From the NCBI GenBank assembly GCA_965277805.1, contig OZ255842.1:2264894-2328893 (forward strand): 64,000 bases of DNA, given 5' to 3'. Below the pieces are notes generated by a model, which was given only the letters and a program-made list of their open reading frames with translations, had not been told where the DNA came from and ran no database searches. This document shows, one piece after another, positions 1 through 64,000 of this stretch (positions are counted from its first letter, which is position 1; each line of letters begins with the position of its first letter). The position numbers and the translations under genes are program-made. Source of the DNA: Candidatus Lustribacter sp. (GTDB lineage Bacteria; Vulcanimicrobiota; Vulcanimicrobiia; Vulcanimicrobiales; Vulcanimicrobiaceae).

Positions 1-81
1 GATAAAACTTGGGACCCGCTGAGCGTCGTCGATGAATCGTACTTGGATAAAGCGCTGAAGATCGCCGGCAAACTGCACTAA
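1..81 (+). CDS. 3' end of a secreted NMT1/SsuA-like substrate-binding protein gene (partial, continues upstream of the window)
   Basis: The in-frame tail DKTWDPLSVVDESYLDKALKIAGKLH* ends at TAA 79-81. It aligns with the C-terminus (NPAWDYHSVIDFSYLDKAIKTPSLFSH*) of the SBP at 17477-18505, which holds the equivalent position in the paralogous locus. Confidence 0.5.
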   Translation, partial: DKTWDPLSVVDESYLDKALKIAGKLH

Positions 82-95
82 GGAGCCCTTTTCCG

Positions 96-1031
96 ATGAG
101 CGCCCGCCGCATCAGCCTGCTCTACCGGGACGTCGATCGGCTCCCGTACCTTCACGCGCTCGCCCGCTGCGCGCGCGCGTACGATCTCGAAATCGAACTC
201 GTGCGCCATCGCCAAACCGGTCCCGAGGACTGGAGCGAAAAACTCAAGCGCGGCGAGGTCGATGCGATCTCCGAGAACTACTGGGCCCTGCAGCGCTTTC
301 GCGCGGCCGGGGAACCATTCGTCACGGTCGCATCCTCGGCGCACGAATGGCTCGAGTGGTTGCTGGTTCGTCCGGGGATCGCATCGCTGGAAGACCTGCG
401 CGGCAAGCGCATTGCCGTGCGCGACGTCGGGCCGCAACGCTCGTACCCCGGCGTCGTCCTGCGGCGGCTCGGCCTTGCCGGCGATGTCGAACAAGTTCTG
501 GTCACGGAAAAAGAAAACGGCCGTTGGGGCATGTGGAAAGCCGTCGTCGACGGGCGCTGCGATGCGTTCTTCATGCAGCCCGCTTACGGCGACGCCGCGC
601 TCGCGGCCGGCTTGCGCCCGATCGCCGTTCCGCCGTTCGCGTTCGAGGGCGGCTACATCATCCCGACGCTCACCGAAGCCTACGTTGCGGCGAATCCCGA
701 AACGGTGCGCGGCCTGGTGTTCGCCATGTTCGATGCGTGCCGCCGGGCGAAGCACGAATCCGGCTGGCTGCTGGAAGTCACGAAAGCCGACTCGCTCGGC
801 GATCTGGCCGAGCACTTCGACTTTCAGGACGATGCCGAGGTCGAGCGCTTCGTTGCGCACCAAATCGACGAGATCGCCGAGATTCCGATTCCGGCGCCCG
901 CCGGGTTGGTCAACGCGCTCGAGATCGCGAAGGCCCAATACGAGATTCCCGACGGCTTCAATCCGCTGGTGATGTGGGATCTCTCGTTCGTCCGCGAAGC
1001 CTTGGCTTCAACCGCCATTAAAGGACGCTGA
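96..1031 (+). CDS. Leaderless (cytoplasmic) periplasmic-binding-protein-fold protein, NMT1/SsuA-like, partner of HyuB-gamma
   Basis: 311 aa with AGGAG 10 nt upstream of the ATG and no signal peptide or hydrophobic N-terminus. It has the PBP type-2 pattern (..GKRIAVRDVGPQRS..). Its TGA at 1029-1031 lies one nt before the HyuB ATG at 1033. The paralogue at 11461-12402 is about two-thirds identical by eye. Confidence 0.75.
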   Translation: MSARRISLLYRDVDRLPYLHALARCARAYDLEIELVRHRQTGPEDWSEKLKRGEVDAISENYWALQRFRAAGEPFVTVASSAHEWLEWLLVRPGIASLEDLRGKRIAVRDVGPQRSYPGVVLRRLGLAGDVEQVLVTEKENGRWGMWKAVVDGRCDAFFMQPAYGDAALAAGLRPIAVPPFAFEGGYIIPTLTEAYVAANPETVRGLVFAMFDACRRAKHESGWLLEVTKADSLGDLAEHFDFQDDAEVERFVAHQIDEIAEIPIPAPAGLVNALEIAKAQYEIPDGFNPLVMWDLSFVREALASTAIKGR

Positions 1032-1032
1032 C

Positions 1033-3222
1033 ATGAGTACGGTAGCCGAACCCGCGCGCGTCACGCGCAAGGTCGACCCGGTGACCTTCGAGGTCATCCG
1101 GCACCGGCTCGTGGGAATTACCGAAGAACAAGCGGCGCGCTTGATGACGGTGTCGGGCTCGAAACACGTCACCGAAATGTCCGACTACAATGTGGGCCTC
1201 TATCTGCACGACGGCTCGGTCGCGGCGATGGGACGCACGATCCTCTACCACTCGTCGTCGATGGCCGCGCTCGTGCGCAGCGTGATCGCCGACTGCAGCG
1301 ACGAACCCGGCATCGCACCTGGCGACGTCTTCATCGTCAACGATCCCTGGAAGGGTTCGGTGCACGCGCCCGACATGGCGCTCATTACGCCGATTCACAT
1401 CGGCGAACAGCTGATCTTCTGGTCGGGCGCGATGATGCACATGTCCGACATCGGCGGCATGCATGAGGGCAGCGTGATGTTACCGGCGAGCGAAGCGTAT
1501 CAGGAAGGGCTCCTTCTTCCACCGCTCAAGCTCGTTTCCAAAGGCGTGATCCGCCAAGACGTGTGGCGCATGGTGCTCGGCAACTGCCGTCATGCCTCGA
1601 CGATGGGGCTCGATCTCAAGGGACTGATGGCAGCCAACAACGCGGCCGTGACCGGGCTGCAGCAACTCGGCGAGCGCTACGGCGTCGAAACGCTGCTAGA
1701 CGTCATGGCGTCGTTGATCGAACTCTCCGAAACGCGTCTGCGCGCGCGTTTGCGCGAACTTCCCGAAGCGACGGTCGAAGCGAGCGGGTACCTCGAATTC
1801 GATCCGGGGCTGGGCGACTGTCCGGTCGTGCATCTCGAACTCACCAAGCGCGGCGACGGCCTCACGCTCGATTTTTCCAAATCGTCGCCGCAAGTGCAGA
1901 GCTCGGTGAACTGCACGATCGGCGGCCTCATGGCGGGTGTCTCAGCCGGTCTCTTGCCGACGCTGGCCTACGACATTCCGTGGAACGAAGGCCTCTACCG
2001 TCCGCTCAACGTCATCTGCCCCGAAGGCAGGATCTGCAACGCTCGCCGGCCCGCAGCGCTCAGCGGCAACATCGCCGGTGCAGTGTGGGAAGCCGAAATG
2101 GCGACGACGGTTGCGCTCTCGCGCCTGGCGGCGTGTTCCGAAGACTACCGGCACGAGGCGCAAGCCTCATCGACGGCGCGTCCGGGTTCGCTCTTCTTCT
2201 TCGGCACCAATCAGCTCGGCGAACGTTTCGCCGGACGCACCTACGACGTGCTCGGTTCGGGCGGCGGCGCATACGCCGATCACGACGGGGTATCTTCGCA
2301 CGGCCACCACAGCATCGAGCGCCCGCTGATCAGCAACGTCGAATCACTTGAACTGGATCTGCCCATCCTTTATCTCCAGCGCCGCTGGGCGGCCGATAGC
2401 GGCGGCGCCGGAAAGCGGCGCGGCGGCTCGAGCATTCTCTCGATTTACAAACCGCATGGCGCGACGCCGACGTTCCAACGGCTCGGCTTCCGCTGGGAAG
2501 TGCCGGACGCGATGGGACTGTTCGGCGGCTATCCGGGTTCACAGATGGGCAGTGTGCTGATGCGTCGCACGAACGTCGCCCAAACGATGGCCGGCGGCCA
2601 CGTGCCGAACTTTGACGAGGTCGACGGAGAGCGATACGTCCTGCCGCCGCAGCGGCCGATGGCGATCGTGCTCGACACCGACGATGTCGTGCGCGCCGAT
2701 CCGCCGGGGCCGGCCGGTTGGGGCGATCCGCTCGAACGCAGCCTCGACGATCTCGACGTCGACGTCCAATTTCACGACGTCTCGCGCGCGGCCGCCGAAC
2801 GGCTCTACGGCTGCGTCTTCGATGCGACCGGAACGATCGATCGCACCGCCACCGCGCAGCGTCGCGCGGAGTTGCGTGATGAACGCAAGGCTTGGGTGAA
2901 GCGTAAAACGGGCAGTCGCGATGCGCACGGCAAGCTCGCGCGCCGCTTTCACCTAGGGGACGCGCTCGAGATCGCGCGCGACGAAGCGGGCGCCGACTGG
3001 ACCGTGTGCACGTGCGGTTTCGTGATCGCGCCGGCGGCAGAGAATTGGCGCGAGTATGCCGCCGCACGCGTCGCCCAACCCGATGACGTCGCCGTCAACA
3101 TGTTGGTGCACGCGCCGCTCGAACTGCGTCAGTATGCGTGCCCGGGTTGCGGCCGCCTCCATGCGGCCGATCTTTGCCGAGCCGGCGCCCCCGATCCGTA
3201 CGACATCCGGCTGGTGCTCTAG
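1033..3222 (+). CDS. Hydantoinase B/oxoprolinase (HyuB)-family large subunit with C-terminal acetone-carboxylase-gamma-like zinc-ribbon domain (paralogue 1)
   Basis: 729 aa. The HyuB-type core shows FEVIRHRL..SGSKHVTEMSDYNVGLY..VNDPW.GSVHAPD. The C-terminal tail (about 2992-3219) reads WTVCTCG..ENWREY..YACPGCGRLH..DPYDIRL, a CxC...CPxC pattern. Confidence 0.9.
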   Translation: MSTVAEPARVTRKVDPVTFEVIRHRLVGITEEQAARLMTVSGSKHVTEMSDYNVGLYLHDGSVAAMGRTILYHSSSMAALVRSVIADCSDEPGIAPGDVFIVNDPWKGSVHAPDMALITPIHIGEQLIFWSGAMMHMSDIGGMHEGSVMLPASEAYQEGLLLPPLKLVSKGVIRQDVWRMVLGNCRHASTMGLDLKGLMAANNAAVTGLQQLGERYGVETLLDVMASLIELSETRLRARLRELPEATVEASGYLEFDPGLGDCPVVHLELTKRGDGLTLDFSKSSPQVQSSVNCTIGGLMAGVSAGLLPTLAYDIPWNEGLYRPLNVICPEGRICNARRPAALSGNIAGAVWEAEMATTVALSRLAACSEDYRHEAQASSTARPGSLFFFGTNQLGERFAGRTYDVLGSGGGAYADHDGVSSHGHHSIERPLISNVESLELDLPILYLQRRWAADSGGAGKRRGGSSILSIYKPHGATPTFQRLGFRWEVPDAMGLFGGYPGSQMGSVLMRRTNVAQTMAGGHVPNFDEVDGERYVLPPQRPMAIVLDTDDVVRADPPGPAGWGDPLERSLDDLDVDVQFHDVSRAAAERLYGCVFDATGTIDRTATAQRRAELRDERKAWVKRKTGSRDAHGKLARRFHLGDALEIARDEAGADWTVCTCGFVIAPAAENWREYAAARVAQPDDVAVNMLVHAPLELRQYACPGCGRLHAADLCRAGAPDPYDIRLVL

Positions 3223-3224
3223 GC

Positions 3225-3932
3225 GTGTCCGACATCGCCGATTTGATCGCACGCGCTGTGCGCGTGTGCAACGCCGAGCACGTCATGGACTGGAACGGCC
3301 ACGTCAGCGGCCGCGACGAACGCGACCCCAACGTCATGTGGATCAACAACCGGCACTCGAGCCGTTCGACCTTGACGGCAACTGACATCGTGCCGTTCGA
3401 CATCGCCGCCGGCAAACGCATCGGCGAGGGCATCGAACCGCCGAGCGAATGGTACATCCACACCTGGATCTACCAGCTGCGGCCCGACGTGTCCGGCATC
3501 GTCCACTCGCATCCCGAGTCGATCGTTACGCTGTCCGCGCTCGGCCGTCTCCTCAAGCCGATCACTCAAACCGGCGTGCAAGCCGGCATCCCGGAAGACG
3601 GCGCGCCCGTGTTCGATAAGGTCGAGACCGTGCACACGCATGCGGACGGCGAAGCGCTCGCGCGCACCCTCGGCAACGCACCGATCGTCGTGCTGCGCCA
3701 GCATGGAGCGGTGACGGTCGGCAGCATGGTCGAGGAAGCCGTTAACCGCATGATCACGAGCGAAGGGAACGCGCGCCAGCTGCTGGCCGCACTGCAGATC
3801 GGCGAGCCAACGTACATTCGCGGCGAAGAATGGCAGCGCATCGGCGGCGGTGGACGCGATTCGAAGCACGGCGTGCTCAAACAGTGGACGTATTTCGAGG
3901 AGTCGGCACGCAAGAACGGCGCGCTGGATTAG
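3225..3932 (+). CDS. Class II aldolase/adducin-domain protein
   Basis: I chose the GTG start at 3225, just after the HyuB stop; the longer ORF from 3138 overlaps HyuB. It carries the HSHPES metal-binding His motif and LRQHGAVTVG, both typical of Aldolase_II. Confidence 0.85.
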   Translation: MSDIADLIARAVRVCNAEHVMDWNGHVSGRDERDPNVMWINNRHSSRSTLTATDIVPFDIAAGKRIGEGIEPPSEWYIHTWIYQLRPDVSGIVHSHPESIVTLSALGRLLKPITQTGVQAGIPEDGAPVFDKVETVHTHADGEALARTLGNAPIVVLRQHGAVTVGSMVEEAVNRMITSEGNARQLLAALQIGEPTYIRGEEWQRIGGGGRDSKHGVLKQWTYFEESARKNGALD

Positions 3933-3936
3933 CCCC

Positions 3937-4935
3937 ATGAGCACGCTCGAACTGAGTTGCGCGCTCACCGAAAACACGCACACCCAGGCGATCATCGCCG
4001 GTGAGATCGCCCCGGAAGCCATCACGTTTCATACGAGCGCGCTGTACCCGACGGAAGTGTTCTGGCGCCAGCTGCATCACGCCGAATTCGACGTCTCCGA
4101 AATTTCCATCGCCTCGCTCTTGATCGCACTCTCAAAAGGCCTCGACGACTGGGTCACGCTGCCGGTCTTCACCGTCCGCCGCTTTTTCCACACCGGGGTG
4201 ATGGTGCGCACCGATCGCGGCATCGACGCTCCCGCCGATCTCGCGGGCAAACGCGTCGGCGTGCCGGAATTTCAGCAGACCTCGGCGGTTTGGAGCCGAG
4301 GTATCCTGCGCGATGAGTTCGGGGTCGATCCCGCCTCGATGGAATGGTTCATGGAGCGCAACCCGGGACAGAGTCACGGCAGCGCCACCGGCTTCACGCC
4401 ACCGCCGGGCGTTCGCCTAACCTACATTCCGCGCGAAAAAAGCATCGGGCGAATGCTCGTCGACGGGGAACTCGACGCGCTGATCCATTTCAGCCCGGGC
4501 AACAACATCATCGACCGCACGACGGTCAATCCGCTCGCCCACCCGCAGGTCCGGCGCCTATTTCCGTCGCCGGAAGCCGAAGCAATCCGCTACTACCGCA
4601 AGAGCGGGATCTATCCGATCAACCACTTCGTCATCGTCCGGCGCTCGCTCACCGAACGATACCCGTGGATCGTGCTCAACATCTACAACGCGTTCTGCGC
4701 GGCGCAACAACGGCTTGCAACCCAACTCGCTGCGTTGATCGAACCCTACGCCGCCGTCGGTACCGTACCGGCGGAAACGATCGCGGCCATGAAGGCGGCG
4801 GACGTCATGCCGTACGGCGTCAAGGCCGGCCGCAAGGCGGTCGAGAGCATCGTGCGCTTCTTACACGCCGACGGTCTCATCGATCGTCCGCTCGCGCCGG
4901 CTGACATTTTCGCCCCGCAAACTCTTGATCTCTAG
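3937..4935 (+). CDS. PhtD (4,5-dihydroxyphthalate decarboxylase)-like leaderless PBP-fold protein
   Basis: The ATG at 3937 (MSTLELSCAL..) lies 4 nt after the preceding stop, and there is no signal peptide. It shares PVFTVRRFFH..DLAGKRVGVPEFQQTSAVWSRGILRDEFGVD..GIYPINH with the paralogues at 55249, 56264 and 38787-39810. Confidence 0.7.
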   Translation: MSTLELSCALTENTHTQAIIAGEIAPEAITFHTSALYPTEVFWRQLHHAEFDVSEISIASLLIALSKGLDDWVTLPVFTVRRFFHTGVMVRTDRGIDAPADLAGKRVGVPEFQQTSAVWSRGILRDEFGVDPASMEWFMERNPGQSHGSATGFTPPPGVRLTYIPREKSIGRMLVDGELDALIHFSPGNNIIDRTTVNPLAHPQVRRLFPSPEAEAIRYYRKSGIYPINHFVIVRRSLTERYPWIVLNIYNAFCAAQQRLATQLAALIEPYAAVGTVPAETIAAMKAADVMPYGVKAGRKAVESIVRFLHADGLIDRPLAPADIFAPQTLDL

Positions 4936-4944
4936 AGGATACAC

Positions 4945-5937
4945 ATGCCCGATTCACTCGATCACGCGGCCACCCAACGGCGCAAGTTTCGCGAGTTGCT
5001 CGCCCGGCCGAAGCTCACGGTAATGCCGGGCGGTTTCAGCCCGCTCTATGCGCGCATGGCCGAGGAGATAGGTTTCGAAGCGTTCTTCATCGCCGGTTCG
5101 CAGACGGCCGCGTTTTTGTACGGCGTACCCGATAACGGCATCATCGGTCTGCGCGAGATCGCCGATCACGTTCGCCAAGTCGCAGCGCGCGCGGGAATTC
5201 CGATTCTGGTTGATTGCGATACCGGCTACGGCAATGCGGTCAACGTGACTTACGCCGTCGAGGAGATTATCCGTACCGGGGCGGCTGCGCTGCAAATCGA
5301 GGATCAAGAGGCACCCAAGAAATCGGGCACGGTCGCCGGCCGGCGCTGCATTCCGATGGCCGAGGCCGTCGGCAAGATCGCGGCCGCGACCGCCGCGCGC
5401 GACGCGATGGAGCCGTCCTTCGTGATCTGCGCGCGCTGCGATGTGCTCGGCGCCGAAGGCGGTACGTTCGAAGATGCCGTGAAGCGTTCGGTCGCCTATG
5501 CGAAGGAAGGCCGAGCCGACCTCATCTGGCTCAACTCCGTTCAGAGCATCGAAGACGTGCATCGCGCGTGTAGCGAAATTCCGGTACCCGTACTGGTGGT
5601 ATGGGGCGGACCGCTGCCCGCGCCCACGCCCGCCGAATACGAACGCGCCGGGGCAAAGATAGCGCTCTATCCGGCCATTGCGGCAACGTCCGGCATGAAC
5701 GCCGCGTGGCGCGTGCTCAACGATCTGCACGAACGCGGTCCGCAAGCGATTTATGATTACTCGGCCGAAATTCGGGCCTCGAAGTGGGGGCCGGCCGACC
5801 AAAACGCGCTGGTAAAACTTGAACGCGTGCGTGCGATCGAAGATCAGTTCTTGCCCACCGAAGTGAAGCGCGATTACGATAAAACCTGGGGTCATGTCAG
5901 CATCCTGGCACCCGACGCCGGCGGCCCGGCACACTAA
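4945..5937 (+). CDS. Isocitrate lyase/PEP mutase-family enzyme (methylisocitrate lyase / oxaloacetate decarboxylase-like)
   Basis: 330 aa with GAGGA upstream of the ATG. Hallmarks of the ICL/PEPM family are present: ..FFIAGS..PILVDCDTGYGN..ALQIEDQ..PKKSG... Confidence 0.85.
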   Translation: MPDSLDHAATQRRKFRELLARPKLTVMPGGFSPLYARMAEEIGFEAFFIAGSQTAAFLYGVPDNGIIGLREIADHVRQVAARAGIPILVDCDTGYGNAVNVTYAVEEIIRTGAAALQIEDQEAPKKSGTVAGRRCIPMAEAVGKIAAATAARDAMEPSFVICARCDVLGAEGGTFEDAVKRSVAYAKEGRADLIWLNSVQSIEDVHRACSEIPVPVLVVWGGPLPAPTPAEYERAGAKIALYPAIAATSGMNAAWRVLNDLHERGPQAIYDYSAEIRASKWGPADQNALVKLERVRAIEDQFLPTEVKRDYDKTWGHVSILAPDAGGPAH

Positions 5938-5952
5938 GTGAGGAAGAGCCCG

Positions 5953-6912
5953 ATGCAATCTTCATTCCACCTGCACCGCGGAGCGTTCCTGAGCGGGCTC
6001 GCTGCCGCTGCACTTCCGTCCGTGCTCGGAGCGCAAGAGCTCACCAAGCTGCGCATCGCCGGTACTCCGGATCAGGATATCGTCGGCAGCTTCTGGGCGC
6101 AACAGAGCGGCATTTTCCAGCGCTACGGTATTGACGCCGACGTCACCACGATCAGCAGCGGCGCGGCGATTTCGGCGGCCGTGATCGGCGGCTCGCTCGA
6201 CATCGGCAAATCGAGCCTGCTGGCGTTGATTCAAGCGCACGCCAAGGGCATTCCGCTCGTCATCATCGCGGCCTCGCTGCTGTACAATGCCGCGAAACCG
6301 ATCACGGCCCTCGTCGTCGCGAAGGATTCACCCATTCACACCGGCCGCGATCTCAACGGCGCAACCGTGGCCGTGACCGCGCTCGGAGACTTCTACTCGA
6401 TGATGAACGCCGCGTGGATCGATACGCACGACGGCGATTCCAAATCCGTCCACTTCGTCGAGCTGCCGTCGCGCGCGGCCGCCGATGGAATCACCGCCGG
6501 CCGCGTCGCCGCAACCACGCTTACCGCACCGCTGCTCGATCAAGAACTGCAGAGCGGCAACTTCCGCGTGCTCGGCTACCCGTTCAGCGCCGCGGCGAAC
6601 GTGTTTCTGCTGACCGCCTACTTCTGCACGGCCGACTTCGCTGCTAGAAATCGCGCCGTTTTACCGCGCTTCCGGCGCGCGCTGGCCGAATCGGCCACCT
6701 ATGCCAATGCGCACCGCTCCGCCATGATTCCGGTCATCTCGAAGTATAGCGGCGTCGATCCGGCAACGCTGGCGGCGATGCCGGACGTGCCGTTGGCGCA
6801 ACCCAATCAGCTGCAGGCTCCGCTGATCCAGCCGCTGATCGACGTCGCCGTAAAATACAAGTCGATTCCCCAGGGCTTCAGCGCCAAGGAGCTGCTTGAC
6901 CCATCGATCTAG
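5953..6912 (+). CDS. Secreted NMT1/SsuA-like ABC substrate-binding protein
   Basis: The ATG at 5953 is preceded by AGGAAG; an alternative GTG lies at 5938. The signal-like N-terminus is MQSSFHLHRGAFLSGLAAAALPSVLGAQ. NMT1-type motifs follow: DSPIHTGRDLNGATVAV..WIDTHGGDSKSVHFVELP. Confidence 0.8.
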   Translation: MQSSFHLHRGAFLSGLAAAALPSVLGAQELTKLRIAGTPDQDIVGSFWAQQSGIFQRYGIDADVTTISSGAAISAAVIGGSLDIGKSSLLALIQAHAKGIPLVIIAASLLYNAAKPITALVVAKDSPIHTGRDLNGATVAVTALGDFYSMMNAAWIDTHDGDSKSVHFVELPSRAAADGITAGRVAATTLTAPLLDQELQSGNFRVLGYPFSAAANVFLLTAYFCTADFAARNRAVLPRFRRALAESATYANAHRSAMIPVISKYSGVDPATLAAMPDVPLAQPNQLQAPLIQPLIDVAVKYKSIPQGFSAKELLDPSI

Positions 6913-7844
6913 CGCAGGACCGCCGGATCGATCAAGTCGCGCGCTGGAAAGCTCGCGAAGTCGTTATATCGCGCGGTGATGTCGATCTGCGGTTGCACGA
7001 GCGCGGTAGTGAGGTCCACGCCATACGCTGCCCGAATCACGGACGTGATGGTGGCCGGATCGATCTGCGCGTATTTCACGAGGATCTCAGCGCTCCTGGC
7101 CTGATCGCGTTTGTCGTTGGCCCAGAGCGCCGTCTCGCGCATCGCCGCCGCGAACCGCGTCACCAGATCCGGATGCGCGGCGGCCCACTCAGGGGCAGCG
7201 AACCACACGGTGCGCAGGTTGACTTTTGCGATCGCATCATCGGCATACGCGAGCAGACGGCCGTCCTTTTTCGCCGGCGCGAGGAACGGTTCGGCGACAT
7301 ACGCTGCATCGACCCGGCCGGCTTCGAGCGCGGGGGCCATCGCGGGATAGGGAAGCTCGATGAACTTCACGGTGCTCGAGTCGCCACCGTTCTTGTCGAT
7401 CCACGCACGCGACGCGTACTCGGAGCCGGTCGCAAGACCGGGAACGGCAAAGACCTTTCCATTGAGATCCTTGGCGGTGTGAATAGGTGAGTTCTTCGCA
7501 ACGATCACTTGATTGACCGGCGCAGCGTCGGTCCACAACGCGGCCGGCGCAATCACCGTCAGCTTGATGCCTTTCGAATAGGCTTTCGAAAGCGCGCCGA
7601 CGTCGGAGTAGCCGATGTCGGCGGCGTTGCCGGCAACGGCCGCGACCATCGCACTACCGTTCTTACCCGGAATGAGCTCGACATTGAGGCCGTGCTTCTG
7701 AAATATTCCGAGGTCGAGTGCGTAGAACGGCTCGGCGCCCGAGTCGATGTACGTCGTCGTCAGCCGCACGACGGCTGGTGCTTGCGCTGCGCCGGCAACC
7801 GGCAGCAGCGCAAGGATCGTGCAGAGCAGTGCGCTCCTTCTCAT
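6909..7844 (-). CDS. Secreted NMT1/SsuA-like ABC substrate-binding protein
   Basis: The start was moved to the Met at 7844, giving MRRSALLCTILALLPVAGAAQA as a signal peptide. It has NSPIHTAKDLNGKVFAV..WIDKNGGDSSTVKFIELP. It converges on the previous gene with a 4-nt overlap. Confidence 0.8.
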   Translation of the reverse strand: MRRSALLCTILALLPVAGAAQAPAVVRLTTTYIDSGAEPFYALDLGIFQKHGLNVELIPGKNGSAMVAAVAGNAADIGYSDVGALSKAYSKGIKLTVIAPAALWTDAAPVNQVIVAKNSPIHTAKDLNGKVFAVPGLATGSEYASRAWIDKNGGDSSTVKFIELPYPAMAPALEAGRVDAAYVAEPFLAPAKKDGRLLAYADDAIAKVNLRTVWFAAPEWAAAHPDLVTRFAAAMRETALWANDKRDQARSAEILVKYAQIDPATITSVIRAAYGVDLTTALVQPQIDITARYNDFASFPARDLIDPAVLR

Positions 7845-7920
7845 TGTTGAGACCGACGTTCGCGGTGCTGGGGTCAGATTACTTGACTGGCCGGCGCCAA
7901 TGGCCTTAAAATTAAATTCC

Positions 7921-9114
7921 ATGTCGCTATCGCGCGAGCTGAACGAGCTCTTGACACAGGTCGGGCCGGGCACGCCGGGCGGAAACCTGCTGCGTTACTA
8001 TTGGATGCCCATCGCCCCGGCCGCCGAGATCACACCGGAACGGCCGAAAAAACGCGTCCGCGTTCTGGGCGAGAATCTCGTGCTCTTCCGCGACGGCGCC
8101 GGCCGTTTCGGCTTGGTTCCCGAGCAATGTCCGCATCGCAAGTGTTCGTTGTTTTTCGGGTTCGCGGAAGACGATGGGCTGCGCTGTCCCTATCATGGCT
8201 GGAAGTTTTCGACCGAGGGCGAGTGCATCGATCAGCCCTTCGAACCGCCCGGCTCCAATCTCAAAAAGCTCGCGCAGCGTCCGCCCTACAAGGTCGAGCA
8301 GCTCGCGGGCATCCTGTTTGCGTATCTGGGGCCCGAACCGGCGCCGCTGCTGCCGCGCTGGGATCTGATGGTTCGGAAGGACGGCTTGCGCTCGATCGTC
8401 GTGATGTCGCAGCACAGCCATAACTGGCTGCAGGCGCAAGAGAACTCGCACGATCCCGTGCATCCGTTCTACCTCCACGCCGGCCTGATGAAGGCCCACG
8501 GTGTCGAAGAGAAGTTCAAGGCCGAGGTCGCGTACTTCAGCCGGCCATTGGAAGGCTTCGATTTCGAACTGCGGCGCGAGCCGGGCTGGATCGGCTTGAT
8601 GAAAAAGCGCATTTTCGCAGACGAAAGCGTCGAGCAAGAGTCGGGCAATCCGGCCATCTTTCCCAACGTGCTCTTCGCACCTCACGGAAAACAAGTCGTG
8701 ATCCACTGGCGTACGCCGGTCGACGATGCGCATACGAACATCACCTGGCTGGAATTCACGCCGAATGCCGGCGGCATCGAGCTCGAGCAGCCCGATGACG
8801 AGATCCCGGTGCGATACGTCGCACACCCCAAACGCCCCGACGGCGAATATGATCTCACGACCTTCGAAACGCAAGACCAAATGGCGTGGGAAACGCAAGG
8901 CCCGATCGTCGACCGCGAAACCGAACTACTCGGCGCATCCGACCGCGGCATCACGATGTTCCGCAAGCTTCTGCGCGAACAAATCGAACGCGTTCAACGC
9001 GGGGAGGAACCCGAAGGACTCATCCGCGACCCGGCAATCAACACATCCATCTCATTCAAGGTCTCATCCGGCCAACGCACCATGCGCGAACGCCTAGAAT
9101 CCACCGCCGGCTAA
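7921..9114 (+). CDS. Rieske non-heme iron oxygenase, alpha-only (phthalate/VanA-like family)
   Basis: The Rieske motif is CPHRKCSLFFG..x..CPYHGW, and the mononuclear-iron motif is NWLQAQENSHDPVHPFYLH. The N-terminus ..LTQVGPGTPGGNLLRYYW is typical of this family. An alternative ATG lies at 7900. Confidence 0.85.
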   Translation: MSLSRELNELLTQVGPGTPGGNLLRYYWMPIAPAAEITPERPKKRVRVLGENLVLFRDGAGRFGLVPEQCPHRKCSLFFGFAEDDGLRCPYHGWKFSTEGECIDQPFEPPGSNLKKLAQRPPYKVEQLAGILFAYLGPEPAPLLPRWDLMVRKDGLRSIVVMSQHSHNWLQAQENSHDPVHPFYLHAGLMKAHGVEEKFKAEVAYFSRPLEGFDFELRREPGWIGLMKKRIFADESVEQESGNPAIFPNVLFAPHGKQVVIHWRTPVDDAHTNITWLEFTPNAGGIELEQPDDEIPVRYVAHPKRPDGEYDLTTFETQDQMAWETQGPIVDRETELLGASDRGITMFRKLLREQIERVQRGEEPEGLIRDPAINTSISFKVSSGQRTMRERLESTAG

Positions 9115-9117
9115 CGA

Positions 9118-9251
9118 CGCGGAGTGCAATTTTTTCTTGTCATGCCGAGCGGAGCGCCAAAGGGCGCGTAGTCGATGTACGCGCGAAAATTGCGCCTGGA
9201 GCCAGGGCAATGCCACGACGTTGTCCTTCAACCGACCACGCGCACTCCGCG
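9118..9251. repeat. Intergenic element bounded by 10-bp inverted repeats between convergent genes
   Basis: CGCGGAGTGC (9118-9127) is the reverse complement of GCACTCCGCG (9242-9251). Internal short GC hairpins occur, e.g. GCGCC-AAAG-GGCGC around 9154-9167. There is no convincing ORF. Confidence 0.3.
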
Positions 9252-9259
9252 CGCTTCCC

Positions 9260-11464
9260 TCAGGATCCCGCGGGGGCGAGCGCTGCAAGGTCTAGGCGGA
9301 TGTCATGAGGATCGCCTTCGTCTTTTCGGCAGATGTCTACGGAGTGCAGTAGACCGCAGGCCGGGCAGGCGTAGCGACGGGCCTCGAGTTTTGCATGCAC
9401 GATGAGGCCCATACCGAGTTCTTCGGCGTTTGCCGTCGCGTACGCGGCAGACGCACGCCAGTTTTCGCTTGCAGGCGCAAAGGCATGACCGCAGCGGCAG
9501 ACGGTCCAGAACGCGCCCGCATCGTCGCGGCGCACTTCAAGCCGGTCACCGATCCGGCAAGACCGTACGAGCGCACCTTTCGGTTCGGCCGTTCGCGGCA
9601 TGCGCACCGGCCAGGCGGTGCGTTCCGCGCGTAGCGCCGCGCGGCGTTGATCGCTTGCCGCAACGTCGATGTGCCCGTCCGCATCGAAGATGCAGCCGAA
9701 GAAACGCGATGCGGCTTCGCGCGTGATTGCGGCCTCGTCGAGATCGTGTGCGAGATCTTCGAAAGTGCGTTCGAGCGGATCGCCCCAGCCCGCACCGGCG
9801 GGCGGATCGGCACGGACGACGTCGCCCGCGCGGAGCACGAGCGTTTGCGGCGGCGGTTGCGGCGAAACATACGTTTCGCCGTCGATCTCATCGAAGAGCG
9901 GGATGTGTCCGCCCGCAAACGTAGCTTCGACGTCCGTATTCCGCAGCAGCACGCTGCCCATTTCCGATCCCGGGTAGCCGCCGAACACGCCGGTTGAATC
10001 GGGCACGTGCCAGGTGCGGCCGATGCGCTGGAAGGTCGGTTCCGAGCCGTGCGGCGTGTAGACGCCGACCACGCTCGAACCGCCGCGCCGCCGCCCGGCG
10101 CCGCCGCCGTCGGAGGCCCAACCGCGCCGCAGGTAAAGGATCGGCAGGTCTAGCTCGAGCGCTTCCACGTTGCTGATCTGCGCGCGCACGATGCCGTGAT
10201 GGCCGTGCGCGGACACGCCGTCGTGATCGGAATACGCGCCCGCGCCCGACGCCAACACGTCGAATGTGCGGCCGGCAAAACGTTCGCCGTTTTGATTCGT
10301 GCCGTAAAAGAACAGCGACCCGGGACGCCCGCACGATGCCGCCGCGGCTTCCGGCAAGTAGAGATCGGAGCAAGCCGCGAGGCGCGAGATCGCGAGCGTC
10401 GTCGCGAGGTCGACTTCCCAGACCGCACCGCTGATGTTCCCGCTGACCGCCGCCGGGCGCCGCGCGTTGCAGATGCGCCCTTCGGGGCACGTTACCTCCA
10501 GCACGCGATAGATGCCCGCGTTCCACGGAATGTCGTAAGCCAGCGTGGGCAGCAGCGCGCCGGAAATTCCCGCCATCAAACCGCCGAAGGTGCAGTTCGT
10601 CGAATTGGCAACTTGCGGCGAAGATTTCGAGTAATCGAGCAGCAGCCGGTCACCCGTTTTGGTCATTTCAACGTGCACGACCGGCACGTCTCCGAACGAC
10701 GGATCGTATTCGAGAAAACCCGCCGCCGTAACGGTCGCATCGGGCAGCTCGCGCAGACGCGCACGCAAACGTATTTCGGACGCGTCGCACAGCGCCGCCA
10801 TCACGCGGCGCAGCATCGGGACCCCATAGCGCCGCGCCAGTTGGCTCAACCCGTCGACTGCAGCCATGTTGGCAGCGAGCAGGCCTTTGAGATCGAGGCT
10901 CATCGTCGCCGGATGGCGGCAGTTACCGAGAATGAAGCGCCACAAATCGGTGCGCAGCGCTCCCCCTTCGACGAGCTTGAGCGGCGGCAGCAGCAGCCCT
11001 TCCTGAAACGCTTCGGTCGCCGGCAGCATGACGCTGCCTTCGTACAAGCCGCCGATGTCCGACATGTGCATCATCGCGCCGGCCCAGAAAAGCAGCTCGC
11101 CATCGATAAACACCGGCGTCATCAGTGCCATGTCCGGTGCGTGCACGGAGCCCGCCCAGGGATCGTTGACGACAAACGTATCGCCGGGCCCGATGTCCGG
11201 CGCGCAGTCGGCGATGACGCTCCGGCACAGTGCCGCCATGGTTGCGGCGTGGTGCAACACGGTCCGTCCCATCGCGGCGACCGAACCGTCGGCAAGGTAG
11301 AGACCGACGTTGTAATCCGACATCTCGGTGACGTGCTTCGAGCCGGAGATCGTCGTCAGGCGCGCCGCCGACTCATCCGTGATACCGAGAAGGCGGTGCC
11401 GGATCACCTCGAACGTGACCGCATCGGTCGCATCCGGGAGCGGCGGTTGTTGGAGCGTACTCAT
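9260..11464 (-). CDS. HyuB-family large subunit with C-terminal acetone-carboxylase-gamma-like zinc ribbon (paralogue 2)
   Basis: I chose the start MSTLQQ.. at 11464, which forms an ATGA overlap with the upstream stop (11461-11464). The core is about 70% identical by eye to 1033-3222. The tail (9263-9514) reads WTVCRCGH..ENWR..YACPACGLLH..DPHDIRL. Confidence 0.9.
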   Translation of the reverse strand: MSTLQQPPLPDATDAVTFEVIRHRLLGITDESAARLTTISGSKHVTEMSDYNVGLYLADGSVAAMGRTVLHHAATMAALCRSVIADCAPDIGPGDTFVVNDPWAGSVHAPDMALMTPVFIDGELLFWAGAMMHMSDIGGLYEGSVMLPATEAFQEGLLLPPLKLVEGGALRTDLWRFILGNCRHPATMSLDLKGLLAANMAAVDGLSQLARRYGVPMLRRVMAALCDASEIRLRARLRELPDATVTAAGFLEYDPSFGDVPVVHVEMTKTGDRLLLDYSKSSPQVANSTNCTFGGLMAGISGALLPTLAYDIPWNAGIYRVLEVTCPEGRICNARRPAAVSGNISGAVWEVDLATTLAISRLAACSDLYLPEAAAASCGRPGSLFFYGTNQNGERFAGRTFDVLASGAGAYSDHDGVSAHGHHGIVRAQISNVEALELDLPILYLRRGWASDGGGAGRRRGGSSVVGVYTPHGSEPTFQRIGRTWHVPDSTGVFGGYPGSEMGSVLLRNTDVEATFAGGHIPLFDEIDGETYVSPQPPPQTLVLRAGDVVRADPPAGAGWGDPLERTFEDLAHDLDEAAITREAASRFFGCIFDADGHIDVAASDQRRAALRAERTAWPVRMPRTAEPKGALVRSCRIGDRLEVRRDDAGAFWTVCRCGHAFAPASENWRASAAYATANAEELGMGLIVHAKLEARRYACPACGLLHSVDICRKDEGDPHDIRLDLAALAPAGS

Positions 11465-12402
11465 GCGGTCAGCGTCTCGCGCGCGAACGACAGATCCCAC
11501 ATCTCGAGCGGATTGAAGCCGTCGAGGCCGGCGTACTGCGCGCGCGCGATCTCGAGCGCGTTCGCCAAGCCCGCGATCGTCGGGAGTGGCGAGCCGCCAA
11601 CCTCAGCGACGAGATGCCCCACGATGCGCGCGATATCATCATCGCCGTTCATGGTGAAGTGTTCGCGCAAATCTGCGAGACACTCCGCGGTCACGAGGTC
11701 GAGCGTCCATCCCGGTTCGCTGCTTACGCGATGGTTGGCATCGTGCATCGCGTGCGCGAGCGCGCGAATCGCTTGCGGTGCTCGTGTTACCAAGGCTTCT
11801 GTCGTGGTCGGAATGACGTGGCCCCCTTCGAATGGGAACGGCGGCGTGGGAATCTGGTGCAGTCCGGCCGCGAGCGCGGCATCGGCGTAGGCCGGCGACA
11901 TAAAACAGGCATCACAGCGGCCATCGGCTACGGCTTTCCAAACGCCCCAACGACCGAGTTCCTTCTCCTCGACGACGACCTGTTCGATCTCGTGGAGCAG
12001 ACCGAGATGGCCGAAGGCGACCGTGGGCAGCGAACGTTGCGGGCCGTGATCGCGCACGGCGATGCGCTTTCCGCGCAGATCGTTCATCGACTCAATCGAT
12101 CCGCGCACGAGCAGCCATTCGGTCCACACGTGCGCAGCCGAAGCGACCGTGACAAACGGTGCGCCGGCTGCCCGCAGGCGTTGCAAGCCCCAGTAGTTCT
12201 CGGCCAGCACATCGACCTCACCGCGGCGGAGCTTTTCACTCCAATCCTCGCTGCCGGCTTGACGATGACGCACGAGTTCGACCTCGAGGCCGTACGGCGC
12301 GGCGCAACGCCGAAGCGCACACAGATAGGGCAACCGGTCGACATCGCGATAGAGCAGCGTCAGCCGCAACTCAGCGGGCGCGGATGACGACATTCCCACC
12401 AT
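11461..12402 (-). CDS. Leaderless PBP-fold (NMT1/SsuA-like) protein, partner of HyuB-gamma (paralogue of 96-1031)
   Basis: 313 aa with no signal peptide. Its sequence LLYRDVDRLPYL..GKRIAVRDHGPQRS..GRCDA.FM.PAY.DAALAAGL matches 96-1031. Its stop overlaps the HyuB-gamma start. An alternative Met lies at 12393. Confidence 0.75.
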   Translation of the reverse strand: MVGMSSSAPAELRLTLLYRDVDRLPYLCALRRCAAPYGLEVELVRHRQAGSEDWSEKLRRGEVDVLAENYWGLQRLRAAGAPFVTVASAAHVWTEWLLVRGSIESMNDLRGKRIAVRDHGPQRSLPTVAFGHLGLLHEIEQVVVEEKELGRWGVWKAVADGRCDACFMSPAYADAALAAGLHQIPTPPFPFEGGHVIPTTTEALVTRAPQAIRALAHAMHDANHRVSSEPGWTLDLVTAECLADLREHFTMNGDDDIARIVGHLVAEVGGSPLPTIAGLANALEIARAQYAGLDGFNPLEMWDLSFARETLTA

Positions 12403-14482
12403 GGTCTTTGACCGCGCGCTGGTTCGGCCCCAGCACGACGGTCGTCCCGAAGAATTCGAGAATCGCCGGCCCGTCGATGTCCGTATCCGCGGGGACGCGT
12501 TCGCCGCGATAGATCGCGGTCGGAACCATCTCTTTCTCGAACATCACGTTGCGATCGCCGAGCTTGGCACCGGCCAGCGATTGTTCGGCCGCTCCGTTCT
12601 CGGACGGCGACACGCTCGGTGAGGGCACGCGCCCTTCCACGCGGAACGTGTTGATCTCGATTCCGGCCTCGGCGAGACTCGTTCCCGGACCGTAGATCCG
12701 CTCGTAGCGCAGGTAGAAGTCGCGTATCAGCGCGTCGAGCGCCACGCGATCGAGCGGGTCGTTCGCGACCGGAACTGCCAACTCGTGCACTTGCTTGCGG
12801 AAACGGAAGTACAGGGTTCGCTTGAGCTGCAGCTGCGGATGCTCGTGCATGGCGGCGCGGCAGCGTTCTTCCAATTGCGCGAAGGTCCCGTTGATGCGCT
12901 CGAGGTCAAAGTGCTCGGCGGGATTCGGCGTTCCGGGCGGCGTGTGCTGAGGATCGCTGCGCTGAAAGCTGCGAAAACGATCGGACGATACCGCGCCGTA
13001 GCCGGAGTGTACGGTCGCCGTGTGCGGTACGACCACGGTGGAAATACCGGCCTCTTGCGCGATCGCGTAGCCGTGCGTCGGTCCAGCGCCGCCGTAGGCG
13101 AACATCACGAAGTCGCGCGGATCGTACCCCTGCTGAACGGTCAGCGTACGCACGAGATCCGCCATTTGGTTTTCCGCGACCGAACGGATTCCCGATGCGG
13201 CTTCCGTTACCGATAGGCCGAGCGGCTCGGCAATGTGCAGCCGGATCGCTTCTTCGGCCAGCTCGCGATAGAGCGGGATGGCCCCGCCGAGGAAATACTT
13301 CGGATCGATGATGCCGAGCACGACATCGGCGTCGGTAACCGTCGGCCGCGTTCCACCTGCACCGTAGCAGGCCGGCCCGGGCACGGCGCCCGCGCTTTCG
13401 GGACCGACCAGCAGCACGCCGTGCTCGATCGACGCGATGCTCCCGCCACCGGCGCCGATTGCGGTCACGCGAATCCGGGGCGAAGCGATATGGTAACTTC
13501 CGGTGATACTCTGCGTTGCGACCAGCGGTTCGCCGTCGACGATCAGACCGGCATCGAAGCTCGTGCCGCCCATGTCGCCGGTGATGACGTTGGGAAAACC
13601 GAGGCGGCGCGCGAGCGCGGCCGACGCGAGGACGCCGCCGGCCGGACCCGAGACCATGAGCTCGACCGCGCGACCGCCGGCCTCGCGCGCTTCGACCACG
13701 CCGCCGGCCGAATCCATTACGGTGAAGTCGCCGGTGAAACCGTTCTGCCGCAGACGATCCTCGAGCACTTGCACGTAACGGCGAATGATCGGTCCGAGGT
13801 ATGAATTGACCACGGTCGTCGCGGTGCGCTCATATTCGCCGATGATCGGTGCGATCTCGCAAGAGAGGGTGATGAAAACGTCCGGGCACTCTTCGCGAAT
13901 GATGCGCGCCGCTTCGATCTCGTGATCCGCACGAACGAACGACCAGAGAAAGCAGATCGCGACGGCATTCACGCCCGCCTCGCGAATCCGCTGCGCGGCC
14001 GCTTGCACTTGATCGAGCTGCAACGGAACGATCTCGGCGCCGGCGGAGTCGAGCCGCTCGTCGATTTCGATGATGTCTGCCCGCGGCACGAGCGGCACCG
14101 GATTGCGGCGTTCGCTGTAGTGGCTCGAGCGCTCGCCGATGCCCGTCCACGACCCCATCGCGCGCTGAATGAACATGGTATCGGCGAAGCCGCGCGTCGT
14201 AAGCAGTACGGTACGTTCGCCCTTGCGCTCGATGTAGGCGTTCGTTGCGGCGGTCGTCCCGTGCGCGAAGTAACTCACGCTGCGCGTGAACTGCTCGAGC
14301 GTCAAATCGTGATCGGCGGCCGCGAGCTTGAACCCTTCGAGCACCGCTTGACTGCGGTCGCTCGGCGTCGTCGGCACCTTGAATTGACGCAATGCGCCGG
14401 CTTCGTCGATCACCACCATGTCGGTAAACGTCCCGCCGATATCGGTCCCAACCAGGAACCGCCGCCCGTCAGTCGTTGGCAT
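12371..14482 (-). CDS. Hydantoinase A/oxoprolinase (HyuA)-family ATPase subunit (paralogue 1)
   Basis: The six-frame ORF runs to 15067, but its first 195 codons are Arg/Ser-rich shadow sequence. The real start is MPTTDGRRFLVGTDIGGTFTDMVV at 14482. It has the ASKHA-type motifs GTDIGGTFTD and ITGDMGGTSFD. Confidence 0.9.
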   Translation of the reverse strand: MPTTDGRRFLVGTDIGGTFTDMVVIDEAGALRQFKVPTTPSDRSQAVLEGFKLAAADHDLTLEQFTRSVSYFAHGTTAATNAYIERKGERTVLLTTRGFADTMFIQRAMGSWTGIGERSSHYSERRNPVPLVPRADIIEIDERLDSAGAEIVPLQLDQVQAAAQRIREAGVNAVAICFLWSFVRADHEIEAARIIREECPDVFITLSCEIAPIIGEYERTATTVVNSYLGPIIRRYVQVLEDRLRQNGFTGDFTVMDSAGGVVEAREAGGRAVELMVSGPAGGVLASAALARRLGFPNVITGDMGGTSFDAGLIVDGEPLVATQSITGSYHIASPRIRVTAIGAGGGSIASIEHGVLLVGPESAGAVPGPACYGAGGTRPTVTDADVVLGIIDPKYFLGGAIPLYRELAEEAIRLHIAEPLGLSVTEAASGIRSVAENQMADLVRTLTVQQGYDPRDFVMFAYGGAGPTHGYAIAQEAGISTVVVPHTATVHSGYGAVSSDRFRSFQRSDPQHTPPGTPNPAEHFDLERINGTFAQLEERCRAAMHEHPQLQLKRTLYFRFRKQVHELAVPVANDPLDRVALDALIRDFYLRYERIYGPGTSLAEAGIEINTFRVEGRVPSPSVSPSENGAAEQSLAGAKLGDRNVMFEKEMVPTAIYRGERVPADTDIDGPAILEFFGTTVVLGPNQRAVKDHGGNVVIRAR

Positions 14483-15266
14483 AGTCGTGATCCGGATGGT
14501 TGACGGCGCCGACACGCCAGTAACCACGGGTGACGATGCGCTCCTTATCGAGGCCCGAGCGTTCGACGATCGTTCCGCGCAAACGCCGCATCGCGATCGC
14601 TTCACAGCCCACGTAGACGCGGCCGGCGCCCGCCGGCCACGCGAACTTCTCGAGCTCGGCGAACAGTGCCGAGCCCGGCCCGCTGTCATCGCGCACGACC
14701 CAACGGATGTCGTTGCCGGGTGCGCCCGGCAGCGGCCGCTCCTCATCGGCAGTGAGCATCTCGATGAACGCGGTGACCTTGACGCTCGCCGGTAATACCT
14801 CAAGCAGCGTCTCGAGCGCCGGCAGCGCCGTCTCGTCGACCGCGAACACATACCAGGCGGCGGTTTCGTCGACTTCATAGCCGCGCGCGGGCCCGAGCAA
14901 CACGAGTTCCTGACCCCGTTGCGCCTGCATCGCCCAGGTCGAACCCGGACCGTCTCCGTGCAGTACGAAATCGACCTCGAGGCGTTGCGTTTGCGGATCG
15001 AAACGGCGCGGCGTATACGTGCGCGTGGTCGTCCGCCGCGGACCGTCCGGATCGTACGGCGGCACATTAGTTTGCCCCGGCTCCGGGAAGATCAGCTTCA
15101 AATGCGCGGCGGGACCGGACCACACGAAGCCCGCCAATTCTTGGCCTTCAAACGTAATGCGCCGAACCCGCGGGCTCAGGCGCTGCACGCCCGCAACGCT
15201 GATCCGGCGCGGCGTGCGCGGTTTGCGCTTGCGGGGCGAAGGCGCGGTTGATGTCGTTGTTTCCAA
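14469..15266 (-). CDS. Siderophore-interacting-protein (SIP/ViuB)-family FAD-binding reductase
   Basis: The TTG start at 15266 has AGGAGA 5-6 nt upstream. Motifs are RTYTPRRFD (RxYT FAD motif), VDETALPAL and RGYWRVG. It overlaps the HyuA start by 14 nt. Confidence 0.8.
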   Translation of the reverse strand: METTTSTAPSPRKRKPRTPRRISVAGVQRLSPRVRRITFEGQELAGFVWSGPAAHLKLIFPEPGQTNVPPYDPDGPRRTTTRTYTPRRFDPQTQRLEVDFVLHGDGPGSTWAMQAQRGQELVLLGPARGYEVDETAAWYVFAVDETALPALETLLEVLPASVKVTAFIEMLTADEERPLPGAPGNDIRWVVRDDSGPGSALFAELEKFAWPAGAGRVYVGCEAIAMRRLRGTIVERSGLDKERIVTRGYWRVGAVNHPDHDYAND

Positions 15267-15275
15267 GAAAGTCTC

Positions 15276-17462
15276 CTAAGCCAAGACGAGCCGGATGTCG
15301 TGTAAATCCGGACTTTCCTTGCGGGACACGTCGACCGCATGCAGACGTCCGCAGGCGGGGCACGCGTAGGCACGTCCCTCCATCGCCTCGTTGATCTTCA
15401 AGCCCATGCCGAGCTGATCGGCCGGAATGATCTTCCGTCCTGCGAACTCGCGCCAATTGTCCCGTGCGTGTGCGAGCGTATGCCCGCAGTTGCAGCGCGT
15501 CCAATAGTCGCCGGCCGCATCGCGGTCGACCTGCATGCGATCCCCGAGCGGCGCCACGCGTACGAGGTCGCCGGCCGGCTTCGCATCGAGCGTCTTCTTC
15601 CGCGGCCAAGCCTTGCGCTCGGCATGGATCTTCGCGCGCGATTCATCCGAACGCGCTGTATCGAGCGTTCCGTCGGCGCTCAGCACGCAGCCGTACAGCC
15701 GTTCCGCAGCCGCCGCTGAAATCGCGCCCGCGAGCAGGTCACGCTGCACTTCGGCGACAGGCCGGTCGAGCGGATCGCCCCAACCCGCACCGGTCGGCGG
15801 ATTCGCGCGGACGACGTCGGTGGCATCCAGCAGCATATTCATCGAGCGATCTGCGGGATCAATCCACTCGCCCTTCAGATCGCCGAAATCCGGAACCTGA
15901 CCCGATTTGAGCCGCTCGAGCACGTCGGTGTGCCGAATGAGATCGTGCCCGGTTTCCGAGCCCGGATAGCCGCCGAAGAGACCCAGCGAGTCGGGCGTCT
16001 TCCACTCCTGATTGATGTACTGAAACGTCGCTTGGGCTTTGTGCGGTGCGTAGACGCCAAGCAAGCTCAGGCCGCCGCGATGGCTGCCGGCGCCGCCGCT
16101 GTCCGTCGCCCAGCCGCGCCGCAGATACAAGATCGGGTAGTCGAGTTCGAGCACCTCGGCGTTGCTGATCAGCGTGCGCTCCATGCCGTGGTGACCTTGC
16201 GTCGAGACACCGTCGTGATCGGCATACGCACCGCCGCCCGACGCGATGACGTCGTACGTGCGCCCGCGGTAGCGTTCGCCGTGCTGGTTCATTCCGAAGA
16301 AGGCCAGCGTGCGCGGGCGTCCGCACGGCGCGGCCTGCGCCTCGCCCAGTAACGTGTCCGAGCACGCGACGATCCGCGATACGGCGATGAGCGTCGCGAC
16401 TTCTGATTCCCACACGGCGCCCGCGATGTTGCCGCTGACGGCGGCCGGACGCTTCGCGTTGCAAATACGGCCTTCGGGGCAAATGATCTCGAGCGGACGG
16501 AACAAGCCTTCGTTCCATGGGATGCCGAAGGCGAGCGTCGGCAAGAGCGCCGCCGCAACGCCGGCCTTGAGACCGCCCAGCGTACAGTTGATCGCGCTGC
16601 CGACTTGGGCCGTCGACCCGGAGAAATCCAAGTGCAAACGGTCGCCCTCTTTGCGCAGCGCGACGTGAACCTCGGGAACCTCCCCGCGCTGGGGATCGAA
16701 TTCCATATATCCGGAACCGGTCACGAGACCGTCGGGTAGTTCCATGATCCGGCGCCGAAAGCGCGCTTCGGATGACGAGATCAACCGCGCCATCGCGATC
16801 TGCAGCAGATCGGCGCCGTAACGTCGGACCAGGTTCTGAAGCCCGTCGCGCGCGGCGAGGTTGGAGGCGATCAAGCCGCGCAAATCGAGGCTCATCGTCG
16901 CCGGGTGGCGGCTGTTGTTGGTGATGAAATGCAGCAGATCGTTGCGAACGCGGCCGCCTTCCACGATCTTGATGGGCGGGATCTGCATGCCTTCCTGATA
17001 GCACTCGACGGCCGCTTGCACGAGGCTGCCCTCCGCCATTCCGCCGATGTCCGACATGTGCATGATCGCGCCGGCCCACAACACCAGCCGGCCGTCGATG
17101 TGCAAGGGCGCGAGCATGGCGACGTCGGGTGCGTGCAGCGAGCCCTTCCAAGGGTCGTTGACGATGAACATGTCGCCTTCGTTGATCCCGGGATCGACCG
17201 CGCAGTCTGCGATCACCGCGCGCACCATCTCAGCCATACAGGCGGAGTGGTGCAGCGAGGTGTGCCCCATAGCCGCGACCGATCCGTCGGCGAGATACAA
17301 ACCGACGTTGAAGTCGGACATTTCGGTCACTTGCTTCGAGCCCGAGATCGTCATCAAACGCGCGGCTTGTTCGCTCGTGATGCCGTGCAGCCGATGCCGG
17401 ATGACCTCGAAGGCAACCGGGTCGATGACCTCGTCTTCGCGGACCTTCTCAAATGTCGTCAC
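15276..17462 (-). CDS. HyuB-family large subunit with C-terminal acetone-carboxylase-gamma-like zinc ribbon (paralogue 3)
   Basis: The GTG start at 17462 has AGGAA upstream; the product is 728 aa. The core shows FEVIRHRL..SGSKQVTEMSDFNVGLY..VNDPWKGSLHAPD. The tail (15279-15509) reads WTRCNCGH..DNWREF..YACPACGRLH..DLHDIRL. Confidence 0.9.
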   Translation of the reverse strand: MTTFEKVREDEVIDPVAFEVIRHRLHGITSEQAARLMTISGSKQVTEMSDFNVGLYLADGSVAAMGHTSLHHSACMAEMVRAVIADCAVDPGINEGDMFIVNDPWKGSLHAPDVAMLAPLHIDGRLVLWAGAIMHMSDIGGMAEGSLVQAAVECYQEGMQIPPIKIVEGGRVRNDLLHFITNNSRHPATMSLDLRGLIASNLAARDGLQNLVRRYGADLLQIAMARLISSSEARFRRRIMELPDGLVTGSGYMEFDPQRGEVPEVHVALRKEGDRLHLDFSGSTAQVGSAINCTLGGLKAGVAAALLPTLAFGIPWNEGLFRPLEIICPEGRICNAKRPAAVSGNIAGAVWESEVATLIAVSRIVACSDTLLGEAQAAPCGRPRTLAFFGMNQHGERYRGRTYDVIASGGGAYADHDGVSTQGHHGMERTLISNAEVLELDYPILYLRRGWATDSGGAGSHRGGLSLLGVYAPHKAQATFQYINQEWKTPDSLGLFGGYPGSETGHDLIRHTDVLERLKSGQVPDFGDLKGEWIDPADRSMNMLLDATDVVRANPPTGAGWGDPLDRPVAEVQRDLLAGAISAAAAERLYGCVLSADGTLDTARSDESRAKIHAERKAWPRKKTLDAKPAGDLVRVAPLGDRMQVDRDAAGDYWTRCNCGHTLAHARDNWREFAGRKIIPADQLGMGLKINEAMEGRAYACPACGRLHAVDVSRKESPDLHDIRLVLA

Positions 17463-17476
17463 GTTGGATTCCTATG

Positions 17477-18505
17477 CTAGTGCGAGAACAGCGACGGGGT
17501 CTTGATCGCTTTGTCCAGATATGAGAAATCGATCACGCTGTGATAGTCCCAGGCTGGATTGGAGATGATTTGCTCGTCCTTGAGCACTTGAATGGCATTG
17601 GCAAACGCTTTCGGATCGAGCCTGGCATCGACCGGTGGCGTATTGCCGCGGAACGGTCCGGCGGCATAATACTCATACGCATCGGTGGCTGCGGCGACGC
17701 TGAGCGGACCGCCCTTCGCCAGCAGGTCGATCGCTTGCGCACGATTCTTTGGATCGAGGATGTAGTCACAACCCTTGGCCAGCGCGCCCATGAAGCGCAC
17801 GGCGGTATCAGGATTCGCCTTGAGCCAATTGCGGGTCGACATCACCAAGCCGTTGTTATACAGCTTCTGGCTCGCGCCGAAATGGGTCAGGGTGTGCATG
17901 CCGTTGAAATCGCCGCGATCGACGGGGTCGTTGATGTACGCGGCTGCAGCTTGGCCGCTCACGACCGCCGCGAGCCGGCCGGTGCTGGCACCGCCGATGT
18001 AGAGCGGCTTCCATTTGTCCTTGCCGACGTACCCGTTGATGAGCGCCGTACCGATCGCCTCGTTCGACGTGTTGTGCGCGGGCAGTGCGATCGTCTTCCC
18101 CACCAGCTGAGCGGGCGAGGTTATCGACGGCGGCGAGATTAGCGAAACCGGCGAACCTTCGCTGCTGCCCAACACGACGAGCTGGTCGCTCTGACCGTTC
18201 GCCGCCGGAATGACCGAGGCCGCGCCGGCCGTGACGATGTCGGCTTGCCCGCTGGTCAGTGCGCTGACGATCGCCGGATCGCCGTAAAGCACGACCGAGT
18301 TCCCGATGCGGATCCCGGCCTTCGCGAAATAGTTCCCTTGCTGCGCGCCGTAGATGCACCACGAGCCCAGTGTCGAGCCGTAGGTCGCGATGTTGACGGT
18401 CTTCAAATCGGGAGCTGCGTTCGTCTGCGCGACCGTCGCGGAATCCATGGAACCGAGTAACGTCAACGACACGGCGCCGCACAGCAACATCCGGGCAGTA
18501 ATCAT
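17477..18505 (-). CDS. Secreted NMT1/SsuA-like substrate-binding protein (first gene of the HyuB/HyuA operon)
   Basis: 342 aa with N-terminal signal MITARMLLCGAVSLTLLGSMDSATVAQ and AAGGGG upstream. It has the PBP pattern ..LVGKTIALPAHNTSNEA... Its C-terminus matches the partial gene at 1-81. Confidence 0.8.
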   Translation of the reverse strand: MITARMLLCGAVSLTLLGSMDSATVAQTNAAPDLKTVNIATYGSTLGSWCIYGAQQGNYFAKAGIRIGNSVVLYGDPAIVSALTSGQADIVTAGAASVIPAANGQSDQLVVLGSSEGSPVSLISPPSITSPAQLVGKTIALPAHNTSNEAIGTALINGYVGKDKWKPLYIGGASTGRLAAVVSGQAAAAYINDPVDRGDFNGMHTLTHFGASQKLYNNGLVMSTRNWLKANPDTAVRFMGALAKGCDYILDPKNRAQAIDLLAKGGPLSVAAATDAYEYYAAGPFRGNTPPVDARLDPKAFANAIQVLKDEQIISNPAWDYHSVIDFSYLDKAIKTPSLFSH

Positions 18506-18541
18506 GTCTTCGCCCCTTCACCAGGAGAGTATGCGTTTCCA

Positions 18542-18559
18542 TTAAAACTGAATTTCGTT
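18542..18559 (+). promoter_or_regulatory. Copy R3 of the conserved AT-rich motif (reads TTAAAA-CTGA-ATTTCGTT on the plus strand)
   Basis: The reverse complement AACGAAATTCAGTTTTAA matches all 14 fixed positions of AACGAAAT-N4-TTTTAA seen at 60780 and 60864. It lies in the divergent region between the SBP operon and the RidA gene. Confidence 0.4.
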
Positions 18560-18593
18560 ATTCCTCCGAATTACCGTGACTGGAGAACGCGCG

Positions 18594-18998
18594 ATGTCAA
18601 CTACCAGCGCAAAAACGCTGATTCCCGGACCCGAGGGCAAAACGATCCGCGGCGGCAACTGCTACGGCGTCAAGGCCGGCGGCTTTCTCTTTCTGTCGGC
18701 CGTGCGCGGCACGTTGCCGAACGACGGCGGCGTGCCGTCCGATCTCGAGGAACAAGCGCGTCAGCTCTTCCGCAACATCCAAGACACGCTCAAGCAATCC
18801 GGTGCGACGATGGATCAGGTCGTCAAGATGGCTGTCTACATGATCGATCTTGAAAACGACCGTCCGGTCTTCAACAAGGCCTGGAAAGAGTTTTTCGGCG
18901 ATCAGCCGCCGGCGCGCTTCGCGGTCCAGGTGACGGGCATCGGCAATCCCGGCGACGGCAGCCGTTTCCTCTGTGACGTTACGGCGCTGGCTCCGTAG
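18594..18998 (+). CDS. RidA/YjgF/L-PSP-family enamine/imine deaminase-like protein
   Basis: The ATG at 18594 has GGAG 8 nt upstream. Family-typical sequence includes ..GGFLFLSAVRG.., QARQLFRNIQDTLKQSGATMDQVVKMAVYM and ..PARFAVQV... Confidence 0.85.
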   Translation: MSTTSAKTLIPGPEGKTIRGGNCYGVKAGGFLFLSAVRGTLPNDGGVPSDLEEQARQLFRNIQDTLKQSGATMDQVVKMAVYMIDLENDRPVFNKAWKEFFGDQPPARFAVQVTGIGNPGDGSRFLCDVTALAP

Positions 18999-19010
18999 CA
19001 ACGCGCAGGG

Positions 19011-20105
19011 CTAGAGCGTGAGCTGTGGCGTGACGCCGTGCTTCTTCATCTCCTCGAGCCAGAGCGCGTGGATACGCGGATCCTGATCCGCGTATTCGAT
19101 TTGCCCACCACCGTCGCGCACGCTGGTGGCGAGGGCGCCCTGCCCCTCGGCGTCACCTTGCGAGGAGAGCTGCGAATCAGTTAGCGGGTAGCGCACGTTG
19201 CTGACGCCCGCTGCAATGTAGCGCGAGGGGTAGTTGCTCGTTACGAAGTGCTGGTGGAACTGGCCCTCGATGGGCGGAAAGACGACCCCGGGCTTCCAAT
19301 CGACGCGCGTGAATTCGGTTTCGCCCGCGAACCACAGCAGCGAATACCCCGTACCCGTCACTGTGAAGACGTGCCGGCCGGCGCCGTGCCGGTGCGCTTT
19401 CTTGTACGTTCCCGCTTGGATTTCCGAACAGTGAACGTGCATGTTTCCGTCGGCCAGAATGAAAACGATATTGGACGATCCCGTGCCGCGCTCGTTCCAA
19501 GCGTGCAACTCGATCGACGCCAGATCAGGGATGAAATTCGTTTCCCAGAAATTCCAACCGGGGCGGCCGGTGAAGAGTTCGCCGCCGCCGTCGTAGTCTT
19601 TGTCCTCGCCGATGCGTGCGCGGAAAAAATGCGGGTTGTCGAAGATGAAGGCATCGTCGTGAAAGAGCTTCATCATCAGCGGCAGCGACGTCGTCGAGGC
19701 GATGACGGCCCGGTTCCTGCCGTCGCCGTTGTGCAGCCGGTACGTCGCGTTCAGCGGAATCGCAAACATGCTGTTGTGTTGCCATTCGAAGCTGTGTTTG
19801 CGCCCATTGGGAAACTCCACCTGAGCGCTGCCGCGGCCTGCCACGACGTACATCACCTCTTCGTAGAGATGGCGCTGCGGTTCGGTCGACGCCCCGGGCG
19901 GCAAATCGATCAGGAAAAGATTGCAGAAATCGCCGCGCCCGCGCAAATGCACCGCCGCCGCGTTGGCACCCAAACGCGGCCAGTGTTTGGTTTCCACGTC
20001 CAGCAACTCGCACGAGATGCCTTCGTGAACGATGAGACCCTCGCGCGCCACCCACTCATTGTACGGGTTGATCCCGACCCGCACGCTCTTGCCGTCCGTT
20101 GCCAT
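19011..20105 (-). CDS. Bicupin protein (gentisate 1,2-dioxygenase-like fold)
   Basis: 364 aa with two cupin barrels. Only the C-terminal barrel has a full His cluster (AHRHGAGRHV ... QFHQHF); the N-terminal barrel has PQRH. Its start shares one nt with the HyuA stop (TGATG at 20103-20107). Confidence 0.7.
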   Translation of the reverse strand: MATDGKSVRVGINPYNEWVAREGLIVHEGISCELLDVETKHWPRLGANAAAVHLRGRGDFCNLFLIDLPPGASTEPQRHLYEEVMYVVAGRGSAQVEFPNGRKHSFEWQHNSMFAIPLNATYRLHNGDGRNRAVIASTTSLPLMMKLFHDDAFIFDNPHFFRARIGEDKDYDGGGELFTGRPGWNFWETNFIPDLASIELHAWNERGTGSSNIVFILADGNMHVHCSEIQAGTYKKAHRHGAGRHVFTVTGTGYSLLWFAGETEFTRVDWKPGVVFPPIEGQFHQHFVTSNYPSRYIAAGVSNVRYPLTDSQLSSQGDAEGQGALATSVRDGGGQIEYADQDPRIHALWLEEMKKHGVTPQLTL

Positions 20106-22210
20106 CAGCGTTCGCGGATGATGACGTTGCCGCCGTCATCTCCGAGCGCCGTCTGATTCGGACCGATGACCACGGTGGTGCCGAAGAACTCGAGAATCGC
20201 CGGACCCTCGATCGGCACGCGGGCGGGCACAGCTTCACCGCGATAGATGGCCGTTGCGACCATCTCTTTCTCGAACATCACGTCGCGCGATCCGAGCAGC
20301 GCTTTCTGCAGCGTCGCGCCGGCCTCGCGATTCGAACCGGACGGCGCATGCAGCGATGGGATGCGGCCTTCGACGCGGAACGTGTTGACCTCGATGCCGG
20401 CCTCGGCGAGGCTCGTTCCTTGACCGTAGATCCGTTCGTAGCGCGCATAGAATTCCGGCACCAGGGCATCGAGGTCGCTGCGTTCGAGTATGCCGCCCGG
20501 AACGGGCACGGCAAGCTCGTGTACTTGGCGCCGGAAACGGAAGTACAGCGTGCGCTTGAGCACGAGGTGCGGGCTGTCGTGCATCGCTTCGCGGCAGCGC
20601 TGCTCGAGCGCTTCGAACGTGGCGTTGATGCGCGCCAGGTCGAGGTGCTCGGCGGCGTTGCGCGAGCCCGGCGGCGTGTGCTGCGGATCGCTGCGCTGGA
20701 AACTTCGAAAACGATCCGACGACACGGCTCCGAAACCCGAATGCACCGTTGCCGTGTGCGGCACGACGACGGTCCGGATGCCGGCCTCGCGCGCTATGGC
20801 ATAGCCGTGCGTCGGTCCCGCTCCGCCATAGGCGAACATCACGAAATCGCGCGGGTCGTAGCCCTGTTGAATCGTCACGGCGCGCACGAGGTCGGCCATC
20901 TGGTTTTCGGCCACGGCGCGAATACCTGACGCCGCTTCCAGCAACGAGAGGCCCAGCGGTTCGGCGATGTACTCGCGGATCGCTTGCTCGGCGAGCTCGC
21001 GATAGAGTGGAATGCGCCCGCCGAGAAAATATTTCGGATCGATGATGCCGAGCACGACGTCGGCGTCGGTCACGGTCGGCCGACTTCCGCCCGCGCCGTA
21101 GCACGCGGGTCCCGGCACGGCGCCGGCGCTTTCCGGTCCCACAATCAGCACGCCGTCGTCGTCGACCGAAGCGATGCTCCCGCCGCCTGCACCGATCGCG
21201 GTGATGCGAATGCGCGGCGAGGCGATGTGGTAATTGCCGGTGATGCTTTGCGTCGCGACGAGCGGTTCGCCGTCGACGATGAGCGCGGCATCGAAACTCG
21301 TGCCGCCCATGTCGCCGGTGATGACGTTGGGAAAGCCGAGCTTGCGGGCCAGCGCCGCCGATGCCAGCACGCCGCCGGCCGGACCGGAAACCATCAGCTC
21401 GACCGCCCGCGCTCCGGCCTCCGCCGCTTCGACCACGCCGCCGGCCGAGTCCATGACCGTGAAATCGCCATGAAAACCGTTCGCACGCAGCCGGTTTTCG
21501 AGCAACTCTACGTAGCGCCGAATGATCGGGCCTAGGTATGAGTTGACCACGGTCGTCACCGTGCGCTCGTACTCGCCGATCACCGGTGCGATTTCGCTCG
21601 AGAGCGTGATGAAGACGTCGGGGCACTCTTCGCGGATGATGCGCGCGGCCTGCTGCTCGTGATCGGGCCGCACGAACGCCCAGAGGAAGCAAATCGAGAC
21701 CGCGCCGATGCCTTCGTCGCGAATGCGCTTGGCCGCGGCACGAATCTGATCGGCCTGCAGCGGTACGATCTCATCACCTTCCCAATCGACGCGTTCATCG
21801 ATCTCGATGATGTCTTCGCGCGGCACGATCGGCAGCGGATTGCGGCGCTCGCTGTAGTGGTCGGAGCGATTACCGATTCCGGTCCACGAACCCATCGCCC
21901 GCTGGACGAAGATCGTTTCCCCAAAACCGCGCGTGGTAAGCAACAGCGTACGCTCGCCCTTGCGTTCGATGTAGGCGTTCGTCGCCGCGGTCGTCCCATG
22001 GGCGAAGTAGTCGACGCTGCCCGTAAATTCTTCGAGCGTCATTCCGAACTCGGCCGCCGCCAATTTGAAGCCTTCGATGACCGCGAGGCTGCGGTCTTGC
22101 GGCGTGGTCGGCACCTTGAAGAGGCGCAGCGCGCCGGCACCATCGAGCACCACCATATCGGTGAACGTGCCGCCGATATCGGTCCCGACGGCAAAACGAG
22201 AATCGGTCAT
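20105..22210 (-). CDS. Hydantoinase A/oxoprolinase (HyuA)-family ATPase subunit (paralogue 2, no adjacent HyuB)
   Basis: 701 aa starting MTDSRFAVGTDIGGTFTDMVV. It is about 80% identical by eye to 12371-14482 over the first 140 residues. It forms an ATGA overlap with the upstream LigB-like gene (22207-22210). Confidence 0.9.
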   Translation of the reverse strand: MTDSRFAVGTDIGGTFTDMVVLDGAGALRLFKVPTTPQDRSLAVIEGFKLAAAEFGMTLEEFTGSVDYFAHGTTAATNAYIERKGERTLLLTTRGFGETIFVQRAMGSWTGIGNRSDHYSERRNPLPIVPREDIIEIDERVDWEGDEIVPLQADQIRAAAKRIRDEGIGAVSICFLWAFVRPDHEQQAARIIREECPDVFITLSSEIAPVIGEYERTVTTVVNSYLGPIIRRYVELLENRLRANGFHGDFTVMDSAGGVVEAAEAGARAVELMVSGPAGGVLASAALARKLGFPNVITGDMGGTSFDAALIVDGEPLVATQSITGNYHIASPRIRITAIGAGGGSIASVDDDGVLIVGPESAGAVPGPACYGAGGSRPTVTDADVVLGIIDPKYFLGGRIPLYRELAEQAIREYIAEPLGLSLLEAASGIRAVAENQMADLVRAVTIQQGYDPRDFVMFAYGGAGPTHGYAIAREAGIRTVVVPHTATVHSGFGAVSSDRFRSFQRSDPQHTPPGSRNAAEHLDLARINATFEALEQRCREAMHDSPHLVLKRTLYFRFRRQVHELAVPVPGGILERSDLDALVPEFYARYERIYGQGTSLAEAGIEVNTFRVEGRIPSLHAPSGSNREAGATLQKALLGSRDVMFEKEMVATAIYRGEAVPARVPIEGPAILEFFGTTVVIGPNQTALGDDGGNVIIRER

Positions 22211-23286
22211 CGCACCCCTGCCAAGGCCGGCGGGAACACCGCAAACGCCTTGGTCGAATTGAAGATATAGGATTCGCAGAAGTCGGTGAAGCTTGGCACC
22301 TGACCGATTTCAGTCATCGCCCCGGCTAAGCAAATCCAGTTGAGCATCTCGTGCTGGCCCGAGCCTTCCAAATCGCTGATGCCGAGTTTGCCCCAATTCT
22401 CGATACGATTCGTCTTGAGTTCGTCGTAGTGGATGCGATCCGAGGCGATGTCGGGATAGAGGCGCTGATGCTTCTTGGTCAACGAGCCGTGCGACCAGCT
22501 CGAGCTCGCCACGAGCGCGACCCGGTAGGGGCTTTCTTTGAAGAACCGTGCGGTAATTTGCCCCACTTCGAAACAGCGGCGCGGGCTCGGCGCAGGCGGG
22601 CTCAGTTCGCCCGTGCCTTCGCCGACGAGCGAAGCCGACGTCGTCATCAGCTCGTTGCCGTAGCAGTTGACGTGAAACGGCACCAGTGGAAACGGAAAGC
22701 CTTGCTGGTCGTAGTCGAGATACAAAACCGAATTGGCAAACGAATGCGGCAAGCCGCGCTCGTAGCGCATCTGCATCGAGTAGGCAATGTCGACGCCTTG
22801 GTCGAGCAGATGGCGGGCCAGTTGCGTGCCGGCTTTCTTATGCGAGCGCACCGGGATCGTGTAGTCGGCCGGCAGCCCCCAGGCATTGGTGGCCGTGCGA
22901 AATGCGCCGGTTTCCAAATCGGCCAGCGGCTGACACTTCATGTCGTCGACAAGAAAGATGCAGAACGCAGGGATGCAGTCTTTCTTAAAGTTTTCGTACT
23001 GGTCGTCGCCCCACATGACGATGAAATCCGGCGCGAACGCGTCGAGTTCGGCACGCAAGCGGCGGTAGCCGGCGATCAGTTTCTCGTGGTGCTTGCGCGC
23101 GGCCGTCTGCCCGTCGTCTTGACCCCACTCCGTGCGCATCTCCTCGGGCCAACGGCTGCGGTCGTCAAAGAGGTCGCGCGGAATGCGCCCCCGCTCGACC
23201 TGCGTTTGAAGATGACGCGGCCAAAACTCCGCCGGTACGGCCGGGCCGGGATAGTGACTCAGGCCGAGCCCCAGAATTTCGCCCAT
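22207..23286 (-). CDS. LigB/MhpB-superfamily (class III extradiol dioxygenase subunit B-like) protein
   Basis: 359 aa with AGGAG 7 nt upstream. LGLSHYPG, WGDDQYENFKKDCIPAFCIF and SSSWSHGSL align with recalled MhpB segments LSHSP, APDHYNGFFYDVMPPFCLG and GSGGLSHQP. Confidence 0.75.
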   Translation of the reverse strand: MGEILGLGLSHYPGPAVPAEFWPRHLQTQVERGRIPRDLFDDRSRWPEEMRTEWGQDDGQTAARKHHEKLIAGYRRLRAELDAFAPDFIVMWGDDQYENFKKDCIPAFCIFLVDDMKCQPLADLETGAFRTATNAWGLPADYTIPVRSHKKAGTQLARHLLDQGVDIAYSMQMRYERGLPHSFANSVLYLDYDQQGFPFPLVPFHVNCYGNELMTTSASLVGEGTGELSPPAPSPRRCFEVGQITARFFKESPYRVALVASSSWSHGSLTKKHQRLYPDIASDRIHYDELKTNRIENWGKLGISDLEGSGQHEMLNWICLAGAMTEIGQVPSFTDFCESYIFNSTKAFAVFPPALAGVR

Positions 23287-23306
23287 CGAAGACTCCTACG
23301 CTGAAA

Positions 23307-23324
23307 GACAAAATTTGATTTTAA
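23307..23324 (+). promoter_or_regulatory. Copy R4 (degenerate) of the AACGAAAT-N4-TTTTAA motif
   Basis: GACAAAATTTGATTTTAA matches 12 of the 14 fixed positions. It lies between the candidate -10 box and the SD of the LigB-like gene. Confidence 0.3.
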
Positions 23325-23353
23325 TTGTAGAATCGACGCGGGCGCGGCGTCAA
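23324..23353 (-). promoter_or_regulatory. Candidate sigma70-type promoter of the LigB-like/HyuA/bicupin operon
   Basis: On the minus strand this reads TTGACG (23348-23353), an 18-nt spacer, then TACAAT (23324-23329). It sits about 38 nt upstream of the ATG at 23286, in the 75-bp gap after the IclR stop. Confidence 0.4.
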
Positions 23354-23361
23354 CCTGTCGC

Positions 23362-24159
23362 CTAGGCCGTGCCGAGCTCCTCGCTCACGCGGGCGGCGGC
23401 TTCTTGCAGTGCGCGGCCGATCTCGTTGGCCCGGCTCAATGAAAGATCGGAAGCAAACGCGAGCGCCGTGATGCAGCCGATCGGGTAGCCGTCCGGGTTG
23501 ATGATCGCCGCCGCGCTCGCGCGCATGCCCTCGACCCAGTCGCCGTCGTCGACGGCGTAGCCACGCTTACGAATCGCGGCTAGCTCCGCTATCAGCGCCT
23601 TCGGCTCAACGATGCTCTTGGATGTGCACGGTTCGAGACCGCGCGCAACGTAGCGCTCGACTTCCTTTGGATCGAGGCGCGCCAGGCTCGCACGTCCGGG
23701 TGCAACGCAGTGCGCCGGAATACGTGAGCCCGGGCGCAGCATCAGGATCAGCGGCCGCGTTCCCTCGACGCTGTCGAGGTACACGACGTTGCCGTCTTCG
23801 TAGCGCATCAGCACCATCGTATGTTCGTAGTCGTAAGCGAGACGGCGCAGATATGGTCCGGCGATGCGCCGGATCGGATAGTGCGCCATCGCTCGCGTCG
23901 CGAGCATCGGCAAAAGCGAGCCCAGCCGGTACGTTTCCGAGCCCGGCAGCCGGCTCAGCAAATCTTCTTCTTCCATCGTCTGAATGACGCGATGCGCCGT
24001 CGCCGGCGAGAGGTCCAAGCGATCGCTGATATCTTGAAGCGACAACGTCGGCTCGGCGAGACTGAACAGCTTGAGAATTTCCACCGCGCGCCGAACCGCC
24101 TGCGTGCGCCGATTGAAGCTCGGTTCGCGTACGCTTTTCTTCTTGGAGGGTGCGGCCAT
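23362..24159 (-). CDS. IclR-family transcriptional regulator
   Basis: 265 aa. The N-terminal wHTH reads AVRRAVEILKLFS..LSLQDISDRLDLSPATAHRVIQTMEEEDLL, followed by a C-terminal IclR effector domain pattern. Confidence 0.9.
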   Translation of the reverse strand: MAAPSKKKSVREPSFNRRTQAVRRAVEILKLFSLAEPTLSLQDISDRLDLSPATAHRVIQTMEEEDLLSRLPGSETYRLGSLLPMLATRAMAHYPIRRIAGPYLRRLAYDYEHTMVLMRYEDGNVVYLDSVEGTRPLILMLRPGSRIPAHCVAPGRASLARLDPKEVERYVARGLEPCTSKSIVEPKALIAELAAIRKRGYAVDDGDWVEGMRASAAAIINPDGYPIGCITALAFASDLSLSRANEIGRALQEAAARVSEELGTA

Positions 24160-24281
24160 TGCCGCCGTTCGTTCGCTATGCCGGGACGGGAACCTTGAGA
24201 TTGGAGAAACCCTATTGCGTTTGCACGACGCCCACTTGACGCAAGTTTGCAGCCGATGCTAGATTAAAATCGGCTTTTATA

Positions 24282-25217
24282 ATGAAACGCACCGACTTCG
24301 TCCGCGCTACATTGGCTTCGACCGCGGCCTTCAGTCCGGGCGCGCTGCGGGCGCAAACGATCGAGCACTTTCCGGCTGCCGCAACGGCAACCGAAGGCGA
24401 TGCGATCATCTGGCTCGGTCAGTCGCTCGGCTATTTCGCGCGCGCAGGCATCGCGCTCGATCTCGAAGCCATGAGTTCGGGCGAAGTGGCGGCGGCCGCG
24501 CTCGTCGCCGGCAAGATCGTGCTGTGCAGCATGAATTCGATGTCGCTCGCGGTCGCGCACCAGAACGGCATCGACATCAGGGTCATCGCGTGCGGCGGCC
24601 AATGGGTGCGCGGTCGCAATGGCACGCAGTTGATGGTGCTGAAAGATTCCCCGATCAATTCCGGCAGCGCGCTTAACGGAAAGACGTTCGCGATCAACGT
24701 TCTGCGTGGGTCAGCTCAAATCTCGACCCTGGCATGGATCGACGCTCACGGCGGCGACTCGAGAACGACGCACTGGATCGAGATCCCGTTCGCCGCGATG
24801 CAGGCCGCGCTGGAATCCGGGCGCATCGATGCGGCGCCGATTCCGCAGCCGTTTGCGACCACCGCACTCGCGACGTGCCGTTCGTTGGGTCTGCCGAACG
24901 ATGCCGTGGGCCCTAATTATCTGATCGGCGTGTATACCGCAATGAGCGCGTGGATCGCAGGCCATGCCGATGTCGCGCGCCGGATGCAATCCGCACTCTT
25001 CGCGTGCGCGCATTGGTATAACAACAATCCGGCGGCTTCGGTCGACGCCGTCGCTGCCATCACTAAACAAGAGCCTGTCCAAGTTGCCAACTCGACCCGT
25101 TCGTTCTTCGGCGAACGCCTCGGCCCGGATCTGCTTCAGCCGGTTATCGACGTCGGCGCAAAGTACGGCATCCTCAAAAGGCGGTTCGCCGCATCGGAGA
25201 TCATCGCCCAATTATGA
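24282..25217 (+). CDS. Secreted NMT1/SsuA-like substrate-binding protein
   Basis: 311 aa with signal-like N-terminus MKRTDFVRATLASTAAFSPGALRAQ. It has DSPINSGSALNGKTFAI..WIDAHGGDSRTTHWIEIP. Confidence 0.8.
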   Translation: MKRTDFVRATLASTAAFSPGALRAQTIEHFPAAATATEGDAIIWLGQSLGYFARAGIALDLEAMSSGEVAAAALVAGKIVLCSMNSMSLAVAHQNGIDIRVIACGGQWVRGRNGTQLMVLKDSPINSGSALNGKTFAINVLRGSAQISTLAWIDAHGGDSRTTHWIEIPFAAMQAALESGRIDAAPIPQPFATTALATCRSLGLPNDAVGPNYLIGVYTAMSAWIAGHADVARRMQSALFACAHWYNNNPAASVDAVAAITKQEPVQVANSTRSFFGERLGPDLLQPVIDVGAKYGILKRRFAASEIIAQL

Positions 25218-26176
25218 TCGGTAACGGCTGCATCGACGTCCATGCCCACGCGTTCAGCTCCGAGTATGTCCAACTGCTCGAGCAACTCGGTGCCCGGTCC
25301 GAGGTGATGTCGACGACGCGTAACGTCTTCTCGGCCTCACAGCAGGACGATGTTGCGCTCCGGCTCGCCGCGATGGACTGGGGCGGCGTCGAGCGCCAGG
25401 TGCTCTCGATGTCGGCGGCCACGCCGTACTTTGAAGACCTCGCCGCCGCGCAGCGCGCCGCGCGCTTCATCAACGACGAGCACGCCGAACTGTGCCGTCG
25501 CCATCCCGACCGCTTCTCGTTCTTCTGCGTGCTGCCGATGCCGCACGTCGACGCCTCGCTCGAGGAGCTGCGCCGCTGCATCGAGGAACTCGGCGCTGCG
25601 GGCGTCACGTTCACGACGCAGATCGGGGACCGCGCGCTCACGGATCCGGCGTTCACGGAGATCTTCGCCGAGCTCGACAGGCGCAGCGTGGTAACGTTCC
25701 TCCACCCACCCGGCCTTGCATGCGCATCTCCGGTCATTAAAAATAGCGGCCTGAGCTGGTCGCTCGGAGCGCCCATCGAAGATGCGGTCTGCGCGATGCA
25801 GCTGATGAACGCCGATTTCCCGCGCCGCTACCCGCAACTCAAAGTGATCCTGCCGCACCTCGGCGGCTTCATCGCGTTCTTGCGTTATCGCCTCGGACGC
25901 AGCGCCGATAAGACGATACCGTTGCCGGCCGACCAGATGCGCGCGTTTTGGTATGATACCGCCAACGGCGAGCCGGCGGCACTCCGCGCCTCGATCGAGT
26001 GCTATGGCCTCGAGCGGCTCGTTTTCGGCACGGACTATCCGTATTGGACGCCCGGCGCGGGCTACGAGCAGGCCGTGCACTACATCGAGCAAATCGGCCT
26101 GGGGCCCGCGGAGCTGGCCGCAATCCGTTACGGTAACGCGAAAAAGCTCTTCGGGCATGTGCTGGCAAGCAATTGA
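25214..26176 (+). CDS. Amidohydrolase_2-family metal-dependent hydrolase/decarboxylase (ACMSD/LigW-like)
   Basis: It forms an ATGA overlap with the upstream SBP. The CIDVHAHAF metal motif is at the N-terminus and FGTDYPYW lies near the C-terminus. Confidence 0.8.
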   Translation: MIGNGCIDVHAHAFSSEYVQLLEQLGARSEVMSTTRNVFSASQQDDVALRLAAMDWGGVERQVLSMSAATPYFEDLAAAQRAARFINDEHAELCRRHPDRFSFFCVLPMPHVDASLEELRRCIEELGAAGVTFTTQIGDRALTDPAFTEIFAELDRRSVVTFLHPPGLACASPVIKNSGLSWSLGAPIEDAVCAMQLMNADFPRRYPQLKVILPHLGGFIAFLRYRLGRSADKTIPLPADQMRAFWYDTANGEPAALRASIECYGLERLVFGTDYPYWTPGAGYEQAVHYIEQIGLGPAELAAIRYGNAKKLFGHVLASN

Positions 26177-26201
26177 GAGCCCTCGAAGCAGTGTTGTCGT
26201 C

Positions 26202-27086
26202 GTGAGCCGCCGGTTCGACGTCCCGTTTCCGCCGGACCCCAATCCCCGCAAGCCACGATTTCGCGTTCCGCCGGGCAGTTGGGACACACATTTCCACCTC
26301 TACGGGCCGCCCGACCGGTTTCCATATGCAGAGAACCGCGTGCGCACGCCGCCGGCGGCGCCGATCGAGCACTGGTGGAGCATGAGCGCCGCAATTGGAA
26401 TCTCCCGCGGAGTGACGGTCACGCCGGGCATTCATGGCTCGAACAACGACGCAACGCTCGACGCGATCGAGCGCTCGGACGGCCGCCTCGTCGGCATGAT
26501 CCGTGCCGATAGCGCACTCACCGCGCAAGATATTGCCCGGCTTCATAAGCGCGGCATCCGAGGCATGCGTTTTGCATTCGCCACGCACCGCACGAACTCG
26601 TTCGACGAAGCGCAGCTGCGCTTGAATCTCGCTCATATCGAGCCCTCGAGTTGGGTCGTCGCGTTCTTACTCGATGGCGGTGCGCTGGAACGCCATGCCG
26701 ACACGATCGCGAGCGTACCGCTGCCGGTCGTCATCGATGGATTCGCGGGCATTTTGCCCCGGCTCGGCGTCGACCAACCGATCCTACGGACGCTGCTCGA
26801 TCTGTTACGGCGTCCGAACGTTCATCTGAAGATCATGTGCCCCGACCGGGAGCTGCATGCCGGCGAGCGGTATGAAGATGTCGTCGCGCTCGTGCGAACG
26901 ATCGTGGCGAGCGCGCCGGACCGGATCATGTGGGGATCCGATTGGCCGCATTCGTATCTCTTCGAAGCCGGCAAGATTCCGAACGACGGTGATCTGCTGA
27001 GCATGCTGGCGGACTTTGCCCCCGACGAATCCGTACGCCGGAAGATCCTCGTCGACAATCCAACGCGGCTGTTCGACATCGGTTAG
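26202..27086 (+). CDS. Amidohydrolase_2-family hydrolase (2-pyrone-4,6-dicarboxylate hydrolase LigI-like)
   Basis: I chose the GTG at 26202 because the long ORF from 25953 overlaps the previous gene. Motifs are WDTHFHLYGP, HLKIM and WGSDWPH. Confidence 0.75.
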   Translation: MSRRFDVPFPPDPNPRKPRFRVPPGSWDTHFHLYGPPDRFPYAENRVRTPPAAPIEHWWSMSAAIGISRGVTVTPGIHGSNNDATLDAIERSDGRLVGMIRADSALTAQDIARLHKRGIRGMRFAFATHRTNSFDEAQLRLNLAHIEPSSWVVAFLLDGGALERHADTIASVPLPVVIDGFAGILPRLGVDQPILRTLLDLLRRPNVHLKIMCPDRELHAGERYEDVVALVRTIVASAPDRIMWGSDWPHSYLFEAGKIPNDGDLLSMLADFAPDESVRRKILVDNPTRLFDIG

Positions 27087-27112
27087 CCGGCCGTATCCAA
27101 AAGGCAGATAGC

Positions 27113-28057
27113 ATGCGTAGAGCTCGCTTTGCGGCCGCGGTCGCTGCAACAACACTTATGCCGGTGCCCGCGTTCGCACAGTCGCTTTCGCTGCCCGCCG
27201 TGCGGATTGCGACCGTCCCAATCGACAGTGGCATGCAGGTCCGCTACGCACAAGACCTTGGCTCATTCGCAAAGGCGGGGCTGAGCGTCGAGGTTCAAGC
27301 GATCACGAACGGCTCGCAGATCACGGCGGCGGTCATCGCGGGTACCATCGACATCGGCTTTTCGAACCTGCTCTCGGTGATCCAGGCATACGAGCGCGGC
27401 ATTCCGATCGTCGCCCTCTTTCCAGCCGGACTTTATAGTTCAGAACGGCCCAACGGCGGTCTGGTCGTTGCCAAAGACTCGACAATCGCATCGGCCAAGG
27501 ACTTGAACGGCAAGACGATCGGGATTTCCACGCTCGGCAATATGACGCAGCTCGCCCCTATGGCCTGGATCGATCAGCACGGCGGCGATTACAAAAGCGT
27601 GCGCTGGATTGAAATTCCGGCATTTCCGGCGCTGCAAGCCGCGGTCGAACAACACCGGATCGATGCCGCGTTCTTAAGCGATCCCATCTTCACGGCGGCC
27701 AAACAAACGGATCGGCTCCTTGCGAACGCGCTCGACGCGATCGGACCGCGCTTCGTGACCGGAACCTGGTTCTCCACGAAGCAGTGGGCCGAGCAGCACC
27801 CTGACCTCGTTGCGCGATTCATTGCCGCGATGAAGGAGGCGTCGCATTGGGCGAATACCCATCCGCGAGACGCCGTGCCGCTGATCGCCAAATACACGAA
27901 CGTACCGCTCGACGTCGTATCCAGCGAGCCGGTGACGGTTCTCGGCGAAGGGCTGATTTCGAGTGATTACAAGCCACTACTCGATGCCGCATCAAAATAT
28001 GGTCTCGTGCCGAGACCGATCTCCGTTGGGGAACTCATCGTTCGCCCGCCTCGTTAG
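27113..28057 (+). CDS. Secreted NMT1/SsuA-like substrate-binding protein
   Basis: 314 aa with signal MRRARFAAAVAATTLMPVPAFAQS. It has DSTIASAKDLNGKTIGI..WIDQHGGDYKSVRWIEIP. Confidence 0.8.
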   Translation: MRRARFAAAVAATTLMPVPAFAQSLSLPAVRIATVPIDSGMQVRYAQDLGSFAKAGLSVEVQAITNGSQITAAVIAGTIDIGFSNLLSVIQAYERGIPIVALFPAGLYSSERPNGGLVVAKDSTIASAKDLNGKTIGISTLGNMTQLAPMAWIDQHGGDYKSVRWIEIPAFPALQAAVEQHRIDAAFLSDPIFTAAKQTDRLLANALDAIGPRFVTGTWFSTKQWAEQHPDLVARFIAAMKEASHWANTHPRDAVPLIAKYTNVPLDVVSSEPVTVLGEGLISSDYKPLLDAASKYGLVPRPISVGELIVRPPR

Positions 28058-29093
28058 GGAATTGTAGGCGATGCGCAGTCCGTTCCGATATCCCCGGCTG
28101 CCCGGTCCGGCGCACGTTCTGAATGAGCCTGTTATTATATTCTTCCGCTTCGACTTCATCATAGCGCGGCGGATTCGACGCATCGTGACACGTCGGCAAG
28201 CAGCGGATCAGTGAGCTTCCATGCGGATAGGTAAAAAACGGCAGCGACACCCGCGGCTTTCCGGCTAGATTCAGCGCCCGATGCAGCGTCGACATATAGA
28301 GATCGTTTGTCCACATCGCGAGCATGTCGCCGATGTTGACGACGAACGTGTTCGGAATAGGCGGAACATCGATCCACTGGCCCGCTGAATTTTTGGCTTG
28401 CAAACCACCAACGGTATCCTGGAGCAAGATCGTAAACGCGCCGTAATCCGTATGTGGCGAGAAGCTCCACTGATTCTCTTGGAGCTGCGCTTGGTCGACC
28501 GGCGGATAGTAGTTCAGGAGCAGGTTTGCTCCAAGATAGCGGAACATCTCGTCGAAAAACGCTTCGTCGAGCCCTAAACTCAGCGCGAGAGCACGCGCCA
28601 GCGTGCGTGCCAGGTTCGAGCACGTTCGCATATACGACTTCATGAAGTCCTCGAAACCCGGTGCGAGCTTCGGGTCGGGCCACTGACTGTTGCCCGCGTT
28701 ATAGTTTCCGTTTGCCGGCTCGCCCGCAATGAGTTCGCGACTCATCGTAAAGCGCTCTTTGATGTCCGGCGCCGCCACCGTGCGCTCCACTCCGCCGACT
28801 TGCACGAAACCGCGGCCGGCCGGACTATTCACGCTCGAAACGCTGAGCTTGTCCTCAAGCGGCAGCGCAAAAAAGCGATGTGACAATTGGAGTGCGCGTT
28901 CCAGCTCCGCTTCGCTTAGCCCGTGCCCGACGAGGTAAAAGAAGCCGATGCTGATGCACGCCTCGCGCAGCTGCGCGGCCACTTCGGAACGCTCTGCTAA
29001 TGTGCCGCCGTTCACGAACGGAGCGAGATCGATGACCGGCAAAGCGGTTACGGCTTGTCGCTCTACTCCGGAAGGAATCGCATGACCCTGCAT
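28035..29093 (-). CDS. 2-oxoglutarate/Fe(II)-dependent oxygenase (isopenicillin-N-synthase-like)
   Basis: 352 aa. The DIOX_N-type N-terminus reads LPVIDLAPF..LREACISIGFFYLVGHG. The catalytic region reads FSPHTDYGAFTILLQD ... STLHRA. Confidence 0.85.
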   Translation of the reverse strand: MQGHAIPSGVERQAVTALPVIDLAPFVNGGTLAERSEVAAQLREACISIGFFYLVGHGLSEAELERALQLSHRFFALPLEDKLSVSSVNSPAGRGFVQVGGVERTVAAPDIKERFTMSRELIAGEPANGNYNAGNSQWPDPKLAPGFEDFMKSYMRTCSNLARTLARALALSLGLDEAFFDEMFRYLGANLLLNYYPPVDQAQLQENQWSFSPHTDYGAFTILLQDTVGGLQAKNSAGQWIDVPPIPNTFVVNIGDMLAMWTNDLYMSTLHRALNLAGKPRVSLPFFTYPHGSSLIRCLPTCHDASNPPRYDEVEAEEYNNRLIQNVRRTGQPGISERTAHRLQFPNEAGER

Positions 29094-29111
29094 TCCGCCT
29101 ACCTCTGATCG

Positions 29112-29891
29112 TTAGTGATGGGTTAGGCCACCGTTGACCGCGATTGCTTGACCGGTGACGAAACCGCTCGCGGGGCTGGCAAGGAAGAGCACGAGCCCGA
29201 CGATATCCTGGGGTGTTTCGGGACGCTGGATGCACTGATTCGCGGCGATCCTGGCGGCGACTTGATCGTCGAAGCCGGCCCGAGGAATCTCGGTCGTCGT
29301 GGCGCCGGGGATGATCGTATTGACCGTGATATTGAACTTGCCCAATTCGGTCGAAAGCGCATTCGTCATGCCCAGCAATGCCGATTTCGAGGTGACGTAG
29401 TGCAAGTAATTCGGGGTACCTTGCCAAATTGACGACGTCGCGATATTGATGATGCGGCCCCACTGTGCCGCGCGCATCACCGGGGCGACCGCCCGGCTGC
29501 AGTAATACGGGCCGTTGACGTTAACGCGCAAGACGGTGTCCCAATCTTCGAGCGGGATCTCGTCGAACGGCCCCTTCTTCAGGGTCGAAAAGATCGCAGC
29601 ATTGTTGATCAGAATGTCGACACGACCGAAGGTGCTCGTAACGGTCTCGACCATCTTCGTGCACGCCTCGAGATCGGCGACGTCGACCTCTACGGCGAGA
29701 GCGCGTCCACCGGCATCGACAATCCCCTTTTCGACGCGCTTTGCATTTTCGAGATTGAGCTCGGCGATGACCGGTATAGCCCCCGCCGCAGCAAATGCCA
29801 GCGCGTATTCGCGTCCGATCCCTTGGCCGGCTCCCGTAACGATTGCGACCCGGTCCGTGAGATCCCGAAGGTCGCCGGTCAGCATTGCCAC
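29112..29891 (-). CDS. Short-chain dehydrogenase/reductase (SDR)
   Basis: The GTG at 29891 has AGGAG 7 nt upstream. It carries the TGAGQGIG cofactor motif, the NNAA motif and a YxxxK region (YVTSK). Confidence 0.9.
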   Translation of the reverse strand: MAMLTGDLRDLTDRVAIVTGAGQGIGREYALAFAAAGAIPVIAELNLENAKRVEKGIVDAGGRALAVEVDVADLEACTKMVETVTSTFGRVDILINNAAIFSTLKKGPFDEIPLEDWDTVLRVNVNGPYYCSRAVAPVMRAAQWGRIINIATSSIWQGTPNYLHYVTSKSALLGMTNALSTELGKFNITVNTIIPGATTTEIPRAGFDDQVAARIAANQCIQRPETPQDIVGLVLFLASPASGFVTGQAIAVNGGLTHH

Positions 29892-29949
29892 GCATTGACT
29901 CCTGAAGAGCGGGAAGGTATTTGGCTTTTGGGCAGTCGCGCTGCCGTTC

Positions 29950-31101
29950 CTATTGCTTAACGAGCACCCAGTCGCTCTTCGGCACGTCCCACCGCATCAC
30001 GACGAGATTATCGGCCGTCAGCCCGCGTTGGTTGCCGCCGCGAAAGTCATAAACACCCGCGATGCCGGCGAAGCCGTGTAAATTTTCGATGTACGAATGG
30101 ACCTGAGCACTCGTGGCATCAGCACCTAACGTGCGGAGCGCTTGAACGAGAATCAACCCGGCGTCCCAAAGGAAGCCGCTTTGCAGACTTACCGGGTAAT
30201 TTGATGCGCGCATCGCCTCATAAAATGCGCGCTGCGGTGCACCCAGTTTGCCGCCCGGCGCTGCCGACGGCAACATATACCTCAGCCCGGGGAAGTAGAG
30301 TTCCTTCGGCATGATCGACGCGAATTGCCGGATCTCACCGTAGGTCATGTTGCCCGAGGTCGTCACCATCGGCAGATCTAAGCCCGCGTCGCTCACGCCA
30401 TGCAGCAGCGTGCCGAATGGTGCGTTCGGCGCCCAGAGGAACACCACTTGCGGTTGGGCCGCCTTGATATCAGCGATTTGTGCGCCGACCGAGAGATCCG
30501 TGGGATTGAAGTGTTCGCGCCGGACCAATTTCAACTGCTTGTTCTCGGGCATCGCCAACGCCACGTCCATGGCCGCGTCGGCTTCTTGCCCGGAGGCGTC
30601 GGTGAGCGTGATGCTGGCGATACGATTCCAGCCGCGATCGCGCGCATAACGAACGAGTGCGATCACTTGGTCGCTATTCGAAACGCTGCCGGAAAAAAGG
30701 TAGCTGTCTTTCGCCGGATGGACCGCCGGCGATTGGCAGTACTGCACAGGACCGTTCTTAAGCAACGGCTCAGTTGCGCGACAACTGCCGACGACGCCTG
30801 GCCCAAGCATCCACTGGACGTGTTTTGCGATCAACTGATTCGTGAGTTCGACGGCCGTCTTGGCATCCGACCCCTCATCGAGGAATTGGAACCTGATCGG
30901 CTGCCCTTTGATGCCGCCCTGCGCATTTACCATCGACTGCAACGCGAGAAGAGCGTTTTGATTGTCCTTCCCGGAAAAGGCCGCCGAGCCGGTCAACGGC
31001 AGGATCGCATAGATATCGATCGGCTCGTTGAGCGTAGCCGGGGAGGCTGCCGATGCGCCGGCGAGCACGAGGGTAATGGCAAGAGCCATGAATTGAGTCA
31101 C
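29950..31101 (-). CDS. Secreted LivJ-type (Peripla_BP_6) substrate-binding protein
   Basis: The GTG at 31101 has GGGAG upstream. The signal is ..MALAITLVLAGASAASPA. The pattern ILPLTGSAAFSGKDNQNAL..INAQGGIKGQPI is typical of the family. Confidence 0.8.
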   Translation of the reverse strand: MTQFMALAITLVLAGASAASPATLNEPIDIYAILPLTGSAAFSGKDNQNALLALQSMVNAQGGIKGQPIRFQFLDEGSDAKTAVELTNQLIAKHVQWMLGPGVVGSCRATEPLLKNGPVQYCQSPAVHPAKDSYLFSGSVSNSDQVIALVRYARDRGWNRIASITLTDASGQEADAAMDVALAMPENKQLKLVRREHFNPTDLSVGAQIADIKAAQPQVVFLWAPNAPFGTLLHGVSDAGLDLPMVTTSGNMTYGEIRQFASIMPKELYFPGLRYMLPSAAPGGKLGAPQRAFYEAMRASNYPVSLQSGFLWDAGLILVQALRTLGADATSAQVHSYIENLHGFAGIAGVYDFRGGNQRGLTADNLVVMRWDVPKSDWVLVKQ

Positions 31102-31142
31102 GTGTTCACTCCCTATCGTTCAAAACACGGCCGGCTTTTCAC

Positions 31143-32111
31143 CTAACGCAAAGATAACGGCGTCAAGAGATCGCGGGCTGGAAACGCGGCTTTGATTGCG
31201 CCGAAGCGTGCGGCAACATCGATAACAGGCTGCACTAATTCGGGCGTCGTCTGTGAGGCAAAATACGGCCTTTGCGCCGCGAGCATATCGGCGACGGACA
31301 GCGGCGTGTATTTCGCGAATAATTTGACCGCCTCGTCCGCGTGCGCATTAGCCCATGCCGACGCCTTGCTCAAGGCATCTGTAAGGCGCTTCGCAAGATC
31401 CGGATGCTGCTGCACCCAGCTCGTCGTGGTAAACCAACCGGCAGCGACGAACGTCGGCGCGATCGAGTTGTAGGTGTACGCAACTCGTCGTAACCCGGCT
31501 TGTGCTTTCGCGGTGGCCGCGTTGCCGGGATCGATTTCGATCGCATCGACGCGACCCAACAACGCGCTATCGACCAGCATCGGAATCGACGTCTCCACGA
31601 AATGGACGGTCGTCGAGTCGCCGCCATTGTGGTCGATCCAGTTACGTAGCGCGTAGAACGATGTGTTACTCAGGCTCAAGACCGCGGTCGTCTTGCCGTC
31701 CAAGTCTTTTCCGGTGCGGATCGGCGAATTCTTCGCCACTTCGAGCAGGCCATCTGTGGGATCACTCGACCGGTAAAGCTCGGTTCCCAGGAGCATGCTT
31801 ACCGGGAGGCCTTTGTCATGCGCGACGATCAACGAGATCACGTTCGAGAAGCCCACGTCGACCGAGCCCGACACGACGGCCGCGGTGATAGCGGCGCCGT
31901 TTTGCAACGACGTGAATTCAGCCTTGATTCCGGCTTCTTGAAAATAGCCAAGGTCGCTAGCATAGTACGTAACGGCTGCAGTCTCCGTCGTAATGACCGC
32001 TATGCGCACCGTCGCGAGATCGGCTTGTCCGCGTGCCCAAGCGCCGGTGTCTACAACGCCGCCGAGCAAAGGGGCTGTCGCGGCCAACGATATCCACGCC
32101 GCCCGTCTCAT
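31143..32111 (-). CDS. Secreted NMT1/SsuA-like substrate-binding protein
   Basis: 322 aa with N-terminal signal MRRAAWISLAATAPLLGG... It has NSPIRTGKDLDGKTTAV..WIDHNGGDSTTVHFVE. It forms an ATGA overlap with the upstream FAH gene. Confidence 0.8.
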   Translation of the reverse strand: MRRAAWISLAATAPLLGGVVDTGAWARGQADLATVRIAVITTETAAVTYYASDLGYFQEAGIKAEFTSLQNGAAITAAVVSGSVDVGFSNVISLIVAHDKGLPVSMLLGTELYRSSDPTDGLLEVAKNSPIRTGKDLDGKTTAVLSLSNTSFYALRNWIDHNGGDSTTVHFVETSIPMLVDSALLGRVDAIEIDPGNAATAKAQAGLRRVAYTYNSIAPTFVAAGWFTTTSWVQQHPDLAKRLTDALSKASAWANAHADEAVKLFAKYTPLSVADMLAAQRPYFASQTTPELVQPVIDVAARFGAIKAAFPARDLLTPLSLR

Positions 32112-32791
32112 TTGATCGTGATCGTCAAATCGGTGAGGCCGTCGACGTGTCCTTGAAGACGATCCCCGCGCACGACCGCGTTGACGCCGTCGGGCGTCCC
32201 GGTAAAGATGATGTCACCCGGCGCGAGTTCCACCAACTCGGAGAGGAACGACAGCATTTCCGGCACGTTCCAGATCATGTCTCCAAGTGCGCCGTGCTGA
32301 CGCACCGAATCGTTCACCTTGAGCCAAATCGCGGCGCCGGCCGGCAAATGGCCGACGGCGTCAACCGGCGAGAGCGGACCGCATGGCGCGGATTGATCGA
32401 AACCTTTGGACATGTCCCACGGACGGCGCAGCGCTTTGGCTTCGTCCTGAAGATCACGACGCGTCATGTCCAAGCCCACCGCATAGCCGAACACGAGATC
32501 GAGCGCACGCTCCACCGGCACGTTGCTGCCGCCGGCCTTGAGCGCGACGACCAGCTCGATCTCGTGGTGGTAGTTGTTCGTTTTGGCCGGATACGGAACC
32601 GTGCTTTCGCACGTTACGGCGTCGGTCGGTTTCATGAAGAAAAAGGGTGGCTCGCGATCGGGATCGGCACCCATCTCGCGGGCGTGCGCGGCGTAATTAC
32701 GGCCAACGCAATAGATGCGGCGCACCGGAAAGCGATCGCCGCCGGCGACGGGAATCGTGGTCATCGCGGGGGCCGCAACGGTTGTGGTCAT
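32108..32791 (-). CDS. Fumarylacetoacetate hydrolase (FAH)-family hydrolase/isomerase
   Basis: The start at 32791 has GGAG 5 nt upstream. Motifs are RIYCVGRNYAAHA, FFFMKP, HHEIELVV and GDIIFTGTP. Confidence 0.85.
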   Translation of the reverse strand: MTTTVAAPAMTTIPVAGGDRFPVRRIYCVGRNYAAHAREMGADPDREPPFFFMKPTDAVTCESTVPYPAKTNNYHHEIELVVALKAGGSNVPVERALDLVFGYAVGLDMTRRDLQDEAKALRRPWDMSKGFDQSAPCGPLSPVDAVGHLPAGAAIWLKVNDSVRQHGALGDMIWNVPEMLSFLSELVELAPGDIIFTGTPDGVNAVVRGDRLQGHVDGLTDLTITIK

Positions 32792-32828
32792 CGTATCTCC
32801 AGTCGGAATAATAAGCATATTGACATGG

Positions 32829-33572
32829 TTAGAGGTGCTCCGCGATCCGGCACTTCCACGACTCCCACGGACGGTCGACGAAACGATCGGAATGCGCGCC
32901 CATGCGTTGCAGCTCGAAGGCGTTGAGGTAGTTCGGGCTTGGTCCCAGCTTGAGCGCATCGAGCACCAGACGTGCGTTGACTTCGGTGTAAATCGCGCGA
33001 AAGACCAGTTGCGGAAGATTGGCGGCGACGACCGTCTCGCCGTGCCCGCGCATCAGCACTACCGGTCCGTCGCCAAGCACCCGGGCGACGGCCGCGCCCA
33101 AAGCGTTGCTTTGGATCAACATGCCGTTGTCTTCGCCTGCCGTTGCGCGGATTTCGAACACCGGCACGGGGCCGCGCAAGAAGCCGGCCTGATGGCAGAT
33201 CGCGCGCAACGGCACATCGCTGACACCGAACGGGATTACGCCGGGCGAGTGCGTGTGCACGACGCACTGCACGTCGGGCCGCGCGCGGTAGATCTCGCCG
33301 TGGATAAAGCGCTCGCCGTAAAGCCGTTGGCCGTCGGGCAGCTGTTCGAGGAGCTCGCTGTTCTCATGGAGTTCGCACACGTCGGCGGCGCTAACCAAGT
33401 CGGGAGCGCGCGAGACCGAGATGAAGAAATGCTTTGGGTTCGCCGCCGAACGCACGCTGACGTGACCGTAGCCGTCGAGCACGTCCTGATCGGCCAGGAT
33501 GCGATTCGCGACCACGAGATCGGCGATGCGGTCCGCATCTTCGGCCGTCACGGCGGCACGGTTAGAGAGCAT
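32829..33572 (-). CDS. Class II aldolase/adducin-domain protein
   Basis: 247 aa with GYGHVSVR, VVHTHSP and LMRGHGETVV, the Aldolase_II hallmarks. Confidence 0.85.
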   Translation of the reverse strand: MLSNRAAVTAEDADRIADLVVANRILADQDVLDGYGHVSVRSAANPKHFFISVSRAPDLVSAADVCELHENSELLEQLPDGQRLYGERFIHGEIYRARPDVQCVVHTHSPGVIPFGVSDVPLRAICHQAGFLRGPVPVFEIRATAGEDNGMLIQSNALGAAVARVLGDGPVVLMRGHGETVVAANLPQLVFRAIYTEVNARLVLDALKLGPSPNYLNAFELQRMGAHSDRFVDRPWESWKCRIAEHL

Positions 33573-34506
33573 TGGGCGCGATCAGGTCCTTGGCGGCAAA
33601 CGCTTTCGGAATAGCGCCGTACCTCGCCGATGCGTCGATCAGCGGCTGAATCATCGCCCCATCGAGCTTCAACGCGAACACGGTGCGCGCCATCGTCGGG
33701 CTGACGGCGACCTTGGTATACTTCGTGATCAGCGCGCCCGATTCGCTCTGCTGCGTGTTCGCCCAGGCGGCCGTCTGCGCCATCGCTTTCTGAAAGCGCT
33801 TCACAATGTCGGGATGGGCTTGCGCCCACGCGCCGGACGCAAACCAGCCGCCGATGAGGAAATCGTTCGCGATGCCGTTGAAGCAGGCGGCGAGCACGCG
33901 CACCGTGCCCGCCGACACGGCCGCGCTAAGCGAGGGTTCGGCGATCACCGCGGCGTCGATGCGCCCCACGTTGAGAGCGTCCGGCATCTGCGGAAACGGC
34001 ATTTCCACGAATTTGATCGACGCCGGATCGACACCGTTTTGCGCGAGCCAGGCATACGCGCCGACTTGGGTGATGTTCTTCACCCCGTTGCCGGCGACGA
34101 TCCTCCCGGTCAAGTCCTTGGCGGCTTTGTACGGTGATTTCGCGCCCACCACGAGTTCCGCCGACGGCGCCTTGCTCGAGTACTGTCCGGCTCCGGCGAT
34201 CAGCACCACGTCAGTTCCGGCCGCATGCGCGGCGCAGAGCGACACCAGGTTCGATTGCGCAATGTCGATCGAGCCGGCGAGTACGGCGGCCACGATTGCG
34301 GCGCCGTTGGAAACAACCTGAATGTCGCCGTCGAGGCCATTAGCCTTGAGAAACCCTTTGTCTTCCGCCATGAAGATTTGCGCGTCGGACGGCGGCGTCG
34401 CGACCCTGATCGTTGTCAGGGCTTGCGCCTCCGCCTCACACGCCTTAACGGCGCCGTACGGCAGCAGCGCCGTCAGTGCCAGCCTCGCAAAGTGCCGCCG
34501 CTTCAC
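33562..34506 (-). CDS. Secreted NMT1/SsuA-like substrate-binding protein
   Basis: The ORF runs to 34884, but the real start is the GTG at 34506 (VKRRHFARLALTALLPYGAVKA..). That start forms a GTGA overlap with the upstream stop. It has KSPYKAAKDLTGRIVA..WLAQNGVDPASIKFVEMP. Confidence 0.8.
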   Translation of the reverse strand: MKRRHFARLALTALLPYGAVKACEAEAQALTTIRVATPPSDAQIFMAEDKGFLKANGLDGDIQVVSNGAAIVAAVLAGSIDIAQSNLVSLCAAHAAGTDVVLIAGAGQYSSKAPSAELVVGAKSPYKAAKDLTGRIVAGNGVKNITQVGAYAWLAQNGVDPASIKFVEMPFPQMPDALNVGRIDAAVIAEPSLSAAVSAGTVRVLAACFNGIANDFLIGGWFASGAWAQAHPDIVKRFQKAMAQTAAWANTQQSESGALITKYTKVAVSPTMARTVFALKLDGAMIQPLIDASARYGAIPKAFAAKDLIAPNAL

Positions 34507-35171
34507 GCGACGATCGCCTCGATGGTCTTGGTCAAAAACGCGCACGTGCGCTCGTCGGCTCGTTTCGCCGCCTCCGCGAAGTACTGCTCCTGGTGGGGGT
34601 TGGCAAAACCGTGGTCGGCGCCGCTGTACACGTGCATCTCGAATTGGGGATACGGATCGAACGCCGTCGCGAATCGCTCGCGGATCTTGGGCGGCGTGAA
34701 GTGATCGCGTTCGCCGACGTGCAGCAGCGTCGGTGATGCCGAGGCCGAGACCTCGCCGAGGTAGCGGTCGATGCGCGTGCCGTAGTATGCGACGGCCGCG
34801 TCGACGAAGCCGTCGCACGCGCAGCGGTACGCGAGCGTGCCGCCGAGGCAGTAGCCGATGACGCCGGCGCGCCCATCCGACCACGGCAACGCGCGCAGTT
34901 CTGCGACGCCGTCACGGATGTCGGCAAGCGCCGTGCCGTAATCGAGCTTCTCGTGCAGCGCGCGGGCTTGACGCTTCCCCGGATCGTCGTAGCCGAGCGC
35001 CGTTCCCGGCGCGTAGCGCCAGTACAAGTCGAACAGCAGCACGCCGTAGCCACGCGCGACGAACGTCTGAGCCAGCTCGCGCATCGCCTCGTTGACACCG
35101 AATACTTCCGGCAACATCACGAGCGCCGGGTGCGGCCCATCACGCTCGGGTGCGAACAGCAGGCCGTTCAT
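34503..35171 (-). CDS. Dienelactone hydrolase (carboxymethylenebutenolidase)-family protein
   Basis: I chose the start at 35171 (MNGLLFAPERDGPHPALVMLPEVFGVN), which shares one nt with the upstream stop (TGATG); an alternative Met lies at 35195. The nucleophile elbow is GYCLGG and HGF lies near the C-terminus. Confidence 0.8.
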   Translation of the reverse strand: MNGLLFAPERDGPHPALVMLPEVFGVNEAMRELAQTFVARGYGVLLFDLYWRYAPGTALGYDDPGKRQARALHEKLDYGTALADIRDGVAELRALPWSDGRAGVIGYCLGGTLAYRCACDGFVDAAVAYYGTRIDRYLGEVSASASPTLLHVGERDHFTPPKIRERFATAFDPYPQFEMHVYSGADHGFANPHQEQYFAEAAKRADERTCAFLTKTIEAIVA

Positions 35172-36334
35172 CAGTGCGGCCGGCGTTCGAGCCATGTCTT
35201 GGCCTTCACGTCCCACTGCGCGATGATCGCTTCGTTCGGGCCGAGCCCGCGCTGGGAGCCGTCGCTGAAATCGTAGATGCCGTCGATACCCGGGAAGCTC
35301 GTGAGGTGCACGATATAGTCGCGCACTTGCGCCGCGTTCGCCGTAGGCCCGAGCGCACGCACCGCCGCGATCACGATGCGGCCCGCATCCCACACGTTGC
35401 CGGCGCTCGAGTCGGCCTTGATCCCGGCCTTTTGCAGCGATTGCTGAAAGCCCGCGATCACCGGCCCGCTGGCGCCTTTCGTGGCCGCGCTCGCGCTGAA
35501 GTACTTGAAGCCGACGAAATACGGGCCTGGCATCCGCGGCGGCAGCGCCTCCATCTGCTGGAACGTCATGTTCGCGGTGGAGGAAAAGAGCGGAATCGTC
35601 AGCCCTGCGTCGTTATAGCCGCGCACGAGCGTGGTGAATGCAGCTCCCGAAGCCCAGCAGAAGCAGACTTGGGCGCCGGCCTGACGCAGGTGAGACATTT
35701 GCGCTGCGACGTTGAGGTCGGCCGCGTTGAAGTGATCGTTGACGACGACGTCGAGATCTTTGTTTTCGGGCAGCGCGATCGCCGCTTTGAACGCCTTCTC
35801 CGAATCCTGACCGGTCGAGTCGACCGACCAGATTGCACCGAAGTGTTTGAGCCCGATCGACCGGAAATAACGGATGGCGACGAGCTGGATGTCGCGCGCA
35901 TCGATGCCCCCGGAGAACATATAACTTCCGTCCGGCGGGTGCGGGCCCGGAGACGTGCAGTACGCCACCGGACCTTGCGTGAGCACGGGCATAACCGCGA
36001 AGCAATTTTGCGTCAGGTCCGGGCCGATGAGGGCCGGCGCTTTTTCCGCCATCGCCTGGTTCACGAGTTGCAAGGCGACTTGCGGGTTGGACTGATCGTC
36101 GACAAACGTGAAGTGCACCGTGTTCGCATTGGGTTCCGTGCTGTTGGAGATCTGCTCGAGCAGTTCCAACAACTGGCGCTGACCGTTCCCCTGGAACGCC
36201 AAGCTGCCGGTGAGCGAGAGGATCGCGGGAATCGTGATGACGGGTAGTTTGCCGAGCGCGCGCTGCGGCGGTGCCGCGGCGGTAGCGAAGACGACCAGCA
36301 CGAAAACGGCGAACGTTCGCAGCAGAGTTCTCAA
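35171..36334 (-). CDS. Secreted LivJ-type (Peripla_BP_6) substrate-binding protein
   Basis: The TTG start forms a TTGA overlap with the ferredoxin stop. The signal is MRTLLRTFAVFVLVVFATAAA. It has ILSLTGSLAFQGNG. Confidence 0.8.
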   Translation of the reverse strand: MRTLLRTFAVFVLVVFATAAAPPQRALGKLPVITIPAILSLTGSLAFQGNGQRQLLELLEQISNSTEPNANTVHFTFVDDQSNPQVALQLVNQAMAEKAPALIGPDLTQNCFAVMPVLTQGPVAYCTSPGPHPPDGSYMFSGGIDARDIQLVAIRYFRSIGLKHFGAIWSVDSTGQDSEKAFKAAIALPENKDLDVVVNDHFNAADLNVAAQMSHLRQAGAQVCFCWASGAAFTTLVRGYNDAGLTIPLFSSTANMTFQQMEALPPRMPGPYFVGFKYFSASAATKGASGPVIAGFQQSLQKAGIKADSSAGNVWDAGRIVIAAVRALGPTANAAQVRDYIVHLTSFPGIDGIYDFSDGSQRGLGPNEAIIAQWDVKAKTWLERRPH

Positions 36335-36642
36335 GCCTTTACCTCCACGGTGTCATCGGTGACGCGTACGTCGTACACGCCCAGCGCGCAATCGGCCGGC
36401 GGCCCCGACGCCTCACCCGTCCGCACATCGAAGCGGCCGGCATGCAAGGGGCACTCGATGTCGTTTCCGACCAGCAGACCGTTGGACAGCAGCGCTTGGC
36501 CGTGCGTGCAGATGTTATCGGTCGCATAGACGTTGCCGTCGACGTAGTAGACGGCGATCGATTTGTCACCGACCGTCGCCCCCACGATCCGCCGCTTGAT
36601 CAGCGTCGGCAGCGAAGCGACGGTCGTCCACGCGGCGCTCAC
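36331..36642 (-). CDS. Rieske [2Fe-2S] ferredoxin component
   Basis: I chose the GTG at 36642 because the ORF from 36693 overlaps the oxygenase by 41 nt; the product is 103 aa. The Rieske motif is CTHGQALLSNG..x..CPLHAGRF. Confidence 0.8.
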   Translation of the reverse strand: MSAAWTTVASLPTLIKRRIVGATVGDKSIAVYYVDGNVYATDNICTHGQALLSNGLLVGNDIECPLHAGRFDVRTGEASGPPADCALGVYDVRVTDDTVEVKA

Positions 36643-36652
36643 CGCGTGCGCT

Positions 36653-37927
36653 CTAGATTTCCGCTCCGGTCGGGCCTTCGCCGACGCGCGCATAGGCGGC
36701 TTGCAGGATGCGGTTGCGATCGTCTTCGCCGATCCAGAGGTAGTCGCCGTTGCGCACGATCATGTCGTCGGCCGGGGCCGTGCGGATCACGCCCATCGGG
36801 TCCTCACCGCGCTGCACCGCCGCAACTTGTTCGAGCAGCATCTTGCGCAGCAGCACGATGCCGTCGTCGATGATGGAGAGGTGCTCTTTGTCGCGATCGA
36901 CGATCTCGCCGAGGCTCTCGAGGATCGTGCCGTCCTGTTCGGGCGCTTCGGCCGGAATCGTATAGCCGAGATCGTGCCGGCCCTCTTTGTATTCCTTGTA
37001 CGGTTCGGCCTTGAGCGGCTGACCGAGACTCGTGCGCTGCTCAACCGGTGAGGCGTGCTCGCCGGTCGGACGGTAATGCACGCGAATGTGCATCGTGTGC
37101 GTGTCGTCGATCGGCACCGACCAGCGCGCGCTCGCGGCCGGCGGCCAATCCTCTTTCTGGCGGTCGTTGCCGTAGCTCACCGCCGCGTCACCGGCGAAGA
37201 CGACACCCGGCATCGTGATCGGATGATCGCGGTAGTTCCACTCCCCGGCCTTGCGGCCGCCGCGCACCGCTTTGTAGATGCAGCCGTACTCGGTGCGCTC
37301 GAACCACGCTTTCTCCGGCACGACCGTCATCGGACGCCATAAGTCGGCGTGCAAGAAGCTCACGTGGAACGGATCGATACCGTTCTCCACACCCTGCAGC
37401 CAATTGCAATCGTTGAAGTGCTGGATGATCGGATTGCGCCAGCCTTCTGCCGTGAGGATATGGAACCGCGGCAGCACCGGCACCGGCGCCGGGCCCATGT
37501 AGGCCCACAGGCAGCCGCCGAGTTCTTCAACCGGATACGCTTTCTGCTTGATCGAATTGCGCAGTTCGTCATCGAGGTCGCCCGGCGTCTCGACCACGGT
37601 GCCTTCTTTATCGAAGAGCCAGCCGTGATAGCGACAGCGCAGCCCTTGTGCGTTCACGCGCCCGAAGCAGAGATTTGCGCGCCGATGCGCGCACAGCGAG
37701 TCGATCAAGCCCGGCTCCCCGCTTGCGGAGCGGAAGAGTACAAGGTCTTCGCCGAGCAAACGGATCAGCGTCGGTTTGTCCTTGAGATCGTCCGAGAGTG
37801 CGACGGGCCACCAGTAGCGGCGCAGCAGTTCGCCCATCGGCGTTCCCGGGCCGACGCGAGTGAGGATCTCGTTCTCTTCCGCCGTCGTGTGAAAGCGGCG
37901 CACGGCGGATTTGGTCGTCATCGTCAT
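36653..37927 (-). CDS. Rieske non-heme iron oxygenase, alpha-only (phthalate/VanA-like family)
   Basis: 424 aa. The N-terminus reads LTRVGPGTPMGELLRRYWWP, the Rieske motif is CAHRRANLCFG..CRYHGW, and the iron motif is NWLQGVENGIDPFHVSFLH. Confidence 0.85.
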   Translation of the reverse strand: MTMTTKSAVRRFHTTAEENEILTRVGPGTPMGELLRRYWWPVALSDDLKDKPTLIRLLGEDLVLFRSASGEPGLIDSLCAHRRANLCFGRVNAQGLRCRYHGWLFDKEGTVVETPGDLDDELRNSIKQKAYPVEELGGCLWAYMGPAPVPVLPRFHILTAEGWRNPIIQHFNDCNWLQGVENGIDPFHVSFLHADLWRPMTVVPEKAWFERTEYGCIYKAVRGGRKAGEWNYRDHPITMPGVVFAGDAAVSYGNDRQKEDWPPAASARWSVPIDDTHTMHIRVHYRPTGEHASPVEQRTSLGQPLKAEPYKEYKEGRHDLGYTIPAEAPEQDGTILESLGEIVDRDKEHLSIIDDGIVLLRKMLLEQVAAVQRGEDPMGVIRTAPADDMIVRNGDYLWIGEDDRNRILQAAYARVGEGPTGAEI

Positions 37928-37956
37928 GTCGGTAGGTCGCCTTTTTGCAGGAGCGT

Positions 37957-37977
37957 GCGTTCTTCCTGATAGAACGC
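37957..37977. promoter_or_regulatory. Perfect 7-bp inverted repeat in the IclR/oxygenase divergent region (candidate operator)
   Basis: GCGTTCT-tcctgat-AGAACGC lies in the 89-bp gap between 37927 (minus-strand operon start) and the IclR gene start. Confidence 0.35.
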
Positions 37978-38016
37978 TATTGCTGACAGTAGACCACTAA
38001 ACGATAGGGCGCACGA

Positions 38017-38772
38017 GTGAGGATGTCAAGGAAGACCGAGGGCGACGAATCCGCGCCGGCCGGGGGCGTGGCCGCCGTCGACCGCGCGTTGACGATTCTG
38101 GCGGTGTTCGAGCACGCGGCCGGTCCGCTGACGCTCGGCGATATCGCGCGCGGCGCGGCGCTCTATAAGAGCACGACGCTGCGATTGCTGGCCTCGCTGT
38201 TGCGCCATCGTCTCATCGTACGCATGGACGACGGCCGCTATCAGGTTGGGCCCGCGCTTTACCGCTTGGGCAGCCGCTTCGAACGCTCGCTGTGCATCGA
38301 AGAACACGCAAGCCCGATCTTACAGGAACTCGCCGCGCTCACCGGCGAGAGCGTGGCATTGTATGCACGCCAGGGCGAACACCGCTTGTGTTTGCTGCGC
38401 GTGGAATCCGCGCGCGCAATCCGGCACACGATCGACGTCGGCGAGTTGCGCCCCCTCGCGATCGGCGCCTCAGGTGCCGTGCTCCAACGCTTTGCGAACG
38501 GCTCGGCGGAAACGCCCGCGCCCGAATTTGTAACGCTCCCCGCAATGGTGCTCGGCACGCAGGACCCGGAACTCGCCGGCATGGCGATGCCGATCTTCGG
38601 CATCGGCGACACCCTCGTCTGCGCTCTCTCCATCTCCGGCCCCATGACGCGCTTCGACAGCGAATTTCTTGCAAACTCAACGCGGCTCATTATAAGCGCG
38701 GCCACCGAACTTACCGCTCGGTTAGGCGGCGACGCACAGGCCTTCTCCGCGCTTTCGTCTCGCCGCGACTAA
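38017..38772 (+). CDS. IclR-family transcriptional regulator
   Basis: The wHTH reads AVDRALTILAVFEH..LTLGDIARGAALYKSTTLRLLASLLRHRLI, followed by a C-terminal IclR effector domain. The GTG at 38017 has AGGG upstream; an alternative ATG lies at 38023. Confidence 0.9.
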   Translation: MRMSRKTEGDESAPAGGVAAVDRALTILAVFEHAAGPLTLGDIARGAALYKSTTLRLLASLLRHRLIVRMDDGRYQVGPALYRLGSRFERSLCIEEHASPILQELAALTGESVALYARQGEHRLCLLRVESARAIRHTIDVGELRPLAIGASGAVLQRFANGSAETPAPEFVTLPAMVLGTQDPELAGMAMPIFGIGDTLVCALSISGPMTRFDSEFLANSTRLIISAATELTARLGGDAQAFSALSSRRD

Positions 38773-38786
38773 GTTTGTGTCATCCG

Positions 38787-39810
38787 CTACGCGCCGACGT
38801 CGACGAAGATGTCGTCGATGTTGACCATGCGCGTCGCGATGCTCTGCTCGAACAGGTATCTCGCGAGCGTTTCCAACGTCTTGCGATTCGGCTCGAGTCC
38901 GTAGACGAACGGATCTCCACCGAAGACGTCGTCGATCTCCTCGATATCCGGGATCATCCAAGGTAACATATAGCGCAGCGTGCCTTGGTAGCGCATCTTT
39001 TCGCGCGCCAGGTCCTTCGATCGCGTAAATGCGTCGAACAAGCTGCGGGCGATGAACGGATGTTCCTCATAGACCTCCCGGCGGATCACGGCAGTATGCA
39101 TGATCGGGAAGATGCCGGTGCGCCGGAAGTAGTCGCGCTCGACCGCGCGCACATCGGGGAACAGGCGCCGCAACGCGGGGTTGGCGCGCATGGCATCCGG
39201 CACGTCGGCGCCGATGTACGCATCGATTCGGCCATCGGCAATGAGGTTCTCTAGCGGCTCTCCGCTGGTCCCCTCTTGGATCGTGAAGCGTTCACGCAGC
39301 CGCTGGAGCTGCTCCGCGCTTCCGATGTCGCGGAACGGCGTCTCTTGGACCCATTGAACGCGGCTGAGGTCGACTCCGTATTCGTCTTGCAGAAGGCCGC
39401 GTATCCAAACTGCAGCCGACATCGGAAAGTGCGTCACCCCGATTCGACGCCCTTCGAGATCCTTCGGGTGTTCGATCCCGGCGTCACGACGAACGATGAT
39501 CATGCCGTGTCGAAAAGACGCGCGACGGGAAAACCGGAATCCCGACGAACGGAGGCGTTCCGGCGGCGTTGCGTCGCACGAAGTCGGAGCTGGACATCTC
39601 CGATGCTTGGTACTTACCCTCCAGCATCCCGTCGAAGACGTCGCGCGGCGTGTCGCACGGGACGAAGGTCAAGTCGATCCCGTCCGCCTTTACCTCGCCC
39701 GAGTAAAGCGGAACCATCCGGTCATAGAGCCCGCAGGCAAAAGTCAAAGGAACGTTTGGCAACCTAGTGTCCTTTCCGGATTGGATTAACTTGTAGACGG
39801 CCCAACCCAC
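38787..39810 (-). pseudogene. PhtD-like PBP-fold gene disrupted by a +1 frameshift in an A4/T4 run
   Basis: The two ORFs 39484-39810 and 38787-39503 are the N- and C-terminal parts of one PhtD-like protein. Removing one T from the TTTT run (plus-strand AAAA at 39513-39516) gives ..PSRVFRHGMIIVRRDAGI... That matches ..VRRFFHTGVMVRTDRGI.. in the intact paralogue at 3937-4935. The likely true start is the TTG at 39762. Confidence 0.7.
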
Positions 39811-41177
39811 ACGGTTTGAATATTCATGAACTCGCGGATGCCGAGGTACGAGAGCTCGCGGCCATAGCCGCTGTGCTTCACGCCCCCAAACGGCAGACGC
39901 GGATCGGATGCGGTCATTCCGTTGATGAACACAGCGCCCGATTCAATCCGCCGCGCAAGCCGCTTTCCGCGCTCCGGGTCGCCCGTCCACAACGCGCCGC
40001 CGAGACCAAAGGTCGAGTCGTTCGCCAGGTCGATCGCGTGCTCGGAATCGCGCGCGCGAATCACCGCTGCAACCGGCCCGAACGTCTCCTCGCGAAAAAC
40101 CGCCATCGTATCGTCGACGTCGACGAGCACGGTCGCCGGGAAGAACGCCCCCGGCCCCTCAGGCAGGCTGCCGCCGAGCACGACGCGCGCGCCCTTGGCG
40201 ACGGACGCGTCGATCTGCTTCACGAGATCATCGCGCAGGTCAACGCGCGCTAACGGCCCCATCACGGTCGTGCGCTGCTCCGGATCGCCGGTCGCGTATA
40301 CCTTAGACGCCTCGACGAACGCCGCGACGAACCTGTCGTAGACGGCATCCTCAACGATGAACCGCTTCCCGCAGATACAACTCTGGCCGGCATTCTGAAA
40401 CCGTGCCTTGGCCGCCGTCTTCGCAGCAGCCGGAATGTCGGCATCCGCCAGTACGACGAACGCATCGGAGCCGCCGAGCTCGAGCACGTGCTTCTTCAGC
40501 GCACGACCGCTCTCGCTCGCCACCGAAACGCCGGCCGTCTCGCTTCCGGTAATCGTCACCGCAGCGATGCGGTCATCGGCAATCAGCGCCTTCACCTCGG
40601 CTCCCGGCACAACCAGCGTCGTGAACGTGCCCGCCGGAAAGCCCGTCTCGCGAAACACTTCCTCGATATCGAGCGCGCAGCGCGTCACGTTGCTGGCATG
40701 CTTGAGCACGCCCGCGTTGCCGGCCATGAGCGCCGGGGCTGCGAACCGGAAGACTTGCCAATACGGAAAATTCCACGGCATCACGGCCAAGACGATGCCG
40801 AGCGGCTGATAAGCGATATAGCTTTCGGTCGCGGTTGAATCGACGCGTTCGTCCGCCAAAAACCGTTCCGCGTTATCGGCGTAGAACTCGCACGCCCAGG
40901 CGCACTTCTCTACCTCGGCCTCGGCGTCGGCAATCGGTTTGCCCATCTCACGCGTCGCGTTGAGCGCGAAGCGCGCCGCGTGAGCCCGGAGATACGCAGC
41001 GGCTTTTTTCATCAACCCGGCGCGGTCGTCGAAGCTGCGCTGCGCCCACAAACGTTGCGCCGCGACGGCGCGGTCGAGCGCGGCGTCGATCTCCCCTTGC
41101 GTGTGAAGCCGGAACGTTTCGAGCGACTTCCCGTTCGCCGGGTTCACGGAAGCGACAGTTTTCGTTGCAGTCGTCAC
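39786..41177 (-). CDS. NAD(P)+-dependent aldehyde dehydrogenase (succinate-semialdehyde dehydrogenase-like)
   Basis: I chose the GTG at 41177, 4 nt after the upstream stop. Motifs are WNFPYWQ, ELGGSDAF (catalytic Glu) and NAGQSCICGKRF (catalytic Cys). Confidence 0.9.
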   Translation of the reverse strand: MTTATKTVASVNPANGKSLETFRLHTQGEIDAALDRAVAAQRLWAQRSFDDRAGLMKKAAAYLRAHAARFALNATREMGKPIADAEAEVEKCAWACEFYADNAERFLADERVDSTATESYIAYQPLGIVLAVMPWNFPYWQVFRFAAPALMAGNAGVLKHASNVTRCALDIEEVFRETGFPAGTFTTLVVPGAEVKALIADDRIAAVTITGSETAGVSVASESGRALKKHVLELGGSDAFVVLADADIPAAAKTAAKARFQNAGQSCICGKRFIVEDAVYDRFVAAFVEASKVYATGDPEQRTTVMGPLARVDLRDDLVKQIDASVAKGARVVLGGSLPEGPGAFFPATVLVDVDDTMAVFREETFGPVAAVIRARDSEHAIDLANDSTFGLGGALWTGDPERGKRLARRIESGAVFINGMTASDPRLPFGGVKHSGYGRELSYLGIREFMNIQTVWVGPSTS

Positions 41178-41181
41178 GTGA

Positions 41182-42087
41182 TTACTCCGCGCTCCGCGAA
41201 AAATCAACGGTCCGGCGCGCCATCGTCATCTCCTGAGTCGACGGGGCGGTGTAGCCCCAGAGATCGCGTCGCCCCGGTGGGAACTCTTTCGCCCATTCTT
41301 CGGGCTTGCGCACGCGATAGCTGTCATCGACTTGTAGAAACTCCGTAGAGTACTCAATCGGAAGATCCTCGGGCCCGACGAAGTAGGCGAAAATGTTGTT
41401 GCCTGGGCCGTGGCGTCCCGGCCCCCAACCCGGCAGCAGGTCGTTTTCGCGCAAACGGCCGAGCCCGCGCATCAGCGAATCGAAGTTCGGCAGTTCGAAC
41501 GCGACGTGATCGAGAGTCGTGACCGGCGACGGCACGAGCGCGATGCTGTGGTGATCGCTATTGTAGTTGACGAAGTGAATCGTGCGCGTGCGATCGATGA
41601 TCCGTCCGCCGAGCGCGTTGACGTAGAAGTCCTCGAGGCGCTCCACTTGGCGCGTGCAGATGGTGATGTGCGAGAGCTTGCGCGGGAGATCGATGCCGTC
41701 GGTCACCTCGGCGTGCGTTGCGTCGCCGGCGACGATATAGAGCAGACGGCCTTCCGGATCGCGCACGAAGAACCCATAACCGCCCCCCGGTTCGTCCGAT
41801 TCGCCGGGGGCGGTCAAGCCGTCACTCTTCTGCAGCGCCAGCCGCGCATGGATGGCATCGACCGCATGCCGGTCGTGCGCCCACAGGTCCATGCGCAGCA
41901 CTTCCGTCTGCGGCCGCTTGTGGAGCGCCAGAACGTAGTGCGGTTCGGCCGTGCCCCGCAGATAGATCGCGGCATCGTCCTGGTCGACGGCCGAAAGCCC
42001 CCACGCTTTGGTGAAGAACTCGCTCGCCTGCTCGAGATCGACGACGCCGAAATGAATTGACCTGAGGGCGCGAATTGAATCGCTCAT
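41182..42087 (-). CDS. VOC-superfamily type I extradiol dioxygenase (catechol 2,3-dioxygenase-like)
   Basis: 301 aa with two glyoxalase-like modules. It shows ..HFGVVDL.., LSHITICT, DHHSIAL, LDHVAFE and GPGRHGPGNN.FAYF..P. It forms an ATGA overlap with the upstream hydrolase. Confidence 0.8.
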   Translation of the reverse strand: MSDSIRALRSIHFGVVDLEQASEFFTKAWGLSAVDQDDAAIYLRGTAEPHYVLALHKRPQTEVLRMDLWAHDRHAVDAIHARLALQKSDGLTAPGESDEPGGGYGFFVRDPEGRLLYIVAGDATHAEVTDGIDLPRKLSHITICTRQVERLEDFYVNALGGRIIDRTRTIHFVNYNSDHHSIALVPSPVTTLDHVAFELPNFDSLMRGLGRLRENDLLPGWGPGRHGPGNNIFAYFVGPEDLPIEYSTEFLQVDDSYRVRKPEEWAKEFPPGRRDLWGYTAPSTQEMTMARRTVDFSRSAE

Positions 42088-42914
42088 AGGATGTTCTCCA
42101 TTCGTGATAATTCGTTAGCCGGATGCGCGCCTAACCATTCGAACAAGATCTGGTTGAACAGCTGCGGATGCTCTACATTCGGCAGGTGCCGGGCGTCTTC
42201 AATAATGCGGAACTCGCCGCGCTGTACCCGACGAGCGATGTCTTGGTTTTCATCGAGATCCGAGCCGAGATCGTCGGCTCCGCAGAGCACCAGCGTCGCG
42301 GCCGTAATCTGCGAAAGGCGATCCACCCAGCTAAAATTCTGAATCGCCGCCGCGCAGCCGATGTACCCTTGCGGCGACGTTGCCGCCACGGTGTCGTGAA
42401 TCTGCTGCCATAGCTGCGGACGGCGCCGGCGGCATTCCGGACTCAGCCACCGCATCATGGTATCCGCCGCCAGCGGCAGGGTCGAATTCTGGGCCTGCAC
42501 CTCGGTGATCCGCGGTCCCCACCGGTCGAGCGCATCCGCAGGCGATGCGGCACGCGTATCGCTCAGAACCATCGAGGCCACGCGTTCCGCATGCAGGATC
42601 GCGACGCCGAGCGCGATCATGCCGCCAATCGAGAGCCCGCAAAAATGCGCGCGCTCGACCTGCACCTGGTCGAGCACTAGCACCGCATCCGCGACGAGCT
42701 GCTCCATCCGGTAGTTGCCCGGCGCGGGATCGCTGCCGCCGTGGCCGCGCATGTCCACGCGCAGCACCCGGTAACCTGCCCGGAGCAGAGCCGATACCTG
42801 ATCCATCCACATCCCGCTATCCGCCGCCAGCGGATGCGCAAGGTATACCGTCTCGGCGTCCTCCGGTCCGGCGAGGTCGTAGTAGATCCGTCGTCCATGA
42901 CTTGAAAGCAGCAT
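42084..42914 (-). CDS. Alpha/beta hydrolase (3-oxoadipate enol-lactonase / meta-cleavage hydrolase-like)
   Basis: The real start is MLLSSHGRRIYYDL at 42914; the ORF extension to 43283 overlaps the permease gene. The nucleophile elbow is GLSIGG, and the C-terminal region has ARHLPNVEHP. Confidence 0.85.
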   Translation of the reverse strand: MLLSSHGRRIYYDLAGPEDAETVYLAHPLAADSGMWMDQVSALLRAGYRVLRVDMRGHGGSDPAPGNYRMEQLVADAVLVLDQVQVERAHFCGLSIGGMIALGVAILHAERVASMVLSDTRAASPADALDRWGPRITEVQAQNSTLPLAADTMMRWLSPECRRRRPQLWQQIHDTVAATSPQGYIGCAAAIQNFSWVDRLSQITAATLVLCGADDLGSDLDENQDIARRVQRGEFRIIEDARHLPNVEHPQLFNQILFEWLGAHPANELSRMENIL

Positions 42915-42916
42915 AA

Positions 42917-43789
42917 CTAGTGCGACTCCTCCCAACGGCTGCCGATGATGCCTTGCGGCCGGATTGCGAGCAGCACGAGCAAAATCGCGAACGAAATCAC
43001 GGTCTCGTAGTTCGACGAAACGTAACGCGCGACCAACGCATTGACCAGACCCAGCAGCAAGCCGCCGACGAGTGCGCCCGGCAGACTGCCGAACCCGCCC
43101 AAGACCGCCGCAACGAATCCGAACACGCCGTACGTCAGTCCCGCATCGACCGAAGTAAACTGCGCCGGCGTAATCATCGCCCCGCCGAGACCGCCCAGCA
43201 TTGCGGTGAAGGCGAAGGCCGTCGCTCCCATCCGCTCGGGCGAGATGCCCAGCAGCTGGCTCGTATCGCGGCTCGCTGCGCACGCGCGCATCGCGCGCCC
43301 CATGATGCTGTAACGTAGGATGGCGCTGAACGCCGCCATCAGCGCGAGCGTCGCGAGCGCGACGATGACGTATTGTCCGTCGATGTGGTTCCCGTCGAAA
43401 TTAAGAGTGAATCCCGCGATCCAAGACGGCAGCGTTTGCGGCATCGCGCCGAACACGGCGAGCGCACCCGTGCTGATGATCGCGCCATAGACGATCGTCG
43501 CAAGCAGCACGACGTAGGCCGGGCTGCGCCGCCGCCACAGCGGCAGCACGACGGCGATCCACAGCACGAGACCGGTGAACGCGGCGCTCAGAACGCCCAA
43601 GAGCACGGCCAACGGATACGGAAGCCCCGCGACGGAGTAGTACCACCACGTCGAGAAACCGCCGACCATCACGTAACTGCCCTGCGCAAAATTGACGACT
43701 CCGGTCGTGCGGTAGATGAGCGAATAGCCGACCGCGACGAGCGCGTAGATGCAGCCCGTCGCGATGCCCGTCGCGACGATCAAGCTCAT
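42917..43789 (-). CDS. Branched-chain-amino-acid-type ABC transporter permease (LivH-like)
   Basis: 290 aa, polytopic and hydrophobic. The N-terminus IATGCIYALVAVGYSLIYRTTGVVNFAQG is typical of LivH. Confidence 0.9.
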   Translation of the reverse strand: MSLIVATGIATGCIYALVAVGYSLIYRTTGVVNFAQGSYVMVGGFSTWWYYSVAGLPYPLAVLLGVLSAAFTGLVLWIAVVLPLWRRRSPAYVVLLATIVYGAIISTGALAVFGAMPQTLPSWIAGFTLNFDGNHIDGQYVIVALATLALMAAFSAILRYSIMGRAMRACAASRDTSQLLGISPERMGATAFAFTAMLGGLGGAMITPAQFTSVDAGLTYGVFGFVAAVLGGFGSLPGALVGGLLLGLVNALVARYVSSNYETVISFAILLVLLAIRPQGIIGSRWEESH

Positions 43790-44583
43790 ACCTCGCTCCC
43801 TTCAACCGCGGAATCGCCGAGATAAGCGTCGCGCACGGCGGGGTCGCGACGGACGTCGTCCGGAAGACCTGACGCGATGACCGAGCCGAAATTCATCACG
43901 GTCATCCGATCGGAGAGGCCGAACACAAACGGAACGTCGTGATCGACCAAGAGCATGCCGATGCCCTCGCTGCGAAACCGGCGAATGAGATCGGCCAGCC
44001 GGTTGCGCTCGATGTCGTTGAGCCCGGCTGCGGGCTCGTCCAGCAGCAGGACGCGCGGGTGCATAGCGATGGCGCGCGCGATCTCGAGGAAACGGAGTTG
44101 ACCGAAGGTAAGATTGCGCGCGTCTGTGCCGGAAAGCGCGTCGAGTTCGAACACGCGCAGCAGGCGTTCGGCCTCGTTCACCATCGCCTTCGCCTCGTGC
44201 CGCATCGCCGGGGTGCGCGCCAACACCGCGCCGAGCCGCGCATGATAGCGCGTGTGCAGTCCCACGAGCACGTTTTCAAACACGCTGAGTCCGGCCAGCG
44301 GCGTCGCCTGCTGGAACGTACGCGAGATCCCCAAACGCGCGATCCCCGACGGCGAAAGCCGGGAAAGATCCTGCGCTCCGAATCGCAAACTTCCGCCGTC
44401 GGCACGCACGAAGCCCGTAATCAGCCCGATCGTCGTCGATTTGCCGGCGCCGTTAGGCCCGATCAACCCATGCACCTGGCCGGCCGCAACCTCGAGCGAG
44501 AGCTCGGAGACGGCGACGAGCCCGCCGTAGCGCTTCGTGATGCCGCTCAAAACCAGATCGGCGGTTGCAGTCCCCGCGGTCAA
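43786..44583 (-). CDS. Liv-type ABC transporter ATP-binding protein (LivG-like)
   Basis: It has Walker A GPNGAGKST, ISRTFQ, LLLDEPAAGL and DHDV. There is no Met, so the start is the TTG at 44583 (TTGA overlap with the LivM-like stop) or the GTG at 44610. The N-terminal 340 codons of the 607-aa ORF are an out-of-frame shadow of the permease gene. Confidence 0.85.
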   Translation of the reverse strand: MTAGTATADLVLSGITKRYGGLVAVSELSLEVAAGQVHGLIGPNGAGKSTTIGLITGFVRADGGSLRFGAQDLSRLSPSGIARLGISRTFQQATPLAGLSVFENVLVGLHTRYHARLGAVLARTPAMRHEAKAMVNEAERLLRVFELDALSGTDARNLTFGQLRFLEIARAIAMHPRVLLLDEPAAGLNDIERNRLADLIRRFRSEGIGMLLVDHDVPFVFGLSDRMTVMNFGSVIASGLPDDVRRDPAVRDAYLGDSAVEGSEV

Positions 44584-45566
44584 TGCGCCGGCTCCCGTCG
44601 CCGCAACCACGCCGGCAGCATCTCGCTCAGCGGTGCGGTTTCGCCCGTCCGTCCGAAAAAGCCCGACGGCCAGAGCACGATCAGCGCGAGCAGTACCACG
44701 AAGAAGACCAGGCTCTGATACTTCTCGAGCCCAGCGAGGACTTGCGGCGCGAACGTGAGCAGGGCCGCGCCGACGATCGGGCCGGCGTACGAACCGCGGC
44801 CGCCGATGAAGAGCATCAATAGCACGTTCAAGACCACGCTGACGTCGTACAGATCCGGACCGGCAAACGAGGTGAACTCGACATAGAGCGAGCCGGCGAC
44901 CGACGCAATGACGGCGGCGATCGCGAACGCCGTGAGCTTCGCCCGCGTGATGTTGATGCCGAGCGAGATCGCGATCTCTTGGCCCGTCGCCAGCGCGCGC
45001 CACGCGCGGCCCAAGTGCGATCGCGCGAGCAACGCGAAGATGGCGAGCGCGATGCCGCACGCCGCCCAGCTGAGCACGTAAAACGGCAGCGCCCCATTTA
45101 AGGCAAACGTGCCGATGGCGAGCGGCGGCACGCCCGAGATACCGACGCTGCCGTTGGTGAGCGGCGTCGCGGCGGTCACGAATGAGTTCGTGCCGAGGGC
45201 CAGCGCAAACGTCGCCATCGCAAGGTAGTGTCCGCGCAAACGCAGGAGCGGGGCGCCGATGATGAGCGACGCAGCGAACGCGAGGATCGCCGAGGCCGCC
45301 AGCGCGAGTAGCGGATTGACGCCGAGCTTCGTCGTGAGGACCGCGCTGCCGTAGCCGCCGATCGCCATGAACGCCGTCTGTGCGAAGCTCACCTGACCGG
45401 CGAGGCCGAGCACGATGTTGAGCGAGATCACGACCATCGCATAGAGCGCGGTAATCGTCAGGCTGTAGATGACGAGCCGCCCGCCGATGAAGGGCGCCAA
45501 GACGACGACGGCAGCGATGAGGATCATCACGACGCGTTCGACCGTGTTGTGCCGCGCGATGTCCAT
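44580..45566 (-). CDS. Branched-chain-amino-acid-type ABC transporter permease (LivM-like)
   Basis: 328 aa and polytopic. It has LNIVLGLAGQVSFAQTAFMAIGGY and RLRGHYLAMATFA, typical of LivM. Confidence 0.9.
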   Translation of the reverse strand: MDIARHNTVERVVMILIAAVVVLAPFIGGRLVIYSLTITALYAMVVISLNIVLGLAGQVSFAQTAFMAIGGYGSAVLTTKLGVNPLLALAASAILAFAASLIIGAPLLRLRGHYLAMATFALALGTNSFVTAATPLTNGSVGISGVPPLAIGTFALNGALPFYVLSWAACGIALAIFALLARSHLGRAWRALATGQEIAISLGINITRAKLTAFAIAAVIASVAGSLYVEFTSFAGPDLYDVSVVLNVLLMLFIGGRGSYAGPIVGAALLTFAPQVLAGLEKYQSLVFFVVLLALIVLWPSGFFGRTGETAPLSEMLPAWLRRREPAH

Positions 45567-46294
45567 CAGGCCACCGCCTTGCCGAGATAGAGCGCAGCCA
45601 ATTCGTCAACCGTCGGCCGCCGCGCCGCTTGGAACACGGCGCGCCCGTTCTGCAGCACGATCGTAGCCTCGCGCTCGGAACTCAGCGGCACCGCCTTCTG
45701 CTCAACCAGCACGATCGCAAGGCCGCGTCCGAGCAGCATGCGCAACGCATCGTACACGTGCGCCACCGCGAGCGGTGCGAGGCCTAACGACGGCTCGTCC
45801 AGCAGCAGGACTTCAGGCTTCGCCAGGAGCGCCCGCGCGATCGCCAGCATCTGCATCTGGCCGCCGCTCAACGTACTGCAATCCTGATGCAAGCGCTCAC
45901 GCAGCACCGGAAATAGGGCGAACGCTTCGTCCAGATCCGCATCACGCGTCCCGCGTTTCTCAACTGCCGCAGAGTGGCGGCCGAGTTCGAGATTGTCGAG
46001 CACCGACAGGCCCTGCAACACGCCGCGGCCTTCGGGCACGAGCGCGATGCCGGCCCGCACGCGCCGGAACGCCGGCAGCGCGCTGATCGTTCGTCCGCGT
46101 AAAGAAACCGTTCCGGATTGCAACGGCACGGCGCCGGCCAAGGCGCGCACGAGGGTCGTTTTTCCCGCCCCATTCGGGCCGAGAATCACGGTCAAACTCG
46201 CGGGCGCGACCGCGAGCGAGATCGCATGCAGCGCGTCCACGCGACCGTAACGGACCGATATCTCGCTCGCGCCTAGGAGCGCCGGCTCCGCCAT
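45566..46294 (-). CDS. Liv-type ABC transporter ATP-binding protein (LivF-like)
   Basis: 242 aa with Walker A GPNGAGKTT, VPEGRGV, signature LSGGQMQML and LLLDEPSLGLAP. Confidence 0.9.
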   Translation of the reverse strand: MAEPALLGASEISVRYGRVDALHAISLAVAPASLTVILGPNGAGKTTLVRALAGAVPLQSGTVSLRGRTISALPAFRRVRAGIALVPEGRGVLQGLSVLDNLELGRHSAAVEKRGTRDADLDEAFALFPVLRERLHQDCSTLSGGQMQMLAIARALLAKPEVLLLDEPSLGLAPLAVAHVYDALRMLLGRGLAIVLVEQKAVPLSSEREATIVLQNGRAVFQAARRPTVDELAALYLGKAVA

Positions 46295-46316
46295 AACCGT
46301 CGCCGTGCTGTCCGCG

Positions 46317-47516
46317 CTAGCTCCCAGTCATCCGAACGTTGGGCTCGCTGAAGACGATCCCGATGCTACCGTCGGCGTTGAACTTCGCGATGCGCGACGG
46401 GGTCGCCGTCGCGGCCTGTCCGGTGTGATCGGCGGGCGTGAATTTGTAGAGCGCATTGCACCCTTGCACGGAGACCTTCTCGAGCGCCGCATGAATGTCG
46501 GGGCCTTTGGCCGACTTGGCCTGCGACACTGCGCGGTCGAGAACGCGCACCGCATCCCAGCCGAACGCGGCGCCGGAAATCGTCGCCATGCTCTTACCGG
46601 CCTTCGTATAGGCGCCGATGAAGGCGGCACACGCGGCCTTGGTCGCCGGGTTGTCGATGTTCGGATAAAGTTGCACGCCGGTCGCGTAGAAAACCGTGTT
46701 AGGGTACGCCGTCGCAACGTTCTTGTGAGTCGGCACGTCGTCGTCGCCCTGGACGAGCGGCACGGTCAGTCCGACCGCAGCTGCGGCCTTGCCCTCAACG
46801 ATGTGCGGCGCGCCGGTGAGGATGTCGAGCACGGCCTGCGCCCCGCTCGCCTTAACCCCGGACATCTGCGGCGTCATGTCGGTCAGCGACGGCTCGATAG
46901 CCTGCGAGTACACCACTTCCATGCCGAGCGCGTTAGCGCGCGCGGTCATGAATTTGGCCGCGCCTTGTCCGTACGGCGTCTGCGAATAGAGTAGCGCGAT
47001 TTTCTTCGCATGCAGCGTCTTGCTTGCGTAATCGACTTGGAGCGCATCGCCGAGCGCGTCACCGTGGGCGTTGATGAGGTTGACTGTAAACGCCCAGACC
47101 GGATTCGGCGGCAGCAGCGAGAACACGATTTGCGGCACCTGCGCGCGTTCGAGGATCGGCTCGATCGCTGTGTTCTGCGCCGAGCTTCCGCCGGTCAACA
47201 TGACGCTCACGCCGAACTGGTTGATCAGTTGGTTCGTCACCGTGACGCCGGTCGTCGCGTTCGAGGCATTGTCGAGCACGTGCAGGTTGATCTGGCGCCC
47301 GTCGATGCCGCCTTTGGCATTGAGCTCGTCGACGCCAAGCTTCACCCCATCGACGAATTGGCCATCGTAGCCGGCCAGGTAACCCGTGAGCCCGACCGGC
47401 ACGCCGACCTCGATCGGATCCTTGGCCGCGCCAAACGAGGCAGCGCCCGGCACGGTCAATGCGGCAACTAGGATGACGGCGGCCAGTGAACGGCCCCCGC
47501 GCGTCGCTCTCAACAT
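46317..47516 (-). CDS. Secreted LivJ-type (Peripla_BP_6) substrate-binding protein
   Basis: 399 aa with AGGAGG upstream and signal ..SLAAVILVAALTVPGAASFGAA. It has VGVPVGLTGYLAGYDGQFVDGVKLGVDELNAKGGIDGRQI. Confidence 0.85.
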   Translation of the reverse strand: MLRATRGGRSLAAVILVAALTVPGAASFGAAKDPIEVGVPVGLTGYLAGYDGQFVDGVKLGVDELNAKGGIDGRQINLHVLDNASNATTGVTVTNQLINQFGVSVMLTGGSSAQNTAIEPILERAQVPQIVFSLLPPNPVWAFTVNLINAHGDALGDALQVDYASKTLHAKKIALLYSQTPYGQGAAKFMTARANALGMEVVYSQAIEPSLTDMTPQMSGVKASGAQAVLDILTGAPHIVEGKAAAAVGLTVPLVQGDDDVPTHKNVATAYPNTVFYATGVQLYPNIDNPATKAACAAFIGAYTKAGKSMATISGAAFGWDAVRVLDRAVSQAKSAKGPDIHAALEKVSVQGCNALYKFTPADHTGQAATATPSRIAKFNADGSIGIVFSEPNVRMTGS

Positions 47517-47585
47517 CTTTGCCTCCTACCATTCGAGCCGCACCGGCAAGACGCGGCGCGGGCAGTCGAACGGCCCATATCGCCC

Positions 47586-47614
47586 AGGTTAGCGAACCGT
47601 CAATACAATGTCAA
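47586..47614 (-). promoter_or_regulatory. Candidate promoter of the liv/meta-cleavage operon within tandem TTGAC repeats
   Basis: On the minus strand this reads TTGACA (47609-47614), a 17-nt spacer, then TAACCT (47586-47591). The -35 box is part of the tandem ATTGT(A)TTGAC units at 47599-47620. This is the only AT-rich patch in the gap. Confidence 0.3.
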
Positions 47615-47622
47615 CAATATCG

Positions 47623-48303
47623 CTAACGAGATGGGTAACCGTGCTCCATGGCCCTCAGCAGCTCGGCCAGAACGTTCGTCACATGGAGGCGCATCGCGCG
47701 TTCGGCAGCCGGTCCGTCACCGGCAGCGATCGCCTCGACGATCGCGATATGCTCGGGCAGCGAGCGCGAGGGCCGGCCCGGGTTGAGAAGGCTGCGAATC
47801 TGGTAACGCACGGCCTGCACCTGCAGCGCCTCGACCTCGCGCTCCGCCAACGGCTGGTCGGCGATCGCGAAAATTGTCTTATGAAGAACAGAATTCAGCT
47901 TCGAATAAGCGAACAGGTCGCCGGCCGCGAGGACGTCCTCCATCTGCGCGAGGATCTTCTGCAGCTGCGCGATGCCCTCGGGCGTTCGGCGCTGCGCCGC
48001 TCGATCGGCCACGAAACCCTCGATCACCGCACGCAATTCGAGAATCTGAATCGCTTCCGACTGCGTGAATACGCGAACGCGCGCCCCAAAGTTGGGCTGG
48101 CGGACGATCAGGCCTTCCTGTTCGAGGCGGGCGAAGGCGGTGCGCAAATAGCCGCGGGTGGTGCCATGTCGGGCAATGATCTCGGCTTCGACGAGCCGCT
48201 CGTTCGGAAGGAGCGCGCCCTCCATGATATCGGCTTTGAGCTGCTCGTAAATCCGAACGTCCGGCCGCGGCGCGACACCAGCCGATCCTGCTAACGCTTC
48301 CAC
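47623..48303 (-). CDS. GntR-family (FadR/FCD subfamily) transcriptional regulator
   Basis: 226 aa with a GTG start. The wHTH reads IYEQLKADIMEGALLPNERLVEAEIIARHGTTRGYLRTAFARLEQEGLI, followed by a C-terminal all-helical FCD-like domain. Confidence 0.9.
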   Translation of the reverse strand: MEALAGSAGVAPRPDVRIYEQLKADIMEGALLPNERLVEAEIIARHGTTRGYLRTAFARLEQEGLIVRQPNFGARVRVFTQSEAIQILELRAVIEGFVADRAAQRRTPEGIAQLQKILAQMEDVLAAGDLFAYSKLNSVLHKTIFAIADQPLAEREVEALQVQAVRYQIRSLLNPGRPSRSLPEHIAIVEAIAAGDGPAAERAMRLHVTNVLAELLRAMEHGYPSR

Positions 48304-48421
48304 GGTGTACCTATTCTTCCGAGACCGGCACGGTCATGCACAAGGGGAAGGTCGCAGCGGAACGAACACGATGGTTAACAATTTCGTTTACGAGCGTATT
48401 TTCCTGCCCTAAGGGGGAACC

Positions 48422-49441
48422 ATGCAGCCATATGATCGGGAAGGCACCAAGGCCTGGGCCCGTGCCAACATGCGGGGTGTCTGCAATGTGCTGATGCCGT
48501 CGTTCTCGGCCGATCTGAAGAGGCTCAACGAGGAAGGCATCCGCCACGACGTCCGCATGTGTAAGTCGCTCGGCTTCTGGGGCACGCTGGCGGTATCGGA
48601 GTGCGGCACAACGATCGAGGAGTACGTCCGTTTCGTCGAGATTGCCGTCGACGAAGCCGGCAAGGATTTCCACATCATGTTCCACGCCAGCTTCGATACG
48701 CTCGAAGATACGATTCGCGCCGGTAAGGCCTGTGCGGCTGCCGGCGCCGACACGATGCTGCTTTCCTATGCGCCCACGTTCTATCCGACGAGCGAAGACG
48801 ACGTCTATGCGTATTCGATAAAAGCAATGGAAGAGATTCCGCTTGCGACAGTCCTCTTTGCCGTGCACTTGTGGGATTTTGCCCGGCTGCACCCGGCGGA
48901 AATGTCACCGCAACTCGTCTCACGCCTCGCCGATCACCCGCGTGCGGTCGCATTCAAATGCGAAGGCGGCGGCAACACCAACGCGCCGCACGTCGACGCG
49001 CTGCGCCTGTGCGGCGACAGGCTACTCATTTCCGATCCACGCGAAGGCAACGCGCCCGGCCACATCAAGTGGTTCGGCATGCAATGGATGGGAACGAGCA
49101 TCTTTCAGTTTTTCGGCGATAACGTACCGAAGTATTTCAACCTGATGCATGAAGAGCGCTGGGATGAGGCCATGGAGATTTTCTGGTGCATCCAGCCGGC
49201 TCGCGCCGCCCGCCTCGCATTTTCTGCTACCTATTTGGGCGGCGCGCATTTCATCCACCGTTTGAGCTGGAAGTACATGGAGTGGCTCGTCGGCTTCAAC
49301 GGCGGTCCCCTGCGTCTCCCGACGATGCGCCTAACCGACGCCGCAACCCGCCGTCTCGCCGAGGGCCTGATCCGCAGCAAGATCATCGAGAAAGCCCCGG
49401 GCACGCTCGGCGACTTCTACGTCGGTCGCAACCCAACCTAA
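48422..49441 (+). CDS. Dihydrodipicolinate synthase/N-acetylneuraminate lyase (DHDPS)-family protein, divergent
   Basis: 339 aa with AAGGGGGA upstream. The TIM-barrel DHDPS-like layout has a candidate Schiff-base Lys in ..AVAFKCEGG... The canonical GTTGE and PYY motifs are replaced by VSECG and APTFY. Confidence 0.65.
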   Translation: MQPYDREGTKAWARANMRGVCNVLMPSFSADLKRLNEEGIRHDVRMCKSLGFWGTLAVSECGTTIEEYVRFVEIAVDEAGKDFHIMFHASFDTLEDTIRAGKACAAAGADTMLLSYAPTFYPTSEDDVYAYSIKAMEEIPLATVLFAVHLWDFARLHPAEMSPQLVSRLADHPRAVAFKCEGGGNTNAPHVDALRLCGDRLLISDPREGNAPGHIKWFGMQWMGTSIFQFFGDNVPKYFNLMHEERWDEAMEIFWCIQPARAARLAFSATYLGGAHFIHRLSWKYMEWLVGFNGGPLRLPTMRLTDAATRRLAEGLIRSKIIEKAPGTLGDFYVGRNPT

Positions 49442-49470
49442 ATGTCATCTCCTATCCCGAGGGTCCAATC

Positions 49471-50502
49471 ATGCTTCTGATCGATGACGCTGCCATCGAG
49501 AAAACGATGGCGTCGGTCAACGTCCTCGACGATCTCGAACGCATGCTGACGCGTTCCGACGCCGGCGCACTCGAGCTCCCCGCCCGTCTCACGATCAACG
49601 ACAAACAAGGCGGCTTCCTGCGCCTGATGCCGGCCATCAACTACGACATCGGTTATGCCGGGTTCAAAGCGATGAACATGCACCCGCAGTTCGGCGTGCG
49701 CTACATGATCGCGATGATCCGGCTCGACACGGGGGAACTCGAAGCGCTGCTCGATGCCGACTGGATCACCGCATGCCGCACCTCGGCAACGGCGGCGATC
49801 GCCGTTCGTCACCTCAAACCACCGGTCGAAGACACCGTCGCCGTCATCGGCTCGGGAACGCAGGCGCGCGCCCTGCTCGATGCGGCGTCGCTCGTGCTCA
49901 AACCGAAACGCGTGCTCGTCTTCTCGCCGACGGCTGAAAATCGCGAGCGCTTCGCCGCCGAGGCCGCCAAGGAACTCGGCCTGACCGTCACCGCCGTGGC
50001 GACCGCCGATGAGGCCATTCGCCCGGCCGACATCGTGCTGAGCGCATTTCGCGCAAAATCCACTCCCGTAATCCAGCTTGACGCCGTGCGCCCCGGCGCA
50101 CTGGTCTGCGGCATAAGCTCGGTGCGCCCACAGCACCGCGAAGTCGACGTCGAGCTGTGGCAAAACAGCCGCGTGGTCGTGGATGATCTGGCGCACGTCC
50201 GCGAGTCCGGCGACGGCAAAGCCGCAACCGAACGCGGTCTCACGGCGGAGACCGACGTCGCCGAGCTGTGGCAAATCCTCGGCAATCCGGCACTGGGCCG
50301 CCGTTCTCCCGACGAACGCGTGCTCTTCAAATCAGTCGGTACCGCCGAGCAAGACATCGCGCTTGCCGCGCTCGTCCTCAAGCGCGCGAAAGCGCTCGGC
50401 TTGGGCCAAGACGTTGGGGGGTTCCCGGCTTTGCGTCCGATCCAATCGGAAGCCGATCGTGCCGCCATCGCAGCACAGACCGCAGGAGCACAACAGAAAT
50501 GA
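49471..50502 (+). CDS. Ornithine cyclodeaminase/mu-crystallin-family NAD(P)-dependent enzyme
   Basis: The real start is the ATG at 49471 (MLLIDDAAIEKT..). It has ITACRTSATAA, the Rossmann motif VIGSGTQA and FKSVGTAEQDIA. Confidence 0.85.
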   Translation: MLLIDDAAIEKTMASVNVLDDLERMLTRSDAGALELPARLTINDKQGGFLRLMPAINYDIGYAGFKAMNMHPQFGVRYMIAMIRLDTGELEALLDADWITACRTSATAAIAVRHLKPPVEDTVAVIGSGTQARALLDAASLVLKPKRVLVFSPTAENRERFAAEAAKELGLTVTAVATADEAIRPADIVLSAFRAKSTPVIQLDAVRPGALVCGISSVRPQHREVDVELWQNSRVVVDDLAHVRESGDGKAATERGLTAETDVAELWQILGNPALGRRSPDERVLFKSVGTAEQDIALAALVLKRAKALGLGQDVGGFPALRPIQSEADRAAIAAQTAGAQQK

Positions 50503-51425
50503 AACGACAGACATTTGTCTCGGCCTCGCTCGGAGCGCTCTTCGCCGCCTCGAGCCGCATTGCAGCGGCGGACGACGCTACGGCCATTCGGATCGCCTGC
50601 ACGCCGGCCACGGCAACGTCGGAGGCCTACATCACCGATCAGCTCGGCTATTTTAAAAAAGCCGGTCTCAACGTGACGGTAACGCAGATCGCTCAAAATC
50701 CGTTAATTCTCGATGCCGTCGTAACCGGATCGCAAGATATCGGGGTCGCGACGCCGCTAACCGTCGGGAACGCGATTCTGCACGGCCTTCCGTTGCGAGC
50801 GATCGGCACCGGCATGCTGTATACAGAGAGCCAAACTGCGCTCTGCGTCGCGAAGGATTCACCGATCACGAATGCCCAGGGCCTGCAAGGCGCCGTTGTC
50901 GGCGTCGCCGTGATGAACGAAATCCAGTCGCTCGGGGTTCTGTCCTATCTCGACAAGTATCACGTCGATAAACAGTCCGTGCATTTCATCGAAGCCCCGA
51001 TGCAGTCGATGGCCGGTGCGCTCAAGCGCGGTGCGATTCAAGCCGCCGTGATCGGCGAGCCCTTTATAACGGCGTCGCGCGATGACATACGGATTATTCC
51101 CCGTGCCTTCGATGCGCTCGGAAATGAATTCGGATTCCACGTCTGGTACACGCGGTCCGATTTCGCCAAGAAGAACTCGGCCGCGCTCACGACGATGATG
51201 CAGCAAGTGTACGCCGCTGCAAAGCTTTGCAACACGAAACCGGCGGCGGTGGAGAGCCTGATGGGGGCGTGGTCTAAGCTGACTCCGGAAGTCGAGCACC
51301 GTGTTGCCCAACCGGTCTTCGCCACCGAGATGACAGAGCAGCAGTTCAAAAAAATCCTGGAGCTGGCTACCGGCTACAAGCTTTTCCCCCGTCCACTGAC
51401 CTACCGCGAACTCACCACCAACTAG
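50499..51425 (+). CDS. Secreted NMT1/SsuA-like substrate-binding protein
   Basis: The ATG at 50499 forms an ATGA overlap with the OCD stop. The signal is MKRQTFVSASLGALFAASSRIAAA. It has DSPITNAQGLQGAVVGV and ..HVDKQSVHFIEAP. Confidence 0.8.
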   Translation: MKRQTFVSASLGALFAASSRIAAADDATAIRIACTPATATSEAYITDQLGYFKKAGLNVTVTQIAQNPLILDAVVTGSQDIGVATPLTVGNAILHGLPLRAIGTGMLYTESQTALCVAKDSPITNAQGLQGAVVGVAVMNEIQSLGVLSYLDKYHVDKQSVHFIEAPMQSMAGALKRGAIQAAVIGEPFITASRDDIRIIPRAFDALGNEFGFHVWYTRSDFAKKNSAALTTMMQQVYAAAKLCNTKPAAVESLMGAWSKLTPEVEHRVAQPVFATEMTEQQFKKILELATGYKLFPRPLTYRELTTN

Positions 51426-51436
51426 CGGGGAAGCGC

Positions 51437-52447
51437 ATGTACCACCACTTCCTCTGGGAAGATATCGGCAACGGCATCTGGTTCGGAAAGGCGCATCCCC
51501 ACTCGTTTCAGAGCGGAAATACGGTAATCATCGCTCTTCCGACCGGCGGTTCGCTCGTCGTCGACCCGCAAGTCGCGTCGTTCGTCGGCCGCGAAATCGT
51601 CGCGAAGGCGAATGCGGTCGGTGCCGGCCCGGTCAAGTACGTCGTCGATACGCATCTGCACCAAGACCACTGCGGCGGCAATGCGGCGTTCAAGCAGGCC
51701 TACCCCGGCGTCAAGATCATTGCTCATGCGAACACGTGCGCGACGATACCGCTCAAAACGATCCCACGTATGAAATCGCGTCTCGCGGGCCAAAGGGCGC
51801 AACTCGAAGGCCTCCGGCAGTGCCGCGCCGGCATGTCTGCCGGCGACCCGGAAACCGCTGCCCTCGATCTCAAGATCGAAGGCTTCCGACGTTACCTCGA
51901 AGAGGCAGAGCACTTCGACTGGGTGTTGCCGGATACCAAGCTCGACCTCGAGCCGGGCGGAACGTACGTCATAAATGATGGCGACCGCCGCATCGAAATC
52001 GGCTACTTCGGCCGCGCCCACACCGACGGCGCTCTCGTCGTCTTCCTTCCGAACGACAAAGTCATCGCCAGCGGCGATATCTGGCTCGAGAACACCGGCT
52101 TCATGATGCTCGATGCGGGCCTCGACGGCCGTGACGGTTCCGTGATCGAGACTCCGGTCACGCAAAACGCGATCCGCAAGCTGAACTTCGATACGACTCT
52201 CCCGGGGCACGACGATATCCTTCGAGGCAAAACAGCCCTCGACGCAGCGATCGCCAGCAGCACGCAATTCGTCGACCAAATCAAAACCCGATACGCCGGC
52301 GGCGAAGAAATCGAAACCATCCTTACCAACATGCCGCCGCCGCCCGACACCAACACGTTCTTTCAGGCCTGGTGGCGCCGCACCGTTATCCGCGGCTTCG
52401 AAGAACTAGAACTCCGCCGTCAACTCGGTCTGTCGTTGCCATCCTGA
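51437..52447 (+). CDS. Metallo-beta-lactamase-fold hydrolase
   Basis: 336 aa. It has the HLHQDHCGG (HxHxDH) motif and a later GHD motif. Confidence 0.85.
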   Translation: MYHHFLWEDIGNGIWFGKAHPHSFQSGNTVIIALPTGGSLVVDPQVASFVGREIVAKANAVGAGPVKYVVDTHLHQDHCGGNAAFKQAYPGVKIIAHANTCATIPLKTIPRMKSRLAGQRAQLEGLRQCRAGMSAGDPETAALDLKIEGFRRYLEEAEHFDWVLPDTKLDLEPGGTYVINDGDRRIEIGYFGRAHTDGALVVFLPNDKVIASGDIWLENTGFMMLDAGLDGRDGSVIETPVTQNAIRKLNFDTTLPGHDDILRGKTALDAAIASSTQFVDQIKTRYAGGEEIETILTNMPPPPDTNTFFQAWWRRTVIRGFEELELRRQLGLSLPS

Positions 52448-52488
52448 AACTCGTCGAGGTGGCGAGCCCGGCGGCGAAATCACAGCGG

Positions 52489-53511
52489 CTAGACCGGACC
52501 TTTCGCCGCCAGGATCGCTGCATCGCGCGCGATCGACATGTCGGCCACTTTATCCAGCGGCAGCACCGCCTTCTGCACCCCGAGCGCGACGTTGAGCTGC
52601 TGCATGTAGTTGATGCGCTCGGGCGAGAGGACGATCGCGGTATTGAACGCTTTGTTCTCTTGGATCCAGTCCCACAGGTCGGTCGCGAGTTCTTCCGTGT
52701 CGGGCCCTACGCCGTCCTTATACGCATCGATCCACGCTTGTTTCGATGACGGGCCGTCGACGTATTTGTACGCGCGCCCGTAGGCGGCTAACGTTTTCAC
52801 CAGCAAATCCCGCTTGCCGGTGATCGCTGAGATCGGCGAAAATGCGCCCTGATTGGTGAATTGCGGAATCACCTTGGCGAAGTCGCAGAGCACGCGAACG
52901 CCGAGCTTCACGGCCGTGCGCGAGAACTCGTGCTGTGCCGCACCCGCATCGACTTTCTTGGCCGCTACCGCTTTGAAGATGTCGGAACTGCTGCCGATGT
53001 TGACGAAGTTAACCTTATTGAGGTCGACGCCATATTTGCGCAGCACCGCGGCCGTCGAGGTGTTCAAGAGCGCGCCGAGAGCCCCGGTGCCGATCGACTT
53101 GCCTTCCAAGTCTTTCACCGTTTTGATCGCCGGGTTACCCGTGTACATCGCGAAGCTGACCGGCAGGATCGCGCTACCCACGAGCTTGATCTGCGCACCG
53201 TTTTCGATTGCGGTGAAGACTTGACTGAAGCCCGTGAGGATCGCGATGTCGGACATGCCGTTCACGACCGAAGCCATGAGTTTGACGCCGTCGGAGACGT
53301 TTTGCGTATCTTCGCTGATGCCCAGGGCCTGAAAATACTTGCGGTTTTTGATCAGGGCTTGCAACGCGAACGAATCGTTCGAGCCCGTGTTGATGATGTT
53401 GACCGTTTCGCCGGCCGCCCGGACGACGGCCGGCGCAGCTGCAAATGCAGCGGCGGCAGCAAGTCCGGTCAAGAATCCCGGGCGCGTCGATGTGGTGTCT
53501 ACGTCAGGCAT
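52489..53511 (-). CDS. Secreted NMT1/SsuA-like substrate-binding protein (adjacent, divergent to the only NitT/TauT-type ABC genes)
   Basis: 340 aa with signal ..TRPGFLTGLAAAAAFAAAPAVVRAAG. It has the PBP type-2 pattern ..VKDLEGKSIGTGALG... Confidence 0.8.
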   Translation of the reverse strand: MPDVDTTSTRPGFLTGLAAAAAFAAAPAVVRAAGETVNIINTGSNDSFALQALIKNRKYFQALGISEDTQNVSDGVKLMASVVNGMSDIAILTGFSQVFTAIENGAQIKLVGSAILPVSFAMYTGNPAIKTVKDLEGKSIGTGALGALLNTSTAAVLRKYGVDLNKVNFVNIGSSSDIFKAVAAKKVDAGAAQHEFSRTAVKLGVRVLCDFAKVIPQFTNQGAFSPISAITGKRDLLVKTLAAYGRAYKYVDGPSSKQAWIDAYKDGVGPDTEELATDLWDWIQENKAFNTAIVLSPERINYMQQLNVALGVQKAVLPLDKVADMSIARDAAILAAKGPV

Positions 53512-53601
53512 TTGAACGTTTCCAATCGCTGCGTTCGCAACATTTATAGGTGGGCTTCCAAAGGAATACGTCGGCGGAAAGGGCGACTGATTCCTGTTGT
53601 G

Positions 53602-54420
53602 ATGATCGATCCCGCTCGCTCGAACACCGCGAAGCTCTCGGTTCGCTCGGTCTCGAAGACGTTTCGGGTCGCAGGCGAAGACAAGTCGTTCCGGCTGTTG
53701 CCGGTGCTGCGCAATATCAGTTTCGACGTATTCGAAACCGAGATCGTCTCACTCATCGGTGAGAGTGGCAGCGGCAAGACGACGATGTTGCGCATCGTCC
53801 AAGGCTTGATCAAAGCGGATTCCGGCGAAATTGCCGTTAGCGGTAAGCCCATTCGGGGGCCGGGCTACGACCGCGGGATCGTGTTTCAGCAAGCGAACCT
53901 GCTGCCGTGGCTCAACGCCCAGAGCAACGTGGAGTTCGGGCTCGAGTTGAAAGGCATCCCCAAAGTCGAGCGCTCCGAGCGAGCGCGCGCGTTGTTGCAG
54001 CTCGTCGGCCTCACCGAATTTGCCCGTCAGTACCCGCATCAGCTCTCAGGCGGGATGCAGCAGCGCATCGGCGTTGCCCGCGCTCTTGCGATCGACCCGG
54101 AAATTCTGCTCATGGACGAGCCGTTCAGCGCGCTCGATGCGCAAACGCGCGAATCACTTCAACACGAGCTGCTCAGCATCCACGTCAAAACGCGAAAGAC
54201 GATTCTCTTCGTCACCCACGATCTAGATGAAGCGGTGTACCTCAGCGACCGCGTGATCGTCATGGGCTCCCGGCCGGGTCACGTCAAGGACGTCATCGAC
54301 GTACCGTTTGCGCGTCCGCGTCCGAGTCTCACGGAGATGCGCGGTAACCCCACCTTTCTTGAGCTGCGCGATCACATCTGGCAGCGGATTCGCCCGCCGG
54401 AAACAGTCGGCGTCCAATGA
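53602..54420 (+). CDS. NitT/TauT (SsuB/TauB)-family ABC transporter ATP-binding protein
   Basis: The real start is the ATG at 53602. It has Walker [19 protein letters not shown], signature LSGGMQQR and Walker [12 protein letters not shown]. Confidence 0.9.
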
Positions 54421-55256
54421 ACGCCGACGTTGAAGCGAGCACGCTGCCGCCCGAGGAGCTGCTTGAAACGATCGGCCCCGACGACGTCTTCGCCAAACGC
54501 AAGCGTCGCTACATCGTCATTCGCATCTGCTCGATCATCTTCGCGTTCGCCATCTGGGAAGTGTTCGGACGGCAAGTCAATCCGCTCTTCATGTCCTACC
54601 CGAGTAAAATCGTGCTCGGCGCCCTCTCGCTGATCCAAGCCGGGACACTGCAAGCCGCATTGCTCGAGAGCTTGCGCACGCTCGTGCTGGGTTACGCCGG
54701 CGGTGCGTTGTTCGGTGTTCTCGTCGGCCTTGCGGTCGGACGTTATCGTGAAGTCGAGGCTGCGCTGGATTGGCTGATCAACGCCTTCTACGCAACGCCG
54801 CTGGTCGCATTGATTCCGCTCGTGATCCTCTGGTTCGGCCTCGGATTTACGGCGAAGCTGTTCATCGTCTTCCTATTCACGCTTTTTCCGGTGTTGATCA
54901 ACACCTCGATCGGCGTGCGAAACGTGAACCGCTCCCTTATCGACGTGGGCGTTGCGTTCGTCGCCAACGAGCGCCAGATCTTCACGCGCATCATCCTGCC
55001 GGCGTCCCTGCCCTACGTCATGGCCGGCCTGCGCCTAGGCATCGGCCGCGCCATCATCGGCATGGTGACTGCCGAGTTCTTTACGGCGATCAGCGGCCTC
55101 GGCGGTCTGGTCGTCAAGTACGGCAACCAATTCCGCACCGACGAAATGCTCGTTCCGGTTATCATCCTCATGTGCCTCGGCGTTATCCTCACCGGGTCGC
55201 TGCAGCGCGCCGAACAACTCATCGCTCCCTGGAAGAGTAACGAGAACAATGAATAG
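54417..55256 (+). CDS. NitT/TauT (SsuC/TauC)-family ABC transporter permease
   Basis: It forms an ATGA overlap with the ATPase gene. The product is 279 aa and polytopic. The EAA-loop region reads DVGVAFVANERQIFTRIILPASLPYVMAGLRLG. Confidence 0.9.
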   Translation: MNADVEASTLPPEELLETIGPDDVFAKRKRRYIVIRICSIIFAFAIWEVFGRQVNPLFMSYPSKIVLGALSLIQAGTLQAALLESLRTLVLGYAGGALFGVLVGLAVGRYREVEAALDWLINAFYATPLVALIPLVILWFGLGFTAKLFIVFLFTLFPVLINTSIGVRNVNRSLIDVGVAFVANERQIFTRIILPASLPYVMAGLRLGIGRAIIGMVTAEFFTAISGLGGLVVKYGNQFRTDEMLVPVIILMCLGVILTGSLQRAEQLIAPWKSNENNE

Positions 55257-56241
55257 CCCGATGAAGACGTTCACCATCGCCGTCAATCCTTATCCCCACG
55301 TGGCTGCTCTGAGGGACGGGCGCATCGCGCCTGCGGGGGCGAAGCTCGATTTCATCGAGGTCAACCCGATGATCGCGGCCTATCGCAAGATGGTTCGCAA
55401 TCTCGAATACGATATTTGTGAAGTCGCGGTCACGACGTACGTCGTCGCGAAGGCCTTCAACAAAGGGTTCACCGCCCTCCCGATCCCGCTCAACCATCTG
55501 TTCCATTTCGGCGATATCCAAGTCGGACTGGACACGGGCATCAACGCACCGGCCGACTTGGTCGGCAAGCGGGTCGGCGTGCGAGCCTACACCGTGACGA
55601 CCGGCGTTTGGGTGCGCGGCATCCTGCAGAGCGAATACGGGGTCGACCCGGCGAAGATCACCTGGATTACCGACGACGAAGAGCACGTAGAGGAATTCAT
55701 CGCACCGCCCAACGTGCTGGCGTCGGAGGGCGTGAGCCTGGTCGATCTCTTTCAAGAGGGCAAGATCGATGCGGCGTTTTCCGGCCGGGCCGGACTCGGC
55801 CGTTCGGGCGCGCCGCGCGAGGGCTGGGAAAAAGGGAATGCCGCGACGCCCGCCGTCCTGTCGACGCGCGAGTTTCGCGCTCTCTTTCCGAATGCCGGCG
55901 AACTCGACGCCGCATGGTTCAAACGCACCGGAATCTACCCGATGCACGGGGTGGTGTGTTTGCGCGACTCCGTCATCGCAACAAACCCGGACCTGCCACG
56001 CGCCCTTTTCGACGCGTTCACGCGCGCCAAGGACGAATATCTCGCCGCCCTTGCCAAACGCGGCCCGCAAGATGCCGAAGACAAAAAATGGCTCGGCATG
56101 CAAGAGATCGTCGGAGCTGACCCGCTACCATACGGGCTTCAGGCCAATATCAAGACGATCGACGCGCTCATCGATTTCGCGTTGAAGCAAAAGCTGATCT
56201 CGAAGCGCTACGCACCCGAAGAACTCTTTTACCCCATCTGA
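55249..56241 (+). CDS. PhtD (4,5-dihydroxyphthalate decarboxylase)-like leaderless PBP-fold protein
   Basis: 330 aa with no signal peptide. It has ..DLVGKRVGVRAYTVTTGVWVRGILQSEYGVD..TGIYPMHG... It overlaps the permease stop by 8 nt. Confidence 0.7.
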   Translation: MNSPMKTFTIAVNPYPHVAALRDGRIAPAGAKLDFIEVNPMIAAYRKMVRNLEYDICEVAVTTYVVAKAFNKGFTALPIPLNHLFHFGDIQVGLDTGINAPADLVGKRVGVRAYTVTTGVWVRGILQSEYGVDPAKITWITDDEEHVEEFIAPPNVLASEGVSLVDLFQEGKIDAAFSGRAGLGRSGAPREGWEKGNAATPAVLSTREFRALFPNAGELDAAWFKRTGIYPMHGVVCLRDSVIATNPDLPRALFDAFTRAKDEYLAALAKRGPQDAEDKKWLGMQEIVGADPLPYGLQANIKTIDALIDFALKQKLISKRYAPEELFYPI

Positions 56242-56263
56242 ATCCAGAACAGGAACCGATCTC

Positions 56264-57211
56264 ATGGCTGAAACCAAAACGCTTACGCTCAAAACCTTAC
56301 TCGACACGTATGGCCATACGCAGGCAATCAAAGACGGCACGCTGATCTCGCCGCGGCTGGCGTTTGATTTCGTCGACATCAAGCCGGTTAGCAGCGGGTT
56401 CGGGAACATGGCCGAACATCAAGAATTCGATTTTTCCGAGATGGCGATCGTTACGTTCATTCAAGCTCTCGCGCTCGGCAAGCCGATCTCATTGCTGCCG
56501 GCGGTGATGCTGAACCGCTTTCATCACGGTTCGATCGTAAAAAAGACCGGCGGTACCGTTAGCGGGCCGAGGGATCTCAACGGCAAGAAGATCGGGGTTC
56601 GGGCATACACGCAGACGACCGGCGTGTGGGTCCGCGGCATTCTGGGCGCGGAGTACGGGGTGGACCTCGACAGCATCACCAACGTCACCAATGAAGGCGG
56701 GCACCTCAAAGACTACGTGGAGCCGAAGAATGTCGTGCGTTCGCCGGGCGGGAAAAAAATGCTCGACATGCTCCTCGACGGCGACATCGATGCCTGGATC
56801 GCCGGCCGCGAAGCGCCGAAAACTCCAGCCATTGAGCCGCTGATTCCCAACGCGAGCGAAGCTGCGCTCGAATGGTTCGCGCGGGTCCAGGCCTTCCCGA
56901 TCAACCACATGGTGGTGCTCAAAAACTCGACGATCGACGCGAACCCGTGGCTGCCGGCCGAGTTATTCGGCCTGCTCAAAAGCGGTAAAGCCGCTTATCT
57001 GGCCGATCTCAAGACGCGCCCGGCGACCGATCCCGACGAAGAGTACCGCAAGAAGCTGCTGATGGCCGGCGGCGATCCGCTACCGTTCGGCATCGAGGCG
57101 TTGCGCAAGTCGCTGACGGTCGTGATCGACTATGCGTTGGCCCAGAAGCTGATTCCGCGCCGCTATAGCGTCGACGAACTGTTCGATCCGCGCACGCGGG
57201 ACCTGGCTTGA
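56264..57211 (+). CDS. PhtD-like leaderless PBP-fold protein (tandem paralogue)
   Basis: 315 aa with AGGAA upstream. It has ..DLNGKKIGVRAYTQTTGVWVRGILGAEYGVD..FPINHMV... Confidence 0.7.
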   Translation: MAETKTLTLKTLLDTYGHTQAIKDGTLISPRLAFDFVDIKPVSSGFGNMAEHQEFDFSEMAIVTFIQALALGKPISLLPAVMLNRFHHGSIVKKTGGTVSGPRDLNGKKIGVRAYTQTTGVWVRGILGAEYGVDLDSITNVTNEGGHLKDYVEPKNVVRSPGGKKMLDMLLDGDIDAWIAGREAPKTPAIEPLIPNASEAALEWFARVQAFPINHMVVLKNSTIDANPWLPAELFGLLKSGKAAYLADLKTRPATDPDEEYRKKLLMAGGDPLPFGIEALRKSLTVVIDYALAQKLIPRRYSVDELFDPRTRDLA

Positions 57212-58161
57212 ACAAGCGCGCATTCCTCAGTTTGACCGCCGGTGCCGCGGGCGGAGCGCTGCTCCCTGCGCGCTCCGGCGTGCGCGCGCAAGAGAACCCG
57301 ACGATTCGTATCGGCACGCTCATTTCGGATAACGCCGCGGTGCCGCTCTACGGCGTCGATACGAACATGTTTGCACAAGCCGGGCTGAACGTCGTCGTGC
57401 AGCCATTCACGAACTACGGCGCGCTTCAAGGGGCGATCGCCGGCAAGGCACTCGATGTGGGCATCCTCGATACGCTTGCTGCCGCCGTCGGCGCGTCGCG
57501 TGGGATTCCGTTCACGATCTTCGCCGCGGCGTCGACGCAGATCGCAAAAACGCCGACGATGTTATTATGCGTAGCCAAAGCCTCACCATTGCGGTCGGGG
57601 CGGGAACTCGAGGGCAAAACGATCGCGGTCGCGAGCCTCGGCGGCTCGGCCGAAGCGACGCTGCGGGCATGGCTCGGGAAAGAGGGCGTCGAGCAGAACA
57701 AATTTGGGTTGATCGAACTGCCGCTGCCGCAAATGGCTCCGGCGCTCGAACGCGGCACGGTCGCCGCCGCCGAAATCTTTGAGCCCGCGCTCACCGTTGC
57801 GCGACTCGCCGGCGCCCGTCCGTTCGGGCGCGTCTACGATGCGGTCGCACCGCAATTCTATCCCAACGTTTGGGTTACGACCACCGAGTACGTCCAAGCC
57901 AACGGCCCGCTGATGAAGCGGCTCGCCGCAACGGTCTACAAGATCGCCGCTTGGGCCAACGCACATCAACGCGAGTCCGGCGCGATCCTCATGAAGTATT
58001 CCAAGCTCGATCCGGAGGTCGTCGCCGCGATGACGCGCACCCAGTACAGCACGTCCCTCGAGCCCAAACTACTTCAGCCCCTAATTGAGGTTGGGGCGAA
58101 GTTCGGCATGCTGGCCGCGCCGATGAACGGGGCAATGCTGATCGCACCCGGTTTTCACTAG
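57208..58161 (+). CDS. Secreted NMT1/SsuA-like substrate-binding protein
   Basis: The TTG start forms a TTGA overlap. The signal is MNKRAFLSLTAGAAGGALLPARSGVRAQ. It has ASPLRSGRELEGKTIAV. Confidence 0.8.
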   Translation: MNKRAFLSLTAGAAGGALLPARSGVRAQENPTIRIGTLISDNAAVPLYGVDTNMFAQAGLNVVVQPFTNYGALQGAIAGKALDVGILDTLAAAVGASRGIPFTIFAAASTQIAKTPTMLLCVAKASPLRSGRELEGKTIAVASLGGSAEATLRAWLGKEGVEQNKFGLIELPLPQMAPALERGTVAAAEIFEPALTVARLAGARPFGRVYDAVAPQFYPNVWVTTTEYVQANGPLMKRLAATVYKIAAWANAHQRESGAILMKYSKLDPEVVAAMTRTQYSTSLEPKLLQPLIEVGAKFGMLAAPMNGAMLIAPGFH

Positions 58162-58178
58162 CGAGGAGTACCGCTACC

Positions 58179-58925
58179 ATGAGTGCCGAGAAGCCCGCGC
58201 CGCGCAGTCCGTGGTCCTACATTCAGCCCTGGGACATTGATTCGATCGCGGTCGATATTCAGGATGAAGAACAGCGTCGCGGTTGGATGCGCGCGATGTT
58301 CGTTGCAGGCGGACTACCCTACATGTGGCGCGAGCTGGCGCAACCGATGCGTGACGTGGTGTACGGCCTGCTGGAACTTAGGGCGGAAGACCGCGTGCTC
58401 ATGATCGGCGAAGGCGTCGAGCCGTGCGGCTTTGCCGATGACATCCGGAAGCGCATCGGCCAGAACGGCGTGCTCGACGTCTTCGAGATTATTCGCGACG
58501 GCCGCGCCGCAGTTCAGACGCGGAAGATCGGCCGCAACGGCAAGATCGGCTGCTGGCGCTGGGAGTATGCGAGCGGCGTGCCCGATAACACGTATGACGC
58601 GGTGGCCGTCATGCAATCGGCCCAACACTGCGACGATTGGAACGAAACGGGCGCCGAACTCGTTCGCGTGTTACGTCCCGGCAGAATGATCGTTTCGGCT
58701 GAAATGTGCCTCGACGGCGATCGCTTCACCGGTCGGGTAAACGCCGACGTCCATATCCGGCAGTGGTACGACAAGATGTTTCCCGGCGGGCGCAGCGAGA
58801 TTTCCAATTACAGTGGCGAAGAGCTGCTGGCCTTGATCGGCCCGCACGTTAGCGGCGGACAGTGTATGGATTGGCGCGGCATCGAAGTGTTCTGGGGCCG
58901 GAAAGCCGCCCACGACCCCGTCTAG
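58179..58925 (+). CDS. Class I methyltransferase-fold protein with atypical SAM loop (function unknown)
   Basis: 248 aa. The motif I-like segment RVLMIGEGVEPCG is followed by an acidic beta-2 end (LDVFEI), then ..YDAVAVMQSAQH.. and LVRVLRPGRMIV. The Gly-rich loop is non-canonical. Confidence 0.45.
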   Translation: MSAEKPAPRSPWSYIQPWDIDSIAVDIQDEEQRRGWMRAMFVAGGLPYMWRELAQPMRDVVYGLLELRAEDRVLMIGEGVEPCGFADDIRKRIGQNGVLDVFEIIRDGRAAVQTRKIGRNGKIGCWRWEYASGVPDNTYDAVAVMQSAQHCDDWNETGAELVRVLRPGRMIVSAEMCLDGDRFTGRVNADVHIRQWYDKMFPGGRSEISNYSGEELLALIGPHVSGGQCMDWRGIEVFWGRKAAHDPV

Positions 58926-59881
58926 GCGATGATATCCTGTGCCGGAAAACTCTTTGGGATGACCTGATATTTGGCCGAAGCATCGATGACCGGCTGGATA
59001 TCGCGCGGTTCGAGACCCGAAAAATAATGCGAACGCGGACCGCGTGCGATCGCCGCAGCGTCGACGCCGGTATACTTCGCAAGAATCGGAGCCGTTTCCC
59101 GAGGATGCGCGTTACTGTATGCCGTCGCTTTTGCCAAGGCGGTGGCGAAGGCCCGAATGGTAGCAGAATTTTTTTGCGCATAGCCGGGAGTCGAAATCCA
59201 CGCTGCGGCGAGGTAGCGCGATGCAATGCCTTGCGATGGATCACCCAACGTCCGGCACAGGCCACTATCCAAGAGATTCGAAAGCAGCGGAAGGCCCACG
59301 CCGGCAGCGTCGATCCGGCCGGCGTCGAGGCCGGGGCCGATACCCGGACCGTTTAGCTCGGTGAATTGGACCGTCTCCGAGCGACCCCCGGTCTGATCGA
59401 CCCAGCGCCGGATGTTAACGTACATCTCGCTCTGGAGCGCCGGTACGGCGATGATTTTGCCACCCAAATCGGCTGGGTGCTGATACAGCGCGCCCGCCTT
59501 TACGACGAGGCCGGTCGTGATCGGATCCGCCTTGTCGTAGATTACTGCGCCCGCAACAAGCGTCAACGGAATACTGTGCGTGTGAGCCGTCAGCAGGGAG
59601 AACAAACTCGACAGCCCGATGTCGAGCGACCCGCCGATGATGGCCGCCGCAACGGCCGAACCGCTGGGGATCACCTCAATCGATACGTCGAGTCCGGCAT
59701 CGGCGAACAGCCCCGCGGCCTGCGCGTAGACGGCCGGTGTCGCGGGATCGAAGTTCAAGATTCCGAGGCGTACGTGACCTTCAGCCGCGATCGCAGGCCG
59801 GCGCGGACCAAGCGCGGCGACGCCCATCGGCAGCGCTGCCAGACCGGCGATCACATTGCGGCGGCTGTGCAAGCTTCTCAT
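58922..59881 (-). CDS. Secreted (Tat-type signal) NMT1/SsuA-like substrate-binding protein
   Basis: 319 aa with the twin-arginine-like signal MRSLHSRRNVIAGLAALPMGVAALG. It has the PBP pattern ..PADLGGKIIAV..WVDQTGGRSETVQFTEL. It forms an ATGA overlap with the upstream hydrolase. Confidence 0.8.
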   Translation of the reverse strand: MRSLHSRRNVIAGLAALPMGVAALGPRRPAIAAEGHVRLGILNFDPATPAVYAQAAGLFADAGLDVSIEVIPSGSAVAAAIIGGSLDIGLSSLFSLLTAHTHSIPLTLVAGAVIYDKADPITTGLVVKAGALYQHPADLGGKIIAVPALQSEMYVNIRRWVDQTGGRSETVQFTELNGPGIGPGLDAGRIDAAGVGLPLLSNLLDSGLCRTLGDPSQGIASRYLAAAWISTPGYAQKNSATIRAFATALAKATAYSNAHPRETAPILAKYTGVDAAAIARGPRSHYFSGLEPRDIQPVIDASAKYQVIPKSFPAQDIIA

Positions 59882-60753
59882 GCGCTGGCGAGAGCTTTCT
59901 TTTGAATCAAGTCATCGACGATCTGAGCGACCTTCTCGGGCTGATCGGTCTGCGCTTGGTGCCCGGCCTGCGGTATCCAGTGGAATTTTACATCCGGAAG
60001 AATCGCTTCGAGTTTTTTGCCGAGTTCCGGCGGTGCGAAGATATCGTCGTGGCCCCAGATGAAAACGGTCGGGATTGCCTTCGCCAAGAGCGGTAACGTT
60101 TCGCGCATATCAAAGCTTGCGAACAACAACGGGTTGTTGCGTACGGCAGCGATGGATTTGTCGGAGGCCGCGAACGCGTCCATTGCGCCCGGGCGCGTCG
60201 CGGAGGCTTGACGCAAGTCGATCAGCGCGTCGGTCACCACCTCCGGCCGCGCGCATAGACCTTTCATGAGCCGTTCCATTCCGGCCCGCGTTCCATCATA
60301 GCCTTGAAGAAGTTTCATCCCCTCGGTTTGGCCGAGCGGGATGCCGAGCGCCGAACCGATGGTGAGGCTCGATAGCAGGACGACGTTTTCGACGCGGTCC
60401 GGATGGGTGATCGCATAGCGCGCGACACACCATGCTCCTTGAGAGTTCCCGAGCAGCGTCGCTTTCTCGATGCAAAGCGTCTCGAGGAACGCAGCAGCAT
60501 GATCGACGCGGCTCTGCAAGCCGTCGTGCAACGGAACCGGATCGGTAAGACCGTACGCTCCGACGGAGTCGAGCCCGATGACGCGGTAGCGGTCGCCGAG
60601 CAACTCGAAGAGCCGGCCGAGGCCCGCGGCTCCGGACGAGCCGTGGCCGCCGCCGTGCATGCCCAGGATCACCGGACCGTCGCCGCCGCTCTCGGTGTAA
60701 TGCGTCTTGACCCCGTTGACCATGACGAACCGGGACCTGCGTTCTGCAGTCAT
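59878..60753 (-). CDS. Alpha/beta hydrolase, meta-cleavage-product hydrolase (BphD/MhpC)-like
   Basis: I chose the ATG at 60753 (GGAG 6 nt upstream) over the TTG at 60780, which lies inside motif R1. It has VNGVKTHYTESG, the oxyanion region GMHGGG, the nucleophile elbow GNSQG and GHQAQ near the C-terminus. Confidence 0.85.
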   Translation of the reverse strand: MTAERRSRFVMVNGVKTHYTESGGDGPVILGMHGGGHGSSGAAGLGRLFELLGDRYRVIGLDSVGAYGLTDPVPLHDGLQSRVDHAAAFLETLCIEKATLLGNSQGAWCVARYAITHPDRVENVVLLSSLTIGSALGIPLGQTEGMKLLQGYDGTRAGMERLMKGLCARPEVVTDALIDLRQASATRPGAMDAFAASDKSIAAVRNNPLLFASFDMRETLPLLAKAIPTVFIWGHDDIFAPPELGKKLEAILPDVKFHWIPQAGHQAQTDQPEKVAQIVDDLIQKKALASA

Positions 60754-60779
60754 TATCGCTCCATTCTCGGGCTTTTGCA

Positions 60780-60797
60780 AACGAAATCATATTTTAA
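60780..60797 (+). promoter_or_regulatory. Copy R1 of the conserved AT-rich motif AACGAAAT-N4-TTTTAA
   Basis: AACGAAATCATATTTTAA differs at one position (inside N4) from R2, which starts 84 bp downstream. It lies in the 155-bp divergent region between the hydrolase and amidohydrolase genes. Confidence 0.45.
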
Positions 60798-60863
60798 TCA
60801 ACTAGGCAACCCCTCCTGGCGGGAAGAACGGCAGGGGTGTCCGCGCGAACGGTCAAACTTTAT

Positions 60864-60881
60864 AACGAAATGATATTTTAA
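60864..60881 (+). promoter_or_regulatory. Copy R2 of the conserved AT-rich motif AACGAAAT-N4-TTTTAA
   Basis: AACGAAATGATATTTTAA lies 27 nt upstream of the GTG at 60909. Confidence 0.45.
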
Positions 60882-60908
60882 CATCGTGGATCAAGAAAGG
60901 GAACGCCG

Positions 60909-62066
60909 GTGAGAGCTGGACATCGCGTCTGGGACGCCGACACGCACGTACGCCCAACGCTCGAAACCCTCGAACCTTACTACGACCCGGCTTTGCGCGC
61001 GCGAGTCGGTGAACTGGAAGACTACAAAGATGAGGTGATCGGCACCGAGCGCGTCACGCGCAAGGTGGGCAATCACGATTACACCTTCCCCGGCTACCTC
61101 GTCTTCCGGCGTACTCTTGGATACGATGTTCGCGATTCGGTGCCGCAGCGCGGCAGCGGCAAGAAGTTCATGGGCACCGAAGCCCCGAGCGCCAACACCG
61201 AAGACGACGACCCGGACGCACGTCTGCGTGATATGGACCGCGAAGGTGTCGACGTACAGTTGCTCGTGCCCGGTCAGCCCAACCCGGTTGGACTAACCGA
61301 CTTGGAGTTGCAGCTCGGCTTCGTGCGCGCATTCAACCGCTACGTCGCGGACTTCGCGTCCAAGGCTCCCGAACGGCTGAAGGTGCTCCTACCGGTGCTC
61401 GGCACCGCTCCCGAGGCCTGCGCCCAAGAGATTCGGCGTTACGCCGGCCAGCGCTGGATGGTCGGGGTGTGGCCGGTCGTCGGTAACGATCTACCGCTCG
61501 ATCATCCGTCGCTGGCACCGATTTGGGAAGCGTGCGATGAAGCGGGGCTCGCCGTCGTGCACCACTCGCTGTCGAACGTCGCGCCCTACTTCCCCGGCTA
61601 TCGCGATCTCTGGGATAGCCGCACGCTCGGACGCGCCGCATCGCATCCGTGGGGTGCGATGCGCGCGCTCGGCGCCTTCCTCGGCGGCGGTTTGCTCGAA
61701 AAGTATCAAAACTTGCGTTTCGGTATCCTCGAGAGCGGGTGCGGCTGGTTGCCGTTCTGGGCGCGACGCGTCGACGATCAAATCGAGTATCTCGGCGGCG
61801 CTGCCCCGTTAAAGGAAACGGTCGAGGAGCAGATGCGCGGGGGCCGCTTCTTCGCAAGCTTGGAGATGGCGGAAAAGGAAGACATGGTGAAGATGGTCGT
61901 CGATTTTCTCGGCGACGGCGTCCTCATGTACGCTTCCGACTATCCGCATCCGGAATGCCGCTATCCCGAATCGGTCGACACGTTCCTGGGCTGGTCGACG
62001 ATGTCGGAGAGCCTGAAAAATAAGTTGCTCTGGGAGAACGCGGTGAAGTTCTACGGTGAACCATAA
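60909..62066 (+). CDS. Amidohydrolase_2-family metal-dependent hydrolase/decarboxylase
   Basis: The GTG start has AGGGA upstream; the product is 385 aa. It has the N-terminal WDADTHV motif, ..VVHHS.. and ASDYPHPE near the C-terminus. Confidence 0.8.
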   Translation: MRAGHRVWDADTHVRPTLETLEPYYDPALRARVGELEDYKDEVIGTERVTRKVGNHDYTFPGYLVFRRTLGYDVRDSVPQRGSGKKFMGTEAPSANTEDDDPDARLRDMDREGVDVQLLVPGQPNPVGLTDLELQLGFVRAFNRYVADFASKAPERLKVLLPVLGTAPEACAQEIRRYAGQRWMVGVWPVVGNDLPLDHPSLAPIWEACDEAGLAVVHHSLSNVAPYFPGYRDLWDSRTLGRAASHPWGAMRALGAFLGGGLLEKYQNLRFGILESGCGWLPFWARRVDDQIEYLGGAAPLKETVEEQMRGGRFFASLEMAEKEDMVKMVVDFLGDGVLMYASDYPHPECRYPESVDTFLGWSTMSESLKNKLLWENAVKFYGEP

Positions 62067-62079
62067 CGTGGAGTCGACG

Positions 62080-62421
62080 ATGACTCGCGTTTTCTCACTG
62101 GAGCAATTGCCGCCCGGAATGGCTCGAATGGAACCCATTGGCGAACAGTACATCGCCTTCTTCAACATCGACGGCACGATCTACGCCGTCGACGACACCT
62201 GCCCGCATCTCGGCGGCCCGCTACACGATGGAAACGTCGACCCCGACGAGCTGCTTGTCACCTGCCCGCTTCATAACTGGCGCTTCAGTCTCTGCGACGG
62301 CACGATGCGTCCGGGGCGGCGGCGCATTGCGACATACGATGTCGAGATCCGGGACGGTAATGTCTACGTTAATACCGCGCCGCGACCCGTGGTCCCGGCC
62401 GATCAGCCCCCAGCGCCCTAG
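62080..62421 (+). CDS. Small Rieske [2Fe-2S] protein (ferredoxin/NirD-like)
   Basis: The ATG at 62080 has GGAG 6 nt upstream. The Rieske motif is CPHLGGPLHDG..x..CPLHNWRF. Confidence 0.8.
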   Translation: MTRVFSLEQLPPGMARMEPIGEQYIAFFNIDGTIYAVDDTCPHLGGPLHDGNVDPDELLVTCPLHNWRFSLCDGTMRPGRRRIATYDVEIRDGNVYVNTAPRPVVPADQPPAP

Positions 62422-63530
62422 TTCGACGGAACCTTCTGCTTGGCCGCCGAGCCGACGATGTGCGAGACGCTTCCGATGCCGTCCGCTTTCAGCAGAGCGA
62501 GCAATTCTTCGTTCACCCGGCGAGCCAGCGACGGGCCCTGAAAGATCAGCGCCGTCACGAACTGGACGAGGCTCGCGCCGGCCTTCAACGCAGCGTACGC
62601 GTCGTGCCCGGAGCGAATGCCGCCCGACGCGATGAGCGCATAGCGCGCCGGATCGGCGCGCACGTACCACTCGCGTACGGACTCGAGCATCGCCGGAAGG
62701 CCGAGCGCCGGGCTCGATAGCGACCCCGTCAACGCTTCCCATGTCGATGCAGGCGTGTTGAGCCCCACGTACGGGCGCGCGCTGATCGTGTTGACCCGAA
62801 AACCGCGCACAAACGGGAAATCGTCCGTGACGCGCAGCACCGATTCGATCGCATCGAACGGAACGCGGATCTTGATGAACACCGGCGGCAAACTGCCGGT
62901 TGCGCCGATCGCCTCCAACAGGCGCCGCAAATTGTCCATGCGCGCAAGCGGATGCACGCCCGGCGCGTTCGCGCATTCCGCGCTGATGGCGAGAAAGCGC
63001 CCCAGCGGAGCAAACGTCGCGGCCGCTGATGCTAATTCGGCGATCACCTCAGCCGGCTCAACGGGGCGGCCCGTGTTCGTCTCGACGATGTTCACGCCCA
63101 ACGGCACTGCGCTGTCGGCAAGTGCGACGCGGCGCGCCACGACCTCGGCCCCGTCGTTGGGCACACCGTAGTTCACGATTACCGCTTCGTCCGCCGGCAG
63201 ACGGAACACGCGCGGCCGCGCCGGATTGCCCGCCGACGGCCAACGTGAAACCGAACCGATCTCGAGAAAGCCGAAGCCCATGCGCGAGAGCAGCGCGATG
63301 CCCTCGCCGCTCTTGTCATAGCCGGCGCCCAAACCGACCGGGTTCGGGAACCTGATCCCGGCCACGTCCGTCACCAAGCGCGCATCCTGCGGCGCACCCC
63401 AACGCTTTTGCGCGAACGCGCGCGCCGCGGGAACGCGTCCCGCGAGCGCGCTCGCCTGCATGGCGAGATGATGCGCCCGTTCCGGATCGAGCCGGAACAG
63501 GATCGGCTTGACGTGACGGTAGAGGCTCAT
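62418..63530 (-). CDS. Dihydroorotate dehydrogenase (class 2-like) family flavoenzyme, divergent paralogue
   Basis: 370 aa. It aligns along its whole length with recalled E. coli PyrD: LFRLDPERAH, NPVGLGAGYDKSGE, FLEIGSV, KIRVP, SGGI and GASLVQF..IFQGP. The catalytic-loop region reads ISAECANAPG instead of NISSPNTPG. It forms an ATGA overlap with the upstream SBP gene. Confidence 0.85.
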   Translation of the reverse strand: MSLYRHVKPILFRLDPERAHHLAMQASALAGRVPAARAFAQKRWGAPQDARLVTDVAGIRFPNPVGLGAGYDKSGEGIALLSRMGFGFLEIGSVSRWPSAGNPARPRVFRLPADEAVIVNYGVPNDGAEVVARRVALADSAVPLGVNIVETNTGRPVEPAEVIAELASAAATFAPLGRFLAISAECANAPGVHPLARMDNLRRLLEAIGATGSLPPVFIKIRVPFDAIESVLRVTDDFPFVRGFRVNTISARPYVGLNTPASTWEALTGSLSSPALGLPAMLESVREWYVRADPARYALIASGGIRSGHDAYAALKAGASLVQFVTALIFQGPSLARRVNEELLALLKADGIGSVSHIVGSAAKQKVPSN

Positions 63531-64000
63531 GCCTTCCAGATCAGCTCGCTCGCCGGGAAGCCTTCATCGAGGAACTTGTACTTCGCGGCGAAGTCAATCG
63601 TCGGCTGCAGTTCCGCCGGCACCGTGGTCTCGGCGTACACCGAGCGCACCATGTGCGCGAGCGTATCGGGATCGACCTTGGCGTACTTCTCGAGGATCAC
63701 GGCGCTCTTGGCGTGATTGGCGTTGCCCCACGCCGCCGCTTCGCGAATGGCTGCGGCGAAGCGCGTCACCGTGTCGACGTTCGCCGCCGCCCACTGCTTG
63801 CTCGTGAAATACGCAGCGCCGAGGAACCGCTTCGCGATCGCCTCGTACGGACGTCCGATCAGCTTCGTCGAATCGCGCAGCGCGGTCGCATAGGGTTCCA
63901 CGATGAAGGCGGCGTCGATGCGCCCCGCTTTCATGGCATCGCCGCACGCGATGTAGGGAATCTCGACCCATTTGACTTTCGCCGGGTCGCCGCCGTGCTG
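63527..64000 (-). CDS. NMT1/SsuA-like substrate-binding protein (partial; 5' end beyond the window)
   Basis: The reading frame stays open to the window edge: ..QHGGDPAKVKWVEIPYIACGDAMKAGRIDAAFIVEPYAT... The C-terminal ..AKYKFLDEGFPASELIW is typical of the SBP paralogues here. Confidence 0.75.
   Translation of the reverse strand, partial: QHGGDPAKVKWVEIPYIACGDAMKAGRIDAAFIVEPYATALRDSTKLIGRPYEAIAKRFLGAAYFTSKQWAAANVDTVTRFAAAIREAAAWGNANHAKSAVILEKYAKVDPDTLAHMVRSVYAETTVPAELQPTIDFAAKYKFLDEGFPASELIWKA

Follow-up and report, generated by a model that had tools for sequence, protein, structure and literature searches.

A full-length HyuA gene overlapping genes for a LigB-like protein and a bicupin in an IclR-linked gene island of Candidatus Lustribacter sp.

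Gene organization of the locus

We analyzed a 64,000-nt stretch of DNA from Candidatus Lustribacter sp. (the window), in which genes for a LigB-like protein (g1), a hydantoinase-type alpha subunit (HyuA2) and a bicupin (g3) follow one another on the minus strand (Table 1). At the g1/HyuA2 junction (...GCGATGACC), ATGA forms a 4-nt overlap, and at the HyuA2/g3 junction (...CGCTGATGGC), TGATG forms a 1-nt overlap; coordinates and junction reads agree with the first-pass annotation, which had described three genes joined in this way. Overlaps of –4 or –1 nt were observed in 9 of the 35 same-strand neighbour pairs of the window, and are therefore ordinary for this genome and no sign of a special complex. 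The g1 ATG is preceded by AGGAG at a distance of 8 nt. The promoter-like site upstream of g1 (10/12 matches, a consensus match only) was the top site within the 10.5 kb from 14000 to 24500, in agreement with the earlier description of the trio as lying behind an IclR gene and a good sigma70-like promoter. The IclR-family protein was BhcR/PcaR-like, with scores under the cut-offs, and its ortholog (83–96% identity) was located directly 5΄ of the g1 ortholog in L001, L086, L090, L100 and L103. In this arrangement, the three genes form a coupled unit below the IclR gene and the promoter-like site.

Table 1. Coordinates of the features discussed in the text
Feature	Positions	Strand	Remarks
IclR-family regulator	23362–24159	minus	Pfam HTH_IclR + IclR_C
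Sigma-70-like promoter site	23324–23353	minus	TTGACG-18 nt-TACAAT, in 75-nt IclR-g1 spacer
g1, LigB-like	22207–23286	minus	359 aa ORF
g2 = HyuA2	20105–22210	minus	701 aa ORF
g3, bicupin	19011–20105	minus	364 aa ORF
RidA/L-PSP enamine/imine deaminase-like	18576–18998	plus	Pfam Ribonuc_L-PSP, 65 bits; end 12 nt from g3 stop, convergent
NMT1-type substrate-binding protein	17477–18505	minus	Signal-peptide-like N-terminus
HyuB-gamma fusion (beta + 4-Cys gamma domain)	15276–17462	minus	Hydantoinase_B (400 bits) + Acetone_carb_G
SIP/FAD_binding_9 reductase-like	14469–15266	minus	Domain match
HyuA1, HyuA2 paralog	12371–14482	minus	Likely start ATG at 14482
NMT96-like, cytoplasmic NMT1/SsuA-fold protein	11461–12402	minus	Abuts HyuB-gamma 9260–11500
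Second HyuB-gamma fusion	9260–11500	minus	Likely start ATG at 11464
HyuA-less operon	96–6912	plus	Six genes, NMT96-like to binding protein
NMT96-like	96–1031	plus	HyuA-less operon
HyuB-gamma	1033–3222	plus	HyuA-less operon
Class II aldolase	3138–3932	plus	HyuA-less operon
NMT1-like	3850–4935	plus	HyuA-less operon
PEP-mutase/ICL-family lyase	4945–5937	plus	HyuA-less operon
Binding protein	5938–6912	plus	HyuA-less operon

As had been noted previously, three HyuB-gamma genes are found in the window, compared with two HyuA genes. The fusion at 15276–17462 lies 2.6 kb downstream of HyuA2 on the same strand, with the bicupin gene, the convergent RidA gene and a binding-protein gene in between. No terminator-like site was found on the minus strand between the two genes; read-through from g3 into the HyuB-gamma operon is nevertheless uncertain because of the convergent RidA gene. 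Residues 632–723 of this fusion match Acx gamma, the protein carries a CxC...CPxC motif, and its best sequence matches are hydantoinase and caprolactamase beta subunits rather than carboxylases. RidA orthologs occupied the equivalent relative position in L001, L086, L090, L093 and L100, orthologs of the NMT1-type protein preceded HyuB-gamma in L090, L100 and L104/105, and the slot of the SIP/FAD_binding_9 gene was taken by an NMT96-like gene in L100. The HyuA-less operon is the counterpart of a Phytohabitans operon whose first gene is HyuA.

Protein families of the trio

The Pfam domains Hydant_A_N, Hydantoinase_A and Hydant_A_C are all full length in HyuA2, which carries a DIGGTFTD motif at the N-terminus and scored approximately 390 bits against both caprolactamase alpha (6yra_A) and ApcC (5l9w_B); its previous assignment as a complete HyuA therefore holds. 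Orthologs of HyuA2 were 80–96% identical, and HyuA1 was 81% identical to it. Within groups, identity was 87–88% for HyuA2-type proteins (L001 versus L087) and 87% for HyuA1-type proteins (L087 versus L091), compared with 79–81% between groups; HyuA1 orthologs were located immediately after HyuB-gamma in L090 and L091. By contrast with the two HyuA proteins, the three HyuB-gamma proteins of the window were only 58–66% identical to each other, which is consistent with a generic ATPase module shared by specificity subunits that have diverged.

The g1 protein matched Pfam LigB at 37.3 bits (cut-off 26.3), and a Foldseek search with its AlphaFold model (pLDDT 86) placed LigB (1bou_B) first (E = 7e-17), with DesB and MhpB also matched. 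Its family invariants H11, Q96, H266 and E313 align with His12, His61, His195 and Glu242 of LigB. Sequence and model together indicate that g1 is a LigB-fold protein of a GDDQ[YF]EN subfamily, in which Gln96 replaces the second metal-binding His. For g3, we obtained weak Pfam cupin matches and a model (pLDDT 86) whose structural matches were generic bicupins only (TM ~0.47). Its invariant histidines are H223, H225, H238, H240, H284 and H286, and its C-terminal cupin is His-rich; an oxygenase, a decarboxylase or an isomerase are all open candidates for its activity. The phrase 'two ring-cleavage-type proteins' in the first-pass annotation was thus too strong, given the generic matches of g3 and the loss of one canonical metal-binding His in g1.

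Conservation in related lineages

A search for the trio in other genomes had been proposed, and the exact g1-HyuA2-g3 arrangement was found in L100–102 (96–98% identity) and in L087, L088 and L090 (80–87%). The order IclR-g1-HyuA with the 4-nt g1/HyuA overlap was kept in six lineages (81–98%), in which the surrounding genes were shuffled. At 68% identity, the g1 gene was found in an operon with HyuB-gamma and without HyuA, and at ≤67% the link to Hyu genes was lost; the g1-Hyu link outlasts rearrangement over the range of 68–98% identity. The persistence of the g1-HyuA2 overlap through several rearrangements could reflect a tie closer than co-expression.

Wherever the g1-HyuA2 pair was found (six lineages), HyuA2 had no HyuB immediately beside it. 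However, each of the five other lineages showing a HyuB-gamma ortholog has it 1.6–3.5 kb downstream of its HyuA2-type gene, with both on one strand, and orthologs of the 15276–17462 fusion (71–95%) were found near g1- or HyuA2-type genes in L001, L086, L090, L093, L100 and L104/105; the exception was L103, with no HyuB-gamma in its 14.4-kb contig. The earlier statement that no HyuB stands next to HyuA2 is thus correct for the immediate neighbours but fails at 2.6 kb, and HyuA2 is not an orphan. Outside the g1-linked clade, HyuA and HyuB-gamma were adjacent in the relatives with both genes whose neighbourhoods we read: HyuA came first in L092 (77%), a Niveispirillum plasmid (52%), Phytohabitans (68%) and two plasmids of Rhodococcus, and the order was reversed in a Mycobacterium plasmid. 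Canonical LigB genes were present in or beside the HyuA-HyuB-gamma operons of L092 and Niveispirillum.

Role of HyuA2

These results confirm what the first-pass annotation had observed and support its interpretation in part. We consider it probable (about 0.6) that HyuA2 supplies the alpha subunit to an ATP-dependent enzyme of several parts that activates carbonyls, and that it is co-expressed with g1 and g3 in an IclR-controlled catabolic island of which the trio would be the promoter-proximal portion. The enzyme would consist of alpha and a beta-gamma fusion, and a cytosolic binding-protein-fold partner, such as the cytoplasmic NMT1-fold proteins, may be an additional accessory. HyuA2 probably pairs with one or more of the three fusions, the nearest being that at 15276–17462; since HyuA genes number two and HyuB-gamma genes three, sequence does not assign the pairs, and the HyuA-less modules at 1033–3222 and 9260–11500 are further candidates. 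The former had been suggested before, and remains viable since its operon corresponds to the Phytohabitans operon minus HyuA. Since characterized members are lacking in the subfamilies of HyuA/HyuB-gamma and of g1 and in the g3 family, chemistry can be proposed by family analogy only: ATP may be spent to phosphorylate a carbonyl substrate, yielding an enol- or imidate-phosphate for carboxylation or for opening of a cyclic amide. The Gln96 variant g1 and the bicupin g3 would act as separate metal enzymes in the same pathway and not as substitutes for HyuB; presumably, co-transcription and translational coupling with HyuA2 serve their co-expression. An undescribed catabolic pathway is the best reading of the trio; as previously noted, such an arrangement is not known from described aromatic pathways, and our literature searches gave no description of a hydantoinase with LigB or with a cupin.

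An alternative, which we regard as unlikely, is that HyuA2 and HyuA1 take the alpha and alpha' places in a complex resembling acetophenone carboxylase, alpha-alpha'-beta-gamma(-epsilon), on the HyuB-gamma at 15276–17462; the ketone would be activated by one of them and bicarbonate by the other, and the NMT96-like protein would be the analogue of epsilon. In the window and likewise in L090 and L100, HyuA2 lies upstream of this fusion and HyuA1 downstream, but a single HyuA stands beside HyuB-gamma in L092, Niveispirillum, Phytohabitans and three actinobacterial plasmids. The alpha and alpha' subunits of Apc share only 30% identity (PMC5214803), compared with 81% for HyuA1 and HyuA2, each of which matches ApcC better than ApcA. 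The four-Cys gamma domain is so far known only from carboxylases, the NMT96-like proteins (304–314 aa) are near the size of the 34-kDa Apc epsilon, and neighbours of actinobacterial HyuA/HyuB-gamma pairs include CoA ligases or transferases and also SDRs, which one would expect downstream of a ketone carboxylase; however, the NCBIfam Apc equivalog cut-off is widely missed (392 versus 1500) and the top matches of HyuB-gamma are not carboxylases.

A reading of HyuA2 as a redundant copy from a recent duplication, without a specific role of its own and left between g1 and g3 by neutral rearrangement of an island prone to recombination, is improbable. The two HyuA lineages are kept as distinct orthologous groups, the g1-HyuA2 junction is kept in six lineages, and a second HyuA is not obviously surplus where HyuB-gamma genes outnumber HyuA, although the 81% identity to HyuA1 and the different gene order around the pair in each lineage fit such a duplicate, and even in L100, the 95–98% relative, one slot and the region upstream of the IclR gene are not as in the window.

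Nothing in our analysis supports the earlier suggestion that HyuA2 works directly with the LigB-like and cupin proteins without HyuB, and an ATP-dependent complex with g1 and/or g3, for example one phosphorylating a ring-cleavage substrate or product, is very improbable: the g1-to-HyuA2 overlap is the stablest feature of the locus in six lineages, where the positions of HyuB-gamma, bicupin, RidA and hydrolase genes vary, HyuB adjoins no HyuA2-type gene in the g1-linked clade, and L103 lacks HyuB-gamma in 14 kb, but all characterized family members require a beta subunit (PMC5214803), HyuA1, at 81% identity, itself lies among HyuB-gamma genes, the two genes are adjacent in the more distant relatives checked with both, g1 at 68% is linked to HyuB-gamma without HyuA and so tracks the whole system rather than HyuA specifically, and the pair-bearing lineages all belong to a narrow clade (81–98%) in which shared ancestry may explain persistence.

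Comparison with known systems

In the hydantoinase/ketone-carboxylase family, protomers are alpha-beta, alpha-beta-gamma or alpha-alpha'-beta-gamma-epsilon, always with a beta subunit; members are Hyd (alpha-beta), acetone carboxylase (alpha-beta-gamma), acetophenone carboxylase (alpha-alpha'-beta-gamma-epsilon) and caprolactamase CapAB (PMC5214803). As in this family, HyuA2 has a full three-domain alpha architecture with the ATP-binding motif, its candidate partners are HyuB-type beta subunits with a 4-Cys gamma domain, and alpha and beta genes are adjacent in the distant relatives checked, mostly in hydA-hydB order. Unlike in the family, beta and gamma form one fused polypeptide in this island, which has two alpha genes to three beta-gamma genes and a gene for a cytoplasmic NMT1-fold protein along with beta-gamma, and in the g1-linked clade the alpha gene stands apart from beta-gamma and its overlap is with the LigB-like gene instead; all NCBIfam equivalog cut-offs were missed (CapA 545/1000, ApcC 392/1500, CapB 206/1000).

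The fold of g1 is common to LigB/class III extradiol dioxygenases (LigAB, DesB, MhpB, AmnAB), the equivalents of His12, His195 and Glu242 are kept, and Sphingobium and Rhodococcus have g1 homologs (~40% identity) in clusters for aromatic catabolism that also contain Rieske oxygenases and alpha/beta hydrolases. However, the subfamily has an invariant Gln at the place of the second metal-binding His, g1 contains ~60-aa insertions (359 aa versus ~300 for LigB), the similarity in sequence is very low (37 bits against Pfam, below NCBIfam subfamily cut-offs) and a LigAB-type alpha subunit gene is absent alongside. Similarly, g3 has the two-cupin fold of bicupin dioxygenases (gentisate 1,2-dioxygenase, 5-aminosalicylate dioxygenase MabB) and oxalate decarboxylase, with HxH...H-type invariant histidines in the C-terminal cupin, and it is weakly similar in local stretches to gentisate dioxygenase (3bu7) and to MabB, but the N-terminal cupin has Q-x-H instead of H-x-H and family cut-offs are far off (MabB 23.7/650 bits; 3bu7, E = 0.018).

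A parallel in a cultured organism is an unannotated, uncharacterized plasmid operon of Niveispirillum cyanobacteriorum (NZ_CP025613.1, 332–340 kb). It differs from the HyuA2 locus in that HyuA and HyuB-gamma are adjacent, its LigB is canonical (139 bits, with the His that is Gln in g1), and a bicupin and an NMT96-like gene are not in view. A divergent IclR gene is followed there, on one strand, by HyuA (52%), HyuB-gamma (40%), hydrolase genes, a dioxygenase gene of the LigB family and a class II aldolase gene; a Hyu enzyme and a LigB-type enzyme are combined as at the g1/HyuA2 locus.

Operon structure and the surrounding catabolic island

The sequence description in the first-pass annotation of an overlap-coupled tri-cistron, consisting of a LigB-like gene (g1), the HyuA gene HyuA2 (g2) and a bicupin gene (g3), proved accurate with respect to ORFs, overlaps, Pfam content, regulator, promoter-like site and the presence of three HyuB-gamma fusion genes (beta subunit fused with a gamma domain) against two HyuA genes in the window. 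The g1/g2 junction (GCGATGACC) contains ATGA with a 4-nt overlap, and the g2/g3 junction (CGCTGATGGC) contains TGATG with a 1-nt overlap. The sequence AGGAG lies 8 nt ahead of the g1 ATG, and TTGACG-18-TACAAT at 23353..23324 (-) was the top promoter-like match in 10.5 kb. The neighboring IclR regulator matched Pfam HTH_IclR (49.6 bits) and IclR_C (100.5 bits). Overlaps of 4 or 1 nt were, however, found in 9 of the 35 same-strand neighbor pairs in the window, and therefore they are not distinctive and were rejected as a sign of a special complex. Taken by itself, the tri-cistron amounts to part of an operon, not to a novel kind of machine.

The genes around the tri-cistron are listed in the table below. 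On the (-) strand, no terminator-like site was predicted from g3 to the downstream NMT1 and HyuB-gamma genes. On the (+) strand, an operon at 96-6912 encodes a cytoplasmic NMT1-fold protein, the third HyuB-gamma, a class II aldolase (PhtC-like, 83 bits) and an NMT1-like protein, and continues with a PEP-mutase/ICL-family lyase and a binding protein; no HyuA gene was found within it. The homologous operon of Phytohabitans kaempferiae (L107, 10001-21652) differs in that HyuA comes first and DHDPS-like and RraA-like aldolases are added. The rest of the window is rich in NMT1-type binding proteins, Amidohydro_2 proteins and Rieske LigXa-type oxygenases, and also encodes an alpha/beta hydrolase and an aldehyde dehydrogenase; the entire window is a catabolic island. 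The 64 kb contain at least 10 NMT1-type binding-protein genes, which is an unusual number, at least four Amidohydro_2 genes and no tRNA genes. One Amidohydro_2 protein (25953-27086, +) reached 297 bits with the equivalog for 4-sulfomuconolactone hydrolase (cut-off 500), a sequence score that hints at hydrolysis of lactones within the island.

Positions of the tri-cistron, its neighbors and related genes in the window and in loci of relatives (L-numbers)
Feature	Locus	Position	Strand	Remark
g1, LigB-like	window	22207-23286	-	359 aa
g2, HyuA2	window	20105-22210	-	701 aa
g3, bicupin	window	19011-20105	-	364 aa
IclR regulator	window	23362-24159
RidA	window	18576-18998	+	convergent; end 12 nt from g3 stop
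NMT1-type binding protein	window	17477-18505	-	signal peptide
HyuB-gamma	window	15276-17462	-	nearest to HyuA2
SIP-type (SIP/FAD_binding_9) reductase	window	14469-15266	-
HyuA1	window	12371-14482	-
Cytoplasmic NMT1/SsuA-fold protein	window	11461-12402	-
Second HyuB-gamma	window	9260-11500	-
Third HyuB-gamma	window	1033-3222	+
Cytoplasmic NMT1/SsuA-fold protein	window	96-1031	+
NMT1-type gene	window	5938-6912		example
NMT1-type gene	window	6909-7973		example
NMT1-type gene	window	24282-25217		example
NMT1-type gene	window	27113-28057		example
NMT1-type gene	window	31143-32111		example
NMT1-type gene	window	33562-34884		example
Rieske LigXa_C-type oxygenase	window	7747-9114
Rieske LigXa_C-type oxygenase	window	36653-37927
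Cytoplasmic NMT1/SsuA-fold protein	L001	15924-16868
Cytoplasmic NMT1/SsuA-fold protein	L100	18015-18929
Cytoplasmic NMT1/SsuA-fold protein	L107	15354-16325

HyuA2 and its candidate beta-gamma partners

HyuA2 contains three Pfam domains at full length with near-complete profile coverage (Hydant_A_N 150.7, Hydantoinase_A 293.4 and Hydant_A_C 59.7 bits, all above the cut-offs) as well as the DIGGTFTD motif. It scored 393 bits against caprolactamase alpha (6yra_A), 390 bits against ApcC and 375 bits against N-methylhydantoinase, and was below every NCBIfam equivalog cut-off. The cut-offs of the Apc equivalogs (ApcC 392.5/1500, ApcA 223/1250, ApcD 170.6/1500) and of the caprolactamase equivalogs (CapA 545.6/1000, CapB 206/1000) were missed. 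The HyuB-gamma proteins match beta subunits of hydantoinase, caprolactamase and Apc.

The immediate neighbors of HyuA2 are the LigB-like and bicupin genes, with no HyuB gene directly adjacent. The hydA-hydB adjacency conserved in the hydantoinase family is thus broken at HyuA2, whereas it is kept in five loci of relatives (L092, L094, L107, L097 and L099). In L092, a HyuA 77-78% identical to both window paralogs is followed directly by HyuB-gamma, and the same adjacent order was observed on the Niveispirillum plasmid (52%), in Phytohabitans kaempferiae (68%; GCA_042433955.1, contig JBHLUH010000009.1, 330-352 kb) and on plasmids of Rhodococcus; a Mycobacterium plasmid has the pair adjacent in the reverse order, HyuB-gamma first. 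In the window and in L100, L090, L001, L086 and L093, the alpha gene is followed on its own strand, after 1.6-3.5 kb, by a beta-gamma gene. HyuA2 was previously regarded as an orphan. Because a HyuB-gamma gene is located 2.6 kb downstream on the same strand, and HyuA and HyuB-gamma are adjacent in relatives, we rejected this idea; HyuA2 also has a paralog in HyuA1 (81% identity), and the two form separate orthologous groups in relatives (87-88% identity within and 79-81% between groups). In this clade, the alpha gene is detached from beta-gamma.

HyuA2 could not be assigned to one HyuB-gamma by synteny, since the arrangements point in different directions: L001, L086 and L093 favor the type at 15276-17462, the same type adjoins HyuA1 in L090, L091 and L100, and L103 and Phytohabitans point to the operon type of 1033-3222.

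Conservation of the association between g1 and Hyu genes

A search for conservation of the LigB-like/HyuA/bicupin triad recovered the exact order IclR-g1-g2-g3 in L100-102 (96-98% identity) and in L087, L088 and L090 (80-87%). IclR-g1-HyuA2 with the 4-nt overlap is also found in L001, L086 and L103 (81-85%); these loci lack a g3 ortholog or have it in another place, and they differ in where the hydrolase, RidA and HyuB-gamma genes lie. At lower identity, the operon of L104 and L105 (68% g1 identity) consists of g1, an NMT96-like gene (the cytoplasmic NMT1/SsuA-fold type found near HyuB-gamma), a binding protein and HyuB-gamma, with no HyuA in view. These results indicate that the g1 link involves the whole Hyu system (alpha, beta-gamma and NMT96-like), not HyuA alone.

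The link does not extend to the whole g1 family, which has >3,800 matches. At least 592 stretches in the species-representative genome collection matched the family, and 80 were kept for neighborhood analysis (up to 10 kb on each side, where the contig allowed). All 80 are MAGs, mostly of Stellaceae, Dehalococcoidia and other uncultured groups, and the closest matches among those kept were Stellaceae and other alphaproteobacterial MAGs (57% identity). Neither HyuA nor HyuB-gamma was found near the g1 homologs in these loci (0/80, 57% identity or less), and Hyu genes were also absent near g1 homologs at 67% and 58% identity; we accordingly rejected the idea that LigB and HyuA are linked throughout the family. 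The neighbors of distant homologs are Rieske LigXa-type oxygenases (18 loci of the set searched), hydrolases and sometimes a bicupin paralog (30-36%). A metagenome scan with HyuA2 as query returned four loci only. The g1-Hyu link is therefore real and outlasts rearrangement, but it is restricted to a single subclade.

In L092, L103 and Niveispirillum, LigB-type genes, canonical or other, lie within or next to operons of HyuA and HyuB-gamma; this independent occurrence suggests that LigB-type proteins and Hyu are a recurrent functional combination. The locus on the plasmid of Niveispirillum cyanobacteriorum TH16 (NZ_CP025613.1, 332-340 kb; L094) is an unannotated, tightly packed operon of a cultured bacterium, encoding HyuA, HyuB-gamma, a dienelactone hydrolase, two alpha/beta hydrolases, a canonical LigB and a class II aldolase. 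A TonB-dependent receptor gene follows on that strand, and an IclR gene is divergently oriented. The operon offers a tractable model of the combination.

Differences were also observed between the window and the 95-98% identical L100: the slot between HyuB-gamma and HyuA1 holds the SIP-type reductase gene in the window and an NMT96-like gene in L100, and the region upstream of IclR differs. They point to recent rearrangement within one population.

Properties of g1 and g3

The g1 protein matched Pfam LigB (PF02900; 37.3 bits, cut-off 26.3), and its predicted model (pLDDT 86, pTM 0.90) had LigB as the top structural match (1bou_B, E 7e-17, TM 0.63/0.75), along with DesB, MhpB and aminophenol dioxygenases. 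When the family profile was aligned to LigB, the conserved residues H11 and E313 fell on His12 and Glu242, and H266 of the invariant SSWSH266 motif aligned with the catalytic His195 (MSH195). Unlike in class III extradiol enzymes, however, the Fe(II) triad His12/His61/Glu242 is incomplete, with Gln96 at the His61 position. Gln96 is invariant in 24/24 family members within a GDDQ[YF]EN motif, which is kept in homologs (~40% identity) on plasmids of Rhodococcus, Sphingobium and Streptomyces; these belong to gene clusters for aromatic catabolism and carry the annotation extradiol dioxygenase. We found no characterized member of the GDDQ subfamily. LigB-fold proteins with Gln for the second metal His also occur at L092 5766-6746 (-), L103 11188-12198 (-), and L095 and L096 8001-9089; across the Gln-bearing proteins the motif is GDDQ[YF]EN or, in two other paralogs, D-Q.

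For g3, only weak cupin matches were obtained in Pfam. Its model (pLDDT 86) has a bicupin fold, with bicupin matches at E about 1e-16 and generic structural neighbors only (oxalate decarboxylase and vicilins, TM about 0.47). The invariant histidines are concentrated in the C-terminal cupin (H238, H240, H284 and H286, with H245 near-invariant). No family-level match to gentisate/5-aminosalicylate dioxygenases was found (MabB 23.7/650 bits), and the match to gentisate dioxygenase 3bu7 was local (E 0.018). With scores below cut-off and generic structural neighbors, the label of a ring-cleavage-type protein given to g3 was not justified, and we did not retain g3 as a recognizable ring-cleavage dioxygenase. 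A 74% homolog adjoins a Rieske oxygenase without Hyu genes.

Possible function and relation to known systems

The hydantoinase/ketone-carboxylase family performs an unusual ATP-driven activation of inert carbonyls, and to our knowledge the substrates are known for just a few of its members. From the observed gene structure, folds, paralogy and conserved neighborhoods, we infer that HyuA2 functions as an alpha subunit and has one or more of the beta-gamma fusions as its partner, and g1 and g3 would be pathway enzymes co-expressed with it. The alpha proteins are more conserved than the three HyuB-gamma proteins (mutually 58-66% identical), which fits an alpha subunit acting as a shared ATPase module with beta-gamma as substrate-specific partners. 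By analogy with the family, ATP-dependent phosphorylation of a carbonyl might yield an enol- or imidate-phosphate; the next step would be either carboxylation or the ring opening of a cyclic amide. Carboxylation is favored by the gamma domain and by CoA-ligase, CoA-transferase and SDR neighbors in actinobacterial relatives; amide hydrolysis is favored by the closer hydantoinase and caprolactamase scores of the beta subunits and by the recurring RidA, hydrolase and Amidohydro_2 genes.

Alternatively, HyuA2 might have been recruited away from HyuB to form, with the Gln-variant g1 and possibly g3, an ATP-dependent enzyme not described before, in which a LigB-type reaction would, for example, be driven or gated by substrate phosphorylation. 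Such an enzyme would account for the g1-HyuA2 overlap being the sole junction that outlasts every rearrangement. In the definition of the family, however, assemblies are alpha-beta, alpha-beta-gamma or alpha-alpha'-beta-gamma-epsilon, and beta is always included (PMC5214803). We consider such a HyuB-independent enzyme very improbable and prefer the pairing of HyuA2 with beta-gamma fusions.

Identifying the substrate would extend the known catabolic routes by one, probably for N-heterocyclic compounds or for compounds derived from plants or lignin, and such work would also probe whether a 1-His/1-Gln/1-Glu site supports extradiol chemistry.

No literature on hydantoinase together with extradiol, cupin, LigB or meta-cleavage was found. 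The parts of the system belong to known superfamilies; the subfamily itself, for which no literature was found, is uncharacterized. It is carried by this locus, by peat and soil metagenome relatives and by cultured Phytohabitans and Niveispirillum, and is distinguished by the fusion of beta with gamma, alpha genes that are both detached and duplicated, a cytoplasmic companion of binding-protein fold and a LigB-type link that includes the widespread Gln-variant subfamily (at least 592 genomes). The NMT96-like companions (304-323 aa) lack a signal peptide, and their genes directly adjoin those for HyuB-gamma. The two copies in the window share 64% identity, and in about ten loci, among them that of cultured Phytohabitans kaempferiae, homologs (50-77%) neighbor genes for HyuB-gamma or LigB-type proteins. 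In comparison with known systems, the Acetone_carb_G domain fused to each HyuB, with its C-terminal CxC...CPxC motif (C657/C659/C701/C704 in the HyuB-gamma at 15276-17462) and its match to Acx gamma (5m45_C, E 4e-6), brings into these fusions the four-Cys gamma subunit that is a feature of ketone carboxylases of the acetone/acetophenone branch, and the NMT96-like proteins, which are near the 34-kDa Apc epsilon in size, may serve the Hyu enzyme as an accessory subunit.
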